A stretch of DNA of 64,000 bases from an uncultured Chthonomonadaceae bacterium (GTDB taxonomy: Bacteria; Armatimonadota; Chthonomonadetes; Chthonomonadales; Chthonomonadaceae). Shown here piece after piece: positions 1-64,000 of the stretch. Positions within the stretch are counted from its first letter, which is position 1. The number at the start of each line of letters is the position of its first letter. The notes under the pieces were generated by a model, which was given only the letters and a program-made list of their open reading frames with translations, was not told the origin of the DNA and searched no databases. The position numbers were made by a program, and so were the translations under genes. The DNA lies in the NCBI GenBank assembly GCA_963835065.1, contig CAWIEK010000049.1, forward strand, positions 704,001 through 768,000, read 5' to 3'.

Positions 1-588
1 CTGCATATTTCTACAGCCGGAACCGTCGCCTTGCTGCGCCGCGCCAAAGCGGACGGCATCAACGTTACCGGGGAAGCCTGCCCACACCATTGGACGCTGA
101 CGGACGAGGACGTGATGGGTTATAAAACCGACGCCAAAATGAACCCACCCCTGCGTACACCGGAAGACTGCGAGGCCGTGAAGCAGGGACTGGCGGACGG
201 AACCATTGACTGCATCGTCACCGATCACGCGCCTCACGCCGAATACGAAAAGGAAGTGGAATTCGACGCCGCGCCCTTCGGCATCTTGGGACTGGAAACC
301 TCCTTCCCGCTCGTTTATACGACACTGGTAAAACCGGGCATCCTGTCGCTGTCGGACGCCATCGCCAAAATGACCCATGTTCCCGCCCGCGTCCTGAAAA
401 TGCCCGCCGGTGTCGGCACACTGCAAACGGGCGCTCCTGCCGACATTGCCGTGTTCGATCTGGAAAAAGAATGGACGATAGACCGCAACAAGGTGCAGTC
501 GAAATCCAAAAACACGCCCTTTCACGGCAGGCAGGTGCAGGGCAAAGCCGCGTTTACGCTTGTCGGCGGGCGCATGATACGATTATAA
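1..588 (+). CDS. pyrC: Dihydroorotase, 5'-truncated by window edge
   Basis: Frame open from base 1 (LHISTAG...). Motifs EACPHH, KMNPPLR, TDHAPH, APFGILGLET, SKSKNTPF. Confidence 0.95.
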   Translation: MHISTAGTVALLRRAKADGINVTGEACPHHWTLTDEDVMGYKTDAKMNPPLRTPEDCEAVKQGLADGTIDCIVTDHAPHAEYEKEVEFDAAPFGILGLETSFPLVYTTLVKPGILSLSDAIAKMTHVPARVLKMPAGVGTLQTGAPADIAVFDLEKEWTIDRNKVQSKSKNTPFHGRQVQGKAAFTLVGGRMIRL

Positions 589-706
589 ACCGCGAAACAC
601 GCGAAGCACACGAAAAAGAATTCAAATAGAGTTGAACCACGGAGGGCACGGAGACGAACACAGGAGATATAACCACAGGGAACACGAGGAACACGGGGAT
701 ATGGGG
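585..706. repeat. Stack of three 'left arm' ~9-nt tandem-repeat modules (AACCGCGAAACACGCGAA.., AACCACGGAG.., AACCACAGGG..)
   Basis: Read directly. The first module overlaps the pyrC TAA and is a 33-bp inverted repeat (1 mismatch) of 1725-1757. Confidence 0.85.
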
Positions 707-711
707 GGAGG

Positions 712-1561
712 ATGAACAGGGATACGCGGGTAAAAGTGGCGCAGGAGACTTTGCAGATACTGGAGGCGGGGCAGTATACGGCTCCGTCCGAGCGCGTTGT
801 TGCTGTTGCCGATGCGCTTGCGAACGCTGTTGCGGGTACGCGCTTGTATCAACTCTCGGATTTTCCTGAGAACTTGACCGCAGATGTTCACCGAAATGCA
901 GAGGCAACTCGTATTTCGGTAACTGCGGAAAGCACTTTGGAAGCGGCGTGGCGATTGACGCGGGAAAACTCTGATGACGTTCCCTGTTGCTTGAATTTCG
1001 CGTCGGCTAAAAATCCCGGCGGCGGATTTTTGGGCGGCAGTCAGGCGCAGGAAGAAGCCCTTGCGCGTTCGAGTGGTTTGTATCCCTGCCTGACACAAAT
1101 GCAGGCATTTTACGACTTTCATCGCGGTCAACATTCGTGCCTGTACTCTGACTGCATGATTTACGCGCCCGGTGTGCCCGTATTTCGGGATGATGCGGGC
1201 AATCTGCTGGAAGAGTTTTATCTGGCCTCGTTCCTCTGTCTCTCCCGCTCCCAATGCCGGAGCGGTACGGCAGAACGAACCGGAAAACAGTGGCAAAATT
1301 GAGCCGACTTTGCGCGAACGTATGCGAAAACTGCTGTGGGTGGCTCACGCGCAGCGAAACAAGCGGCTCGTACTCGGCGCATGGGGCTGCGGCGTATTTC
1401 AGAATGACCCGCAAATGGTAGCGCGATTGTTTGCCGAAGTGCTTTGTCCCGGCGGCGAATTCGCAAATGCGTTTGCAGAAGTGGTTTTCGCCATCTACGA
1501 CCTCAGCGCCGAACAGTCCACGCTGAAAGCGTTTGAACAGCATCTATCAACAGATTCGTAA
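712..1561 (+). pseudogene. TIGR02452 / microbial-type PARG (macrodomain) protein, frameshifted near 1237
   Basis: LNFASAKNPGGGFLGGSQAQEE (GGG-x-QEE PARG signature) in ORF 712-1302. SPAPNAG...LVLGAWGCGVFQNDP in ORF 1172-1561. One extra base near 1237 separates them (true lesion or assembly error). Confidence 0.85.
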
Positions 1562-1600
1562 TACTGATAACTGTTCAGCCTCATCTCAAAAGATACAGGT

Positions 1601-1642
1601 CTCCCCTCTCCCATGCTTTTTGGAGAGGGGCAGGGGTGAAGG
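1601..1642. repeat. CTCCCCTCTCC..GGAGAGGGG-type REP-like hairpin
   Basis: ctcccctctcc-catgcttttt-ggagaggggcaggggtgaagg. Second copy at 33663-33712. Confidence 0.7.
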
Positions 1643-1724
1643 CATGAATTATTTTTGCCTTTGTATAGACTTGATAAGAGAAGCCGTGAAACAACGCAAC
1701 CAAATCTCCATTTTATTTTTGTCT

Positions 1725-1757
1725 TTTTTCGTGTGGTTCGCGTGTTTCGCGGTTTAT
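1725..1757. repeat. Right arm of the inverted repeat pairing with 585-617
   Basis: tttttcgtgtggttcgcgtgtttcgcggtttat is the reverse complement of ataaaccgcgaaacacgcgaa(g/c)cacacgaaaaa. Confidence 0.9.
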
Positions 1758-1783
1758 CATCGAAGTTCTTTCCGAGGTTTCTT

Positions 1784-3433
1784 ATGGCACAAGCGGCGAC
1801 AATCCTTTATAACGGCAATGTGCTGACCATGACGGGCGCAGAGGCCGCTTCGCAGGCGGTTGCGATTGGCCGTGACGGGCGTATTGTGGCGGTGGGAAGC
1901 AACGACGACATACGGCATCTGGCAGGCGCGGGTACGCGGCAGATTGACTTGCGCGGGCGCACGCTTTTGCCCGGATTTTTCGATTGCCACCTACATATAT
2001 TGTGGCTTGGCATCAATTTAGGCCATGTCAATCTCGCGTCGCCGCCCGTGAAGGACAAGCAGGACATTATTCGGCTGTTGCGGGAACGTCTGGACGCGCA
2101 GCCGGAATTGACCTGCGTACAGGGCAACCGCTACGACCAGAACAAACTCTCGCCGCCCGAACATCTGACGCGGCATGATCTGGATTTGGTGTCCACGACC
2201 CTGCCCGTTCGCATCGTGCATACGTCGGGCCATGCGGCAGTCGTCAACAGCCGCGCTTTGCAAATGCTCGGTATTATGCCTGACACGCCCGACCCTGTTG
2301 GCGGCGAAATCGTCCGGGACGCGCAGGGTGAGCCAACCGGCGTTCTGCTGGAAACCGCAAGTTGGAACGATCTGGAGCGTATTCTGCCCCACGTGACGCC
2401 CGAAGAACAGATTGCCGCGCTTGGACGCGCCAACCGGTATCTTTTGGAACGGGGCATCACCAGCGCGACAGACGCCAATCTCGCGCAAAACGACATTGCC
2501 ATGTTTGCCCGCGCCGTTGCGGATAAGGCGCTGCAAGTGCGGGCGAACGGCATGGTAGGCTGGGCGGAGATTATGAAGCATGTCGGCGAGGGCGCAATCC
2601 CCACGCCGGACGATTTGCAGTCGCGCTGGCAGGGCGTGACATGGCATCAGTTCCACGTCGGGCAGGCGAAACTGTTCAGCGACGGCGCGATTACCACCCG
2701 CACCTGCTGGCTGACCAGTCCGTTCGAGGGCATGGCCGGTCAGCCCAACGATTGCGGCATCCCCCTGCACCCGCCGGACGAACTGCGCGAGTACATCCGC
2801 AAAGCGCACAACGCAGGCTGGCAAATCGCTACCCATGCCATCGGCGACCGAGCGATTGATCTGGTTTTGTCCGCGTATGCCGACGCGCAGCGCGAAAACA
2901 CCCGCTTCCGTCCCGGCCATCGTATCGAACACTGTATGTTGCTCAATCCCGACTTGATTGCCCGCTTGCGTCGCCAGAACGTATGGAGCATCGGGCAGCC
3001 GGAGTTTCTATCGCAATTGGGCGATGCGTATGTCATGGCGTTGGGCGAAGAACGCGCCAACCGCCTGTCGCCCTACGCCACCTTAGACCGTCACAATGTC
3101 GCGCAGGCGTTCAGTTCCGATTGCCCTGTCGTGCCGGGCGCGCCTTTGGACGGCCTGCGGGCGGCTATCGAACGGAAAACGCCGTCCGGCCATGTTCTCG
3201 ATGCCCGCGAAATTCTTGCGCCCGACATTGCCCTGTACAACTACACCGCCGCGCCCGCGTACGCCACGCACACGGATCGGGACCGGGGCAGTCTGGAAAC
3301 CGGCAAATGGGCGGACTTCGTTCTTCTTTCCGCCGATCCCACGCAAACTCCCCTTGCTGAATGGGAACATGTAAAAGTAGAAGCCACATGGGTTGGCGGC
3401 GAATGTCTGTACGGCGAGGACGTTTTGGCGTAA
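1784..3433 (+). CDS. Amidohydrolase_3 (YtcJ-like) metal-dependent hydrolase
   Basis: IDLRGRTLLPGFFDCHLH, KLFSDG, HAIGDRA, RIEHC, SSDCPV, GSLETGKWADFV. Start at ATG 1784 after GAGG. Confidence 0.9.
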   Translation: MAQAATILYNGNVLTMTGAEAASQAVAIGRDGRIVAVGSNDDIRHLAGAGTRQIDLRGRTLLPGFFDCHLHILWLGINLGHVNLASPPVKDKQDIIRLLRERLDAQPELTCVQGNRYDQNKLSPPEHLTRHDLDLVSTTLPVRIVHTSGHAAVVNSRALQMLGIMPDTPDPVGGEIVRDAQGEPTGVLLETASWNDLERILPHVTPEEQIAALGRANRYLLERGITSATDANLAQNDIAMFARAVADKALQVRANGMVGWAEIMKHVGEGAIPTPDDLQSRWQGVTWHQFHVGQAKLFSDGAITTRTCWLTSPFEGMAGQPNDCGIPLHPPDELREYIRKAHNAGWQIATHAIGDRAIDLVLSAYADAQRENTRFRPGHRIEHCMLLNPDLIARLRRQNVWSIGQPEFLSQLGDAYVMALGEERANRLSPYATLDRHNVAQAFSSDCPVVPGAPLDGLRAAIERKTPSGHVLDAREILAPDIALYNYTAAPAYATHTDRDRGSLETGKWADFVLLSADPTQTPLAEWEHVKVEATWVGGECLYGEDVLA

Positions 3434-3477
3434 TAAGCAGTTGATAGTTCTCTTAGTTCCAATTCGTTCAAACAAGA

Positions 3478-3585
3478 CCGTAGGGACACAACATGTTGTG
3501 TCCTCCCGCGTCGTTTAAAAGCAATGGCAATGGAGAGCGCGGACACGGTACCGAAGCGCGGACACAACATATTGTGTCCCTACGG
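3478..3585. repeat. GTAG-type REP doublet (REPIN-like)
   Basis: ccGTAGggacacaacatgttgtgtcc ... ggacacaacatattgtgtccCTACgg: two inverted palindromic units with GTAG/CTAC ends. Confidence 0.8.
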
Positions 3586-3716
3586 CCTTGTTTTTGTGGT
3601 GAAAGACGCTTTAAATAGAGCGGCATTGCCCTTAGTTCATGAATTGGCGTCAACAGGACGCTTGACCGCAGGCCATGAAACCGGCTTTTTATAAGCCGAC
3701 ACAAGCAGGAGCCGAA

Positions 3717-4919
3717 TTGAAAGCATTCCTTGTACTGGAAGACGGAACCGTGTTTGAAGGCGAGTCGCTCGGCGCGTCCGGGAGGACGACCGGCGAAGTG
3801 GTCTTCAATACCGGCATGACCGGCTATCAGGAAATTTTAACCGATCCCTCCTATGCGGGGCAGATCGTCACCCTGACCTATCCGCTGATTGGCAACTACG
3901 GCATCAATCCCGATGATTTCGAGTCGCGCCGCATACAGGTGGAGGGGTTTGTCGTCCGCGAGTGCGAAGACGTGCCGAGCAACTGGCGTTCCGCGCAGAA
4001 CCTGGACGCTTATTTGAAGTCCAAAAACATTGTCGCCATCAAAAACGTGGATACCCGCGCCCTCACGCGCGCCCTGCGCGTCAGGGGCGTGATGATGGGC
4101 ACGATTACAACCGAGGAAAACGTGGAACAAGCGCGGGCGCGTTTGCAGTCTGCTCAACGGTATGCGAGCGTTGACCTCAACCGGCAGGTGACGACGGAAC
4201 AGCCGTACCGCTGGCTTGCGCACGGATTACAGCCCATTCCTCTCCAAACAACCGCGCAATCCGCCGATGATATTGCCGGAACCCAGCCGTCGGAACCCCG
4301 TTTTCGGATCGCCCTGCTGGACTGCGGCGTGAAGTATAACATTGTGCGCAGCCTGGCTAACCTGGGATGTGAGACAACCGTATACCCATGTACAGCGACT
4401 TCGACGGAACTCCTGCGTGAAAACCCCGACGGGATTATGTTGTCTCCTGGTCCAGGCGATCCTGCGCAATTAGGCTATGTGGTCGAAACCGTACGCGAAC
4501 TGGTCGGCAAAAAGCCCATCATGGGCGTTTGTCTGGGCAACCAGATTTTGGGACACGTCTTCGGCAGTCGGACTTTCAAGCTGAAGTTTGGACACCGGGG
4601 CAGCAATCATCCGGTGAAAGACCTGCGCACCGGCAAAGTGTACATCACGTCCCAAAATCATGGCTACGCTGTTGACCCGGATAAATTGCAAAACGGAATG
4701 GAAGTGGCGCACGTCAATCTTAATGACGGCACGGTCGAAGGACTGCGGCACAGGGAATTGCCCATTTTCTCCATTCAGTACCACCCGGAAGCGTCACCCG
4801 GCCCAACCGATAGCGCGTATTTCTTTCGCGAGTTTGTCGACGTCCTGACAAAGATCAGGGGAGCGGACAATGAGAGCGGTGCGAGTACCACACAACACAA
4901 CAGAAAGGATACGCCTTAG
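3717..4919 (+). CDS. carA: Carbamoyl-phosphate synthase small subunit
   Basis: GEVVFNTGMTGYQEILTDPSY, GVCLGNQ, KFGHRGSNHPV, QYHPEASPGP. TTG start after AGGAG (ORF track starts at 3675). Confidence 0.97.
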   Translation: MKAFLVLEDGTVFEGESLGASGRTTGEVVFNTGMTGYQEILTDPSYAGQIVTLTYPLIGNYGINPDDFESRRIQVEGFVVRECEDVPSNWRSAQNLDAYLKSKNIVAIKNVDTRALTRALRVRGVMMGTITTEENVEQARARLQSAQRYASVDLNRQVTTEQPYRWLAHGLQPIPLQTTAQSADDIAGTQPSEPRFRIALLDCGVKYNIVRSLANLGCETTVYPCTATSTELLRENPDGIMLSPGPGDPAQLGYVVETVRELVGKKPIMGVCLGNQILGHVFGSRTFKLKFGHRGSNHPVKDLRTGKVYITSQNHGYAVDPDKLQNGMEVAHVNLNDGTVEGLRHRELPIFSIQYHPEASPGPTDSAYFFREFVDVLTKIRGADNESGASTTQHNRKDTP

Positions 4920-5646
4920 AACGCATCCTGACAATAACATAATCCATTCGCGGAGCCAGCAAATTCGGCAGGCATTCTTACTGCTGCTGCTGACGATTAC
5001 CGTGTTCTTTGCCGCCGCGTTTACGCACAATTTCATTCCATCGCAGTCTATGGAACCCAATTTGCGTCCCGGCGACCATATTCTTACAATGCGCGAGTGG
5101 CTGGCCTATCCCTTCGGGGCCATGCCGTCACGAGGCGACATCATTGTTTTCCGCATGCCGAACTCGCCTCATGCCAATGACTCGGCGCTTCCGCCCAACA
5201 GCGTGGTAGATGCCGCCACGCGCAGAAACACCATGAAATCGTCAGGCGCGGAGGACGAAGCCGATGAATCGGATGAATCGGATCAGACGCCTGCCGTAAA
5301 CAGCAAACCGGAGATTCTCATCAAGCGGGTTGTCGGACTGCCTGGCGACCTGGTTCAACTGAAAGACAACGCGCTGTATGTAAACGGGCAGTTGGTTCAG
5401 GAAAACTACCGTATTGTTCCGATTGACGCCAGCGAGGGATACGAATTTCCCTACGCGGTTTATAAACCCCTGCGCGTTCCGCCCGGTCAATTGTTTGTCT
5501 TGGGCGACAACCGCAGCAACAGCGATGACGGGCGTTTTTGGGGTACGCTGCCGCGCCAGAATGTCATGGGCAAGATGGTGCGCGTGTTGTACCATGAAAG
5601 CAAGTACGACGTGACGGAATCGGTTTATCCGACACGGCGAAAATAA
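4870..5646 (+). CDS. lepB: Signal peptidase I
   Basis: IPSQSMEPNL, IKRVVGLPGD, FVLGDNRSNSDDGRFWG. Start uncertain. Confidence 0.92.
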   Translation: MRAVRVPHNTTERIRLRTHPDNNIIHSRSQQIRQAFLLLLLTITVFFAAAFTHNFIPSQSMEPNLRPGDHILTMREWLAYPFGAMPSRGDIIVFRMPNSPHANDSALPPNSVVDAATRRNTMKSSGAEDEADESDESDQTPAVNSKPEILIKRVVGLPGDLVQLKDNALYVNGQLVQENYRIVPIDASEGYEFPYAVYKPLRVPPGQLFVLGDNRSNSDDGRFWGTLPRQNVMGKMVRVLYHESKYDVTESVYPTRRK

Positions 5647-5662
5647 TCTGTGAGAATAATCT

Positions 5663-7636
5663 ATGTCTGTTTCACAACGCCGGCGGCTAACCAGTATCGT
5701 TTGTATTGTTGTACTGGTCGGTTTGCTGGCGTTGCTGCGCGTCCTCTGGCTTGACAGCGATGCGTATACCGGCCTGACGTGGAACAGTGAACTGGTGACG
5801 GACGAAGCCTTTTATTGCCACGACGCGCGTAATCTCCTGTTGACGGGCAGTGTCCATGTGACCGGCGATAATTTTCACAATTCGTTGATTACGCCCCTGC
5901 TGCACCTGATACAAGTCGGCGTGTTCCGCGTTTTCGGTTTCAGCCTTGTCACATCCCGCTGGATTTCGGTATGTTTCAGTTTTGCGACACTGGCGCTGTT
6001 CTACGCTTCATGCCGCCGCGCATTCGGTAGTCGGGTGGCGATTATCGCGCTGCTGCTGCTAGGCTTCGACCATATCAACCTGCTGTACAATCGCATGGCG
6101 CTGATGGACACGCCCGCGCAGTTCTTCCTTGTTGCCTGCTTTTACACATTCGTTCGCGCCTTTCCCGCCGCGCCCAATGTTAATGAGACAGTCAGCGCAG
6201 CAGATGATGCCTCTTATCGTGCTAACCGCACAGGTTGGATGATTTTATGTGGATTGCTGCTAATGGCGGCGTATGCCATTCGCGGCCTGAGCGCATTGGT
6301 TCTGCCGCCGCTGTTATTCCTGTGCTGGCCGAAGCGACAGGGCGCAATTACGGGCGAGGGCGCGATAGATGGCTCGGCAGAGGGCGCAATAAATTGCGCC
6401 CCTACGAACGTTTATTTGAAGTGGTTGCCACTTGCCGGGCTGATGTTGGGGCTTGGTATCGGGCTGGTTGTGTACATCTGTACGTGGTATCTGCCCAATT
6501 ATGCCGCCCTGAAAACCGTGAACCACTTTTATGTCGGGCAGCAGTTGATGCCCCACAGCCTGACCGAAATTCGCCATAACATCGGGCACTCGTTGTTCGG
6601 CAATGAACGGGGTTTTTCCGCGTATCTGTTTCGCCATTCTCCCGCGCAATGGACGCTTGCTCTGGCCTGGCTGCTGGCGTGGCCGGAATTGCGCCTGCGC
6701 CTGAAAGCCTCAAACGATCCATCCGCAGGAAATCACGCGCAGGCGATTCGCTTTTTGATGCTGTGGGTGGGTATTATGCTAACAACATTTGCCCTGGTGC
6801 GCTATTCGCCGCCCCGTTATTACGTGCTGTTTTACCCGGCTATGGCGGCAATCGCGGCGTTGGCGTTTACGCATGTCGGGGAGGCAGCGGCAATCCTCGC
6901 AGCGTCACGTATACGGCGTACCCTGTTGGGAACGTTTGTAGTTTACCATCTGGCAGAAGCCGTTTTGCGGCATCGTAATATCGGCGCGGAGGCGCTGCTG
7001 TATGGCCTGACAATTGCAGCCGGTTTCATGTTATGGCGCAATCATGCCAATCCATTCGCAAGCCTGCCGACACAGCCGATTGAAGAGCCATTACCACAGC
7101 AGCCGATAACCGGCAGCCTAAATATACAGACAGTTCTCCCATCTACGAGACAATTGGCCGCAGGCGTAACTAACAGGCCAAGAGATTTAGATGGTATATG
7201 CCGGATATTACAAGCCAAAAACGTGAGTCTTCCCAGCTTCCCTTAGCGATTATTCTGATGTGGGCGGCAGTCAACGGGGGCTGGCTGCTGGATTGGGCAG
7301 GGCATATTCGGCATACGCAGCGCGACTGCGACCAATGGCTGCAACAGCACCTGCCCGCAAACGCTGTACTGATTGGGGATGCCGCGCCTGGCCTGACCCT
7401 GCGCAGCCATATCACAGCCGTTCCCGTTATACCCGGCCTGTGTAACGACAACAAGCCTTTGGAAGCCTTTGACAAATCGTCCGTGTTACATCATTGTGTT
7501 TGAAAGTCCCTACCCGCTGGGCTGGTGGTCAAAACGCTACCCGCAATGGATAACGCCGCAGCATTGCCTGCATCATTTCGTTCTGTTCGGCAAATTTCGC
7601 CTTGCGCTGTACGAGGCGCAGCCGCCGCAGCGATAA
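5663..7636 (+). pseudogene. ArnT/PMT-family (GT-C) membrane glycosyltransferase, two apparent frameshifts (7174-7246 and ~7485)
   Basis: Multi-TM protein with TDEAFY and PPRYYV. Continues in ORF 7198-7503 and in a third frame (YIIVFESPYPLGWW...) ending at TAA 7636. Confidence 0.7.
6339..6405. repeat. GTAG-type REP (plus degenerate half-copies) inside the glycosyltransferase CDS
   Basis: agggcgcaataaattgcgcccCTAC at 6381-6405, preceded by two agggcgc(a/g)at half-units. Read in-frame as GAITGEGAIDGSAEGAINCAPT. Confidence 0.75.
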
Positions 7637-7654
7637 GGAGTTTGTTTCGAGTCT

Positions 7655-9394
7655 ATGCCACGAGATACGACAATAAAGAAAGTCATGGTAATCGGCTCCG
7701 GCCCCATCATCATCGGGCAGGCGGCGGAGTTCGATTACGCGGGAACGCAGGCGTGCCGCGCCCTGCGCGAAGAGGGCGTGTCCGTCGTCCTTATCAATTC
7801 CAACCCCGCCACCATTATGACGGATGTTGAGATTGCCGACCGGGTGTACATCGAGCCGCTCAATGTCGAGTTCGCCACCCGCGTCATTGAGCGCGAACGT
7901 CCCGACGGCTTATTGCCCACGCTTGGCGGGCAAACCGGCCTGAACCTCGCTACCCTGCTCGCCGAAGCGGGCGCGTTGGAAAAGTACAACGTGCGGCTGT
8001 TGGGAACGCCCCTCGCTTCCATTCGCAAAGCCGAAGACCGCGAGGAGTTCCGCGACCTGATGCGCGAACTGGGCGAACCCGTTCCTGAATCGTGGATTGT
8101 CACCGACGAGTCGCACTTGGAAGCGCCCCTGCAATCCGGCATCTGGCCTTTGATCGTCCGTCCCGCGTACACTTTGGGCGGCACGGGCGGCGGCATTGCG
8201 CACAACGAAGCCCAACTGCGCGAAATTACCCGGCGCGGACTCGCCCTGTCCATGCGGCATCAGGTGATGGTGGAGCGCTACCTTGCCGGCTGGAAAGAAG
8301 TTGAGTACGAGGTCATGCGCGACGCCAACGATACCGCCATTACCGTGTGCAACATGGAAAACTTTGACCCGATGGGCGTCCATACGGGCGACAGTATTGT
8401 TGTCGCGCCCTCGCAAACGCTTTCGGATAAAGAATACCAGATGCTGCGAACGGCGTCCCTGAAAATCATTCGCGCCCTGGGCATCGAAGGCGGCTGCAAC
8501 GTGCAGTTATCCCTCGATCCCCATTCCTTCCGCTATTACATCATTGAAGTAAACCCCCGCGTATCGCGCTCGTCCGCGCTGGCTTCCAAAGCGACCGGGT
8601 ATCCTATTGCCCGCGTTGCCGCCAAAATCGCCGTCGGCCTGCGTCTGGACGAAATCGAAAACGCCGTCACCAAGAAAACGCTGGCCTGCTTTGAACCCGC
8701 GCTGGATTACTGCGTCGTGAAAATCCCGCGTTGGCCGTTCGACAAATTTACGTTTGCGGATCGGCAAATCAACACGCAGATGAAGGCGACAGGCGAAGTA
8801 ATGGCGATTGACCGCGCGTTCGAGCCTGCCCTGATGAAAGCCATACGTTCGCTGGAAATCGGCATTTACGGCCTGTCCAACAAAACCGCGCATCAGTTTA
8901 GCGACATGCAGTTGGAAGAAGCGATCCGCGTTCCCAACGACGAACGGCTGTGGGCGATCACGGAAGCCCTGCGCCGGGGCATGATGATCGAAGAAATTCA
9001 CGCTCTGAGCAACATAGACCCCTGGTTCCTCCGAAAATTAAATGGCCTCGTGCGCCTGGAACAACGTCTAAAAGAACAGTGCAAAGCGTTGGCCGCGCTT
9101 GTTGAGGAAGCAGGACAGGGAACAGGGAACAGGGAACAGGGAACAGGTGGAGAGGAATCTTCAACTATCAACTATCAACTATCAACTATCAACTTACTCC
9201 GCGAAGCGAAACGCGCCGGCTTTGCCGACCGTATCCTTGCCGAGATCGCTGATGTCCCGGAAATGAAACTGCGCGCGGCGCGGAAGCGTCTTGGCATTGT
9301 GCCGACGTATAAGATGGTAGATACCTGCGCGGCGGAATTCGAGGCCGCCACGCCCTACTTCTACTCATGTTACGACACGGAAGACGAACATTGA
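7655..9394 (+). CDS. carB: Carbamoyl-phosphate synthase large subunit, N-terminal half
   Basis: [15 protein letters not shown]...[22 protein letters not shown]...[20 protein letters not shown]. Stops at the inter-half linker. Confidence 0.95.
9111..9194. repeat. In-frame heptamer insert in carB: (GGGAACA)x4 + (TCAACTA)x4
   Basis: Translates as [27 protein letters not shown] just before [10 protein letters not shown]. Confidence 0.9.
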
Positions 9395-9395
9395 T

Positions 9396-9667
9396 TTTAC
9401 CACAGAGGCACAGAGACACAGAGGGGTCACAGAGAAGAACAGGAGAGGAGGAGAGGGAACCGCGAAATACACGAAATAAACGAAACAGAACCAAAAGTAA
9501 AAGAGTAAAGCCGTGAGAGAACCTTGTGAAGATTGGCTCTTCTTTGCCCCCTTTGCCTCTTTGCGGTTATTTTCGCTTTCTTTTTTCGTTTTGGTTTGTA
9601 TATTTCGCGGTTCTTCCCCCTGGAATTTTTCTGTAATTCCTCTGTGTCTCTGTGCGTCTGTGGTGAG
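9396..9667. repeat. Nested inverted-repeat element immediately after the carB N-half stop
   Basis: accacagaggcacagagacacagagg pairs with cctctgtgtctctgtgcgtctgtggt. Inner gaaccgcgaaatacacgaaa pairs with tttgtatatttcgcggttc. One unpaired tttgccccctttgcctctttgcggtt arm. Confidence 0.9.
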
Positions 9668-9685
9668 AAATTCCAAAGGTTATAC

Positions 9686-10762
9686 ATGCGTATTGCTCTT
9701 GACGAAATAGACCCGCATATCGCCGCGTTGTATGCGGACAAGGCTCCCGCGCAGCCCGCGAACGCGACGCCGCGACGCCCTCAGCGCCCGCGTTTGTCAC
9801 GCCGCAGGCACATGGCGCTCGTTGCGTCCCTCGTCGCGCCACCTATACTCGGCGCGCAATTTGCTACCTTTGTAGAAAGACAACTTTCCTATAGTATACA
9901 TGGGTTGTTCTGGATTGTATGGTTTGGAACCTGGGCAATAGGTACAAGCCTGGGATGCCGCGTGACGCTGAAGGGGCGGCTTGCTTCGCGTCGTTCTGCC
10001 GCTTTAACGTATATCAACGCGCTTGTTGCGCCCACACTGGGTTTTGCTGCTGCCATAACCTTTGCCGGAGCCGTTACCGGCTTCTCCTTTTTCGCTTTCT
10101 GTATGGTATGGCTGGCAGTTTCCTTGCCTGCCGCACTAGTGGGAAACCACATCGCTTTGAACACCGCGCCTCAAAGAGAAAGCATTACCACCTTGCAAGC
10201 GGAAAACCTGCGGGACGTTTTCGGTTCTTTATCCCTGACACGAACGGAGCGCGTGTACTGCGACGTACTACAGTTCCTTTCTCGCGCACAGCCCAATGTC
10301 GAAACCGAACAGACAATGCGCGAAACGCTGCGCCAACTCAATGACTTGATGCAAAGCAGCCGACAATTGGAAGAGCAGCGTCTGAGTCTGCTGCCCCTGC
10401 TCGGAGCCAATGTCGTACCCGAATTGCGAGCCGAATACGACCGTCTAAAACAACGGTTGGACGCGGCCAACGACCAGATTACCCGCGCCTCCCTGGAGCA
10501 AAGCCGCCGCATGGTGCTGTCGCGCATTGACGACGCGCACAGCCTGCAAACCGGCCTGGAACGCCTGAACACGCAGCAGGAAGCAATTGCGCAAACCCTG
10601 TCGTCTACGCTGTCCGCGCTTGGACGTATGCAGTTGACTGCCGACGCGCGCCCCGAATTTGCCATGAACGACATCGCGGAAACCGTAACACAGATGAACC
10701 AGCAGACTATTGCCGTAGAAAGCGCCGTAGAAGAAGTTTTAACCTTGCGAGCCTTTAATTAA
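9686..10762 (+). CDS. Hypothetical membrane protein with C-terminal coiled coil (paralogue of 10916-11866)
   Basis: Starts MRIALDEIDPHIAA. About four hydrophobic segments, then a helical Q/E/R-rich domain alignable by eye to the next gene. Confidence 0.8.
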   Translation: MRIALDEIDPHIAALYADKAPAQPANATPRRPQRPRLSRRRHMALVASLVAPPILGAQFATFVERQLSYSIHGLFWIVWFGTWAIGTSLGCRVTLKGRLASRRSAALTYINALVAPTLGFAAAITFAGAVTGFSFFAFCMVWLAVSLPAALVGNHIALNTAPQRESITTLQAENLRDVFGSLSLTRTERVYCDVLQFLSRAQPNVETEQTMRETLRQLNDLMQSSRQLEEQRLSLLPLLGANVVPELRAEYDRLKQRLDAANDQITRASLEQSRRMVLSRIDDAHSLQTGLERLNTQQEAIAQTLSSTLSALGRMQLTADARPEFAMNDIAETVTQMNQQTIAVESAVEEVLTLRAFN

Positions 10763-10915
10763 AACGAGGTTCAAGCGTGATTAAGCCATAATTAGGTGGT
10801 GGCTTTTGCCGTAAACTGCCCCTCGATTCGCGTATGGAATGTAAACAGCGACACTGTACCGCTCAATCAATAAAGTTTACTGTCCCTGGATAACGTTTAC
10901 CGGAAGGCAACCCTG

Positions 10916-11866
10916 ATGCAGATAGGCTTAGATGATCTTGATCCGCAAATCGCCGCGAAGATGGAGGAGCGCCTGGCCGCGCCCCTGCACCACTATCTAC
11001 AGGACGATATTTTCTTCGGCATGTCCACGCGCTACAACATTCCCGGCTTTGTGCGCGGCATGAACGAGCGCGACGCGACAGAAGAAGAGCGCCGCGCCTT
11101 CGAGCATCGCCTGGAACGAGACAATGTGCAGGGCAATGTCGCCCGCGCCCGCTTCCTCGCGTTCTTTCTGGCCGCGATTGCCGGTTCGCTTGTCGCCTCC
11201 GTCACGCCCATCATCGGCATCATGTTCGCCCTGTTTACCTGGCTGCTGATTTTGCAGTCCACGTCGCACCAGATCGCGTATCGCCGTCCCGCCAACGTTT
11301 TGCGCCGGACGGTCAATGTGGAAGAACTCAACGCCGTGGTGCCCCTGCTGAAACTGTCCTCATTCGAGCGCACGTATGCCAACACGCTGCTGTGGCTCGT
11401 CAATCGGGAACACTACGCGGACGAAAATTCTCTCCGCGCCACCCTGCATGATTTGAATAAACTGCTGACGAACGCGCGACAGATGGAGCGGCAGAAGCAG
11501 CAGATCGAGGAAGCCATCCAGAACGACAGCGTGACCAATCTGGAAGCGCAACAGCACAGCATTGCGGAACAACTGGCGCAGGCGGAAGACTCGGTTGTCC
11601 GCCACGCCCTGTCTCAAAGCCTGACGCTGTGCGAAACGCGCCTGAACAATGCCCGTTCGCTCGAAACCAGCCTGAAACGCCTGGACGCGCAGCGCGAAGT
11701 GATACAGCAGACGTTTGCCCTCGTGCAATCGTCCCTGACGCACAGCCACGTTTCGCAGGTGCAGGCTACGGTTCCGCACGTCACGCATATTCAGCAATCC
11801 GTGTCGGAAATGGCATCCTCGGTAGAAAAATCCGTGCAGGAGATGCTGACGCTGCATGGGGAGTGA
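10916..11866 (+). CDS. Hypothetical membrane protein with C-terminal coiled coil (paralogue of 9686-10762)
   Basis: Starts MQIGLDDLDPQIAA. Two TM segments. LSSFERTY / LRATLHDLN / LKRLDAQREVIQQT match LTRTERVY / MRETLRQLN / LERLNTQQEAIAQT. Confidence 0.8.
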   Translation: MQIGLDDLDPQIAAKMEERLAAPLHHYLQDDIFFGMSTRYNIPGFVRGMNERDATEEERRAFEHRLERDNVQGNVARARFLAFFLAAIAGSLVASVTPIIGIMFALFTWLLILQSTSHQIAYRRPANVLRRTVNVEELNAVVPLLKLSSFERTYANTLLWLVNREHYADENSLRATLHDLNKLLTNARQMERQKQQIEEAIQNDSVTNLEAQQHSIAEQLAQAEDSVVRHALSQSLTLCETRLNNARSLETSLKRLDAQREVIQQTFALVQSSLTHSHVSQVQATVPHVTHIQQSVSEMASSVEKSVQEMLTLHGE

Positions 11867-11872
11867 GGAGGA

Positions 11873-11947
11873 GAAGTGATGAATGATGAATGATGAGTGA
11901 TGAACAGAATACCCATTCATCACTCATCATTCATCATTCATCACTTC
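11873..11947. repeat. Perfect 32-bp inverted repeat of TGATGA(A/G) heptamers, 11-nt loop
   Basis: gaagtgatgaatgatgaatgatgagtgatgaa-cagaataccca-ttcatcactcatcattcatcattcatcacttc. Confidence 0.95.
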
Positions 11948-11968
11948 CTGATTTGAAGGGAGTTCTTT

Positions 11969-13555
11969 TTGAACGGGGATGGACAGCGCGGGAAAATTGT
12001 GGTGATTGGGTCGGGGCCGATACGGATTGGGCAGGGGATTGAGTTTGACTACTGCTCCGTGCATTGCGTTTGGGCGTTGCGGGAAGCGGGCTATGCCGCG
12101 CTGATTATCAACAACAACCCGGAAACCGTGTCTACGGATTTTGATACGTCCGACCGCTTGTTTTTTGAGCCGCTTACGACTGAAGATGTGCTGAACATTC
12201 TGGATCGGGAGCAGCCGGAAGGCGTGATCGTGCAGTTCGGCGGGCAAACGGCTATCAACTTAGCCAAACCGCTGCATGACGCGGGTATCAAGATTTTCGG
12301 CTCGTCTCATGACAGCATTGATCTGGCCGAAGACCGAGATCGCTTTGAAAAAGTGCTGAACGAACTGGAAATCCCCAAGCCTGCCGGTCGCGCCATTACC
12401 CATGTGGAAGCCGCGCTTGTGGTGGCGGAAGAAATCGGCTACCCGGTTCTCGTCCGTCCCTCCTATGTGCTTGGCGGGCGGGCAATGGAAATCGTGTACA
12501 ACGCCGATGATTTACGCCGCTACATGCAGTACGCCGTAGACGTTTCGCCCAAAGCCCCTATCCTCGTAGACAAGTACATTTTGGGCAAGGAAGTGGAAGT
12601 GGACGTTATCAGCGACGGCGTGGATTGCCTTCTGCCCGGCATCATGGAACACATTGAGCGCGCGGGAGTTCATTCCGGCGACAGCATGGCCGTGTATCCG
12701 CCTCAATCCCTTTCTGAAGACATTATCGCGCAGATTGTTCGCAGCGCAACCCGTATCGCGCAGCGTTTGGAAGTGCGTGGCCTGATGAACATTCAGTTTG
12801 TCGTGGATCACGCGACGGAAACCGCGCAGGTATTGGAAGTAAACCCCCGCGCCTCCCGTACTGTTCCCTATTTAAGCAAGATTACCGGCGTCCCGATGGT
12901 TAAAGTCGCCACAAAGGTGATGCTTGGCGAGTCGCTCCAATCGCAGGGCTATCAATCCGGCCTGTACCCCAATCAGGGCAGTATCGCCGTAAAAGCGCCC
13001 GTGTTTTCGTTCCAGAAACTCGCCAAAGTAGACATCAGCCTGGGACCGGAAATGAAAAGCACGGGCGAAATTATGGGAATGGACGCGCAGTACCCGCTCG
13101 CCCTGTACAAAGCAATGGTGGCGTCAGGTATCGGCGTTCCCAACGGCGGCAGCATGATCGTCACGGTTGCGGATGCCGACAAAGCGGAAGCCGTGCCGAT
13201 TGTGCGCGATTTCGCCCGCCTGGGCTTCCGCGTGTTCGCAACGGGCGGCACGGCGCGTTACCTACAGGAACACGATATACCCGCAGAAACCGTAAAAAAA
13301 CTGCATGACGGCGAAGGCAACATCGTGGATTTAATTCGCAGTGGTGAAATAAACCTGCTCATCAACACGCTTTCTAACGACAAGCGCATCGAGCGGGAAG
13401 GCGCGCGCATCCGCCGCGCATCCGTTGAAGCGGGCGTTCCCTGCCTGACCAGCCTCGACACCGCCCGCGCCCTTGCCATCGCCCTCGAAGCCCGACAGCG
13501 CGGCGACGAGTTCGCCCTGGCAACAGTGGATGAATACATGAAGAGACAAGGATGA
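11969..13555 (+). CDS. carB: Carbamoyl-phosphate synthase large subunit, C-terminal half (with MGS-like domain)
   Basis: [79 protein letters not shown] start after GAAGGGAG. Confidence 0.95.
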
Positions 13556-13728
13556 AGGACGGAAGATAAGGATGAAAGATGAAGGATGAAGGATGAACTT
13601 GGTTTCTTCCTTGCCTTACTTCAATTTATAATATACCAAAGAACAACCCCTCTCCAGCATTGGAAAGGGGTTGTTTTAAAATGAAGGTGAGGCAGCAGGA
13701 ATGTTTTCATCCTTCATCCTTCATCCTT
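13550..13728. repeat. Inverted pair of (GGATGAA)n / (TTCATCC)n arms between convergent genes
   Basis: Left arm 13550-13597 contains the carB TGA. Right arm is 13705-13728. Confidence 0.85.
13642..13677. terminator. Intrinsic terminator-like hairpin, possibly bidirectional
   Basis: aacaacccctctcca-gcat-tggaaaggggttgtt-tt between convergent genes. Confidence 0.65.
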
Positions 13729-13731
13729 GTC

Positions 13732-14529
13732 TTACAGTGTGCCGCCCGCCGCGCCTGCGCCTGCGCCCGCGCCGGGTCCGTTGTTGCGGCGTCCACCGCC
13801 GAAGCCGCCGAAGGCCGGCTGCGGATGGTCACGGGTGTACTTTTCCACCATCGCGCGTTGCGTGGGCGTCAGGAGCGCAGAAACTTTGTCCTGGTTGTCT
13901 TTCTGCATCGCCATCATATCTTCGCGGGACATGCGCTGACCGGACTGTTGCGCCGCCTGCCGCTTGTCGCGCATTTCCTGCTGGCTCTGGGTCGCCTGCG
14001 CCAGAATCTTTTTCTTCTGGTCGGCGGTGAGCTTCAGGTCGCCAAGAACGCCGGAAGGAATGCCCGCCTGCTGCATCGCGGTCAATTCTTGCAGGAAGGC
14101 CGGCAGTTTCGCTTTCTGGTCATCCGTCAGGACCGCCTGAATGTCCGTATCGGCTTTGGTGTTGATTTCGCGGCGCTTCTGGAAGGCTTCCTGCATCGCC
14201 TGCGGATCGGCGGGCGGCTGGCCCGGCGTGAACGCGGGCGGGGCAGGCAAGGCTTTGGTATCGGCATCCTTCTTGTCCAGAATCGTCTTGATTTTCGACT
14301 TCTGATCCGCCGTGAGCGTCAGGCCGGTGTCAATCGTACCGACAGACAGGCTCGCCAGCGTCACGCCGCCGAACTGTCCGAAACCGCCTTGTCCGCGTCC
14401 CTGGCGACCCCCGCCAGCGGCAGGCGCTTGTCCGCCAGCAGCCGGAGCCCCCTGTGCCCATGCGCCTATGCCTGTGCAGGTCAATGCCAATGCGGTGAGA
14501 CTCAGCAGCCCTAATGTGTTGCGTTTCAT
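13732..14529 (-). CDS. Secreted Spy/CpxP-like (LTxxQ-motif) helical protein
   Basis: Signal peptide (AWA|Q). Motifs LTADQK, LTDDQK, LTADQK, LTPTQR. Gly-rich ends. Confidence 0.75.
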   Translation of the reverse strand: MKRNTLGLLSLTALALTCTGIGAWAQGAPAAGGQAPAAGGGRQGRGQGGFGQFGGVTLASLSVGTIDTGLTLTADQKSKIKTILDKKDADTKALPAPPAFTPGQPPADPQAMQEAFQKRREINTKADTDIQAVLTDDQKAKLPAFLQELTAMQQAGIPSGVLGDLKLTADQKKKILAQATQSQQEMRDKRQAAQQSGQRMSREDMMAMQKDNQDKVSALLTPTQRAMVEKYTRDHPQPAFGGFGGGRRNNGPGAGAGAGAAGGTL

Positions 14530-14619
14530 TCGTTACATCCTCCCCTTGAAATAGGTGAATAGTGAGTGCGCGTGAATAGAGGGTGCATCCTCCCTACTCA
14601 TGTTTTCTGTGCCGACTGA

Positions 14620-14645
14620 TAGACGCCTACGGTTCCGAAAAGTTA
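14620..14645 (-). promoter_or_regulatory. Putative ECF-sigma promoter (TAAC-N16-CGTCTA)
   Basis: Minus strand taacttttcggaaccgtaggcgtctat, upstream of the LTxxQ gene. Confidence 0.45.
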
Positions 14646-14769
14646 TGTTCTTGATTCGATTTTTGTGAAAAATAATTCGTAACGCTGGCAACCCCTGCAC
14701 TTCGAAAACGCGCAGGAAGCGTATTTACAGGAGCGTAGAGGTTGATTTACAGTTATGGAGAACTTAATT

Positions 14770-15420
14770 CTAAGGTTGGGCGTTATGAGAAGCGCGATGC
14801 TGCCGATGCAGATGGTAGCGTTTCGGCTCCACTTGTTGACTCTGGCTCATGCGCTGATCGGAACTTTCCCCATTGCCGGGTTTGGTTTGCAAGGCTAAGG
14901 CGCGGTTATATTCCTGCGTCATCAGGCTTGCAATTTGATTCCTCTGTTCGGAGTTCAGCGTCATGGCGATGTCACGCGAAGTTCGGCGCGATACTTCGGC
15001 GCGTTGTTGTTGCATGGCAAGCACGGCATCCGGTTCGCCCTGTTTGTCCGGTGACATCACAAGCGCTTGCATCTGCGTCTTCTGCCGGTTCAAAATCGCC
15101 TGTATCTGTTCGCGCTGCATCGCGCTCAATTTCATCTTCGTATCTATCACGTCTACGGACATATCGGACAAGTGCTTGCTCGTATCGAGCGTTTGCGGCT
15201 GATCCACATTCTTTCGCGCCCCTGCCAACTCCTGAACCGACGGTTCTGCGCCCGTCTCATTCTCATTGGTTTGCGCCCGTGTATTGGAGTTTGCCGGTCT
15301 GTTCGTTCCGGCCTGTTTGCCTACATCGGGATTGGCGTTTTGAGCCGAAGCCATTCCCGCCGAGCAGATCAGCGCGAGTGCCACTGATCCAAATATTTTG
15401 CCGTTGTTGTGTCGCATCAT
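14770..15420 (-). CDS. Secreted helical protein, distantly LTxxQ-like
   Basis: Signal peptide (ASA|Q), LSAMQREQI and LNSEQRNQI. ATG 15420 after GGAG. Confidence 0.6.
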   Translation of the reverse strand: MMRHNNGKIFGSVALALICSAGMASAQNANPDVGKQAGTNRPANSNTRAQTNENETGAEPSVQELAGARKNVDQPQTLDTSKHLSDMSVDVIDTKMKLSAMQREQIQAILNRQKTQMQALVMSPDKQGEPDAVLAMQQQRAEVSRRTSRDIAMTLNSEQRNQIASLMTQEYNRALALQTKPGNGESSDQRMSQSQQVEPKRYHLHRQHRASHNAQP

Positions 15421-15491
15421 GGCTATTTGTTCTCCAATTGACGTCAGGATCAATTGTACAGCCTGCCCCGAAATGGCAGGTAACTGCCGAA

Positions 15492-15518
15492 AAGACGCGC
15501 CACTTTCAACGAATGTTC
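15492..15518 (-). promoter_or_regulatory. Putative ECF-sigma promoter (GAAC-N17-CGTC)
   Basis: Minus strand gaacattcgttgaaagtggcgcgtctt. Confidence 0.4.
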
Positions 15519-15529
15519 AAATTTTTTCG

Positions 15530-17869
15530 TCAGCGAACGCGCGAACCGGAGGGAACATCGGTATCGGGCGCGAGCAGGATGGCGCGGCCTTCCACGTCGG
15601 CAGCCAATAACATGCCCTGCGACTCGATGCCGCGCATTTTGCGGGGCTGTAAGTTGGCGACCACAACCACTTTGCGCCCGACCAGCGCATCCGGCTGATA
15701 ATACTCGGCGATACCCGCCAAAATCGTGCGCGTATCGTCCTCGCCAAGCTGCACGGTCAACCGCAGCAGTTTTGTCGCGTTGGGAACCGGCTCTGCCGCC
15801 AGCACCTCTCCCACCCGCAGTTCCACCTTCATAAAATCATCAATCGTAATCGGCGCGCTTTCCGGCGCGGCAGCCGGGGCCGCAACCGGCGTACCGGGCG
15901 GAACGGTGGTTGGTGGCTGGTGGTTGGTGGCTGGTGGCTGGCTCAAATTTGTTGTATCGCTCACAGCGTTCGTAGTCTCCTGTTGTTGGATTTTTGATTT
16001 TCGATTTTCGATTGACGATTGGGCTTCTTCTGTTCCCTGTTTCCTGTTCCCTGTTCCCTGTCCTGCTGTCTTCTCCCTCTCTCCTCTTCTCCCCGTCTCC
16101 CCGTCTGCCCCCCTCTGCGCCGGGAAGCTTCCCAAACGCGCGTGGGCGGTGGCGTCAACAGTAAGGTCTTGCAGGCGGGGGAAAATGGGTTGGGGAGAAG
16201 CGACGCGGGTACCTGCCGGCAGTCCGCCCCATTTCAGGTCGTCCCAATTCGCGGCGCGTTCCGACAAATTCAGCCCCAGTTGCGCATAAATGGCATCAGC
16301 GGCAAACGGCATGAACGGCGACACGAGCAGGGCAGTAATGCGCGTGGCTTCCAGACAGGTATACAGCACAAGGGCAAGCTGTTCTTTTGCCGCCTCGTCG
16401 CCACCATTGGCCGCTTTCGCCAGCGCCCAGGGCGCTTTTTCGTCAATGTATTTGTTCATGCGCGCGACAAGCCGCCACACGGCTTCGAGCGCAAGATTCA
16501 GGCGGAACTCGGCCAACGCTTTGGTATAATCTTCCTGCACCTGCAAGGCAAGGGCGGCGATTTCATGGTCATGGTCTGTCGTTTCGGGAACCACGCCCTC
16601 GTAATACTTCACCATCATGTTGATGGTGCGATTGAGCAGGTTGCCCAGATCATTGGCAAGATCGGTGTTGAAGCGGCGCAGGCAGTTTTCTACCGTAAAT
16701 TCGGTATCCATGCCGAAATTCATTTCGCGGCACAGTAAATACCGTTGCGCGTCTGCGCCTAAATCAAATGTCGTGCCCGCGCGCTCGGCCAGAAACTCGG
16801 AAAAGCGCGTCGGGTGCGGCAGCCCGCCCGTGCTTTTGCCCGCCTTCTCTCCCGGCGGCAGTTTCCATTCGGACGGCAGCGTCCACCAGCCATGCGCGAA
16901 CACCTGTTTGGGTAACGGCAAGTCCAGCGCCATCAGCATCGCCGGCCACAGTGTGGCATGGAAGCGCACGAATATCTCCTTGCCCATCAAGTGTACGTCG
17001 GCAGGCCAGAGGGCAAAGGATGAAGGATGAAGGATGAAGGATGAATCAGGAGTTGATTGTTGGTAGTTGATAGTTGATAGCGTATTCGCTTCTGTCTTCT
17101 CTTCATCCTTCATCCTTCCGCCTTCATCCTTATCTGCGTCCGGCCAGCCCGTCGCCGTCAGGTAATTGATCAGGGCGTCGAACCAGACGTAGATAACTTT
17201 GCTGTCGTCGCCGGGGAACGGGATGCCCCACCCTTTGTTGGCGCGGGTGATGCACATATCACGCAGGCCGTCCCTGACAAAAGCAACCACTTCGTTGCGG
17301 CGAAATTCCGGGAGCAGGAAACCTGGATTGGCTTCGATGTGGGCGAGCAGGCGGTCGCCGAACGCGGACAATCGAAAAAAATAGTTTTCCTCTTTCACGC
17401 GCTGCACGGGCTTGCCGGTTTCCCGCGCCGTTCCCCGCTCCTCATCCTGAATAATCACGTCGCTGTCACGGAAAAACGTTTCGTCGCTGACGCTGTACCA
17501 GCCCTCATAAATATCTTTGTAAACGTACCCGCGCTCCAGCAGGCGGGCAAAAAACGTCTGTACGGTTTCAACGTGGCGCGGGTCCGTCGTCCGCATAAAC
17601 ACATCGTAAGCGACGTGCAATTGATCCCAACATTCGCGGAACGCGCCGGCAAGTTCGTCCACGAACTCTTGGGGGGGTACGCCCGCCGCTTCGGCCGCTT
17701 CCTGCACTTTGGTGGCATTCTCATCCGTTCCGGTCAGCAGAAAGGCTTGCCGCCCCCGCAGCCGTTGGTAACGCGCCAATACGTCGCAGGCAACCGTCGT
17801 CAACGCCGCGCCGACATGCGGCAGGCCGTTGACATAATAGATGGGCGTGGTGATGTAGTAGGGTTTCAT
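15530..17869 (-). CDS. metG: Methionyl-tRNA synthetase with C-terminal tRNA-binding (Trbp111-like) domain
   Basis: YYITTPIYYVN, TGTDEN, EENYFFRLS, YVWFDALINY, LANDLGNLLNRT, ITIDDFMKVELRVG, NLQPRKMRGIESQGM. Confidence 0.95.
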   Translation of the reverse strand: MKPYYITTPIYYVNGLPHVGAALTTVACDVLARYQRLRGRQAFLLTGTDENATKVQEAAEAAGVPPQEFVDELAGAFRECWDQLHVAYDVFMRTTDPRHVETVQTFFARLLERGYVYKDIYEGWYSVSDETFFRDSDVIIQDEERGTARETGKPVQRVKEENYFFRLSAFGDRLLAHIEANPGFLLPEFRRNEVVAFVRDGLRDMCITRANKGWGIPFPGDDSKVIYVWFDALINYLTATGWPDADKDEGGRMKDEEKTEANTLSTINYQQSTPDSSFILHPSSFALWPADVHLMGKEIFVRFHATLWPAMLMALDLPLPKQVFAHGWWTLPSEWKLPPGEKAGKSTGGLPHPTRFSEFLAERAGTTFDLGADAQRYLLCREMNFGMDTEFTVENCLRRFNTDLANDLGNLLNRTINMMVKYYEGVVPETTDHDHEIAALALQVQEDYTKALAEFRLNLALEAVWRLVARMNKYIDEKAPWALAKAANGGDEAAKEQLALVLYTCLEATRITALLVSPFMPFAADAIYAQLGLNLSERAANWDDLKWGGLPAGTRVASPQPIFPRLQDLTVDATAHARLGSFPAQRGADGETGRRGEREKTAGQGTGNRKQGTEEAQSSIENRKSKIQQQETTNAVSDTTNLSQPPATNHQPPTTVPPGTPVAAPAAAPESAPITIDDFMKVELRVGEVLAAEPVPNATKLLRLTVQLGEDDTRTILAGIAEYYQPDALVGRKVVVVANLQPRKMRGIESQGMLLAADVEGRAILLAPDTDVPSGSRVR
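15905..16118. repeat. Composite in-frame repeat insert in the MetRS linker (four unit types)
   Basis: On the coding strand: GACGGGGA octamers, then GGGAACA, AATCGAA and CCACCA(A/G) heptamers. Peptide GADGETGRRGERE..GQGTGNRKQGT..SIENRKSKI..QPPATNHQPPT. Confidence 0.85.
17016..17131. repeat. In-frame palindromic insert in the MetRS catalytic domain
   Basis: (GGATGAA)n..(TTCATCC)n enclosing a TAGTTGA module. Peptide DKDEGGRMKDEEKTEANTLSTINYQQSTPDSSFILHPSSF between GWPD and LWPADVHLMGK. Confidence 0.9.
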
Positions 17870-17875
17870 GGCAAG

Positions 17876-17995
17876 GGTAGTCAGTAGTCAGTAGTCAGTA
17901 GTTTTGCAAGCACAGTTTTGCGCGTTGAAAAGCGGAATGTACTCATCCTCCATAACAACGCGCTCCTCTACTGACTACTGACTACTGTCTACTTC
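17876..17995. repeat. Inverted pair of (GTAGTCA)n / (TGACTAC)n arms
   Basis: Read directly in the spacer upstream of metG. Same unit at 27845-27957. Confidence 0.85.
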
Positions 17996-17996
17996 T

Positions 17997-18383
17997 CTAG
18001 GCATTTCTCACTTCCGCTTCGGCCTGTGCCAATGTCATGGGATCGGAGGCGGCTTCGGCGGCGAGTTCTTCTTCCGACAGGGCGGGCGCGTTGAGCAGGG
18101 CGCGGGCGGCTTCCACATTGGACGGCGCGACGTAAATGCCCAGGTTGTGCGTATCGCGTGTTACGGAGTCTACCGCGCCCATTACCGTCGTCACGCTGGC
18201 GCTTTGCAGCATCGCCGGGATGCCGGAAGCCGACAGAGTGGCGCGAACAATGTCGGCTTCTTCGTTGTCCATCGCGGTAAAGATCAGGACAGGTTCATTC
18301 CCCGCCAAAGTTGCGCCCGTATTGACCGTACCGTAAGAACGGGCGGCTTCAACATCCGGGTTGCCCTCAGTTAAATCAGACAA
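17997..18383 (-). CDS. DUF2007-like putative signal-transducing protein
   Basis: EADIVRATLSASGIPA ... IYVAPSNVEAARALL pattern. Confidence 0.65.
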   Translation of the reverse strand: MSDLTEGNPDVEAARSYGTVNTGATLAGNEPVLIFTAMDNEEADIVRATLSASGIPAMLQSASVTTVMGAVDSVTRDTHNLGIYVAPSNVEAARALLNAPALSEEELAAEAASDPMTLAQAEAEVRNA

Positions 18384-18476
18384 TGGTACTCTCCCATTCG
18401 CAAATTTCGTTCATAAAGCGTCTATGCAAGTAAGCGCGAGGCCCTCAACTAACCACCACCCCCCAACCACCCGCCA

Positions 18477-18710
18477 CTAATTGATGCCGCAGCCGCCCAT
18501 GCCCATGCAGCAGCCACCGGGTCTGCCGCAGTCCTGCATGTCCGCCATTGCTGCGCTGCCGTCGGCAGAGGTTCGGGCGGTCACGGAAAGCAGGCGCGAC
18601 ACTTTGGCCGCGCCGCATGTCGGGCATGTTACCTGTTCCAGTTGGTCGGCGCGTTTGAGTGTTTTGAACTCGTTGCGGCAATCTTTGCACATAAATTCAT
18701 AGATGGGCAT
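18477..18710 (-). CDS. FmdB-family zinc-ribbon protein
   Basis: MPIYEFMCKDC...CPTCG...RLLS and a Cys-rich tail. GGAG upstream. Confidence 0.9.
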   Translation of the reverse strand: MPIYEFMCKDCRNEFKTLKRADQLEQVTCPTCGAAKVSRLLSVTARTSADGSAAMADMQDCGRPGGCCMGMGGCGIN

Positions 18711-19710
18711 GGTCGTCCTCTCCTTCCGCAAAATCGTCTTCGGGCAAATTACGCGCCAGCGCCAGCAGTTCCGCCGCCAGGTCGGAGGCCCGCTCGGAAG
18801 CCACGTTTAGCGCTTCCCGGCGCGTATCGGCATTGACCGTCACGGCTTCTTCGGCGTCTTCCTGCAACTGCTCCACGCTGCACCCCCGGCAGTCGTGGCA
18901 TTTTTCCGTCTTTTCGATACGCAGTTCCGTTGCGGGAAATTCCAGTTCGGCCTTGCCATCAAGCAACTGTACGAGCGCGATATTAGTTTTGAGGTTCAGG
19001 TCGAGAACCTTGCCCTGCCCGCTTGACGACATCACGATTTCACCGATTTGCGGCAAGCGTATCTTCGGCTCACTGTCCGGGTCGTGTTCGTAGCGCAGGC
19101 AGCACATCAGTTTGCCGCACACGCCGGAAAATTTCACGGGATTGAGAAAAAGGCTTTGATCCTTCGCCATCTTCATGGAAATTGGCGCAAAGTCGGACAG
19201 GAAGGTAGCGCAGCATAGCGTCAGGCCGCACGGCCCGATGCCGCCGATCATTTTGGCCTGATCCCGCGCCCCGACCTGATGCAGTTGTACCTTGCAGCGC
19301 AACTGCCCCGCCACATCCCGGACGAGTTCACGGAAATCCACCCGCGCTTCCGCCGCAAAGTAAATCGTCACCTGACTGCCATCGAAGTTGTACTCCGCCT
19401 GCAGCAGCTTCATGGGCATCTCATGGGATTTCACGCGCTCCTGACATAGGGCAAGCGCCTGCCGCGCCTTAATGCGGTTTTGGCGCTCCTGCTCCAGGTC
19501 GCGGTCTTCGGCTAATCGCATCACGCGCTTCAGGGGCGATTGTATCTCGTCCATGCCGACTTCGCGCAAGCCGATTTTCACAACTCCGAGTTCCGCGCCC
19601 CGCGTGGTTTCCACAATCACGCGGTCACTTTCCTCTAAATTCAGCCCATCCGGGTCGAACCAATACGATTTGGCAACGCGCTTGAACGCGACGCCGACAC
19701 AAACCGGCAT
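18697..19710 (-). CDS. ricT: PSP1-domain protein (RicT/YaaT family)
   Basis: RVDFRELVRD, QVGARDQAKMIGGIGPCGLTLCC, MAKDQSLFLNP.K.SG.CGKLMCCLRYE. Confidence 0.9.
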   Translation of the reverse strand: MPVCVGVAFKRVAKSYWFDPDGLNLEESDRVIVETTRGAELGVVKIGLREVGMDEIQSPLKRVMRLAEDRDLEQERQNRIKARQALALCQERVKSHEMPMKLLQAEYNFDGSQVTIYFAAEARVDFRELVRDVAGQLRCKVQLHQVGARDQAKMIGGIGPCGLTLCCATFLSDFAPISMKMAKDQSLFLNPVKFSGVCGKLMCCLRYEHDPDSEPKIRLPQIGEIVMSSSGQGKVLDLNLKTNIALVQLLDGKAELEFPATELRIEKTEKCHDCRGCSVEQLQEDAEEAVTVNADTRREALNVASERASDLAAELLALARNLPEDDFAEGEDDHAHL

Positions 19711-19822
19711 AATAGTTACTTCCTTGCTTGTAATGTCCAGCCAGCCTGTTCCTCTTACAGAAGAAATGCTCTGAATATGTTAGGCAGCGTCCAGTGAATG
19801 ACAGTAAATTACCGCGCAGGCG

Positions 19823-20617
19823 TTATTCTTTGGATTGCAGTCTTGCCAGTTCCGCCTTCAACCGCGCGATTTCCGCTTCCGCGCTTTCCGCCCGCTGCGC
19901 TTCCTGCTCGGCCCGATTTGTTTCTTGTTCCGCGCGTTGCGCTTCCTGTTCAGCCCGTAAGGACTCCTGCTCGGCGCGTTGGGACTGCGCTTCCAGCGCG
20001 ACTTCCAATTCGTTATAATCCGGCAGGTACACACCCCGCTGCGCGTCGAAGAACTTCAAGCGGTTGCCCTGTACCGTCAGTTCCAGCCCCAATTGTTCGC
20101 TGTGCAGGCGGCCATCGGCGTCCGGCTCAATGGGCGCGTAGCCGTTTTCACCCAAACGGTAGCCGCGCAGCCGCGTGGAAATGTAGTCCGCTGTCGGGTC
20201 GAACAAAAAGTATTCCGCAACACGCAGCACGTCCTGATACTTTCGGTACTTGCTTTGCGTGTCTTCGTTGCGGGTGCTTTTGGACGTGATTTCGATTACC
20301 ACACTGGGGAAATGATCGCCATTCTCCCACGACTTGTACGAGTCGCGCATCCGCATTTCCACGCCGAAAATCACATAGCAGTCCGGCGAAACAACCGAAC
20401 TTGGCTTACCCTGCTCGTAATAGAGAAAGTTATCGCTGGCAACATACACGTTGGGCTGGGGAGCAAACCACGAGCGCAGGGCCTTGCAGCAGTACGCCGT
20501 CACATCCCAATGTAAGTCGGTCTCGGCCATCGGCTCTCCATCGCTGGTCGGGTAGAAAGGTTCTTTGATTTTGGAAGCGGTTTTTGCCGCAACGGTTGCC
20601 GTCATAGTGCCCTCCAC
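19823..20617 (-). CDS. Uma2 (DUF820) family PD-(D/E)XK endonuclease with C-terminal RAEQEAQ heptads
   Basis: YPTSDGEPMAETDLH, SPDCYVIFGV, VIEITSKSTRNED, EYFLFDP, HSEQLGLEL. Confidence 0.9.
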   Translation of the reverse strand: MEGTMTATVAAKTASKIKEPFYPTSDGEPMAETDLHWDVTAYCCKALRSWFAPQPNVYVASDNFLYYEQGKPSSVVSPDCYVIFGVEMRMRDSYKSWENGDHFPSVVIEITSKSTRNEDTQSKYRKYQDVLRVAEYFLFDPTADYISTRLRGYRLGENGYAPIEPDADGRLHSEQLGLELTVQGNRLKFFDAQRGVYLPDYNELEVALEAQSQRAEQESLRAEQEAQRAEQETNRAEQEAQRAESAEAEIARLKAELARLQSKE

Positions 20618-20731
20618 ATTTCAGGTGTCCCTTCCATGACCACCTGCCTAACTAGTATACTCTTTTTTCGGCGTTCCTTGAAAAGCAAAGCCTTCTCAGT
20701 TCAGGACCGGCGCATATAAACGAGAAAAGAA

Positions 20732-20980
20732 AAAGGATATGTAGAGACAGCGTCGAAATCTTGGCAATGCAGCGCTTCCAGCCCGGTGTCTCGTTGTGTC
20801 AAGTTGTGAATAGAGAGGCGTCGTGGCCTCGTGAGCGTCAGGGCGAACGGGGAGAGTATACAGGCATCTTCTTGCACCTCCCTTCCGGGTTAGTTGAGAG
20901 TTGAGAGTTGAGAGGAACTATGAACTCTCAGCATCCCGCCACCTGGCTAGTTCGCAGCCTAATTAGTAGACTTGATGTAT
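20732..20980 (-). ncRNA. Candidate small RNA / micro-ORF transcript, copy 1 (micro-ORF 20867-20838, MPVYSPRSP)
   Basis: 20732-20886 is closely similar to 30905-31055, including 52 identical bp. Conserved SD GGAAGGGAGG, ATG and TGA, hairpins, 3' U-rich end and upstream ECF-like promoter. Confidence 0.55.
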
Positions 20981-20984
20981 AGTT

Positions 20985-21013
20985 TTAGACGATGATGGAG
21001 GCAGAGAAGGTTC
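20985..21013 (-). promoter_or_regulatory. Putative ECF-sigma promoter GAAC-N18-CGTCTAA
   Basis: Both boxes are conserved in the second copy (31129-31156) while the spacer has diverged. Confidence 0.6.
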
Positions 21014-21222
21014 GTTATTTCTGCTGTTTAATCCGATATTTTTCTACTTTTTTGTGTTCTTTTTGGCTTGGGCAACCTGGAGGAGGGACGCAGGCGCAAC
21101 AGTGGGGGCGAATGTACCTACGATGGGATACGTGTTGAGCATTTTAAATACGCCGGCCTTGCTCCTCAGTTCGAGACACCTTGTTCCGGGCGTTGAAAGC
21201 CCCTGTCGAACGGAAGAACGGA

Positions 21223-22556
21223 CTAATGCCTGTCATAGCGTCGCAGCAACGCTTTCATTGCGGGCGTTTTCGCCTTCTTCATGGCGTCAATAAGCGGTTG
21301 GTCTGGCAGTGTCTCCGTAATCCGGGTAGCCGATCATCCTGATTTTCGCTCCCCGTGACAGCAGCAGGCGAACAGTATGCAAATGATTATTCCTCAACAG
21401 CAAGCGTCAACGCCGTTTTACATTCCCTGTCGTAATGGTTTATATCCGCGCCGTAGTGCAGCAGGAGTTTGACGGTTTCTGCCTCGCCGGCAGAAGCCGC
21501 CGACAAAAGCGCCGTCCAATCGCCTTTCACCGGGTCATTTACTTTCGCGCCTTTTGCCAGCAGCAGTTTCAGAATGGGCAAACGCTTGCTTTCAGGAATT
21601 TCCGCTCCTTCGGCTTGTGTCAGCACCGAACCGCCATAGCCATTACGATTGACATCGGCTCCCGCCGCCACAAGCGTTTTCACCACATCCAGATGCCCGT
21701 TATAAGCCGCAAAGCACAGGGGCGTTCCCAATTTTGCTCCAGGTCTACCTTTGTACCATGCGCCAAGTAGCAGTTTGATGATGGCGTTGTCGCCGTTTCC
21801 CGCAGCCACCGTCATGACCGTAGCAAGTGAGGCTTCATAGATAAAATTGGTTCTGGCATGATGTTCCAACAGCAGGGTTGCTATCGCAACATTTCGGTTT
21901 TGAACGGCATGTACTATGGGAGGAAGCTTGTCAGGATAGTTGCCTTCATCCCACTTTGCACCGCCATCCGCATTAGTTCCATTCTCCAGCAAGTAGTGAA
22001 CCAGTTCCATATTGTCCGCGTAGGCTGCCGCGCATAACAGGTGTTCTCTGTCTACCAGCGATTGCGCCGCGCCCCGCTTCAAAAACATCCACACTAAATC
22101 AGGATGCTTGTACGCGGCAACCACAACGACAAGCGGGCGCGGGTCTTCAATCGGATAATTCTCTTCAGGTTTGGCAAGCGCGTTGATGTCGCTCGCGCCC
22201 CGTTCCAGCAGGTCTTTGATAACGGTTGTATCATCTTTTTCCACTGCCAGTTGCAGCACGGAAGCGCCGTAATCTTGATTCGCTGTTTTCTGCGGACTGC
22301 GCCAATGATTCCAGAGCCGCCTTAACGCCTGCATCGGCGTGGTATCCGGGTAGAGAGGTTCGCGCGTATTTGGGTCCGCGCCCTCGCGCAGCAAAGCCAG
22401 AGCCTGCTTCGTGTTGCCGTGTCGAATAGCGTCACACAACGCGCTGCCCTGCCGCTGCCGATGCAGTTGCCACCCGACGCCAAGCAGCAATACCAATGCA
22501 AGCAATGCCGTGATAATCAGGAACGCGCGAAATTTCATAGTTTTTCTTTGGCTCAA
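21223..22556 (-). pseudogene. Ankyrin-repeat membrane-anchored protein, frameshifted near its 3' end
   Basis: Repeated TPLxxAAxxGH..LLxxGADVN units. ORF stops at 21387 but ankyrin sequence (NHLHTVRLLLSRGA) continues in another frame, and a third frame ends at TAG 21223. Confidence 0.75.
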
Positions 22557-22631
22557 AGCGTCAGAAGCGTATCCTGTCTGTTGCCGGGGATTTTCAATCC
22601 CCGGCCAGTAGTTGATTTGTACATTACGATG

Positions 22632-25600
22632 TTATTGCATGGCTTGTTCAATCGCTTCTTCCAGCGTCAGCGCGCGTCCCTGTTCCCACACTTGCGTAAA
22701 CTCTTCTTCTCCCAAAGCGGCGCGGGCGGCGAGCAGGCGGGGTGTTTCCGCGACATTTTCCGGCGGCATGGGCATCAGGAGGGATTCGCGCAGGGTTTGC
22801 GCGACGGCGAACAACAGCACGGCGCGACGCTCCTGCCCCTGTACCGCGAACATGGCGGCAACGGCATCCAGCGTGTAAAACAGGCCCGGCTTATCCCCCG
22901 ATTGGACGCTGATTGTCAGCCGTTCCTCAAAGCAGCGCCGCGCATAACTGTAATCCTGCTGCGCGGAAGCGGTTTTCCCCAGGCTGTACAGCACGGCGGA
23001 CAATAAATCCCGATACGACAATTCTCTGGCAAGCGTCAGGCTTTCTTCAAACAAAATGCGGGCCGCGTTGTAGTTGCGCAGTTCATGCTCTACGCAGCCC
23101 AATCGGTGCAGCGTTTTGGCGGTCAATTCGCGGTCATGCAGGCTGCGCGCAAGCGCCAGTTCTTCGGCGTACAGGCGGCGCGCGTCCGAAAAGTTTTTGC
23201 GGTAAAAAGCCCGGTGCGCCAGACCATGCAGCGCTCCGGCAATCAAACTCTTATCCCCAAGTTCCGTGCCGATTGCCAGCCCTTCCTCGAAGTGACGCTG
23301 CGCCGCTTCATGGTCACCTTCGTCACTGGCAACCACGCCCAAATAATTCAGCGTGACGGCAACCTGAGTCGCCCCCGCGTGTTCCCGATGGATGGCAAGC
23401 GCCTGCGCGAAATATACCCTTGCCTGCGCATAGTCGTGGCGGTTCCAGGCCATTTGTCCCAGGCTGTGCAGCGCATTAGCGCGTATCGCGGGATCATCGC
23501 GCTCGTTTCCCACGCTGAGACTCTCCTCAAAATAAGCCTGGGCAGTCGCATGGTCGCCCTGAAAGCAGGCCAACATTCCCACGCCGTTCAAAGCTTCCGC
23601 CCGCGTCGGCGTGTTTCCCAAAGGCCGGGTTCGTTCCAAAACGTTGGCGAGAATTTGCCGTCCCAAACTCAAATAGCCGCGCTTGTGCCAGAACCGCCAC
23701 AAGGCGGAAGCCATTTGCAGGCCGCGCTCTGCCGTTTCGGGCTGCGCCAAACTCCATTCCAGCGCTGCACGCAGGTTGTCATGCTCCCTTTCCAGCCAAT
23801 TCAGCCACCATGCCTGCTGCTTCCCCTGCAAGTTCGGATGGGCTTCCTCCGCCAGCCGCAAATAATAGTCCAGATGCCGTTCCCGCGCTTCCTGCGCCCC
23901 TGCCTCATTTTCAAGTTCCTGCCGGCTGTACTGCCGAACCGTTTCCAAAAGCCGATACCGCGCTTCCCCACCCTCCTGTTCATAAATCACCAGGGACCGA
24001 TCCACCAGGCGGGAGAGGCCATCTATTGTCAATTGACGATTGCCGATTGCCGATTGGGTTCCTCCTGTTCCCTGTTCCCTATTGCCTAATTCCTGTTCTT
24101 CTGTCTTCTCTTCTTCTCTTCTTCTCTTCTTCTCTTCTGTTCCCTGTTCCCTGTTCCCTGTTCCCTGCCAGGTCGCTTCCGCCGCTTCCAGCGTCCAGCC
24201 GCCGACGAAGAGAGATAAAATGTGCAGCATGGCGCGATCTTCACTTGAAAGCAGGTCGAAACTCCACTTCATCGCCGCTTCCAGCGTCCGTTGACGGGAC
24301 AAGGCGGTGCGAGGGCCGTTTGTCAGCAGTTGAAAGCGGTCATTGAGGCGGGCGGCGATCTGTTCTACCGGCAATGCTTTCACGCGGGCGGCGGCCAGTT
24401 CCAGAGCGAGGGGGATGCCGTCCAATTGCCGACAGATTTGGATGACGGCAGGCGCGTTTTGAGGGGTCAAAACAAAATCGGCTTGCGCCTGTGTCGCGCG
24501 CTCGACGAAGAGTTGAATGGCCGCGTAGGAATGGAGGAAGTCCGCGAGGGAAGCCCTGTCAATGGGTGTTAAATTCGCGTCCGGCAGCGTAAGGGAAGCG
24601 ACGCGCCACACGCTTTCGCCCTGCACATCCAGGGGCTGCCTGCTTGTCGCCAGAATACGCAGGGCGCGGCACTGTTGGAGCAAAGATTCGGCTAAATCCG
24701 CGCATGTTTCAATGAGATGTTCGCAGTTGTCGAGTATCAGCAGCAGCTGTTTGTCGTTCAGGAATTCCTGCAGGGTTTGCAGCAGTGGGCGATCTGGCGC
24801 TTCGCTTACGCCCAGCATTGCCGCCATCATTTGCGCGATTTGCGCTCCATCCGTCAGGGCCGACAAATCTACGAAACACGCGCCGTCCGAAAAGTTACCG
24901 CTCAGTTCCTCGGCCAGTTGTATTGCCAGCCGGGTTTTGCCAATGCCCCCCGCCCCGGCGAGCGTCAGCAAACGCGCCTGACTCAGCCGCGCTAGAATCG
25001 CTTCCATTTCCTTTTCACGCCCGATAAGGGCCGTCAGGGGAACAGGCAATCGGCGCAGGCGCGGAGAGTTTGGGAACTCCAATGCAGAGGTTTTCGTTGT
25101 TGCCGTATCTGATGAAGCAATTATCAATGCAGCGGTTTCTATTACGGCAGTATCTGGTGACGCAGGTGTTAAGGACGCTGGTTCCAAAGAAGCCGGTTCT
25201 GCTTCCGCTTCCCTTGTCCCGCTTGTTTCCACCGGAGTTTCGTTTTTTGTTTCCGATACTGGGCGCGGCTTATCACGCAATTTTGTCCGAAGCTGCTGAT
25301 ACAGGGTTGTGATTTCCTGTCCGGGAAGCGCGTTCCGCTCACGGTGCAGTTTGAGGCTGAATTCCTGATACGTTTGTAAAGCCGCGTACACATTGCCACT
25401 TTGCGCCAGGGCTTCCATCAGGCCGCGCAGCGCCGACTCGCGCAGGGGATCCACTTCCATGACACGCCGCAGGCAGCGTACCGCTGTTTCCCATTCGTTC
25501 GCCGCCATCGCCATCGCGCTTCGCGCCTGCAAAACCTGCAGATATTGCTGTTCCCGCGCTTCCCGTTCGGCTAACGCCCACGACTCGGTACACTCCTTCA

Positions 25601-26018
25601 GCAACGGCCCCGTATAACAGGCCAGCGCAAGTTCCAATGACGCGGCATCACTCCGCGCGCACAACGCATCCCATTCCGCAACGTCTACAGAAGCGTTTTC
25701 AATAGCAAGGCACAGGGAGTCCGGCGTGGGAGAATGAAGGCGAAAACTCTGCGTTCCCAATGCCTTGCGCAGATTGGTCAACCCGCGGCGCAGGTTGTAC
25801 GCCGCCTGATCTACCGCATGGTCAGGAAACGGCCATAGTTCCTGCGCCAGCCACGCCCGCTTGACTGGTTTCCCTCCCCGCAAGGCAAGCAAAGCCAGCA
25901 GCCACAACTCCTTACGCGAGCGCAGTTTGGGCAGGGACAAGCCATTCACCCGCGCGTCCATTGCGCCGAACAATTTTATTGTCAGGGGAGGAGTTTCGCC
26001 GTCGCTGTCGCGTTCCAT
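22632..26018 (-). CDS. AfsR/SARP-like regulator: wHTH + BTAD + NB-ARC-type ATPase + TPRs
   Basis: DPLRESALRGLM (BTAD), GAGGIGKTRLA, LLILDNCEH, LDGIPLALELAAAR, C-terminal TPRs. Confidence 0.9.
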   Translation of the reverse strand: MERDSDGETPPLTIKLFGAMDARVNGLSLPKLRSRKELWLLALLALRGGKPVKRAWLAQELWPFPDHAVDQAAYNLRRGLTNLRKALGTQSFRLHSPTPDSLCLAIENASVDVAEWDALCARSDAASLELALACYTGPLLKECTESWALAEREAREQQYLQVLQARSAMAMAANEWETAVRCLRRVMEVDPLRESALRGLMEALAQSGNVYAALQTYQEFSLKLHRERNALPGQEITTLYQQLRTKLRDKPRPVSETKNETPVETSGTREAEAEPASLEPASLTPASPDTAVIETAALIIASSDTATTKTSALEFPNSPRLRRLPVPLTALIGREKEMEAILARLSQARLLTLAGAGGIGKTRLAIQLAEELSGNFSDGACFVDLSALTDGAQIAQMMAAMLGVSEAPDRPLLQTLQEFLNDKQLLLILDNCEHLIETCADLAESLLQQCRALRILATSRQPLDVQGESVWRVASLTLPDANLTPIDRASLADFLHSYAAIQLFVERATQAQADFVLTPQNAPAVIQICRQLDGIPLALELAAARVKALPVEQIAARLNDRFQLLTNGPRTALSRQRTLEAAMKWSFDLLSSEDRAMLHILSLFVGGWTLEAAEATWQGTGNREQGTEEKKRRREEEKTEEQELGNREQGTGGTQSAIGNRQLTIDGLSRLVDRSLVIYEQEGGEARYRLLETVRQYSRQELENEAGAQEARERHLDYYLRLAEEAHPNLQGKQQAWWLNWLEREHDNLRAALEWSLAQPETAERGLQMASALWRFWHKRGYLSLGRQILANVLERTRPLGNTPTRAEALNGVGMLACFQGDHATAQAYFEESLSVGNERDDPAIRANALHSLGQMAWNRHDYAQARVYFAQALAIHREHAGATQVAVTLNYLGVVASDEGDHEAAQRHFEEGLAIGTELGDKSLIAGALHGLAHRAFYRKNFSDARRLYAEELALARSLHDRELTAKTLHRLGCVEHELRNYNAARILFEESLTLARELSYRDLLSAVLYSLGKTASAQQDYSYARRCFEERLTISVQSGDKPGLFYTLDAVAAMFAVQGQERRAVLLFAVAQTLRESLLMPMPPENVAETPRLLAARAALGEEEFTQVWEQGRALTLEEAIEQAMQ
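24024..24167. repeat. Composite in-frame repeat insert in the BTAD/ATPase regulator
   Basis: GGGAACA, AGAAGAAG and AATCGGC modules. Peptide [48 protein letters not shown] between LEAAEA and LSRLVDRSLV. Confidence 0.9.
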
Positions 26019-26260
26019 GCCTTCGTGCTGCCTGCGCTTTCTTTCCGCTACGAAACGTCATAGTCTTCCGTGTTCAGCGGCTCAGACGCCTTTTATGGTA
26101 TCAATTCTGATCCGGCTCCTTCCACAGCAGAGGGGCGGGAGTGGACGGGGCGGGCAGATGTGGGAAACCAGTGAAATCCGCAGCGGCAGGGAAGGCAGAG
26201 GAATATACATCTTCTGCTTCCGTTACCTGTTCTGTCTTCCAGGGAACAGGGGTGTCTTCT

Positions 26261-26773
26261 TCAGAGATGATAGTAGACCAAGCCGCACGAGGTGAGCGCG
26301 TACCCAATCAGGGCGCGTTCGCCCAATCCCGGCGACATTAAAAACAGAATAGGAACCGCAACCATGCTGCCGCTGAGGATGATAAGAAACGTGTTGAAGT
26401 TGTCAAAGGCCATCACGCCGAACCATCCCCACACCAGCAGGCAGACGAGTACAAACAGTTCCAAATGCAGACTGCTCGCAGGCGGCGTCATTCCCACTGC
26501 CAGCAGTCCAGGCACAAGCAAAAGCAGCAAAACCGAACGGACGATATAGCCTTTCGCAAACAACTTGCGAACCAGGATACCGATTACGCCGCATAGCGAC
26601 GCAATCAGCCCCCAGGCCATCGGGTTGCCTTCCGCCAATTCAAAACTGACGGCGCGATGCAGGCTATGCGCTCCCGCGATATGCAGCGTCATGGTCAGCG
26701 CCCCGGCAAGCAGCAATAACGTTCCCATCAATTTAGACTGCATCCCGCTATCCTGTACAAACTTGAGGGACAT
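26261..26773 (-). CDS. Hypothetical small membrane protein
   Basis: Several hydrophobic segments. Starts 6 bp after the binding-protein gene. Confidence 0.6.
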   Translation of the reverse strand: MSLKFVQDSGMQSKLMGTLLLLAGALTMTLHIAGAHSLHRAVSFELAEGNPMAWGLIASLCGVIGILVRKLFAKGYIVRSVLLLLLVPGLLAVGMTPPASSLHLELFVLVCLLVWGWFGVMAFDNFNTFLIILSGSMVAVPILFLMSPGLGERALIGYALTSCGLVYYHL

Positions 26774-26779
26774 GCCGTG

Positions 26780-27829
26780 TTAGGAACCCGGTTTGAGAAG
26801 TTTCTGCACGTCGGGCGTGTTGAGGTTGTCTTTGGTGACGACCATCACGCCGCTGTCTTGCAGCTTTTTGTCAATTGTTTCCTTCTTGATGGCTTTGAGG
26901 ACGGTTTCCACGCCCTGATAGCCCATCTGATACGGGTTTTGCACGATCAGCGCCTGAATGGTTCCCTCCTGCAAGCCCTTGATTTCATCTTCGGAACTGT
27001 CGAAGGCGACCAGTTTCACTTTGCCTTCCAATTTCTTCTGCTTCAGCACCTGCGCCGCGCCCTCGCCATTGGGCTGATTGGCCGCGAAAATGCCCGCAAG
27101 GTCTTTGTTGGCGGTCAGCATGTCGTTGGTGCGGTCTACCGCTTTGGTCGGGTCGCCGCCTTCCAGATTGGAAACCACGTGGATGTCGGGATACTTCTTC
27201 ATCGCTTCCAGAAAGCCGCTTTCCCGCTCATCGTTGGAAGCCGAACCTTTTTTGAAAATCAGAATCCCGACATTGCCCTTTTTGCCGATGGCTTCGGCCA
27301 GTTTGTCCGCCGCGAGCTGCCCGCCCTTGACGTTATCGGTAGCGATATAGCAGACGGAATCATCCTTGCCTTTCAGCAGCCCGGAGTCAACCGTCACCGT
27401 GGGAATGCCCGCTGTTTTCGCCGCCGTGACCGGCTGCGCGAGGGCTTCCGAGTCCACTGCCGCTAAGACGATGCCGTCTACCTTGTTGCTGATCTGCGTG
27501 GATACCACGTCTACCTGCTGCGTGACATCGTTCTCCGTTGCAGGACCCTGCCAAATAATTTCGACATTGCCCAGTTTCTTTGCCGCATCGTCCGCGCCCG
27601 CCTTGACTCCAAGCCAAAACGAATTCGCCGTGCCTTTGGGAATCACGGCAATCCGCAAACTCTTGCCCTCACCCCCACTCCCGCCCATATTTCCCCCGGC
27701 TGTCGAATGCGTGGAAGTTCCTCCCGAGGCTGCGCCCCCGCTGCCACTATTCTCCTTCGGACACCCCCACAGCATCACGCCGCACAACCCACTCAACGCC
27801 AACACGCCCATTTTTTGCACTGCTCGCAT
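26780..27829 (-). CDS. Sugar ABC transporter substrate-binding lipoprotein (RbsB-like)
   Basis: LWGC lipobox, IAVIPKGTANSFW, IATDNVKGG, VAFDSS, IVQNPYQMGY. Confidence 0.9.
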   Translation of the reverse strand: MRAVQKMGVLALSGLCGVMLWGCPKENSGSGGAASGGTSTHSTAGGNMGGSGGEGKSLRIAVIPKGTANSFWLGVKAGADDAAKKLGNVEIIWQGPATENDVTQQVDVVSTQISNKVDGIVLAAVDSEALAQPVTAAKTAGIPTVTVDSGLLKGKDDSVCYIATDNVKGGQLAADKLAEAIGKKGNVGILIFKKGSASNDERESGFLEAMKKYPDIHVVSNLEGGDPTKAVDRTNDMLTANKDLAGIFAANQPNGEGAAQVLKQKKLEGKVKLVAFDSSEDEIKGLQEGTIQALIVQNPYQMGYQGVETVLKAIKKETIDKKLQDSGVMVVTKDNLNTPDVQKLLKPGS

Positions 27830-27844
27830 GGTTTCTCCTTGGAA

Positions 27845-27957
27845 AGTAGTCAGTAGTCAGTAGTCAGTAGTCAGTATCTGTCCTACTCATTCCCTTTGCC
27901 AACGCACAAGGCTTTGAGTAGATAAGCATTTCTACTGACTACTCCCTACTGCCTACC
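27845..27957. repeat. Inverted pair of (GTAGTCA)n / degenerate (TGACTAC)n arms
   Basis: Read directly. The right arm runs into the permease stop codon. Confidence 0.8.
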
Positions 27958-28990
27958 CCCTACTCCCCCGTTTTCTCCCCGGCCCGAACCGGTCGTACAG
28001 CACGGCCAGAATTACGATGGCGCCGACGATAGCGCGCTGTAAATCCGGGCTGACATTGTTCAGGGCGCAGCCGTTGCGGATGGTGAACATCAGCAGCGCG
28101 CCAATGATGGTTCCCGGTATGCCGCCCTGCCCGCCAAACAGGGAGGTGCCGCCGATAACAGTGGCGGCAATGGCATACAATTCATAACTGTTGCCCGCAT
28201 CATACGGAGCGCTGCCGGTGCGCGAAATGCTGACGACAGCAGCGATCCCCGCGAGCAGGCCCGACAAAGCGAAAACCGAAATCACGGCTTTGTTCAGCGA
28301 AATGCCGGACAGCCGCGTCGCTTCCCGATTGCCGCCCAGCGCGTACATCGTCCGGCCCCAGCGCGTTCGCGTCAGCAGAATGCTCATCGCTACGGCGACA
28401 CTCACCATAATCAGCACGGCATAAGGAATACCGTCTCTGGCCGGACCACCGAACAATTCGCCATTCCCGAACGTCTCAAACCCCCGCGCAAGCCCGCCGA
28501 TGTTTTTCGATCCCGACAGCAGGCCGCTTGCGCCGTATACCACGCCCATCATGCCCAATGTCACAATGAAGGACGGGATTTTGCCGAACGCAGTAATCAG
28601 ACCGGTCAGCGTTCCTGCCGCCAGGCCGGATACAATCGCCAGCAGCACGGCGGGCCACACGCCCACGCCATGATGCGCCATCGCTTCCGCGGCGGCAACA
28701 CCGGCAAACGCCATCACCGCGCCTACCGACAGGTCTATATTGCCGGAAATAATCACTGCCGTCTGCCCACACGCCAATATCGCAATTACAGCGGACTGAA
28801 CGGCGATATTCTTGAGATTGCCGCGTTCCGCGAAATGCGGGACGCGCAACGCCAGCACAATCCCAAGTAACAGCAGAAACGAGAGCGGAGCCAGCGTGCT
28901 GGACAAGCGCTGCACCCACGTCGCCTGCGCCGGAGATGGCGACAGGGGAGACAATTGCGGATCACTTTGCGGAAGGGACGCCGTCCCCAT
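27953..28990 (-). CDS. Sugar ABC transporter permease (RbsC-like)
   Basis: IISGNIDLSVG, IPSFIVTLG, GRTMYALGGNREATRLSGI, YELYAIAATVIGGTSLFGG. Confidence 0.92.
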   Translation of the reverse strand: MGTASLPQSDPQLSPLSPSPAQATWVQRLSSTLAPLSFLLLLGIVLALRVPHFAERGNLKNIAVQSAVIAILACGQTAVIISGNIDLSVGAVMAFAGVAAAEAMAHHGVGVWPAVLLAIVSGLAAGTLTGLITAFGKIPSFIVTLGMMGVVYGASGLLSGSKNIGGLARGFETFGNGELFGGPARDGIPYAVLIMVSVAVAMSILLTRTRWGRTMYALGGNREATRLSGISLNKAVISVFALSGLLAGIAAVVSISRTGSAPYDAGNSYELYAIAATVIGGTSLFGGQGGIPGTIIGALLMFTIRNGCALNNVSPDLQRAIVGAIVILAVLYDRFGPGRKRGSRG

Positions 28991-29118
28991 AACTCGTGCC
29001 CTTTCCTCTAACAGCAGCCACTCTGCTGACTATGTTTCTGCTTTTCAACAGCAGCGTGTTCACCTGCCTTGCTGCGCAGGCCGTTCGATGCGCCAACAAA
29101 GCAAAATTTGCGCTGCCT

Positions 29119-29163
29119 TGAAAACGTAAACACAATCATAGCAGACTGAACGCGGCCTGTCAA
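29119..29163 (-). promoter_or_regulatory. Sigma70 promoter TTGACA-N17-TATGAT with adjacent LacI-family-like operator
   Basis: Minus strand ttgacaggccgcgttcagtctgctatgat (29163-29135). tgaaaacgtaaaca at 29119-29132 resembles TGWAANCGNTNWCA. Confidence 0.65.
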
Positions 29164-29491
29164 TTCGTTTTTTGATTCCGTCCCTGTACTCAGAACGCGG
29201 GAGACATGCAAACTTATATTTTTCGCTTCGCGCCAACTGAACATTTCGCTTTTCACTGCGTCCATAAGCGCAGGAACCCCATGCGTCCTGCATACTTTGG
29301 ATACTTTCCTTGCGAAAACCTGAACATTTGCGTACGCTCGGCTATTTTAGCAGGATTTTATCATGTCATGCTCTAATGATTAGATTAGTGGTATTCTTAA
29401 CATGAGAATTTTTAATTTTTCTGACGAAGAGTTCATTTGCTGACATCAATGCTATTGAAGATTTGAGACATGTTCGCGAACCCGGATACAC

Positions 29492-30889
29492 ATGCGCCAT
29501 TCTTTGCCACCAACCGTATCTATCTACTTGGACACGCTGCGGCGTCCACGTCTTTTGTTTGCTTCCATTTTGGACGGCTCTGCGCTGGCTTCGGCCTTGA
29601 TGTGGGTTGTCATGCTGGGCATTCTGGCGGGCGTTACAGGCGTTTACGCCGCCCTGCAAGGCAAAACCGGCTTGGGGCAGGACTGGTGGCGCGATTTCCC
29701 CATGAAGCGCGCCGTGTTTTTCTCCGTTTGGTTCTGCCTGACCGATGTGCTGTGGGCAACCTTGCTCACCTGGGCGCTGGCGCGACTGGCGCGTGAAACC
29801 CTGCGCTTCGACTCCCTGCTCACCGTCCTTTGCCTTGCTTCCGCGCCGTGCCTGCTCACCACGCTAACGTTTCCAATGCGCGATTTGAGTTGGACGGCCC
29901 TGCATGTATGGCAGGGGCTGAATATCTTCGTCATTGTGTGGGTATCTATTCTCATTTGTATGGGCGTTCAGGCTTGCCTGAATACTTCGCTCGGCAAAGC
30001 CGCGCAGTGCAGTCTTCCCGCCCTGCTGATTCTATGGGCCATCGGTGTCAGGGCGCATAAAGCCCCGCCCACAAATTTTCGCGCGGCCTGTCGGTGGGAG
30101 CAATGGGAAGGCAGGCATGTTCGCCTGTTCATGCTGCCGGGAAAAAGCCCGAAAGAAGTTTCTTTGCTGGCGCAGGGACTGGACGAGCTGACCGAAAAAG
30201 ACGACGCCGCGCTTGGAGAATCGTCCCTGCCTTTCAAAATAGACTTTTTCTGCTTTGACGACGATTTGCAGCAGCGGCATTTCGCCGGCTCTGCGGAAGA
30301 ACCCACCGACACCGCCCATACCTTCTTCGACTGCGTGACTTTTTCCTACGACACCTGGGAGAACCTTCGCCCGCAAATGGCGCATGAGATTTGCCATGTG
30401 ATTCTGGCGAACCGCCTGACCGACAAGGTGCATGGCCTGCTGGATGAAGGATTGTGCGAGTATGTCGCGCATACGGTAACAGCAGACCCTGACGCGCTTT
30501 CCCCCACGCCCGCCACAGCCCTGCCCCTGCGCGTCCTTGCCCGCCCGGAAGTGTTTTTCGACTGGGATTTATTGCACGAAAAAGGCGTGGAGGACGAAGA
30601 AGCCGATTGGAAGCACTACCGCGCCGCCGAATCGCTGACCGCCTATCTGATTAAACGCTCCGGCATGGCAAAGTTCAAAAATCTGTATTGCCGCTACGCC
30701 CTGCATGGCCGCGACAATGACCCGGACAATGACGAGGGCAAGCAGCTTGCCCATGCGGTTCAGGATGTCTATGGGATTTCGCTTGCCGAACTGGAACATC
30801 AATGGCGCGCGGACGCGGTTTCTGCAATCCTTCCTGACCCGCTGCCTGCGCCGTCCGATTTGCAGCCATCTCATTCTTCGGGTTCGTAA
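29492..30889 (+). CDS. Membrane protein: YIP1-like TM domain fused to a gluzincin-like (peptidase MA) domain
   Basis: About five TM segments, then AHEICH...LDEGLCEY. Confidence 0.6.
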   Translation: MRHSLPPTVSIYLDTLRRPRLLFASILDGSALASALMWVVMLGILAGVTGVYAALQGKTGLGQDWWRDFPMKRAVFFSVWFCLTDVLWATLLTWALARLARETLRFDSLLTVLCLASAPCLLTTLTFPMRDLSWTALHVWQGLNIFVIVWVSILICMGVQACLNTSLGKAAQCSLPALLILWAIGVRAHKAPPTNFRAACRWEQWEGRHVRLFMLPGKSPKEVSLLAQGLDELTEKDDAALGESSLPFKIDFFCFDDDLQQRHFAGSAEEPTDTAHTFFDCVTFSYDTWENLRPQMAHEICHVILANRLTDKVHGLLDEGLCEYVAHTVTADPDALSPTPATALPLRVLARPEVFFDWDLLHEKGVEDEEADWKHYRAAESLTAYLIKRSGMAKFKNLYCRYALHGRDNDPDNDEGKQLAHAVQDVYGISLAELEHQWRADAVSAILPDPLPAPSDLQPSHSSGS

Positions 30890-30904
30890 ATCAATAATAT
30901 CCCG

Positions 30905-31125
30905 AAAGGATATGTAGAGGCATCGTCGAAATCTTGGCAATGCAGCGCTTCCAGCCCGGTGTCTCGTTGTGTCAAATTGTAGGAGAGAGGCGTCGTGACC
31001 TCAGCAGCGTCAAGGCGGATGGCAGTGTTCAGGCATCTTCTTGCGCCTCCCTTCCTGAGTAAGTAGTTGATAGTTGATACGAACTCGAACGTTCAACTTT
31101 CTTGTCTAAATAGTAGACACTTGTA
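30905..31125 (-). ncRNA. Candidate small RNA / micro-ORF transcript, copy 2 (micro-ORF 31036-31010, MPEHCHPP)
   Basis: Paralogue of 20732-20980. Convergent with the upstream + strand gene, so it is not a leader of any CDS. Confidence 0.55.
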
Positions 31126-31128
31126 CTT

Positions 31129-31156
31129 TTAGACGGGTATGTTGTGCAAAAGGTTC
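31129..31156 (-). promoter_or_regulatory. Putative ECF-sigma promoter GAAC-N17-CGTCTAA
   Basis: Minus strand gaaccttttgcacaacatacccgtctaa. Matches copy 1. Confidence 0.6.
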
Positions 31157-31253
31157 GCTTTTTCCGCGTTATTCTGCTGTTTTTTGGCTTTTTTTCTGTG
31201 TCTTTTTTGTGGAATGGCTGCTGTTTGCTGTTGGCGTCGTGTGAGGAACGGGG

Positions 31254-32081
31254 TTGAGTAACACTTTTATGCCTGGCTGGAAAAACCGCCTGCGTCACCT
31301 GCTCATCGCCCCGGAACCCGCTCTGCCTGCTTCCATTCTGACGGGGCATTTAGAGCGGTTTCGCGGCCTGCCTGCCAACGCTGCCGTGTGCATCAAAGTG
31401 TCGTGCGCGTATGATCTGCCCTACCCTTTTGCGGTTTCGCGCGGGTTTGTCGCGCAGGTTGTGCAGGAGATATATCAGGCGAATTCAGGCGTGAATATCG
31501 CGCTGACGGAAGGGGGAGTCGGAGGACAATCTATCTGCGGCATGGCGTCCCGGCACGGGCTGGACACCCTTGCCAATGCGCGGTTTGAGGATGCTGAAGC
31601 GGTGGAACCAATTTATGCGCCGAACCCGAACCCCCAGCCGTTCCGCGAGGCAGGGTTTTATCTGCCGGCCTGTTGGGTTGAGGCCGACATGCGGATACTG
31701 CTGACAACGTGCAAACTGCGCAGCCATCATTTTCAGCGCTGGTACAGCGGGGGAACGCGCAATCTCATTGGTCTGCTGCCGCGCAGTCGCTATAAACTTT
31801 CCGCAAGCAAGCGCGAGATGCGCAGCGTCATGCACCAGCGGGGCATAGACGCGATGGTTGCCGACCTTTACGCCACCACCGGCCAGAACACGCTGACTAT
31901 TCTCGACGCCCGTCTTGTCGCCCGTCAGGACGAGCATTTCCCCGTCCGCTTTACGCGCAAATTGAACCAGATTGTTGTCGCCGAGGATCCCGCCGAAGCG
32001 GACGAGAGGATTGTGGACGCGCTTCGCCTTCCCTTTACGCCGCCCTACCTCGCCATGATCGCCAAAGTCCGTACAATGTGA
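31254..32081 (+). CDS. DUF362-like protein
   Basis: CIKVS, TEGG and CKLRSH..SGGTRNLIG resemble the DUF362 KxKxH..KNL.G pattern. Start may be ATG 31269. Confidence 0.55.
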   Translation: MSNTFMPGWKNRLRHLLIAPEPALPASILTGHLERFRGLPANAAVCIKVSCAYDLPYPFAVSRGFVAQVVQEIYQANSGVNIALTEGGVGGQSICGMASRHGLDTLANARFEDAEAVEPIYAPNPNPQPFREAGFYLPACWVEADMRILLTTCKLRSHHFQRWYSGGTRNLIGLLPRSRYKLSASKREMRSVMHQRGIDAMVADLYATTGQNTLTILDARLVARQDEHFPVRFTRKLNQIVVAEDPAEADERIVDALRLPFTPPYLAMIAKVRTM

Positions 32082-32094
32082 AAAGGAAGAATTG

Positions 32095-33654
32095 TTAGAA
32101 GCGTCCGGTCAGGGAACGCGCTATGAGCAGCAGGCCGATCAGCGTAACCACTGCGGCGCTGCAAACGGACAAGCCCGGCATCCATTTTGCCCCCGGCGAT
32201 ACGCGCTCCATCAAGCCCCTCGCCCGCATTACTACCAGCCCTAAAATCGTCAGCACGACCGCCAACCCCAGACTGAACGCCACAATCAGCAGCAGGCCAA
32301 AACCGATTCGATGCAGGGCAATTGCGCTTAACATCACGACCAGAGCGGACGGACACGGCAAGGCTCCGCCCGTAATTCCCAATCCGACCAGCGTTCGCAG
32401 CGACAAAGGCCCTGATGCTCCGCGCCGCTGCGTGTAAAACTCTTCTGTATCCGCGTCCAATTCGTTCGCCGCTTGCGCCGAACATTCGTCCTGTGCAGTT
32501 TGCCTTTGCTCCGAACGCCACGCGCCCACGCGATGCCACAACAGCCCCGCGCCCATCCCGGCCACTGCCAGCCCCGACAGGCCGCTGATGACCGGATATA
32601 AATGTTCCGGCACGATCCAGCGCGAAGCCGTCAGCGTAATCAGCCCCAAGGCGAACACGCCCAGCGTATGCGTTATTGTCACCACAAGGCCAAGCAGTAC
32701 AGCATGACGCGCCGTGCCCCGCGTCCCAATCAAATACGCCGCTACCATCGCCTTGCCATGCCCTGGGGACAGCGCATGCAGCGCCCCAAACCCAAACGCC
32801 GACAGCAGCGCCAGCCCCATCAGCCCCGGCGTCAACCCCACCGCCGCAATAGACTGGGTAAACTGATCGCGCGGGGTGTTGGGTGTTGAGGGGGGGGAAA
32901 GTGATGAGTGATGAGTGAGGAGTGATGAGTGAGGATTCTGTTCATCATTCATCATTCCGTGTTCAGCATTTCCTTCTGTTCCCTGTTCCCTGTTCCCTGT
33001 TCCCTGTCTCCTCTTCTCCTTTTCTTCCCCTACCCATGTAAATCGCGCTTCCGTTACCTGCGGCGGGGCTATGGTGGGGTCGGCAGGATAAGTGGTTAGT
33101 TCTTTGCTCTGGTCGGTGGCGGGAACGGAGGAATCGCGCAGGGTGGAGAGGTCGCCTGTCACGACGATTTCTTTCCAGCCGGTACGAACAGGATAGTTTG
33201 AGTCTTTGTAGGTGACGGCAAGCGGGATTTTGGGCGGGGAAGAAGCCGGAGAATCGGCGGTAAAGTCGAGCGTGACGCGCAGGGTTTTCAGCCCGCCCGC
33301 TCCCGGAAGCAGAATCGCATCACGCGGCGTTACCTTTAGCGGAACAGGCTGCTGATTAATCGTCAGAGTCAATTGCCCGCTCAGTTGCACAGACATTTGG
33401 CGCAAGTAAGCCGCCCGCTCCGCATCCGAAACAACGCCGTCCTGATTGGCGTCCAGCCGACTCATTTCCGTCACGGTTGGGATTTCGGCCATGTCCAGCA
33501 CGAAATGCCCTTCGATACGATCCGCCTGCGCTATAAGCCGCGTGTAATGGTTGATGGAAAAATTGCCCATCGGATGCGCAATCACCATCCGCGCCATCAA
33601 CAGCCATGCCAAACTCAACAGGCAGACACGCCAAATTTTACAGTTAGGTTTCAT
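32095..33654 (-). CDS. HoxN/RcnA-type nickel/cobalt transporter-like protein with N-terminal exported domain
   Basis: AHPMGNFSINHY, GALHALSPGHGKAMVAAYL, TITHTLGV, GGALPCPSALVV. Confidence 0.85.
   Translation of the reverse strand: MKPNCKIWRVCLLSLAWLLMARMVIAHPMGNFSINHYTRLIAQADRIEGHFVLDMAEIPTVTEMSRLDANQDGVVSDAERAAYLRQMSVQLSGQLTLTINQQPVPLKVTPRDAILLPGAGGLKTLRVTLDFTADSPASSPPKIPLAVTYKDSNYPVRTGWKEIVVTGDLSTLRDSSVPATDQSKELTTYPADPTIAPPQVTEARFTWVGEEKEKRRQGTGNREQGTEGNAEHGMMNDEQNPHSSLLTHHSSLSPPSTPNTPRDQFTQSIAAVGLTPGLMGLALLSAFGFGALHALSPGHGKAMVAAYLIGTRGTARHAVLLGLVVTITHTLGVFALGLITLTASRWIVPEHLYPVISGLSGLAVAGMGAGLLWHRVGAWRSEQRQTAQDECSAQAANELDADTEEFYTQRRGASGPLSLRTLVGLGITGGALPCPSALVVMLSAIALHRIGFGLLLIVAFSLGLAVVLTILGLVVMRARGLMERVSPGAKWMPGLSVCSAAVVTLIGLLLIARSLTGRF
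32885..33030. repeat. Composite in-frame repeat insert in the transporter linker
   Basis: Peptide [48 protein letters not shown]. Near-copy of the hemA insert. Confidence 0.9.
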
Positions 33655-33662
33655 GCAACAGC

Positions 33663-33712
33663 CTCCCCTCTCCTAGCGCGTTGCGCGGGCAGGAGAGGGG
33701 TCGGGGGTGAGG
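33663..33712. repeat. CTCCCCTCTCC..GGAGAGGGG-type REP-like hairpin overlapping the TPR gene end
   Basis: Encodes the last residues LTPDPSPARATR* of the TPR protein. Similar to 1601-1642. Confidence 0.75.
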
Positions 33713-35097
33713 TTCTTTGTTACCTGAGAGCCGAGTTCCCGGAGCGTGTCTGCCGCAAGGGGAGCGTAAATCAGGCTGAAATTCGGGTTATCGTTCAGGG
33801 CTTCGTACAACAGCTTCCGCGCTTGCGCCTGCCGGTTCAGTTTGACTGCGATCATGCCCGCATGAAACTTGAACAGGGCTTCGGGCGTGTGCTTCGCCAG
33901 CGCTTTTTCGATCATGGCCTGCGCGTCCTGATAGCGTCCTGCTTTGTAATAGCACCAGGCTAAGGTATCCGCCACATACACGTTCGGGCGCGTTTTAATT
34001 TCCGCTTCTTCCTCCTGTACCGCTTCGGCTATATTGCGGTCGTGGTCGGCGTAAAACTGCGCGATCTGCATGTCGCCCCGGACGCCGTTGGCTTTCAGCA
34101 GTTGATGCGTGGCTTCCACAAGCGCAAATTGCTGCTTCGCTTCTTCCGGCTTGCCTGTAATCCGATACAGGTCATGCAGCGCGGCCAGGGCGTCGTGTAT
34201 CGGCACGACCTCCACCGCCTGCTTGTAATAGTTGATCGCTGCCGGGTAGTCCCGGCGCGCAGCCTTCAATTTGCCCATCGCGGACAGCAGTTGATAATTA
34301 TGCGGCGCGTATTTCAGGGCGTCTTCGAGGGTTTGTTCCGCCGGGAGCAAAGCGCCCGTGTTCATCAGCATGATGGCAAGTTGGGCGCGGCACCACGCGG
34401 TATTTTCCGCATACGGCCCGCCCGCTTTGATCGCTTTCGCCATCAGCCACAAAGCCTTGCGCGTGTCGCCCGTCAGCCAGATCAGATGCGCGCCCCGACT
34501 GTAGGAGGAGGTATCCGGGCGTATGTCGAGCATCTGCTGATAATGCGTGTACGCGGCATCGTAATTGCCCATTTCCACGTCGGCGTCGCCAAGCAAGCCG
34601 TAAGCGTCGTTGTCTTTCGGGCTGAGGGCAATGGCTTTCCCCGCCCATTCAATGCTTTTTTCAAATTCGTGCTTCCCGCCGCTTACCCATGCCATGCCAT
34701 TCAGCGCAGGCACATTTTTCGCGTTGAGCGCAAGAGCCTGTTGGTAGGCTTTTTCAGCGTGGGCGTAGTACGTCACATCGGCGGTTTCGCGCGCCTTCTG
34801 CATGTACGAATCGCCCAGATTGACCCAGGCCATATCGTCCTTGTCGCTTTTACGGACAACGGCAACCCATTTTGCAATCATTTGATCCGACAAACTATTG
34901 CCGGTCGGAACCGGGAGCGTGGCAGGGGCGTTTTGCGCGGGAAGGGCATTGCCGGCCACGACGCCCGCGTCCTTCGGGGCGGCGCTTGCGGCTTTTGCTT
35001 GCGGCGGATGATGGTTTACCGCCCAGGTTCCCACTGCCGCGCCGCTCAACAGCAGGCAAAGCAATCCGATTTTGACAGGAGTGACGGTCGGCTTCAT
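33673..35097 (-). CDS. Exported tetratricopeptide-repeat protein
   Basis: N-terminal hydrophobic segment, QKARETAD..YY..AE, multiple TPRs, ADTLAWCYYK. Confidence 0.85.
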   Translation of the reverse strand: MKPTVTPVKIGLLCLLLSGAAVGTWAVNHHPPQAKAASAAPKDAGVVAGNALPAQNAPATLPVPTGNSLSDQMIAKWVAVVRKSDKDDMAWVNLGDSYMQKARETADVTYYAHAEKAYQQALALNAKNVPALNGMAWVSGGKHEFEKSIEWAGKAIALSPKDNDAYGLLGDADVEMGNYDAAYTHYQQMLDIRPDTSSYSRGAHLIWLTGDTRKALWLMAKAIKAGGPYAENTAWCRAQLAIMLMNTGALLPAEQTLEDALKYAPHNYQLLSAMGKLKAARRDYPAAINYYKQAVEVVPIHDALAALHDLYRITGKPEEAKQQFALVEATHQLLKANGVRGDMQIAQFYADHDRNIAEAVQEEEAEIKTRPNVYVADTLAWCYYKAGRYQDAQAMIEKALAKHTPEALFKFHAGMIAVKLNRQAQARKLLYEALNDNPNFSLIYAPLAADTLRELGSQVTKNLTPDPSPARATR

Positions 35098-35172
35098 TGC
35101 GTACTCGTTTCTAAATTTTTCACCTCCGCTTTCGCAGGTAAAACCGCATTACGAAAGCGGAGGCAAACGTTC

Positions 35173-36759
35173 CTAGTGGGCGGGATCGGAGTCCTTGCGG
35201 TTCCGCGCCCCCGCATGGGGCGTACCCGCATACGGGAAGGTGGTGTTGTAAATCTGATCGTTGTGGTCTATGTTATCGCCAACCAGAGTCACCGGGGAGT
35301 AGGACGGGCCACTGGCAACCGCCGTCAGCGCAACGTCTACGACATCATCGCCAAGCCGCCGTCCGTTCGGCCAGCCGCCGGGAATGGACGCGCCCGCGCC
35401 ATTGGTGATGGTGTCGCCGCCGATGAAGCCGAGACGACTGAAGAAGGCTTCGCCGGCAGCGCGCGCCGGTCCTGTCGTCGTGTCCACGCGAATGACATCC
35501 GGGATGTAGACAAGCGCCAGGTCAACGCGATTTGTGGTTGCGAAGTTGGTTCCGTACACCGCGTTGATCAGCACAGCCACTTCGGGATTCAGCGCGTAGG
35601 TTTTGTAGCGCGCCGCGTCGTTGGTCGGCGAATCACGGTTGTAGTTGTCTTTGTCCGCCAGCGCAACCAGCACCTCGTTGAACAGCGGATTGGCTTCGCG
35701 GTTCACCTGGATGTACGGCCCGGAATTGGAATTCGCGCCGGACGTGCTGCGCAGGGTAATGCGCGGGCGGCTGACACTGGCATAAACGCCCACGCCCATG
35801 CGCGCGCCAATACCGGGCAGGGCTTGTCCGCCGGTAAACGGAGCCTGGTACGTGAGCGGAGCCGGCAGTTGCGAGACGGGAATTTCAACGGCGTAATGCA
35901 GGACGTTGAAGCCCTTGAAGCCATCCACGCCGTTGCCGGCCTGCCCGAAAGTCCCTGACGGCGTTGGCAGCAAGATACGCGGATCAAGAAAGTCGAAGAT
36001 GCCGGGGGTATCCGCGTAAAAGCCATCCTCGCGGGTTCCGCAGAAAGTCGTGAGGCTGCCGGGAAGATCGTACACCGTTTGCCGCGTATAGCGGTCCAGC
36101 GTGGCGCGCGAAGTGGCTCCAGATATGGCAAAACCGTAGTTGGGATTGGTTGCGGGCGTTCCGCCCGTATCGTTGTAGAAGGGCGTCGTGCGCGCGCCAG
36201 CGTTGGCGGGCGGAACCTTCATGGAAGCGCCATTCACATCCGAACTTATCGTTGTCGTTGCGCTGCCGATGGTTCGGGTCAGGGTATAGGTTTGCGTGAA
36301 GTTCTGGTGGTTGTCGTCCACGTTTATAATCGGGCCGGCATCCGGGTGGCCGCCGACATTCGCGCCCCGCCCATAGCGCAAAATCGTGTTCAGGTTCTTG
36401 TAGTTGCCTGTTATATCTACGGGCGAGAACTTGAAGTCATAGCGCTGCAGCTGCATGCCCGTATTCGGGTCGGCGATGTGGATACTGTACAGCGCGTCAT
36501 CAGCGAAGGCTTCATACAAAACGCCGTCACCGGGTTCGGAGAAGGGACGGACGCTGACTTCACAGACCAGCACTTTTTCCAGTCCGCCGTTTGCCGTAGG
36601 ACGATTGCGGATGAAGGCGTATACATCCGTCAGGTTGGCCTGCGGATCGAGTTTGATGAGCGGCGCGTCGCTGTGGCTGGACGCCTGCGACAGTGTGCCG
36701 GGAAGAACCAGGGCCGCGCCCGCCAGCATCAGGGCGGCGCGTTTCCAAAAACGCATCAT
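35173..36759 (-). CDS. DUF4331-family secreted protein
   Basis: Signal peptide then ASSHSDAPLI..DPQANLTDVYAF, GTREDGFYAD, GWPNGRRLGDDVVD. AAGGAG RBS. Confidence 0.85.
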   Translation of the reverse strand: MMRFWKRAALMLAGAALVLPGTLSQASSHSDAPLIKLDPQANLTDVYAFIRNRPTANGGLEKVLVCEVSVRPFSEPGDGVLYEAFADDALYSIHIADPNTGMQLQRYDFKFSPVDITGNYKNLNTILRYGRGANVGGHPDAGPIINVDDNHQNFTQTYTLTRTIGSATTTISSDVNGASMKVPPANAGARTTPFYNDTGGTPATNPNYGFAISGATSRATLDRYTRQTVYDLPGSLTTFCGTREDGFYADTPGIFDFLDPRILLPTPSGTFGQAGNGVDGFKGFNVLHYAVEIPVSQLPAPLTYQAPFTGGQALPGIGARMGVGVYASVSRPRITLRSTSGANSNSGPYIQVNREANPLFNEVLVALADKDNYNRDSPTNDAARYKTYALNPEVAVLINAVYGTNFATTNRVDLALVYIPDVIRVDTTTGPARAAGEAFFSRLGFIGGDTITNGAGASIPGGWPNGRRLGDDVVDVALTAVASGPSYSPVTLVGDNIDHNDQIYNTTFPYAGTPHAGARNRKDSDPAH

Positions 36760-36826
36760 GACTGTCTCCTTTATCTGCCTGTGTTGCAATGATAGCAATG
36801 GCAGCGAGAACAAAGCAGCGCCAAGC

Positions 36827-36876
36827 AGTTGATAGTTGATAGTTCGTAGTTGATAGCAAGACAGGAACTACGAACT
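36827..36876. repeat. (AGTTGAT)n arm with short complementary arm
   Basis: agttgatagttgatagttcgtagttgatag ... aactacgaact. Confidence 0.7.
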
Positions 36877-36942
36877 TTCACCGCCCTGCCGTTTAGAACC
36901 AGAAGCAAACTTATCGCCGTCAGTCCTGTGGGGACGGTGGGG

Positions 36943-37467
36943 TTACTTACCCCGGCTGCGGCGTCTGCGGATTGCGAAACACGCTGCCGCGCCCAGGGAG
37001 CCAAGCAGCGCCATGCTGCCGGGTTCGGGAACTGCCGCAAGGGTCGTATCCGTTGTCGTGACAATGCCGCCGTTGACCAGATCGAGTTGGCTGGCGGTAA
37101 ATACGCTGGATTGGGGCGCGACTAAACTGTCATAAGTGAAACCGCTTAACGGCGCTGCGGTGAAGAAGGCGCTGTCTTCAGTGTAATCCACCAGGCCCAG
37201 AACATTGTCCGTATAAAAACCTTGAAAGCCTACGGGAGCCGTCACATTCAAAGCGGTAGCGACACCAGGCAACACTTGAATGGTCACATCAAACAGATCA
37301 TTCGCAGTGGCGTTGGTGATCGTATAGTCGTAATGGTACAGGCCATTCGCTATCTGCGTCACCGTGGGAGTAACCGTTACCTGCGCGCGGGCGAAACCAG
37401 GCAGGATTGTAAGGCAGAGCGCGCCGGCTATGCCAAACGTGAGTTTGTACTGCATGCGTCGAGTCAT
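36943..37467 (-). CDS. PEP-CTERM sorting-domain protein
   Basis: Signal peptide (ARA|Q) and C-terminal AVPEPGSMALLG-TM-RRRR. Confidence 0.92.
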   Translation of the reverse strand: MTRRMQYKLTFGIAGALCLTILPGFARAQVTVTPTVTQIANGLYHYDYTITNATANDLFDVTIQVLPGVATALNVTAPVGFQGFYTDNVLGLVDYTEDSAFFTAAPLSGFTYDSLVAPQSSVFTASQLDLVNGGIVTTTDTTLAAVPEPGSMALLGSLGAAACFAIRRRRSRGK

Positions 37468-37752
37468 ACTTGCAGCCTTTCGAAAAGTGCGTTGCGTGGT
37501 ATTTAGAATTAATGCGGTTACTGTCAAATTTCTCGTATTTCTCCTTTCCCACATTTTGCCCATGTTGAAAATGCCGGCAATAAATCTACCGGGCAGCCAA
37601 TTCTCAACATAGCCTACGCCCGCCAATGAACAACGTTCCTGTAAATGGATCGAATTTACAGTTTTGGTCAACAACCCGCACTATTGCTAGGCGGGCTGTT
37701 GACATCATTGACAGTTCGCCCCCTGTTCGCCAACTATGCGAATGGGAACTAC

Positions 37753-38679
37753 TTACGATGCGGTTTTGATGTTGCCGTTCAGGCCGGCGGGGAAGAAGCC
37801 GCCACTGCTGGACGTGCTGCTGACGCTCTGCGGCTTGAGGTACACAATCCGCAGCACCTGGCTGGTGTTGCGGGAAAAGGCGATGGCGTTGCTGTCGGTC
37901 GGAACGATGTTGGCGTTGCCGTTGTTATCCACCACACCCTGATCGTCCGCCGCCCCGCTGGCGGTGGCCCGCAACGCCGAAATCTTCCCCGCGATCCCCT
38001 GCGCCGTCGCGCCCAGACCGTAGATGATGGTGCGTATCTCGCTGGCATGGTACGCTTCCACCGCCAGGATACCTGCCGCAGCGGACAGGTACGTCTTGTT
38101 GGTCAGCAGGGGGGCCGCGCCATGATAGGCCGTCACGCCCACATCCTCGAAGATGAACGCGCCCAATAGGAAGTTCACTTCGCTGGCGAACGGATCGAAC
38201 GTGCTGCCGATGCCCGCCGCCGTTGCCGCCGCGTTGAAGGAGTTCAGCAGATCAATGCTGGGCGCGGAAACGGCTGCGGTTCCTAATGCCGAGCGCAGGA
38301 AGCGGACATGGGCGAGTTCATCGGCGGCGATTTCCGCTGCGTACTGCGCGAAGGCAGGGGTCTGAAACGGAACCTTGGGATTGCTCTTGATGGTCGTCGC
38401 GCCTGCGCCCGTGCCCAGGTCCGTGGCGGACAGCCCGCTGCCGGTCACGGCAGATTGGTAGTACTGGGCTTCGAGGTACTCCAGGTTGAGGGCGAAGTTG
38501 AGTACGTCGGCGTCGGTGACGGCGCTTTGCGCGTTGCTGGTGGAGTGCCCGCCGCCGCAGGCCGCGAGTCCGAAGCCACCGGCGGCGCTGAGGGTGGCGA
38601 GGCTGAGTTGCTGGATCATGGCGCGGCGGCTGACGCGGCGCTCTTCTACGAGGTCGCGTAGTTCTTGTACAATACCCAT
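37753..38679 (-). CDS. Ferritin-like domain protein (Ferritin_2) with Tat/lipoprotein signal
   Basis: [49 protein letters not shown] 38679 after AGGAG. Confidence 0.88.
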
Positions 38680-38927
38680 TTGAACGATTCTCCTGTTCTT
38701 ACTGCTTTCGTCATGGAAATGAAAGTCCCGCAGAGACACCTCTGACTCTTTCGGGTGGAGTGAGCAACCGGCAATCCGGCGGGATTGCTTTTTCCTAGTA
38801 CGCGAGTTATAGGGGCTTGTCAGCACATGCACGTATAATACGTCAGTTATAAGGAGCGCTGCCATGTGCCTTGTGTCAAAGCATCCCTGTAAATCAGTAT
38901 GGAACAGGCGTAACGATGTTTTCCAGA

Positions 38928-41051
38928 CTAAAAACTGCTCATTTTTTGTCCATCTTTGCCGGTTTCGCCGATTTCTTTCAGCCAGAGCCGTTCGACGACA
39001 TGCGCGATGCCTTCGAGCAGGTGGCGGCGGTAGGTGCTGAAAGGGAGTTGGAGCAAATCGGCAGCCTGTTCCTGCGTGGAAGCGGGGTTGAGGTAGGTGT
39101 GGTGAAGGGCGCGATAGCCTCGCGCTAATTTGGGGGAGGACTGGCAGGACAGGGCGGCTTCCGTGACAAGCGCAATCAGAGCGTTGGCCTTAACAGAATC
39201 ATCCGCGTTGCTTTGGGCGCGTTCCAGAACGAGGCGGGAGCGCAGCAGGGGATTGTGGCGCAGCGATTCCGGCTGCTGCAGGTGGCGCAAGGCTTCCCGG
39301 ACGGCGGCTCCGAACTCCGGCTCACTGAGAACGAGAAGCGTTTCGCCGCGAGGGGGCGCAATCTGTCTTTCTCCCGCTGTTTCCTGTTCCGCGAGTATAG
39401 ACAGCCACACGGTCAAGGGCAGAGTCCGCCAATCGTGTCCGAACACGCCGTACTTTCGTTCGCCGACAACAAAATCCGCTTGTGGCAGCGCTTGCTTCTG
39501 CGCGTAGGCGAGAACGGGCGTCCAGAACTCGGTATCACGGCAGGGGAAAAAGGTAAAGGCGAGATGGGGCGTGGTCAGGTCGTGGCGCACCATGTTGACG
39601 ACGATGAGGCTTTGAATCGGCGATACGTCCTGATAAGTGTCGCGGGCCATCCAGAAGCGATAATACAGAGCGGTTTCGCCGGGGCGGAGAGGGGCAGATT
39701 TTTCCAGATAATGACAGGCGGCTTTAATGGCGGGGTCCTGCTGTTTCTGTTGCGCGTCCACTTTGTCAAGCATTACCATCATCACAAAGCCCAGGGGTTC
39801 CGTGACGGTTCGCGCTTCGAGGCTTTCCCGAAACACGATGGTTTGCTGGCAGGGCTGGCCGAGCCAATACTTTACAATGCGCGCGGATTCCAACCCCTCC
39901 TGCTTTTCCGTCATGGCAATGAGGGCAGGCTTATCTTCCGGGCGGGCGAGTTCTGCAAAGGCGGCATTGTCGTGCCACTGAAAGGCGGAGCGCACGATGG
40001 CATTGTCGCGGTGCAGAAAGATATAGTCCATCAGGATACGCTGCTGCTCCTGCCCCTGCGTTTCCTTGAGTCGGGCCGTGTAATAGGCGCGGGCGCGGGA
40101 GTGCAGGTCGGCGTAGCGTTCGGGGTTGCGCCAGCGCAATTCGGAAAGCAAGGCTTCACGCGCTATGTCATGCGGAAACAGGCCGCGCGAGCCGGCTTCC
40201 ATAAAGGAAAGGCCGCGCAGCCAGCGAAACAGAGTCGGCGCGTCGGCTTCGGGATTCAGTTCGGCGAGCAGGGACTCGGTGGTGAGATGCACAAGGGCGC
40301 AGGTTTCCAGGGCGGCGCGATGGTCGGCGTCGGGCACTTTTTGGAGGAGCCGTTCGAGCAGGGTGGTCACAACATCCTGGGCGCTGTCTCTATCAAAGCG
40401 CAGGCTGCCGCGCTGCGCGAACACATCGGCGACAAGGGAAAGGGCAAGCGGGAAGCCGTGCGTCCATTCCAAAATGGCGGCCTGTTGATTGGCAGGAATG
40501 GCATGCTGCTCAAGGTACGCGCAGCTTTCCTCCGGGGATAAATTCCGCAAGGCGATTGTCCGCAGCATCTCCTGCCATCCCAACTCACTGCGCCAGCCGG
40601 ACGTGGGCGGCATCCGTCCTGAAAGTACGACGAGTATGTCACCGGACAAGCCGGGCACGAAAATCTCGCGTATCCATCCATCCAGGCCATCCAGCGCCTC
40701 ATACGTATCCACAAACAAGACGGCGCGGGAGGAAAGGGCGTTGAGCGCGTTTACAGGATCGCCGGACGGTTCCAGGCCAAGCGCGTGGGCAAGGGCTTGC
40801 AGGAAAGAAGCGGGAGTCGGCTCGATGTTGCGGGCGTCCAGACGGATGGCGCGAATTTCGCGCGTTTTGCACAGCGCGGTAAACACATTGAGGAGGGTGG
40901 TTTTGCCCACGCCGCCGGGTCCGTAAATATGCAAAACGCAGCAGGCAAGCTCTTCGGGTTCCAAAATGGACAGGAAAACCGCGACTTCCTCGGCTCGCCC
41001 CACCCATTGCTGGTGGCGGGCGGCGCGCAAACGCTCTCCAATGTTCGTCAA
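38928..41051 (-). CDS. AAA_16/STAND-like ATP-binding protein with C-terminal HTH-like region
   Basis: [56 protein letters not shown] start after GGAGGA. Confidence 0.8.
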
Positions 41052-41071
41052 TGTCGCGCTCCTCCATTTTT

Positions 41072-41479
41072 TTACGCGCCAATCGCCCTGACAATTGCTT
41101 CTTTCAGGCTTTGATATTCTTCCGGGGAAAGAACGCGATGCGCCCCCTCCACAAAACTCGGCGGGCCTTTCCATTCGGGGTCGGTTTCATAGCGCGGCAT
41201 GAAATGGCAGTGCAAGTGCGGAACCATATTGCCCAACATGCTCAAGTTCAGCTTTATGGGCTGACAGACTTGGGCAATCGCCCTGCCAATTCGCGCTTGA
41301 TCCTCCACCCACTGCCCCCGCTCTTCCGCCGTCAGATCGTACAATTCCGTCGCATGACGCCGAAACACGAGAACGCAATATCCCCGGTAATCGGCATCGT
41401 TCTTCAAATGGACGCGCCCACTCGCCAATTCCGCAACCACATCCGCGCCATCCCTATCCGGGCACATCGGACAATCCAT
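41072..41479 (-). CDS. HIT family protein
   Basis: CPMC and LGNMVPHLHCHFMPR. Confidence 0.9.
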   Translation of the reverse strand: MDCPMCPDRDGADVVAELASGRVHLKNDADYRGYCVLVFRRHATELYDLTAEERGQWVEDQARIGRAIAQVCQPIKLNLSMLGNMVPHLHCHFMPRYETDPEWKGPPSFVEGAHRVLSPEEYQSLKEAIVRAIGA

Positions 41480-41492
41480 ACCAACCTCCAAT

Positions 41493-41757
41493 CAGAAGAA
41501 AAGAAGAAGAGAAGAAAAGGAGAAAAGGAGAAAAGGAGAATAGACAAGATTAAAAGGATTTTCAGGATTAAACAGGATTACACAAGAGAAGGAATCATTC
41601 TCTGCTATTCTAATCCGTGTCCATCCGTTGTATCCGTTACCTCCGTGGTTTGGCCTTTTGTATTTCCTTTTTTCGTCTTGGTTCGTGTGTTTCGCGGTTC
41701 CCAATCTCCTTTTCTTTTCTTCTTCTCTTCTTTGCTGCTTTGCTGCTTTGCGGTTTA
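41493..41757. repeat. Composite spacer built from five or more repeat modules
   Basis: On the minus strand after the TAA: AACCGCAAAG.., AACCGCGAAA.. and AACCACGGA.. arms, then AATCCTG.. and TTCTCCTT.. arms. 41495-41531 is identical to 47298-47334 in hemA. Confidence 0.85.
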
Positions 41758-42780
41758 TTTTCCTAATGTGACGGGCTGGCCGGTTTGGATAGATTCGAGG
41801 GCGGCCAGCGCGATTTGCACAGCGGCCATGCCGTCCTGCGGCGTGATGCTTGGCGTGATGCCCGCTTCGAGACAATCGAGGAAATGCTGCAATTCGGCCT
41901 GATAGGGGTTGAGGTTGGTGGGGCTTTCGGGTACGGCCACGCCGGGGCGGGGCGTGTCGCTGTCGGCTTCCGTCGCGTTCAAGGCCATGCGGAACGGTAC
42001 GCCCGTCGGCTGGTTGAAGTTGTATTCGGCCAATCCCGCGTCACCGGCGATTTCCAGTCCCACTTTGAAGCCGCTCGGATCGTTCCACGTGCCTTCCACA
42101 TGCGCGATAGCCCCGCTTACAAAGCGCAGCGTGACCAGCGCGTAATCGTAGCCGGGCAGTTTCGTGGACGCGCAGCCTTTGGCGTACACGCGCTCCACTT
42201 CGCCGAACGTCCAGCGCAGCCAGTCGAAATCATGGATAATCAGGTCGAGGATGCAGCCGCCGCTCCAATCGAATTTGGCGTACCAGTCGTTCCAGGCGCG
42301 CGGCATCGCCCCGCCCCGCCGGGTTCGGATGGCGGCAGGCTGTCCCACATACCCGCCCTCAACGCCCCGTTTGGCAAGCGCGTATTCCGGGAAAAAGCGC
42401 AGCACGTGGGCGACAAAAAGTGGCACGTTCGCCAGTTCACACGCGGCAATCATGCGTTTGCACTCTTCTACGCTTCGCGCCATCGGCTTTTCCGTAGAAA
42501 TGCCGCGCAACCCCCATTCCCCTGCCCGCTCCGCCGCCCGGCATACATAATCCACATGCCAGGGCGTGGGACAGCACACGTCCACAACATCAGGCCGCGT
42601 TTCCGTCAGCATCGCGTCAAAATCGGTATAGGGCGCAGCGCCGTGCTTGCCTGCCAATGCCTGCGCCGCTTCCAGTCGCGTGTCCATGACGCCGACAAGT
42701 TCCGCGTTTGCGATCTTTCCATAGCAGCCCGCATGCATCCCCGCCATGCCGCCCGCCCCCACCAGCGCCACTTTCAACAT
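41755..42780 (-). CDS. Gfo/Idh/MocA family oxidoreductase
   Basis: VALVGAGGMA, EKPMA, AHVLRFFPEY, GGCILDLIIHDFD. Confidence 0.92.
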   Translation of the reverse strand: MLKVALVGAGGMAGMHAGCYGKIANAELVGVMDTRLEAAQALAGKHGAAPYTDFDAMLTETRPDVVDVCCPTPWHVDYVCRAAERAGEWGLRGISTEKPMARSVEECKRMIAACELANVPLFVAHVLRFFPEYALAKRGVEGGYVGQPAAIRTRRGGAMPRAWNDWYAKFDWSGGCILDLIIHDFDWLRWTFGEVERVYAKGCASTKLPGYDYALVTLRFVSGAIAHVEGTWNDPSGFKVGLEIAGDAGLAEYNFNQPTGVPFRMALNATEADSDTPRPGVAVPESPTNLNPYQAELQHFLDCLEAGITPSITPQDGMAAVQIALAALESIQTGQPVTLGK

Positions 42781-42877
42781 GCCGTCTTCCTCCCTTCAAA
42801 TCCGCAGTAACTTTCTGGAATGAGGTACGACAAAGGCGGCGGTAAATCCTGCCTGCGCAGCAAACATGCCAACATAA

Positions 42878-42910
42878 ATACGGCGCGAAGCAAATTGCTT
42901 CGCGCCGTAT
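42878..42910. terminator. Perfect hairpin, probable terminator of the DUF1559 gene
   Basis: atacggcgcgaagcaa-a-ttgcttcgcgccgtat. Confidence 0.65.
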
Positions 42911-42937
42911 CCTTTGTTACGGGCCAATCAGGACTAC

Positions 42938-43846
42938 TTACGGGCAGGCCGCGCCGGGAGTGCGGCAATGGGCGACCAGGAACTCGCCCGGATCATTGAC
43001 AGTGGGAACCCATCCCTCTTTTTGCGGCTTCTTGGACTTCACATGCCCATCACAGTACAGGTAGTTGGATTGAGTGGTGTGCCAGCCTGCCGCGCCATGC
43101 ACATCACAATCGTACTTGCCGCCATAGAACTTTGCCTTGCAGGTGGCGTCTGTGTTATAAAAGCCGCCGACGGACTCCCATGTTCCCGCGCGGCCTGTGT
43201 AGCCGTTGTACAAATCCGTAGATTGTTCGGGAATTCCCTCGAATATCAGGTCGGTGCTTGCGGGGAAACCAATGGCAGCCTGCGAAATGCCGCCGGGCAG
43301 GTAGTTCAAAACGGTATAGCCGGTCGGCCCGCCGGGAGCGGGAGCCGCATAGTTGTACGCATCCACGTCACCAACGGCGACATTTTTGGTGTTCGTTCCC
43401 GCCGCGCGCAGCAATCCGTTCATGCCGAAACTGCGCGGAAAGTTCAGGTAGTAGTTGCTTGCGCCCGAAACCGGCAGTGTGCCCATTGGTTTCAAAGGGT
43501 TGTCCGGGCAGTTGAAGACTTGCGCCAGGGATTTGCCCCGGTTTTTCAGGTATGGGTCGAGTACGGGGCTGTTGCCGAAGTTGTCGAGCGTGTCCCATGC
43601 GGCGGTGATGCCGCCGATGCCGCCGGGCGTGGGAAACTGCTCATCAAAATCCTGGGAATACATCAGGAACGCGGTTCCCAATTGCTTCAGGTTGGAAGCG
43701 CACGTAGACTGACGGGCTTTTTCGCGCGCCTGCGCGAAGACCGGGAAGAGAATAGCGGCGAGGATGGCGATAATGGCGATCACGACGAGCAACTCGATCA
43801 GGGTGAAACCACTGCGTTGCGGAAAACGTCGGTTTCTTAAAGACAT
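42938..43846 (-). CDS. DUF1559 prepilin-type N-terminal cleavage/methylation protein with H-X9-DG motif
   Basis: [40 protein letters not shown] and [16 protein letters not shown]. Confidence 0.93.
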
Positions 43847-44011
43847 GCGTTCGGCTCCTTCTTAACTCGCAGAACATGGTGGATGATTTCTGGCGCGGTC
43901 ATAGCCGCTGTACGGCGCTCCGATGTTGTGGCGCTGCCGCTTTTCTTAACTTCCTTTATTTTACCCACTAATTGTTAAGAAAATGTTAAGAAGAAGCGCG
44001 GAGTTGGAAAT

Positions 44012-44090
44012 TTGTGACATTTTGCGCAGACTACCCGCCTGCCTTGACGCTGTATACGCGGACTGGTATACTGAAATGTCTGGTATACTG
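44012..44090 (+). promoter_or_regulatory. Sigma70 promoter TTGACG-N17-TATACT with three GTATAC palindromes and a weak Rex-box-like site
   Basis: -35 at 44044-44049, -10 at 44067-44072. GTATAC at 44052, 44066 and 44083. ttgtgacattttgcgcag at 44012-44029. Confidence 0.5.
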
Positions 44091-44265
44091 CAATCTACGA
44101 CAATCGGCCTGTCTGAATGGAACAGGGTCGGTTGCCTTTTGCGTATTATTGACATTGGCGCAGGGCTGTATTTGGTTTCTGTACTCGCCGGTTTTCGGTG
44201 TGACTGTTGTTTATGTCAACCTTTTTTGCCATCCATACGATTTTTGCGCGCAACGAGGTGCATAC

Positions 44266-45084
44266 TTGACTCAAGCGGCTAAAGGGAAAAAAGATTCTCT
44301 GCCTCCTATTCCCACCCTGGAACGACTGGCAACGTACCTGCGGTTCCTGATTGATCTGGAACAGTCCCATGTAGACACCATCACGTCTGCGGAACTGGAA
44401 CGTCAAACCGGCATCAACGCGGCGCAGTTTCGGAAAGACCTGTACTATCTAAAGCACCCCGGCAAGCCCGGCGTCGGCTACAACGTGCATGATTTGCAGG
44501 CGCGCATCACCCGGATTCTGCATATTGACCGCGAGCAGCGCATGATTCTGGTCGGGGCGGGCAATCTCGGCTCCGCCCTGGTCGGCTATCCCGGCTTACA
44601 GGAACACCTCTTTAACCTGGTTGCCGTCTTCGACAACAATTACGGCAAAATCGGCAAGCCGATGTGGAACCTGCAAATTCTGGACGTGGAGCGCTTGCAG
44701 GAAGCCAATCAACTGCTTGGCGCGCGCATCGCCATTCTTGCCGTTCCCGCCCCTGCCGCGCAGAAAGTGGCCGATCAGATGGTGGAAGCGGGCATCCGCG
44801 CCATTTTGAATTTTGCCCCCGTCCTGCTGCGCGTACCCGGAAACGTGTTCGTGCGCAATGTCTCGTTTTTGCAGGAATTGGCCGTGCTGTCGTACCATCT
44901 TTCAGGAGCGCTGCCGCCCAATTCGTCCGCGCATCTGTTGGAACCGGGCGGGGATAATTATGTCATGCCCGCCAACGGCACAGCCGCCAATAACGGACAT
45001 TCGGCGGACAACCCCCTTCCCATTCATATAGAAGACGCAAGGCCGGAGGCCGAACCGTCCACAGACGCGGCGGATACGGTGTAA
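44266..45084 (+). CDS. rex: Redox-sensing transcriptional repressor Rex
   Basis: PTLERLATYLR, QFRKDL, GKPGVGY, VGAGNLGSAL, ILNFAP. TTG start after GAGGTG. Confidence 0.92.
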   Translation: MTQAAKGKKDSLPPIPTLERLATYLRFLIDLEQSHVDTITSAELERQTGINAAQFRKDLYYLKHPGKPGVGYNVHDLQARITRILHIDREQRMILVGAGNLGSALVGYPGLQEHLFNLVAVFDNNYGKIGKPMWNLQILDVERLQEANQLLGARIAILAVPAPAAQKVADQMVEAGIRAILNFAPVLLRVPGNVFVRNVSFLQELAVLSYHLSGALPPNSSAHLLEPGGDNYVMPANGTAANNGHSADNPLPIHIEDARPEAEPSTDAADTV

Positions 45085-45087
45085 CCC

Positions 45088-45753
45088 ATGCCGCTTCTCT
45101 TTCCACTTTATGCCAGCATTGTAGGCAAGCGGTGCGTAGTTGTTGGCGGCGGTGCGGTTGCCGCGCGCAAAGTGGCGGATTTGCTGGCGGCGGGCGCGCA
45201 GGTATGCGTGGTCAGCCCGGACGCAACGCCGATGATACAGCAACACGCCCAATCCGGCCTGCTCGAATGGAAGGCCGCGCCGTATGCGCCCGAACATCTG
45301 CATGAAGCCTGGCTTGTGTTTGCCGCCACCAACATTCGCGCCGTCAACGCGCAAGTGTCGCAGGACGCGCAGGACCGCCATTGTTTCGTCAATGTCGCGG
45401 ATGCGCCCGATGAGGGCAGTTTTCTCGTGCCAACCGTGGTACGGCGCGGCGATTTGTGCCTGAGCATATCTACGGGAGGCAACAATCCCCTGCTTGCCCG
45501 CAAGATAGCAGAGGAGTTGCAGGCGCAGTACGGGCCGGAGTACGGCCTGCTTGTGGAACTTTTGGGGCAGATGCGAGGCTATGTTAAATCAAGGACATTC
45601 GTTCCCGATCAGCGCCGACACGCTCTGTCGCAGCTTGTGGAGCGCGAATCCGAACTCCGCGCCCTGCTGCAAACAGGCAATGTTGAGGAAGCGCGAACTC
45701 TTGCGGAAGATATTGTAAATTTGGCGCTGACAGACGACACAGCAGGCCTGTGA
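45088..45753 (+). CDS. Precorrin-2 dehydrogenase / sirohydrochlorin ferrochelatase (SirC/Met8-like)
   Basis: VVVGGGAVAARK, FAATN, VNVADAP...F.VP.VVRRGDL.LSISTGG. Confidence 0.9.
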   Translation: MPLLFPLYASIVGKRCVVVGGGAVAARKVADLLAAGAQVCVVSPDATPMIQQHAQSGLLEWKAAPYAPEHLHEAWLVFAATNIRAVNAQVSQDAQDRHCFVNVADAPDEGSFLVPTVVRRGDLCLSISTGGNNPLLARKIAEELQAQYGPEYGLLVELLGQMRGYVKSRTFVPDQRRHALSQLVERESELRALLQTGNVEEARTLAEDIVNLALTDDTAGL

Positions 45754-46010
45754 GAGACCAGTATATAACATCTCATCATTACCACAAGTTCTCTGCGGTG
45801 CGCCGGAATAAATTCTTGCGCTGCAAAAAACGATTGTCCTGCGGACAAGGTTCCTTATTACAGGTTTGTGCCTGCGCAGCAGCCACTCGCTTTGTCCAGC
45901 GTAGGAATTTATTCCGGCGCACCGCAACCTGTCACGAACTTATGGGTAACGATAAGATTTGATATGCCCGACTCCGCGCAGGTCACACATCAGTCAATGG
46001 AGACAGCAGT

Positions 46011-47468
46011 TTGCATCTTGTGTTGGTTGGAATCAGTCATCACGAAGCGCCGATTGAACTGCGCGAGCGGCTCAGTTGCGCGCCCCATGCGCTGGGCGGA
46101 GCGCTGTCGCATTTGTCCGGCTGCCCCGGCGTGGCGGAGGGCGTGATACTGTCCACCTGCAATCGCATGGAAGTGTACGCGGCGGTTCACGGCGCGAATG
46201 TGGAGGACGCTTACCACGCGCTGACACAGCACCTTGCCGCGTTTCATAAATTACCGGAAGCCGCGTTTGAAGCGCGATTGTACTGCAAGTTTGAGGCTGA
46301 CGCTACCGCGCACCTTTTACGGGTTTCCGGCGGATTGGACTCGCTGGTGCTGGGCGAACCGCAGATATTGGGGCAGGTGAAAGCCGCGCTGAAAGCCGCG
46401 CAAACCGCCGGGTCGTGCGGGCCGATACTTTCCAAACTGTTTACGTTCGCGCTGGCTGCCGGCAAGCGCATCCGGGCGGAAACGGGGTTGGGCAAAGGCG
46501 GCTTTTCCATTGGCCATGCCGCAGTGGGGTTGGCGCAACGCATACTCGACGATTTCTCCCGCGCCCGCGTTTTGATTCTGGGCGCAGGCAAAATGAGCGA
46601 AGTGACCGCCGCGCATTTGAAGCGCAATGGCGTCCAATTCGTCGTTGTCGCCAATCGCACCTTTGACAAAGCCGTGTCGCTGGCGCAGCGATTGGGCGGG
46701 CAGGCCATACAGTACGATCAGTTTTTAGACGAGATGGTACGCGCCGATATTGTAATCTCTTCCACAGCCGCTCCCCACCCCATTCTGCGCCGCGAGATGC
46801 TGGCTCCCGTGATGAAGAAGCGCCGGGGCAAGCCCCTGTTCCTGATTGACATCGCCCTGCCCCGCGACATTGACCCGGATGTGAACGGCCTGGAAAACGT
46901 GTACCTGCGCAACATTGACGATTTGCAGGAATACATGGCGCAGGACGCCCGCGCCCGCGCCGGGGAAGTGGCGCAGGCGGAGCAGATCGTTACGGCGGAA
47001 ACCGCTTCCTTTTTAACCTGGCTGCGGCATCGGGGCGCGGTTCCCATCATTGCCAGCCTGCGCTCCCATCTGGACGACATGACTCAGGAACGGCTGGATA
47101 TTCTGCGCGCCCGCCTGGGAACCGTCAACGAACGCGACTGGCAAATCATCGAAACCCAAATGCGCGCCCTGATGGATCAAGTCGCCCTCGAACCCACCCG
47201 CCGCCTCAAACGCGCCATGCAGACGCCCCATCCCGACGCGCCCAAACCCGCCCAATACGACCTGCTGGAAGCGACGCGAGAGTTGTTCGGATTAGAGGAA
47301 GAAAAGAAGAAGAGAAGAAAAGGAGAAAAGGAGACAGAAGAGGGAACAGAAGGCAATGCTGAACGCGGAATGATGAGTGATGAATGGGATGCAAATTCAT
47401 CACTCATCACTCATCACTCATCACTTTCCTCCCCCTCAACCCTGCTGGACGCGGAGGCGCTGCCATGA
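46011..47468 (+). CDS. hemA: Glutamyl-tRNA reductase
   Basis: ILSTCNRMEVY, GLDSLVLGEPQILGQVK, GAGKM, IDIALPRDID. Confidence 0.96.
   Translation: MHLVLVGISHHEAPIELRERLSCAPHALGGALSHLSGCPGVAEGVILSTCNRMEVYAAVHGANVEDAYHALTQHLAAFHKLPEAAFEARLYCKFEADATAHLLRVSGGLDSLVLGEPQILGQVKAALKAAQTAGSCGPILSKLFTFALAAGKRIRAETGLGKGGFSIGHAAVGLAQRILDDFSRARVLILGAGKMSEVTAAHLKRNGVQFVVVANRTFDKAVSLAQRLGGQAIQYDQFLDEMVRADIVISSTAAPHPILRREMLAPVMKKRRGKPLFLIDIALPRDIDPDVNGLENVYLRNIDDLQEYMAQDARARAGEVAQAEQIVTAETASFLTWLRHRGAVPIIASLRSHLDDMTQERLDILRARLGTVNERDWQIIETQMRALMDQVALEPTRRLKRAMQTPHPDAPKPAQYDLLEATRELFGLEEEKKKRRKGEKETEEGTEGNAERGMMSDEWDANSSLITHHSSLSSPSTLLDAEALP
47295..47441. repeat. Composite in-frame repeat insert near the hemA 3' end
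   Basis: Peptide EEEKKKRRKGEKETEEGTEGNAERGMMSDEWDANSSLITHHSSLSSPST. Confidence 0.9.
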
Positions 47469-48322
47469 CATTTGCCTTTTGGAACGCGATTGCGTTTGGA
47501 TTGTATTTGGCGGCGGCGGCTTGCAGCGGCGCGATTTTGTTTTTGCGCGCGCCCGCCGCGCCCCTTCTGGCGCAGACAAACGCTGGCGAGTTCAGAGTCG
47601 CGCGCTGGAGCCGCCCGCTGTTGGGATTGGGATTATTGGCGCAGTTTGTCGCCATCGGCCTGTGGTGCGTGTCCACGCATCATTCGCCCTTTGCAAGCAC
47701 GTATGGAACCATGTCCGTCCTCGCGTGGATTATCGCCCTTGCCTACCTGGCGGTGGATTGGCGCGGACGCCTGCCACTGGTCGGCGCAATTGCCCTGCTG
47801 GTTGCCTGCGTGGTGCTGTTTTGGGGCAGCCTGCACGCGCAGAATGCGCTGGCAAACGCCGCGTACATCAACACCCAGATGGTCAGCCTGCACGTACTGG
47901 CGATTCTGGCAAGTTTCGCCCTGTTTGCCCTTGCCTTCGGCTGCGCCACGCTGTATCTGGTGCAAAACCACCTGCTGAAAGCGCCCCATGTACCCGACAC
48001 CCTGCGCCGCCTGCCTTCGCTTTCCACCTTAGATGGCGTCGCTTATCACAGCGTGGCGTTTGCTCTGCCCCTGCTCACGCTCGGCCTGACGCTCGGCATC
48101 GTGTTTATCTACAGCGGCGTTCGTCCAAAAACGTCCACGCATTGGTTTGCCGACCCGACAACGCTCCTGTCGTTCGTGGCCTGGGCGCTGTACGTGGTCT
48201 ACCTTGCCGCTCGCCTGGGATTAGGCTGGCGCGGCGTCCGCCTGCAATACATTCTTTTAGTCGGCCTGGTGCTTGCCCTGGCGGTGTACGCCCTGCCGTC
48301 TTCCATGCACCACTTTGGGTAG
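47465..48322 (+). CDS. ccsA: Cytochrome c assembly (CcsA/HemX-like) membrane protein
   Basis: Multi-TM, SLHV, YLVQNHLLK, RLPSLSTLD, WFADP, GWRG. ATGA overlap with hemA. Confidence 0.8.
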   Translation: MTFAFWNAIAFGLYLAAAACSGAILFLRAPAAPLLAQTNAGEFRVARWSRPLLGLGLLAQFVAIGLWCVSTHHSPFASTYGTMSVLAWIIALAYLAVDWRGRLPLVGAIALLVACVVLFWGSLHAQNALANAAYINTQMVSLHVLAILASFALFALAFGCATLYLVQNHLLKAPHVPDTLRRLPSLSTLDGVAYHSVAFALPLLTLGLTLGIVFIYSGVRPKTSTHWFADPTTLLSFVAWALYVVYLAARLGLGWRGVRLQYILLVGLVLALAVYALPSSMHHFG

Positions 48323-48328
48323 GGTTCG

Positions 48329-48510
48329 TCAGGGTTTTAGAGTTCTATGGTTTTAGGGTTTCAGGTGTTGGAGTACGCCTGTTTGCCCCATGACAGGCGG
48401 CGTGATTGACAACGCGCCCCTTTTGCTTGTACACTGCATTGATTGGTTGCCACATTCCGTATTTACAATTATCCCTATCACCCTAAAACCATACAACCCT
48501 AAAACCCTGA
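48329..48510. repeat. 31-bp inverted pair of (AGGGTTTT)-type octamer arms enclosing a promoter
   Basis: 48329-48359 vs 48480-48510, two mismatches. Confidence 0.85.
48406..48435 (+). promoter_or_regulatory. Sigma70 promoter TTGACA-N18-TACACT
   Basis: Read directly. Lies between the two repeat arms. Confidence 0.55.
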
Positions 48511-48525
48511 TAGTAGGCAACAACT

Positions 48526-49419
48526 ATGAAACTGTGCGCGATTACCGATGAAATCTCTCAGGAATTTGAACACGCGCTGGACGTGCTGCTGGAATATGGC
48601 GCGACGGGGGCGGAACTGCGCGGACTGTGGGGAACCAATATCGCCGACCTGTCCGAAGAGCAGGCGCAGCGCGCGAAAACGGCGTTGCGCGAACGCAATT
48701 TAACGGTTCCCTGCCTGTCCACGCCGTTTTATAAATGCGATTTGAACATGCAGAGTCCCAATCCCGGCGAGGAAGCGGGCGCGATGCACCTGGCGCAGGC
48801 GCGAACGATGGAACAGCAGGCCGAACTGCTGGAACGCTGCCTCCGCCTGGCGCATTTTTTTGAAGCGCCCTTTTTGCGCGTGTTCGCCTTCTGGCGCAAG
48901 GATGTAATGACGCCTGACATTGAGCAGCGCATTTTAGACGCTTTTGAAGCCCCGGTTGCCAGAGCCGCGCAGGAGGGCGTTACGCTGGTTCTGGAAAACG
49001 AACACGCTTGTTTTGTCGGTTCAGGCGTGGAAGCCGCGCGCATTTTAGGTCGTGTCAATTCGCCGCATCTGCGCGCCTGCTGGGACCCCGGCAATGCGTT
49101 TTCGCTCGGCGAACGGCCCTACCCGGATGGCTACGAAGCGGTCAAGCCCTACATTGCCCACGTCCACATCAAGGACGCCCGCAATGTGGCAACACCCGAT
49201 CACGGCCTGCAGCCGCAATGGTGCGTCGTGGGCGAAGGCGAAATTGATTATCCCGGCCAGTTCGCTGCCCTGCAGCGAGACGGCTATGACGGCTGGCTTT
49301 CCCTGGAAACCCATTTCCGCCCCGCCGTCGGTTCGGGGCCGGACGGCAAAGGCACTCCCGAAGAAGGCTCCCGTCCGTGTTTGGCCTATTTGAGTAAGGC
49401 ATTAGGCATCAGGCATTAG
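48526..49419 (+). CDS. Sugar phosphate isomerase/epimerase (xylose-isomerase-like TIM barrel)
   Basis: AITDEIS, LVLENEH, WDPGN, HVHIKD, LSLETH. Confidence 0.88.
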   Translation: MKLCAITDEISQEFEHALDVLLEYGATGAELRGLWGTNIADLSEEQAQRAKTALRERNLTVPCLSTPFYKCDLNMQSPNPGEEAGAMHLAQARTMEQQAELLERCLRLAHFFEAPFLRVFAFWRKDVMTPDIEQRILDAFEAPVARAAQEGVTLVLENEHACFVGSGVEAARILGRVNSPHLRACWDPGNAFSLGERPYPDGYEAVKPYIAHVHIKDARNVATPDHGLQPQWCVVGEGEIDYPGQFAALQRDGYDGWLSLETHFRPAVGSGPDGKGTPEEGSRPCLAYLSKALGIRH

Positions 49420-49485
49420 GCATTAGGGAAGAGGCACAAACCTCTTCTGTCTTTTCTAATGCCTGATGCCTGATGCCTAATGCCT
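49397..49485. repeat. Inverted pair of (AGGCAT[T/C])n arms
   Basis: Left arm supplies the last codons and TAG of the isomerase gene. Confidence 0.88.
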
Positions 49486-49503
49486 GCATTTAAGGAATAA
49501 ACC

Positions 49504-51487
49504 ATGTTTTCCGTTGGTGGAATGAGAACGTTTTTCAATCGTTTCGGCAGTGGCTGCGCGCTGGTGCTGGTACTTGTGTTTGCTATCCCGCTGATTGTCA
49601 ATTTCAGCAGCAACCAGTTGGGCAACCGCGCCCTGCGCAATAATACCAATGCTTCCGGGGGATACGGAGATTGCCACTGTCAACGACCAGCCCATAACTG
49701 AGGCCGAGTTTCGGCAAATGCAGCAAAGCATGGCGCAGCGCCAGGGCAGCGCCGCCCCCGGACGCGGGTATGCGGAACAGCAGGGGCAGGTGATGCAGCA
49801 GTTGATTAGATTGGCTGTGGTCCGGCAGGAAGCGCAGCGCCGCAACGCCCGCCCACTGGAAGCCGATATTGACCGCTCCATTGACCAACTGCGGCAGGCT
49901 GTCGCGCAAAACCAGAACAAAGCCAAATTGTCGGATTCGGAATGGGACGAATTTCTTTCCAGTCGGAACCTGACCGGTTCCGACCTGCGCGAACAGACCG
50001 CCAAAGACCTGATTCCGCAGGCGCTCATCAACAGCCTCAAATCGGAACAAAAAGTCACGGAAGCGGAAGCGCGTAACCAGTACGCGCAGGCGCATTTGAT
50101 GCTGGTGGAAGTGGCCTATCAAGACCCGGCCATGCCGGTCCTTCCCAACCAGAAAACCAAACTGCCCACCGAAGCGGAAGCGCAGAAGAAGGCCAACGAC
50201 CTGCTTGCCAAAGTGAAAGCGGGCGCGAACATGGCGCAAATCGCTGCCGCCAACGCCCCGGACCAGGTCAGCGCCAAGAAAGCCGGCGATATTGGAACCG
50301 TTGCCGAGTATCCCAATCAGGCATCCGGCCAGTTTTCGATGAACCTTCAACTCCTGTATGGCAAGGAGTTGGCCGAAGCCGTTCACAAACTGCAAAAGGG
50401 GCAGTTGACCGGCGTCGTGAAACTTGGCGGGCCACAGCGCGCGTTCGGTTTCGCCCGCCTGGTGGATCGAACCATCAACACGCCAAAAGATTTCGATGTC
50501 AAGAAAGCGATGGCCGCGCTTGCCGAGCAACGCGCCAACACTCAGATTGGCGAACTGGTCAAATCGCTCACCAAATCCGCCAAAATTAACTTCAAAGACC
50601 CGGATAAGAAAGCCTACTACGATCTCGCGGAATTGGACTCCGCGAATCAGCCCAGCATCGAAGACATGATGAGCGGCGTAACGCCGCCCATGCCAGACAA
50701 AGCCGAAACTGAGGCAAAGCAGGCAGTTGTCAACAAAGAATTCGAGGATTTGGCGAAACGGCATCCTGATGATGTGAACGCCATGATTATCGTCGCCGAC
50801 AACCTCAAAGCCGACCCGAAGAAGATGCTGGAACCCGGCGCGCAGGATCGCTTGATTCAGATGGACGAGGCCATTCTCAAGCTGAGTGACGATCAGGACC
50901 GGCGCTTTGAACTCGCCACATTATACCGGGATAAGAAGCAGTACGACAAAGCTAAGGTGCAATATGACCGCATCGCCAAACTGCTGAGTTACAACCCGAC
51001 GTATGACGCCGACTCCATGCAGTCTGCCGCAGAGGTACATAGGAAGCTGGAACAGGGCTACCGGAGCATCAACCAATCCGTAGAAGCGGACAAGGAAAAA
51101 AACACGTTCGACGCCTTGCAGCAGAAAATCACGATGGCAAAGCTCAAGGAGGCCGAGGAGCAGCGCAAGAACAAAACGGGTACGGGTATTTCGCCCAATA
51201 GCACCATTACCCTGCCCCCGGGCGGCAGCGCAACCGTTCCCGCCGGAGCCGACAATCAAGCGCCAATAACCATCACGCCGTCGCCCTCACCGGGTTCCGC
51301 GCCGACAACGCCGGGGGCGCAGACCCCGGCTTCAGGCGCAACGCCTGCTGCTCCATCCGGTTCCGGGCTGAATTTGAACCTGAAACCGACGGGAGCGCCG
51401 ACAGGTGGGACGGGCGCTTCCGCTCCTGCCACGACGGGGAGCGCGCCTGCCAAGCCCGTCCCACCATCGGGCGGCGTGAAGCGCTGA
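49504..51487 (+). CDS. SurA/PrsA/PpiD-like membrane-anchored foldase, apparent frameshift near 49655
   Basis: N-terminal TM in ORF 49504-49701. IATVNDQPIT, parvulin-like AQKKANDLL..GDIG..LQKGQLTGVV and a Pro/Gly-rich tail in ORF 49595-51487. Confidence 0.65.
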
Positions 51488-51494
51488 CGCCGAA

Positions 51495-52277
51495 ATGCGC
51501 CGCGTTCCTGTTCAGCGTTCGCCTGCCACTCCTGAAAAGCAAGTGGCAGGCGAATCCGATACTGATGTTTCTTCCGCGCCATCCTCGCCGGGAACCTTTT
51601 ACCTGATTCCCGTGCCGATTGGCAATGCCGAAGACATCAGCCTGCGTGCCCTGCGTATTTTGCGCGGGGCAGCCACCATTCTGGCAGAAAACCCCGCCGT
51701 TTCCCGCCGCCTGTTACTCGAATGGGACATTAACGCCCGCCTGCTTCGTTATGGAGGCAGGGAAGCCGGGCAGCGAGTCACAGAACTCATAGCAACGCTG
51801 AACGCAGGCGGGAACGTTGCCCTGATTTGCGACGCCGGTACGCCGGGAATCGCAGACTCGTGCCTGCCACTCGTTCGCGCTGTTCTTGAGCGGGGCTTGC
51901 AGGTCACATCTCTTCCCGGCCCCTCCGCCGTTCTGGTTGCCCTGACCGCTTCCGGGCTGCCGACAGACCGCTTTGTCTTTGATGGGTTTCCGCCCCGCCA
52001 TGCCGCGCAGCGTACCGACTTTTTCCATCGTCTCGCGCAGGAAGAGCGTACCATTGTGCTGTATGAGTTCCCCGCCGGTCTCCCTTCCACCCTGCTTGCT
52101 TTGGAACAGGCGCTTGGTTCGCAGCGCGCAATAGCGCTGGCTTACAACCTGACAAAACCGAGTGAAGCCTGGCTGCGCGGCACAATCGAATCGGCGCTTG
52201 CAGCCATTCATGCTAACACATTCAGAAATTGTTCTCGTGGCGAGTACACGCTTGTAATCGCGGGCTGTCGTTCCTGA
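51495..52277 (+). CDS. rsmI: 16S rRNA (cytidine1402-2'-O)-methyltransferase-like
   Basis: PVPIGNAEDISLRAL, DAGTPGIAD, LPGPSA, SGLPTDRFVFDGF, LTK. Somewhat divergent. Confidence 0.8.
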   Translation: MRRVPVQRSPATPEKQVAGESDTDVSSAPSSPGTFYLIPVPIGNAEDISLRALRILRGAATILAENPAVSRRLLLEWDINARLLRYGGREAGQRVTELIATLNAGGNVALICDAGTPGIADSCLPLVRAVLERGLQVTSLPGPSAVLVALTASGLPTDRFVFDGFPPRHAAQRTDFFHRLAQEERTIVLYEFPAGLPSTLLALEQALGSQRAIALAYNLTKPSEAWLRGTIESALAAIHANTFRNCSRGEYTLVIAGCRS

Positions 52278-52515
52278 AGCAAAGTCAGGCGCGTAAGCCG
52301 CTTACTGCTTTCGTGAGCGCGGCAGGGAAGTTCCCAAAGCAAGTTTGCATATATTTCCTGTTTTGACCGATTTACAGTAAGATTGACGATGCTTTTCCTG
52401 CGAAAATGCCTTATAATGTACGTGGAAATTGCCCACTTGCCTCCTGTCGCTGAGGCGCGGCGGAGTTCGTGACAATTTTCAAAAATATTTTCGTTTTCGG
52501 GTCAAAAACTCGATT

Positions 52516-52532
52516 CTGGCATGAAACTTGCA
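52516..52532 (+). promoter_or_regulatory. Putative sigma54 (-24/-12) promoter
   Basis: CTGGCATGAAACTTGCA matches YTGGCACG-N4-TTGCW at the correct spacing. Confidence 0.6.
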
Positions 52533-52646
52533 ATACTTACTATTGAGGAAGCGTTTCCAGCCCATCTCGCAGGCGCAGTCGGTTTCGTCAATTGTTGCTT
52601 TTCGCCGAGCAGTTCCTTAACCTGTACAAACAGGATCAATTTTTAG

Positions 52647-53546
52647 ATGGATATAAGGAGCATGTCTCCCATGGAAACTCTTCGCGAAAGCCAGCCCACC
52701 CTTGTTCTTGTCGGGCTTGAACAGGAACCCGGTTCCCGACTGCAGGATAAAAGCGCAGCCGAACGGATGATTTCGGAGCGAAGCGCGCCTGTACCGACTG
52801 TTCCGGCGGCCTATTTGCCCATTACAACGCATCTGCCTCATCAATCCAGTCAAACGGAGACGGCATTGCTTTATCAGGATACACCCAGTTTACAAAACCG
52901 ATTTAAGCGTGACTTCGCAGACCCGTTGTTTCCCTGCAAGCCCGTTCCCTACGCAACCGTAAAACGTTTTTTCGACATCGTTTTGTCGCTGTGCTTTCTG
53001 CTTGTGTGTTCTCCCATCCTGCTGCTGACCGCGCTGCTGATTAAACTGACCTCGCGCGGCCCGGTGTTTTTCAAGCAGGTGCGCGTGGGACAGAGTGGCC
53101 GCCATTTCTGGTGCTACAAATTCCGCAGCATGTGCGTGGACGCCGAAGAAAAGAAACAGTTGTTGATGCACCTCAACGAAGCGTCCGGCCCGGTTTTCAA
53201 AATCAAGCGCGACCCGCGCGTTACGCCCATCGGCAGCTTCATTCGCAAACTCAGCATTGATGAGTTTCCGCAATTTTTCAATGTGCTTTCCGGGGATATG
53301 TCCATTGTCGGCCCGCGTCCGCCCCTCCCTTCCGAGGTATCCACCTACACCGCTTATCAGCGTGGCCGGCTGGCCGTGCGTCCGGGTCTGACCTGTTTGT
53401 GGCAGGTAAGCGGGCGCAGCAACATTTCCTTCGAGCGCTGGGTGGAACTGGACCTGCTGTACATCGAAACCATGTCCTTCACCAATGATGTCAAAATCGT
53501 GCTGAAAACCATTCCCGCCGTCCTCAAAGGGTCGGGAGCGCATTGA
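52647..53546 (+). CDS. Bacterial sugar transferase (polyprenyl-phosphate priming glycosyltransferase)
   Basis: KRFFDI, KFRSM, DPRVT, SIDEFPQFFNVL.GDMSIVGPRP, PGLTCLWQVSGR. Confidence 0.93.
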   Translation: MDIRSMSPMETLRESQPTLVLVGLEQEPGSRLQDKSAAERMISERSAPVPTVPAAYLPITTHLPHQSSQTETALLYQDTPSLQNRFKRDFADPLFPCKPVPYATVKRFFDIVLSLCFLLVCSPILLLTALLIKLTSRGPVFFKQVRVGQSGRHFWCYKFRSMCVDAEEKKQLLMHLNEASGPVFKIKRDPRVTPIGSFIRKLSIDEFPQFFNVLSGDMSIVGPRPPLPSEVSTYTAYQRGRLAVRPGLTCLWQVSGRSNISFERWVELDLLYIETMSFTNDVKIVLKTIPAVLKGSGAH

Positions 53547-53551
53547 CAATT

Positions 53552-53667
53552 TAGGTAGTCAGGTGTCAGGGTTCAGGTAGTCAGGTACTCGGTTGTTGAC
53601 TGACCGGGCGAAGAACTTGCTGTACTTTTGCATTCCTGATACCGATCCCTGAACACCTGAACACCTA
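53552..53667. repeat. Inverted pair of TCAGGT-type arms
   Basis: aggtagtcaggtgtcagggttcaggtagtcagg ... cctgataccgatccctgaacacctgaacacct. Confidence 0.75.
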
Positions 53668-53673
53668 TCTTTT

Positions 53674-54483
53674 ATGCCTGCCATCGGCGTCATTTATCTA
53701 GCCTGGGTTCCGCTCGGATTGCCGCCCCTTGAACGCTTCCTCGCCTCTTACCGCCATTATCCCGCCGGGTTGTCGCACGATCTGATTGTCGTTTGTAACG
53801 GGTATCAGAACGTGTCGGAGCTTGCTGTCTATCAGGAGCGGCTTCAGGACATGCCGTATTTACTGCATTCCATCGAAACGCCGCAGCAGGATATTGCGAG
53901 TTACCTTGCCGCCGCGCGTACATTTTCGCATGACTATCTCTGCTTCCTGAACTCCTACAGCGAACTGCAAGCGCCGGACTGGCTCCAAAAATTGTACAAC
54001 CCGTTTTCCAATCCATCCGTCGGACTTGTGGGCGCGACGGGATCGTGGGAAACGCGGCAAATCGTGGTTCCCCTGCGCAATCTGCGCACCTGGCTGGCTT
54101 ATCGCCTGCATAATCGCCGCTGGCCCGCCTTTCCCAACCCGCACATCCGCTCCACCGGCTTCCTGCTGGCGCGAGAAACCATGCTGCGATTGTCCCTGCC
54201 GCCTATTCAGACCAAAGAGGATGCCTACCACTTTGAACACGGCTTCCACAGCATGACGCGCCAGATTCAAGGCTGGAACCTCGACGTTCTGTTGGTGGAT
54301 AAAGAGGGGCGGGCGTTTGCGCCGGAGGAATGGCCGCAAACTCGCACATTTCGTTCCGGGGATCAAAGCCAACTTTTGATCACCGACAATCGCACTCAGT
54401 TGTATCGTGACGGCGACCTTGCCACAAAACGTGACATGACGCGGCAGGCGTGGGGCAGTTCGGCTCTGCCCCTTAGCGAGTAG
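53674..54483 (+). CDS. Hypothetical glycosyltransferase-like protein
   Basis: Position in polysaccharide cluster. CFLNSYS, VGLVGATGS, FPNPHIRS. Confidence 0.55.
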   Translation: MPAIGVIYLAWVPLGLPPLERFLASYRHYPAGLSHDLIVVCNGYQNVSELAVYQERLQDMPYLLHSIETPQQDIASYLAAARTFSHDYLCFLNSYSELQAPDWLQKLYNPFSNPSVGLVGATGSWETRQIVVPLRNLRTWLAYRLHNRRWPAFPNPHIRSTGFLLARETMLRLSLPPIQTKEDAYHFEHGFHSMTRQIQGWNLDVLLVDKEGRAFAPEEWPQTRTFRSGDQSQLLITDNRTQLYRDGDLATKRDMTRQAWGSSALPLSE

Positions 54484-54692
54484 AAATACAAGAAAAAACA
54501 CGAGAGAAAACTAACATTGGTGAGAATTTTCCTGAACGGTTTGCAGGGCAAAGCGGCGCAAGCGTGGTACAATGGTAGTGGTTTTTGCGTATCGCTGTGG
54601 TTTCATCCTTTCGGCGGCAGGCGGCGCTTGCCCCTTCTTTGCCGACAGAATACTGAAAAAGATGCTGTGTTTTGTTTCAAGGAGTTTTCGCA

Positions 54693-55508
54693 TTGGATCC
54701 CAACTTATCCCCTACCCCTACCGCCGCGCCCGTTGCCTCTGTTCCTGCCGCCGCCGAAACCGCGACGCCGGTTGTCAATCGCCGCCTTTCCCGCCTGGCG
54801 CGGACACAGCGCGAATACACGCTGTCCGTCCTGATTCCCGTTTACAACGAAGTGAACACGCTGCTGGAACTTCTTGACCGCGTAAGGGATGTGGAAATCA
54901 CTAAAGAAATCATTCTGGTGGACGATGGCAGCACGGACGGGACGCGCGACCTGATGCGAACGCAAATCGAAGGCCAGTTCCCCGATGTAAAGGTGTTTTA
55001 TCACGAACAAAACATGGGCAAAGGCGCGGCGATACGCACGGCGATTGCGCAGGCAACGGGCGATTACCTGATTGTGCAGGACGCGGATTTGGAGTATGAT
55101 CCCCGCGAATACTATACTCTGCTGGAACCACTCTTGGATGGGCGGGCGGATGTGGTTTACGGCAGCCGCTTCCTGGGTGGCGGGGCGCACCGGGTTCATT
55201 TCTTTTGGCATCGCGTCGGCAATGGCCTGCTCACGCTGCTGTCCAATATGCTGACAAACCTGAACCTGACCGATATGGAAGTGTGCTACAAAGTGTTCAA
55301 GCGCGAAGTGCTGCAAAGCATCACCCTGCGCTGCAACAAATTCGATTTTGAACCCGAAGTCACGGCCAAAGTCGCCAAAAAACACTATCGCATCTACGAA
55401 GTGCCCATCAGCTACTCTGGCCGCGATTACGAAGAAGGCAAAAAGATCGGCTGGCGTGACGGCGTTCAAGCCATCTGGACGATCTTGAAGTATAAGTTTA
55501 CGGATTAG
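54693..55508 (+). CDS. GT2 family (DPM1-like) glycosyltransferase
   Basis: [47 protein letters not shown] start after AAGGAG. Confidence 0.93.
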
Positions 55509-55511
55509 GAG

Positions 55512-55628
55512 GGGGAAGATAAGAGATAAGAGATAAGAGATAAGAGGCACATGTTGCCAATATTCTGCCAACTGTAAATAGAAGGTGTATGCACTCTTAT
55601 CTTATATCTCTTATCTCTTATCTTCCCC
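55512..55628. repeat. Inverted pair of (AGATAAG)n arms
   Basis: 55512-55546 vs 55594-55628. Confidence 0.9.
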
Positions 55629-55644
55629 TTACGGGGAGTTCCAC

Positions 55645-56619
55645 ATGATACTGGTAACGGGTGGCGCGGGTTATATCGGCAGCCATTATGTTCAATATGC
55701 TTTGGAGCAGGGCGAACAGGTTGTCGTATTGGACAATCTGGCGTATGGGCATAAGGAAGCCGTGCCGGAAGGCGTTCCTTTTGTGGATGGCGACATGGGC
55801 GACGCGGCCCTGCTCGACAAAATCTTTACCGAACATTCCATTGATGCGGTTGTGCATTTCGCCGCGTATGCGTATGTCGGCGAGTCGGTGACGGACCCTT
55901 CCAAGTATTACAACAACAATACATGCGCGGCCCTCGCCGTTCTGGACGCCATGCGCCGCCACAATGCCAAGCATTTTGTGTTCTCCTCGACCTGCGCCAC
56001 GTATGGCAACCCGCAGTACGTGCCGATGGACGAGAAGCACCCGCAGGCTCCCATCAATCCTTACGGCGAAAGCAAGTTTTTCGTAGAGCATATCCTCAAA
56101 GCCTACGACCACGCTTACGGCCTGCGCTTCACCGCCCTGCGCTACTTCAATGCGGCGGGCGCGGATCCACAGGGGCGTATCGGGGAAAGCCATGAACCGG
56201 AAACACATCTCATCCCGCTGATTTTGCAGGTGGCAGCGGGAACCCGTGACCACATCGGCATTTTCGGCACGGACTACGACACGCCGGACGGAACCTGCAT
56301 CCGCGATTATATCCACATTCTGGATTTGGCGCAGGCGCACTCCCTTGCTCTGAAGCGCCTGCGCGACGGGCATGAAAGCGCGTTTTACAATCTCGGCAGC
56401 GAGCAGGGCTATTCGGTGCGGGAAGTGATTGCGGCCTGCGAAAAGGTCTCCGGCAAACCGGTTCGCGTCATGGAAGGCCCGCGCCGCGCCGGCGATCCGC
56501 CTCGCCTGGTTGCCAGCGCGGGCAAAGCCAAAAGCGAACTCGGCTGGACGCCCCGCTTCCAAAACATGGAAGAAATCATCGCCACCGCCTGGAATTGGGA
56601 ACAGCACCGCCGCTACTAA
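55645..56619 (+). CDS. galE: UDP-glucose 4-epimerase
   Basis: ILVTGGAGYIGSH, HFAA.A.VGES, YGESK, LRYFNAAG, TPDGTCIRDYIH. Confidence 0.95.
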   Translation: MILVTGGAGYIGSHYVQYALEQGEQVVVLDNLAYGHKEAVPEGVPFVDGDMGDAALLDKIFTEHSIDAVVHFAAYAYVGESVTDPSKYYNNNTCAALAVLDAMRRHNAKHFVFSSTCATYGNPQYVPMDEKHPQAPINPYGESKFFVEHILKAYDHAYGLRFTALRYFNAAGADPQGRIGESHEPETHLIPLILQVAAGTRDHIGIFGTDYDTPDGTCIRDYIHILDLAQAHSLALKRLRDGHESAFYNLGSEQGYSVREVIAACEKVSGKPVRVMEGPRRAGDPPRLVASAGKAKSELGWTPRFQNMEEIIATAWNWEQHRRY

Positions 56620-56715
56620 AGTTTTACGCCGTTTCTGCCGCAAATAAACGCAGTGGGACGCAAACACAACGCGCCCTAAATCCAAGCACGGCTACAAGAA
56701 CGATAGGAACACGTT

Positions 56716-57609
56716 ATGAAGGGAATTGTGCTGGCGGGCGGGAGTGGAACGCGCCTGTACCCGGTGACGCAGGCTATCTCCAAGCAGATGCTGCCCATCT
56801 ACGACAAGCCGATGATCTATTATCCGCTGTCCACGCTGATGCTTGCCGGAGTGCGCGACATTCTGCTGATTTCCACGCCGCAGGATTTGCCGATGTTTGA
56901 GCGTCTGTTAGGGGATGGCAGCCAGTACGGCATCAATCTATCGTATGCGGAGCAGCCCCGCCCCGAAGGATTGGCGCAGGCGTTCCACATCGGCAAGCAG
57001 TTTGTAAACGGTGGCCCGGCCTGCCTGGTTCTGGGCGATAACATCTTCTTTGGACACGGCCTGCCCGAACAACTGCGCGCGGCAGCCAAACGTCCGACCG
57101 GGGCCACTATCTTCGGCTACTATGTGAAAGACCCGGAGCGCTACGGCGTCATGGAATTCGATGCGCAGGGACGGGTCATTTCGCTGGAAGAAAAGCCCGC
57201 CAATCCCAAGTCCGATTATGCCGTCGTGGGCCTGTATTTTTACGATAATCAGATTACGGATATTGCCGCGTCCATCAAGCCTTCGGCGCGCGGCGAACTG
57301 GAAATCACGGATGTCAACAAAGTGTATCTGGAGCAGGGATCGCTTCACGCCGATTTGTTCGGCAGGGGCATCGCCTGGCTGGATACCGGAACCCACGAGT
57401 CGCTGCTGCAAGCCAGCAACTTCGTGGAGGCCATCGAGCAGCGTCAGGGCTTGCAAGTGGCCTGCCCGGAAGAAATCGCCTACCAATGCGGATGGATCAC
57501 CGCCGATCAGGTAATGGAGCAAGTCGCCCGCCTGGGCAAAACCGAATACGCCAAATATCTGGTGCGTTTAATCGCGGAAAAGCATCTGCCCCGAACATCA
57601 GGGGAATAG
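56716..57609 (+). CDS. rfbA: Glucose-1-phosphate thymidylyltransferase
   Basis: [35 protein letters not shown]. Confidence 0.97.
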
Positions 57610-57730
57610 GTGTTCAGGTATTCGGGTATTCAGGTGTTCACGCACTAAATTACTGACTTTGCCGCGCCTTAGCAACCGACTATACCTTTGTATTTCCTGA
57701 ACACCCGAACACCTGAATACCTGAACACCT
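57608..57730. repeat. Inverted pair of (CAGGT[G/A]TT)n octamer arms
   Basis: 57608-57640 vs 57698-57730. Begins in the rfbA TAG. Confidence 0.9.
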
Positions 57731-57762
57731 GAATACCGACTTATCAAGGACAACGCTAAAAT

Positions 57763-58230
57763 ATGAGTACATTAGAAATGGAAGTTACCATTCCGGGCGT
57801 GATTGTGAAGCCGCTGCGCAAGTTTACCGACCCGCGCGGCTGGCTGATGGAACTGTATCGTGACGACGAACTGCCCGAAGGCTTTAAGCCGGTCATGGGC
57901 TATCTTTCCCTGACGCATCCCGGCGTGGCGCGCGGTCCGCATGAGCATCGGGATCAGGCGGACGGCTTTGTGTTTTTGTCGGGAACTTATGAAGTGACGC
58001 TGTGGGAAAATCGGCCAGGCAGGGAACACGTCAAGCAGGTGCTGACGGTGGGCGTGGACAATCCTATCTTTCTGGTTGTGCCGCCCGGCGTGGTACATGC
58101 GTATCGCAACGTCGGCGAACAGGACGCCACTGTTCTCAACTTCCCGGACCAACTGTACGCCGGATGGGGCAAAAAAGAGCCGGTGGACGAAATCCGCCAC
58201 GAAGAAATCGATTCGGAGTTCAAACTGTGA
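57763..58230 (+). CDS. rfbC: dTDP-4-dehydrorhamnose 3,5-epimerase family cupin
   Basis: DPRGWLMEL, GVARGPHEH, VPPGVVHAY. Lies between rfbA and rfbB. Confidence 0.8.
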   Translation: MSTLEMEVTIPGVIVKPLRKFTDPRGWLMELYRDDELPEGFKPVMGYLSLTHPGVARGPHEHRDQADGFVFLSGTYEVTLWENRPGREHVKQVLTVGVDNPIFLVVPPGVVHAYRNVGEQDATVLNFPDQLYAGWGKKEPVDEIRHEEIDSEFKL

Positions 58231-59327
58231 GTGATTCAACTTCCACGCCGGCCACTGCGCCCGCATCTGTGGACGCCAACGCCGCTAAAACCGTTCTCGT
58301 GACGGGTGGCGCGGGCTTTATCGGCAGCAATTATTGTCGCTACGTGCTGCAAAAGCATCCCAATTACCGCGTCATTGTTGTGGATGCCCTGACGTATGCG
58401 GGCAACCTGTCCACAATGGCCGACATGCAGCATGACCCGGCAACCGCCAATCGCTTCCGCTTTTATCCCGGCAAAATTCAGGATGAGACGGTTATCAATG
58501 GCATCATCAAGGCGGAAAAGATAGATTACATCGTCAACTTTGCCGCCGAGTCGCACAATGACCGCTCCATTCTGGAACCCGGCAGCTTTATCCAAACCGA
58601 TGTGTACGGCGTGTTCACCCTTTTGGACGCCACCAAACACAATCATGTAGACAAACTTCTTCATGTGTCTACGGACGAGGTCTACGGCACGATTGACGAC
58701 GGCCAATTCACGGAACAATCGCCTATTGAGCCGAACACGCCCTACTCGGCAAGCAAAGCCGGCGGCGAAATGCAGGTACGCGCCCATCGTATCACGTATG
58801 GGACGCCCGCGCTCGTCACCCGCTGCGGCAACAATTTCGGGCCGTTCCAGTACCCGGAAAAACTGATCCCCTTCTTTGTCACGCGCCTGATTGACGACAA
58901 GAAGGTTCCCCTGTACGGCACGGGTCAGCAGGTGCGCGACTGGGTGTATGTCATGGATCACTGCTCCGGCATTGACCATGTGCTGCATTACGGCACGTTG
59001 GGCGAAGCGTACAACGTCGGCTCGGACGGCGAATGTACCAATATGGAGATCACGCAGCGCCTGCTCCAACTGCTCGACAAACCCGAAAGCCTGATTAAGT
59101 ACATCGGCGACCCACGCGGCGGCGCCCACGACAAGCGCTACAGCATCAACGCCGACAAGTTGAAGTCACTTGGCTGGAAATCCGCTTACGACTTTGACAC
59201 CGCCCTGGAGCAAACCGTTCGCTGGTACGTAGACAATCAGCAATGGTGGCGCGACATCATCGCCACCTCGGATTATCAGGATTTCGTCAAGCGGTTTTAT
59301 GGCAAGTATCTGGGGGAAGATTTGTAA
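58227..59327 (+). CDS. rfbB: dTDP-glucose 4,6-dehydratase
   Basis: VTGGAGFIGSN, DALTYAGN, NFAAESHNDRSI, STDEVYG, YSASK, QYPEKLIP. GTGA overlap start. Confidence 0.95.
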   Translation: MSDSTSTPATAPASVDANAAKTVLVTGGAGFIGSNYCRYVLQKHPNYRVIVVDALTYAGNLSTMADMQHDPATANRFRFYPGKIQDETVINGIIKAEKIDYIVNFAAESHNDRSILEPGSFIQTDVYGVFTLLDATKHNHVDKLLHVSTDEVYGTIDDGQFTEQSPIEPNTPYSASKAGGEMQVRAHRITYGTPALVTRCGNNFGPFQYPEKLIPFFVTRLIDDKKVPLYGTGQQVRDWVYVMDHCSGIDHVLHYGTLGEAYNVGSDGECTNMEITQRLLQLLDKPESLIKYIGDPRGGAHDKRYSINADKLKSLGWKSAYDFDTALEQTVRWYVDNQQWWRDIIATSDYQDFVKRFYGKYLGEDL

Positions 59328-59428
59328 GGTTTCAGGTATCAGGTGTCAGGTGTCAGGTGTCAGGAACGCATTTCTTCTATATTGTACATAACAGTAGCAT
59401 TGTCCTGAAACCTGAAACCTGAAACCTA
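59326..59428. repeat. Inverted pair of (TCAGGT[G/T])n / (CCTGAAA)n arms
   Basis: Begins at the rfbB TAA. Confidence 0.85.
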
Positions 59429-59438
59429 CGGAGTTTGC

Positions 59439-59912
59439 ATGGCCCGCGTAGAAACGGATTGGGACGCTTTGCGCGTACTGATAGAAGAACGGCGTAAGCG
59501 GGGTGAGCGTATCGTTACGACGAACGGCGTTTTTGATCTGCTGCACGTGGGGCATGTGCGCTATTTACGGCAGGCGCGGCAGTTGGGCGACGCCTTAGTT
59601 GTCGGCGTGAATTCCGACGCCTGTACGCGGCGCTTGAAGGGGGATTCGCGCCCGCTTGTGCCGGAGGCTGAACGCATGGAAGTGCTGGCCGCGCTGTCCT
59701 GCGTGGATTACGTCACCGTCTTTGATGAGCCGACACCGAATGAATGGCTTGCGGTTGTGCGTCCCGACATTCATGCCAAGGGTGGCGATTACGATGTGGA
59801 AGCCATGCCGGAAACACTTTTGGTACGCTCGTGGGGCGGGCAGGTCGTTGCCTTGCCCTTTGTGCCTGACCATTCTACAAGCCGCTTGATTGAACGCATG
59901 GAAGCGAAATAA
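59439..59912 (+). CDS. rfaE2: RfaE domain II-like nucleotidyltransferase (heptose-1-phosphate adenylyltransferase family)
   Basis: TNGVFDLLHVGH, VGVNSD, LKGDSRP, KGGDY, STS. Confidence 0.85.
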   Translation: MARVETDWDALRVLIEERRKRGERIVTTNGVFDLLHVGHVRYLRQARQLGDALVVGVNSDACTRRLKGDSRPLVPEAERMEVLAALSCVDYVTVFDEPTPNEWLAVVRPDIHAKGGDYDVEAMPETLLVRSWGGQVVALPFVPDHSTSRLIERMEAK

Positions 59913-59918
59913 CCAGCC

Positions 59919-60953
59919 ATGAAGGCTCCTTTATCCAATCCGCCGCTGACGAATGAAATGCCGCCTGTGGCGCATGGCGAACCAACCCATGCCCTTGTAA
60001 CTCCCGCGCCTGTAAATGCTGTGCCTGTAAATGCCGTGACTGGATACTCTTCTGCGCGTCTGCTTCCCGCTATGGTGAAAGCCATGCGACTGAAGCAGGC
60101 TCCCAAAAATTTGTTTGTGTTCGCCGCATTGGTGTTTGCGGGCAAACTGTTTAACGGGCACATGCTTGCTCTGACGGTTGCCGCGTTCGCGCTGTTTACC
60201 CTTGCGGCGGGCAGCGTTTACCTGTTCAACGACATTCTGGATGTGGAGCAGGACCGGCAGCACCCTACCAAATGCAGGCGTCCCATCGCCTCCGGCGCGT
60301 TGCCCATCGGCGTTGCATGGGCGGAGTTGGCAGTGCTGGCGGTCGGCAGTTTAAGCGCGGCGTTCTGGCTGCGCCCCGGCTTCGGCTTCGCATTGCTGGC
60401 GTATGTCGCGCTGCAAATCGCGTACTGCCTGAAATTAAAGCATGTTGTTTTGATTGACGTGTTTACGATTGCGATGGGCTTCGTGCTGCGGGCAGTTGCG
60501 GGCGCATTGGTAATTAACGTCAGTTTCTCGCACTGGCTGCTGCTGTGTACGCTCCAGCTCGCGCTGTTTTTAGGGTTCGGCAAGCGTCGGCAGGAGATCG
60601 TTCTGCTTGGCGAAGGCGCGGGCAAGCACCGCGCCAATCTTGACGAGTACAGCAAGCCCCTGCTGGATCAGATCATCAACATCGTGGTCGGCGTCACGAT
60701 TGTCTGCTATTCCGTTTACAGCGTGGAATCCGACACGGCGCACCTGCACCCGCATCTATGGGTCACGGTTCCGATTGTCATCTACGCCCTGTTCCGCTAC
60801 ATGTATTTGGTGTACCAGAAGGGCTGGGGCGGCGCTCCCGACGAAGTGCTGCAAAAAGACCGCGTCCTACAGGCGACAATCGTAGTCTGGTTCCTCGTCG
60901 TGATGCTGATATTCAAGTTCGATACCGGAATGTGGTCGGCGATACAGCGGTAA
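59919..60953 (+). CDS. UbiA-family decaprenyl-phosphate phosphoribosyltransferase-like protein
   Basis: KNLFVF, YLFNDILD.E.DR.HPTK..RPIASG, LKHVVLIDV, GFVLRAVAG, KRRQE. Confidence 0.85.
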   Translation: MKAPLSNPPLTNEMPPVAHGEPTHALVTPAPVNAVPVNAVTGYSSARLLPAMVKAMRLKQAPKNLFVFAALVFAGKLFNGHMLALTVAAFALFTLAAGSVYLFNDILDVEQDRQHPTKCRRPIASGALPIGVAWAELAVLAVGSLSAAFWLRPGFGFALLAYVALQIAYCLKLKHVVLIDVFTIAMGFVLRAVAGALVINVSFSHWLLLCTLQLALFLGFGKRRQEIVLLGEGAGKHRANLDEYSKPLLDQIINIVVGVTIVCYSVYSVESDTAHLHPHLWVTVPIVIYALFRYMYLVYQKGWGGAPDEVLQKDRVLQATIVVWFLVVMLIFKFDTGMWSAIQR

Positions 60954-61069
60954 ATGATGAGTGATGAGTGATGAATGATGAATAGAAGAAACAGAGGCGG
61001 CTTTGCGCGTTGAACGATAAAGCATCCAGCAGTATTTACTCATCATTCATCATTCATCACTCATCATTT
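60952..61069. repeat. Inverted pair of TGATGA(G/A) heptamer arms
   Basis: 60952-60984 vs 61037-61069. Begins in the stop codon. Confidence 0.9.
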
Positions 61070-61083
61070 CCTCGGAGGTTGCT

Positions 61084-61974
61084 ATGCGCGTATTGGTGAC
61101 GGGGGCGAACGGCATGTTGGGCACGGACTTGTGCGCCATGCTCGAAGCGGGCGGGCATGACGTGGTGCGCACGGATGTGGGGGCGCGGGAAAACGTTCCT
61201 GTCGGCTCGTGGGAAGCTTTGGATATTACGCATCCGCAAAATGTGGCCGATGTGATTTTGAAGCATCAGCCGGATGCCGTTGTCCATACCGCCGCGTATA
61301 CGGACGTGGACGGCTGCGAACGCGACCCGGACAAGGCGTACCTGCTCAACGCGCAAGGCACGTGGAATGTGGCGGCGGTGTGCGGTTCGCACAACATCAC
61401 CTTAGCGTATGTCAGCACCGATTTTGTTTTTGACGGCACAAAAACAACGCCGTACACCGAATTCGATAGCGTCAATCCGCTCAGTCATTACGGCGCGTCG
61501 AAGTTGGCCGGGGAAAAACTCGTTGCCCAACTATGCCGCAAACACTACATTGTGCGGACGCAATGGCTGTACGGCGTCCATGGCAAGTGCTTCCCGTCCA
61601 CCATGCTGAACCTGGCGCAAACCCGCAAGGACTTGAAGGTCGTGGTAGATCAAATCGGCAGCCCGACGCATACCGTAGATTTAGCGCGTACCATCATCAT
61701 GCTGCTGCACTCGCCCATGTACGGGATTTACCACGTCGCCAACGCGGGGCAGTGTTCCTGGGCGGAACTGGCGCAGCGCACCTTTGAACTCGCGGGCGTC
61801 GGGCATGTCACGGTTCACCCTGTTCCGGCCAGCGAGTACCCATCGCCGACAAAGCGCCCCGCGTACTCCGTGATGCGCCGATACGCCCTCGAACTGCAAG
61901 GCCGCGACAACCTACCACCCTGGCAGCAATCCCTCGCCGAGTTCATTGCCCTCAAAAAACAGCAAGCGTCCTGA
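61084..61974 (+). CDS. rfbD: dTDP-4-dehydrorhamnose reductase
   Basis: VTGANGMLG, AAYTDVDGCE, STDFVFDG, YGASKLAGE, DQIGSPT. Confidence 0.95.
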   Translation: MRVLVTGANGMLGTDLCAMLEAGGHDVVRTDVGARENVPVGSWEALDITHPQNVADVILKHQPDAVVHTAAYTDVDGCERDPDKAYLLNAQGTWNVAAVCGSHNITLAYVSTDFVFDGTKTTPYTEFDSVNPLSHYGASKLAGEKLVAQLCRKHYIVRTQWLYGVHGKCFPSTMLNLAQTRKDLKVVVDQIGSPTHTVDLARTIIMLLHSPMYGIYHVANAGQCSWAELAQRTFELAGVGHVTVHPVPASEYPSPTKRPAYSVMRRYALELQGRDNLPPWQQSLAEFIALKKQQAS

Positions 61975-62011
61975 CGTACTCTTAAACTGTACGCAGCATA
62001 TACCCTAAGTT

Positions 62012-63002
62012 TCAGGATAAGCGTTGCAGCCATGCTTCCACATCGGCAAGCGTGATATTGCCGAGCAGTTCTTCAGCCAGTACCTCTGCCTCTTTAGGTG
62101 TAAGCTTCTGAACGCGCTGCTGCAACGCAATGGGTACAGGACCAAACTTATGCTGCAACAAGCGTGATACGACCGTCGCTACTCCTTCTTGCAGCCCGGC
62201 CTGGCGGCCTTCTTGCAGTCCTTCTAAACGGCCTTCTAAACGGCCTTCCTCCCTGCCCTGGCGACGGTAACTGCTCATCAGTTCCATACTTTGCTCCTTC
62301 TCCGTTGTGGGCAACGCGGCTACCTGCCGCTGATACCATTGTTCATCGGTTGTATTGAGTCTCAAATACGTTTCCATAAACAGGAAAATCAAGTCTGACT
62401 TTGCCGGATCAAGTTTGAGCGTGAGCAGCAGGCGCAGGCATTGCAGTTTTACCCGCTTCTGGTCGCTCGGCGCAACTTTCATTTTCGTCATCAAGGCTAC
62501 AGCAACCGGGTTGGCCTGCTGCATAAAGCGCCGCCACGGCAGACGGTTGAGTTGAATGGCGCGAAAGCGGAAGTCCAGTACGCGCAAGCCGGGAACGTTC
62601 ACGATGTACTTGTTCGGTTCGGCGCGCTTGGGCGCGTCGAATGACAGGAGCGCGACCGGCAGAATGGGCAAGCCGTACTTCTCGTGCAGCCGGGCAAAGT
62701 AGCGTAAACATGCGCCGCGCGAACTCCGCCTGCGAGGACGCTTGGTTTTCCACATGGATCAGCAGGCATGTTTCCTCGCCTTGCCAGCCTCACTTTGACC
62801 AGCACGTCTACAATGTGTTTTTCGCCGGATTGGATGTCGGTGAAAACTCCTGGCTCAGAAACTCCAGACTGTCCGGCTCCATTTTCGCGCTCACTTCGGG
62901 CAGGAACAGGGCTACGAAATCCACAAAAAACGTCGTCAGCAGCGTCTTGAACAAACGGTCATGATCTATGCTCGGATCCGAGATTCCATTGGTATCACTC
63001 AC
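62012..63002 (-). pseudogene. Rpn/YhgA-like PD-(D/E)XK putative nuclease-transposase with DUF4351-like tail, about three frameshifts
   Basis: HDRLFKTLLTTFF, LIHVENQ, RYFARLHEKYGLPILPV and GREEGRLEG repeats, spread over several frames. Breaks near 62845, 62780 and 62707. Confidence 0.8.
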
Positions 63003-63270
63003 AGTTTTCCACCTTTTCTGCCATCTTCCACTCTCTCCAACGTCCGATGCCAAATTTCAGTATGCCGTTTGATGCGTAGCAGTGTTTCCACACTATGAGA
63101 TATAGTACCTGCGAAACGACAAAACTGCAATGGAGAACGGGCAGCCTTACATTCTTAGCTGCGGATATTGCGAAAAGTGCACAAGATACTCCATTCCCCT
63201 GCCCGAATTCAGGGAAGGGATGGATTTTTCATGAAGAACATGGGAACAACCGCCGAAGTCAGCAAGCATC

Positions 63271-63301
63271 TTTTATCCCTCATCCTTCATCCTTCATCCT
63301 T
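63271..63301. repeat. Unpaired (TCATCCT)n arm just after the fusA stop
   Basis: ttttatccctcatccttcatccttcatcctt. Confidence 0.7.
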
Positions 63302-63306
63302 GCTTT

Positions 63307-64000
63307 TCAGTGTTCCACGTGTTCTTTCTTGTGGCCGGCAATGATGGCCGGCATCAGATGCGCGGGAACTTCCTCGTAGTGCGACAGCGAGGCGGTAAAC
63401 GTGCCGTGTCCGCGCGTTATGGAGCGCAGGTCAATGGCGTAGCGCAGCATCTCGGCCTGTGGAACCGTTGCTTTCAAATGGGTCTTGCCGTGTCCGATGT
63501 TTTCCGTGCCGATTACGCGGCCCCGCTTGCCCGTCAGGTCGGTCATCACCGCGCCCATCATGTTTTCGGGAACGGTCACTTCCAGATTCATAATCGGTTC
63601 TTTCAGGATCGGCCCGGCTTTCAGCGCCACGCTGTTAAACGCCAGAATACCCGCCATGATGAACGCGGCCTCGGACGAATCTACGTCATGGTATGAACCG
63701 TCGTAAACCGTCACTTTCAAGTCTACGGCCGGGTAGCCCGCCTGTATGCCCGTTTGCGCCGCCTGCCGGACGCCCTTTTCCACAGCGGGGATGTATTGGC
63801 GCGGAATGGAGCCGCCGACAATCGCGTCTACGAACTCCACGCCGCCCTCTTTGTTGGGTTCCAGCCGTATCCAGCAGTCGCCGAATTGCCCCCTGCCGCC
63901 CGTCTGCTTTTTGTGCCGCCCCTGCCCTTCCGCTTTCATGGAAATGGTTTCGCGGTAGGGCACTTTGCGGTCTACCACTTCCACGTTCGCGCCGAACTTT
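63307..64000 (-). CDS. fusA: Elongation factor G family protein, C-terminal part (5'-truncated by window edge)
   Basis: VPYRETI, HKKQTGGRGQFG, DGSYHDVDSSE, LKEPIM, LRSITRGHG. Could be an EF-G2-type paralogue. Confidence 0.9.
   Translation of the reverse strand, partial: KFGANVEVVDRKVPYRETISMKAEGQGRHKKQTGGRGQFGDCWIRLEPNKEGGVEFVDAIVGGSIPRQYIPAVEKGVRQAAQTGIQAGYPAVDLKVTVYDGSYHDVDSSEAAFIMAGILAFNSVALKAGPILKEPIMNLEVTVPENMMGAVMTDLTGKRGRVIGTENIGHGKTHLKATVPQAEMLRYAIDLRSITRGHGTFTASLSHYEEVPAHLMPAIIAGHKKEHVEH

Follow-up and report, generated by a model that had tools for sequence, protein, structure and literature searches.

Two copies of one short unit lie on the minus strand of the window, the whole 64,000-nt stretch of DNA analysed here. 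The features, by position in the window, are as follows.

21162-21171, no strand: left copy of a 10-bp target-site duplication (TSD), with one mismatch to the right copy
20702-21161, minus: 460-bp MITE holding copy 1, with ISAs1-type ends and sharp boundaries common to about 17 copies
21143-21161, minus: left terminal inverted repeat (TIR) of this MITE
20985-21013, minus: ECF-type promoter-like motif GAACCT / CGTCTAA of copy 1 (-35 at 21008-21013, -10 at 20985-20991)
20887-20971, minus: 5' leader of copy 1, from a conserved GTCTAC, with an optional hairpin and heptamer repeats at 20891-20911
20877-20886, minus: Shine-Dalgarno (SD) of copy 1
20838-20867, minus: micro-ORF MPVYSPRSP-UGA of copy 1 (ATG at 20867)
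20831-20837, minus: 7-nt spacer from stop to hairpin in copy 1, fixed in length and variable in sequence
20815-20830, minus: hairpin (helix 1) of copy 1, paired in 99% of cells, with one compensatory pair
20738-20792, minus: 3' stem-loop of copy 1, outer helix 20788-20792 with 20744-20748
20776-20782 with 20752-20758, minus: inner helix of this stem-loop
20762-20775, minus: its near-invariant loop
20721-20737, minus: U-rich tract, predicted 3' end of copy 1
20702-20720, minus: right TIR of the MITE
20692-20701, no strand: right copy of the 10-bp TSD
31129-31156, minus: promoter-like motif of copy 2 (-35 at 31151-31156, -10 at 31129-31135)
31046-31055, minus: SD of copy 2
31010-31036, minus: micro-ORF MPEHCHPP-UGA of copy 2 (ATG at 31036)
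30987-31002, minus: hairpin of copy 2, 7 nt past the stop
30911-30965, minus: 3' stem-loop of copy 2, near-invariant loop 30935-30948
30880-30892, minus: end repeat of another MITE, distinct in type from the first, beside copy 2; it overlaps the convergent ORF 29492-30889 at the 3' end of that ORF

An earlier, sequence-only reading had described both copies, and the motifs that it listed are present where it placed them, as is the 52-bp run identical between the copies (20751/30924). The 1-nt indel that it put after the stop in fact lies after the hairpin, the spacer between stop and hairpin being 7 nt in both copies, and its "boxA-like" run varies among homologs. It also stopped short at copy 1, where the unit that it described lies within the larger MITE. 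The 5' leader differs in length from copy to copy; in copy 1 the conserved GTCTAC likely lies close to the transcription start site. At the other end, the U-rich tract averages 8 T in the 14 nt past the conserved end.

Both repeats are real, but what had been taken for a duplication is two of 162 copies in the genome. An nhmmer search of the source genome (G000) found all 162 at full length, with no fragments and a lowest score of 119 bits, and two genus-mates hold 47 (G002) and 13 (G001). No copy was found in the other family and phylum genomes searched: a DNA search over 60 relatives matched the two genus-mates and gave one 24-nt heptamer match, and a covariance model, run with stricter filters and 22 or 82 candidates scored per genome, matched in two of 41 family genomes and none of 150 phylum genomes. 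A scan of 37 of the 64 parts of a genome collection gave three matches outside the genus, two of them chance. The third (L131/L142, in an actinobacterial bin) is a true copy, single in the bin, without SD or promoter, and fused between unrelated sequence; it is probably a chimeric join. Pattern scans gave five metagenome matches and one viral match, all judged to be chance. The Rfam comparison that had been proposed for the unit was run and gave no match: Rfam 15 had no match in the window at the gathering score, and at E up to 5 nothing over the unit in four loci. The layout thus appears to fit none of the catalogued RNA families. The finding concerns one uncultured genus, and the function is predicted only.

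Copy 1 bears the marks of a MITE. Its locus is empty in G002, where one TSD length remains, and its 19-bp TIRs are borne there by L145 and L146, the L145 protein being an ISAs1 transposase (NF033564, 402 bits); no ISAs1 transposase of this type was found in G000 (92% complete). A 10-bp TSD with at most one mismatch flanks seven of the 13 TIR-bounded copies; the available text of one paper on ISAs1 ends (PMC3281130) gives no TSD data. In its TIRs, TSD and empty orthologous site copy 1 resembles ISAs1-family MITEs; the bacterial MITEs compared include MITEAba12, as far as the available text describes it (PMC6382973). The unit could accordingly be a selfish MITE family whose interior is kept as a copying aid with no gain to the host, and the second MITE end beside 27 copies would suit this as well. 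The sequence-only reading had held that an IS end would speak against its proposal, and such ends are indeed present at copy 1, but only a minority of copies have them: with loose matching, 17 of the 162 have both ISAs1-type ends, 27 have one and 118 have neither. Furthermore, decay affects the ends but not the interior, private mutations steer clear of the loop, a bias that copying by itself would not create, one RNA is common to three promoter types and two carriers, and the cargo, unlike that of ISAs1-family MITEs, is conserved and under codon-level selection. We therefore consider the purely selfish explanation quite improbable: the ISAs1-type ends account for the spread of copy 1 and not for its conserved interior.

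The claim that the unit stands alone and is not a cis leader is borne out by its surroundings. In 91 of 161 copies the next downstream gene is on the opposite strand, and where both neighbouring genes run the same way the unit is more often antisense to them (53 vs 27).

On a tree of 202 copies, the last codon underwent 33 changes, of which only two alter the residue (Pro), and the Arg codon 41, of which eight do; the 13 changes of the stop codon are all among stops. The length of the micro-ORF changed 24 times, five times breaking the frame, whereas 29 of the 37 length changes in the non-coding linker shift phase. A frameshift or read-through product was considered and rejected because the linker length changes phase so freely. 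Pro stands directly before the stop in 200 of the 202 copies and the residue at -3 is Arg, not Asn, in 183; the stops are TGA (171), TAA (30) and TAG (1, a premature stop). L-P-P or H-P-P takes the place of R-x-P in ten copies of G000 and several of G001, and variants in G001 have 15-16 codons and GTG, CTG or TTG starts and still end in RPP-stop. Together, these substitution patterns indicate that the micro-ORF is under selection as a protein. Its translation is conserved across copies, as the sequence-only reading had proposed, but the further view that the peptide sequence does not matter does not hold, since the C-terminal R-x-P-stop is kept at the residue level. Base pairing between the C-rich ORF and its own SD is predicted in 141 of 150, 22 of 39 and 9 of 13 copies. 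Some of the ORF's conservation may therefore reflect structure, and ribosome loading may be conditional.

If a released micropeptide were the product and the tail merely stabilized its mRNA, the conserved C-terminal residues would be expected. On the other hand, the N-terminal part and the length (8-16 codons) are free to vary, and a fixed 7-nt spacer and an invariant loop are meaningful only for RNA or ribosome, which makes this option very improbable to us.

When distances are counted from the hairpin alone, the stop falls exactly 7 nt upstream of it in 202 of 209 copies. The mRNA channel is described, in the available text of PMC7282821, as accommodating 11 nt past the first P-site base, whereas the hairpin begins at +14, and this spacing would place it just outside a terminating ribosome. 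Across the three helices in 42 homologs, 97.6% of 672 cells are paired, against 35-65% for slid controls, and three pairs are compensatory. Read as antisense RNA, the helices pair in 82.3% of cells, which speaks against the antisense partner suggested earlier, although the 63-nt domain folds better on the plus strand. The full predicted transcripts of the window's two copies are no more stably folded than shuffled sequences (z 0.32 and -0.07), and the structure is thus local. The 14-nt loop of the 3' stem-loop is near-invariant, with one common C/U variant; rare substitutions number 0 over 20 loop-region sites in 161 copies, compared with 21 over 30 neighbouring conserved sites.

An invariant sequence in a terminal loop could suggest that the RNA is a dual-function base-pairing sRNA, in which a parked ribosome determines only how stable the RNA is or how it is processed, and the 14-nt loop pairs with mRNAs as an antisense seed; the common C/U variant would still pair with G. 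However, 57 start-codon windows reach -20 kcal/mol or lower, whereas dinucleotide shuffles gave 26-57 such windows and the inside of ORFs 78, in a comparison based on every second ORF and roughly placed starts. Nor does the match to 16S rRNA exceed that of shuffles, no 23S rRNA having been found for a like comparison, and 160 copies far exceed the need of seed sRNAs, so we regard this option as improbable. A tRNA-derived or tRNA-mimic RNA was considered as well: around the anticodon loop the unit resembles tRNA-Gly(GCC) at 15 of 17 positions, which 0 of 60 shuffles matched, with the anticodon stem not formed; in a gapped test, 4-5 of 100 shuffles did as well for two G000 copies and 22-68 of 100 for six others. 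The 16S rRNA, mRNA and tRNA comparisons revealed no partner for the loop.

The boxes GAACCT / CGTCTAA presumably resemble promoters of ECF sigma factors. In G000, 134 of 146 sites matching the motif lie inside units, compared with 6-11 for controls, the pattern having been derived from the units themselves, and the boxes are 16 or 17 nt apart in 134 of 138 parsed motifs. There are 51 region-4 matches in G000. Of 43 sigma-gene upstream regions listed, 36 were scored (seven had no called ORF); none of these reached the 5th-percentile score of the units or gave an autoregulatory match. Some copies have other promoter types in place of the motif and retain the RNA, in one case at the same site. 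For the box in G001, compared with what we take to be the NrdR box consensus, a link to NrdR found no support, as no such box was seen near the reductase loci examined, whose true starts may lie farther out. Contigs from seven of eight metatranscriptome runs examined hold parts of the unit, which is weak evidence, as they have a depth of 2-7, were retrieved with this stretch and may be DNA; several extend 48-173 nt past the U-tract. They leave the promoter uncovered, and this absence of cover is uninformative. We predict from the motif that the RNA is stress-induced via an ECF sigma factor.

Listeria LhrC has fewer than ten copies, and we know of no micro-ORF or spacing rule in it, unlike the unit. 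Both are multicopy, and several copies of LhrC are stress-induced according to the available text (PMC4132741), where for the unit such induction is only predicted. Closer likenesses concern the micro-ORF. In the parts available of one source, x-[SA]-P-stop motifs arrest the ribosome once the stop occupies the A site (PMC10987492); these uORFs share with the unit a C-terminal Pro right before the stop and a conserved residue at -3, both -3 and -1 being important there. As described, they are long (uA_NSP-stop has about 100 residues), bear an N-terminal localisation signal and lie upstream of secA or secDF in Bacteroidota, whereas the unit has 8-16 codons, Arg at -3, 162 copies, and downstream genes that are unrelated or on the opposite strand. 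The RAPP/RxPP arrest peptides ApdA and ApdP likewise have R-x-P at the P site, and the available text describes a minimal RxPP as enough for stalling (PMC10951233); there a Pro codon follows in the A site, whereas in the unit a stop follows and stalling is predicted. rnTrpL/peTrpL is also a short RNA with a translated micro-ORF, and rnTrpL acts beyond cis control, but it is the leader of the trp operon in the text available (PMC7968998, PMC6614838), whereas the unit leads no operon and has no run of sensing codons.

The known arrest peptides regulate the gene behind them. Here a like motif occurs in what appears to be a stand-alone mini-gene of 162 copies, which combines a conserved R-x-P-stop frame with a hairpin that follows the stop at 7 nt and a 3' loop that hardly varies. 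These copies have no gene to regulate, which suggests that the complex of stalled ribosome and RNA is itself the product. The reading that we favor, with confidence somewhat short of even, is that of an RNA induced by stress and amplified in dose, whose R-x-P-stop serves to park ribosomes. On induction, some 160 loci would be transcribed together and RNA could match ribosome numbers within minutes; such simultaneous output would account for the copy number. The strong SD would load a ribosome, and the peptidyl-RxP-tRNA would delay release by RF2 at UGA or UAA. The parked ribosome would halt 1-2 nt before the hairpin, leaving the hairpin and the 3' domain folded, while the loop likely binds a partner, either protein or RNA, by which this ribosome would be held or released. 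The net outcome would be a transient sequestration of ribosomes and RF2. New copies would be placed partly via ISAs1-type and other MITE ends, as shown for copy 1. Against this reading we count that a peptide of 8-9 residues occupies only part of the tunnel, as well as the predicted pairing of ORF and SD, the L-P-P and H-P-P endings, and the searches for a cognate sigma factor and a loop partner, which yielded none.

A broader claim, which we think possible but rather doubtful, is that the unit stands for a hitherto undescribed class among bacterial RNA genes, that of ribosome-parking RNAs, with one copy per 10-50 kb and seemingly its own sigma factor. Through a programmed Pro-stop stall, the ribosome would be kept at a set distance from a folded domain. 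Within minutes the cell could thereby take much of its translation machinery out of use or move it elsewhere, possibly organising the nucleoid domain by domain. If so, ribosomes would be sequestered by an RNA-based route alongside the protein hibernation factors, and the unit would offer a natural stop-arrest cassette of 8 residues, testable in a reconstituted system.

Action of the RNA in trans is plausible, while the spacing of the copies also fits a local role. Only one pair of copies in G000 is less than 8 kb apart, where 20 are expected, and four pairs are 8-12 kb apart (9.6 expected), counts being normal from about 20 kb; in G002 there are 0 pairs below 12 kb against 3.2 expected (P=0.03). 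A diffusible product alone does not predict such spacing, which likewise counts against the parking reading. Alternatively, each copy could act on its own neighbourhood of 10-20 kb during its transcription, a single copy per domain being sufficient, either because a paused polymerase with a parked ribosome forms a barrier or anchor of a supercoil domain, or because the RNA modifies polymerase for read-through. The deficit and the purifying selection on every copy agree with this. We still regard it as unlikely: copy density differs about tenfold within the genus, only 13 of the 47 G002 copies share flanking sequence with a G000 copy, so that sites turn over, the gaps in G002 taken as a whole are not significantly even (P=0.62), and recombination or promoter interference could give the same gap. 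We infer from the observed pattern that copies within about 8-10 kb of another are lost or never fixed, and such an exclusion would make gene-spacing constraints in the nucleoid measurable. The short-distance deficit is seen in both orientations (4 vs 14 and 2 vs 14 expected) and is missing in four other repeat families.

The two minus-strand units of the window, copy 1 and copy 2, had been presented in a sequence-only reading as a paralogous pair; both copies are real, but they are merely two members of a family of 162 in the source genome, all full length and the lowest scoring 119 bits in a profile search. Every motif listed for them was found in the window, including the 52-bp identical run: each unit has a promoter-like motif, an SD, a micro-ORF ending Pro-stop, a 7-nt spacer, a hairpin, a linker, a 3′ stem-loop and a U-tract. 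An exact-core pattern gave 161 copies in the source genome, 47 in the genus-mate G002 and 7 in the genus-mate G001, while a covariance model gave 47 and 13 in the latter two and, among limited candidates scored, none in 39 other genomes of the family or 150 of the phylum. The window has zero Rfam matches, in keeping with the proposed undescribed RNA family, and the unit's description was not found in the open-access literature, supplements aside, whose motif catalogues could hold it. We rate the layout as categorically new, its function as putative, and its range as limited to one uncultured genus. The surroundings of the two copies are as follows.

20702–21161: 460-bp element carrying copy 1 (unit on the minus strand), 19-bp terminal inverted repeats (TIRs), 10-bp target duplication
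19823–20617: Uma2 putative endonuclease, neighbour
21387–22556: ankyrin-repeat protein, neighbour
29492–30889: ORF matching nothing in Pfam or NCBIfam
31254–32081: DUF362 protein, neighbour

The changes among copies indicate that the micro-ORF is read as protein. Anchoring on the hairpin alone (214 of 222 known copies used, 5 without a hairpin match), we find the stop codon exactly 7 nt upstream of the hairpin in 202 of 209 copies and 6, 8 or 9 nt upstream in the other seven; the final three spacer positions are nearly free, with 66–80 changes each on the tree. Of these 202 copies, 200 have Pro as the last codon, with all four Pro codons in use, and 183 have Arg as the third-last; in a FastTree phylogeny only 2 of 33 changes of the former and 8 of 41 of the latter alter the residue. 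ORF length, parsed in 195 of the 202 copies with the commonest length assigned to the other 7, changed 24 times and broke the frame in 5, and the non-coding linker had 37 length changes, 29 of them of phase. G001 holds forms of 15–16 codons that start with GTG, CTG or TTG and still end in RPP-stop. RF2 reads UGA and UAA, and since the stops are TGA in 171 copies, TAA in 30 and TAG in 1, almost all are RF2-readable. Two features sit poorly with a purely coding view: in most copies the ORF is predicted to base-pair with the SD that precedes it, and 193 of 202 copies keep a G as third base of the penultimate codon. A free micropeptide fits less well, and we consider it the least probable of the readings weighed here.

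With the Pro codon in the P site, its first base being +1, the stop lies at +4 to +6, the spacer at +7 to +13 and the hairpin from +14. As the bacterial mRNA channel covers 11 nt beyond +1 (PMC7282821), a terminating ribosome would halt shortly before reaching the hairpin, which would stay folded; the inhibitory stem-loops in that paper lie 1–2 nt closer. Three further papers describe x-[SA]-P-stop motifs that arrest ribosomes with the stop codon in the A site (PMC10987492), another short peptide that blocks RF2 (PMC11890864), and RAPP peptides, which, unlike the unit, require a Pro in the A site (PMC10951233). We favor, at somewhat less than an even chance, the reading that stress would induce a discrete RNA from the amplified copies, that a ribosome would be parked at R-x-P-stop while the 3′ domain stays folded, and that amplification would serve the dose of whatever effect such stalling may have.

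Whole predicted transcripts fold no better than shuffled sequences. Three short helices are paired in 97.6% of 672 cells from 42 aligned homologs, a count inflated by their relatedness, with 3 compensatory pairs and with slid controls paired in 35–65%. As antisense RNA the helices pair in 82.3%, which places the structure on the minus strand and speaks against the plus-strand antisense partner once suggested. The 17-nt loop closed by the inner helix hardly varies in its first 14 nt: a single site commonly alternates between C and U, and a degenerate G002 copy carries one further change. Among 161 distinct copies of the source genome, rare substitutions number 0 over 20 loop-region sites versus 21 over 30 neighbouring conserved sites, despite a median of 17 substitutions between nearest copies (aligned stretch with flanks); each copy is therefore under selection or corrected by conversion. 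The loop could be that of a base-pairing sRNA with a putative partner, but among mRNA start regions, 16S rRNA and tRNAs no match clearly exceeded those of shuffled sequences, the resemblance to the anticodon region of tRNA-Gly(GCC) being borderline; this reading fits less well and is quite unlikely.

A two-box motif, which we take to be an ECF-type promoter, occurs at 146 genomic sites, 134 of them before a unit, the other 12 being comparable to control patterns (6–11). It would be read by a putative sigma factor, and was not found upstream of any sigma gene scored (36 upstream regions, source genome). A different, sigma-70-like motif precedes 13 G002 copies and one in the source genome, and a third form precedes five in G001. 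At L040, a site common to two species, the same RNA lies under different promoters, so its transcription seems to be maintained by more than one means. In the five G001 loci (L088, L090, L092, L095, L096) the third form lies ~280 nt upstream of the core, with a long leader hairpin; a word in it presumably resembles an NrdR box, and the reductase loci inspected showed no box of this kind nearby. Contigs from seven of eight metatranscriptome runs, selected using this very stretch, carry unit parts at depth 2–7 (strand-blind; DNA may contribute), several extending beyond the U-tract, and give a weak hint of expression. One 151-nt contig of run X10 (depth 2, window 20717–20919) connects leader and 3′ domain, lacking SD, ORF and hairpin, and may stem from a DNA copy that carries a deletion, from template switching or from processing.

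An IS end had been named in advance as a refuting sign, and copy 1 does have the ends of an ISAs1 transposase element: they flank such a transposase in G002, and none was found in the source genome. The G002 site of copy 1 is empty, its flanking genes adjacent and one duplication length apart, and 7 of 13 TIR-bounded copies have target duplications with at most one mismatch. Both ISAs1-type ends are present in only 17 of the 162 copies; a second, different end repeat lies 3′ of 27, copy 2 among them. Only 13 of 47 G002 copies have a flank in common with a source-genome copy; for two, the corresponding site in the source genome is cleanly empty. The MITEs act as carriers that do not explain the conserved interior, and a selfish MITE, fitting less well than a ribosome-parking RNA, is very unlikely. 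Empty second-type MITEs of 80–90 bp (C1:163933–164013, C37:205416–205506, C66:327–407 in the source genome) have short TWA-like flanks and are, we assume, IS5-like. The two flanks of the G002 locus L062 map to separate source-genome copies, on C1 and C44, which suggests rearrangement through recombination between copies. At L142:1430–1620 a copy lacking SD and promoter, bounded on both sides by an 8-nt direct repeat, is joined to an actinobacterial penicillin-binding-protein-like ORF, probably by chimeric assembly, possibly by transfer.

Copies in the source genome are spaced far from randomly (gap CV 0.74 versus 0.97), with 1 pair closer than 8 kb versus 20 expected, this being a near-identical 1.1-kb tandem with ATT replacing ATG. 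The deficit holds in both orientations and among MITE-borne copies, and four other repeat families lack it; in G002 it is weak (P = 0.03 at 12 kb, 0.11 at 8 kb), and overall gap evenness is not significant there. A local chromosome role of each copy accounts for this spacing better than a dose-amplified parking RNA does, and we hold it unlikely but worth serious consideration. Between co-directional genes, copies lie antisense in 53 cases and sense in 27 (P = 0.005; crude ORF caller), and downstream genes on the unit's own strand are unrelated, so the unit is not a cis leader, as had been argued. A randomly spaced REP-like inverted repeat with a GTAGGGACACAAC arm (window 3470–3593; 57 sites genome-wide) served as a spacing control. 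Many heptamer-repeat arms and fold-backs (11873–11947, 17877–17902, 27832–27871, 32885–33032, 47293–47440 and 60949–61073) occur in the window between genes and in frame within them, and the unit's optional 5′ leader is made up of repeats of this kind.
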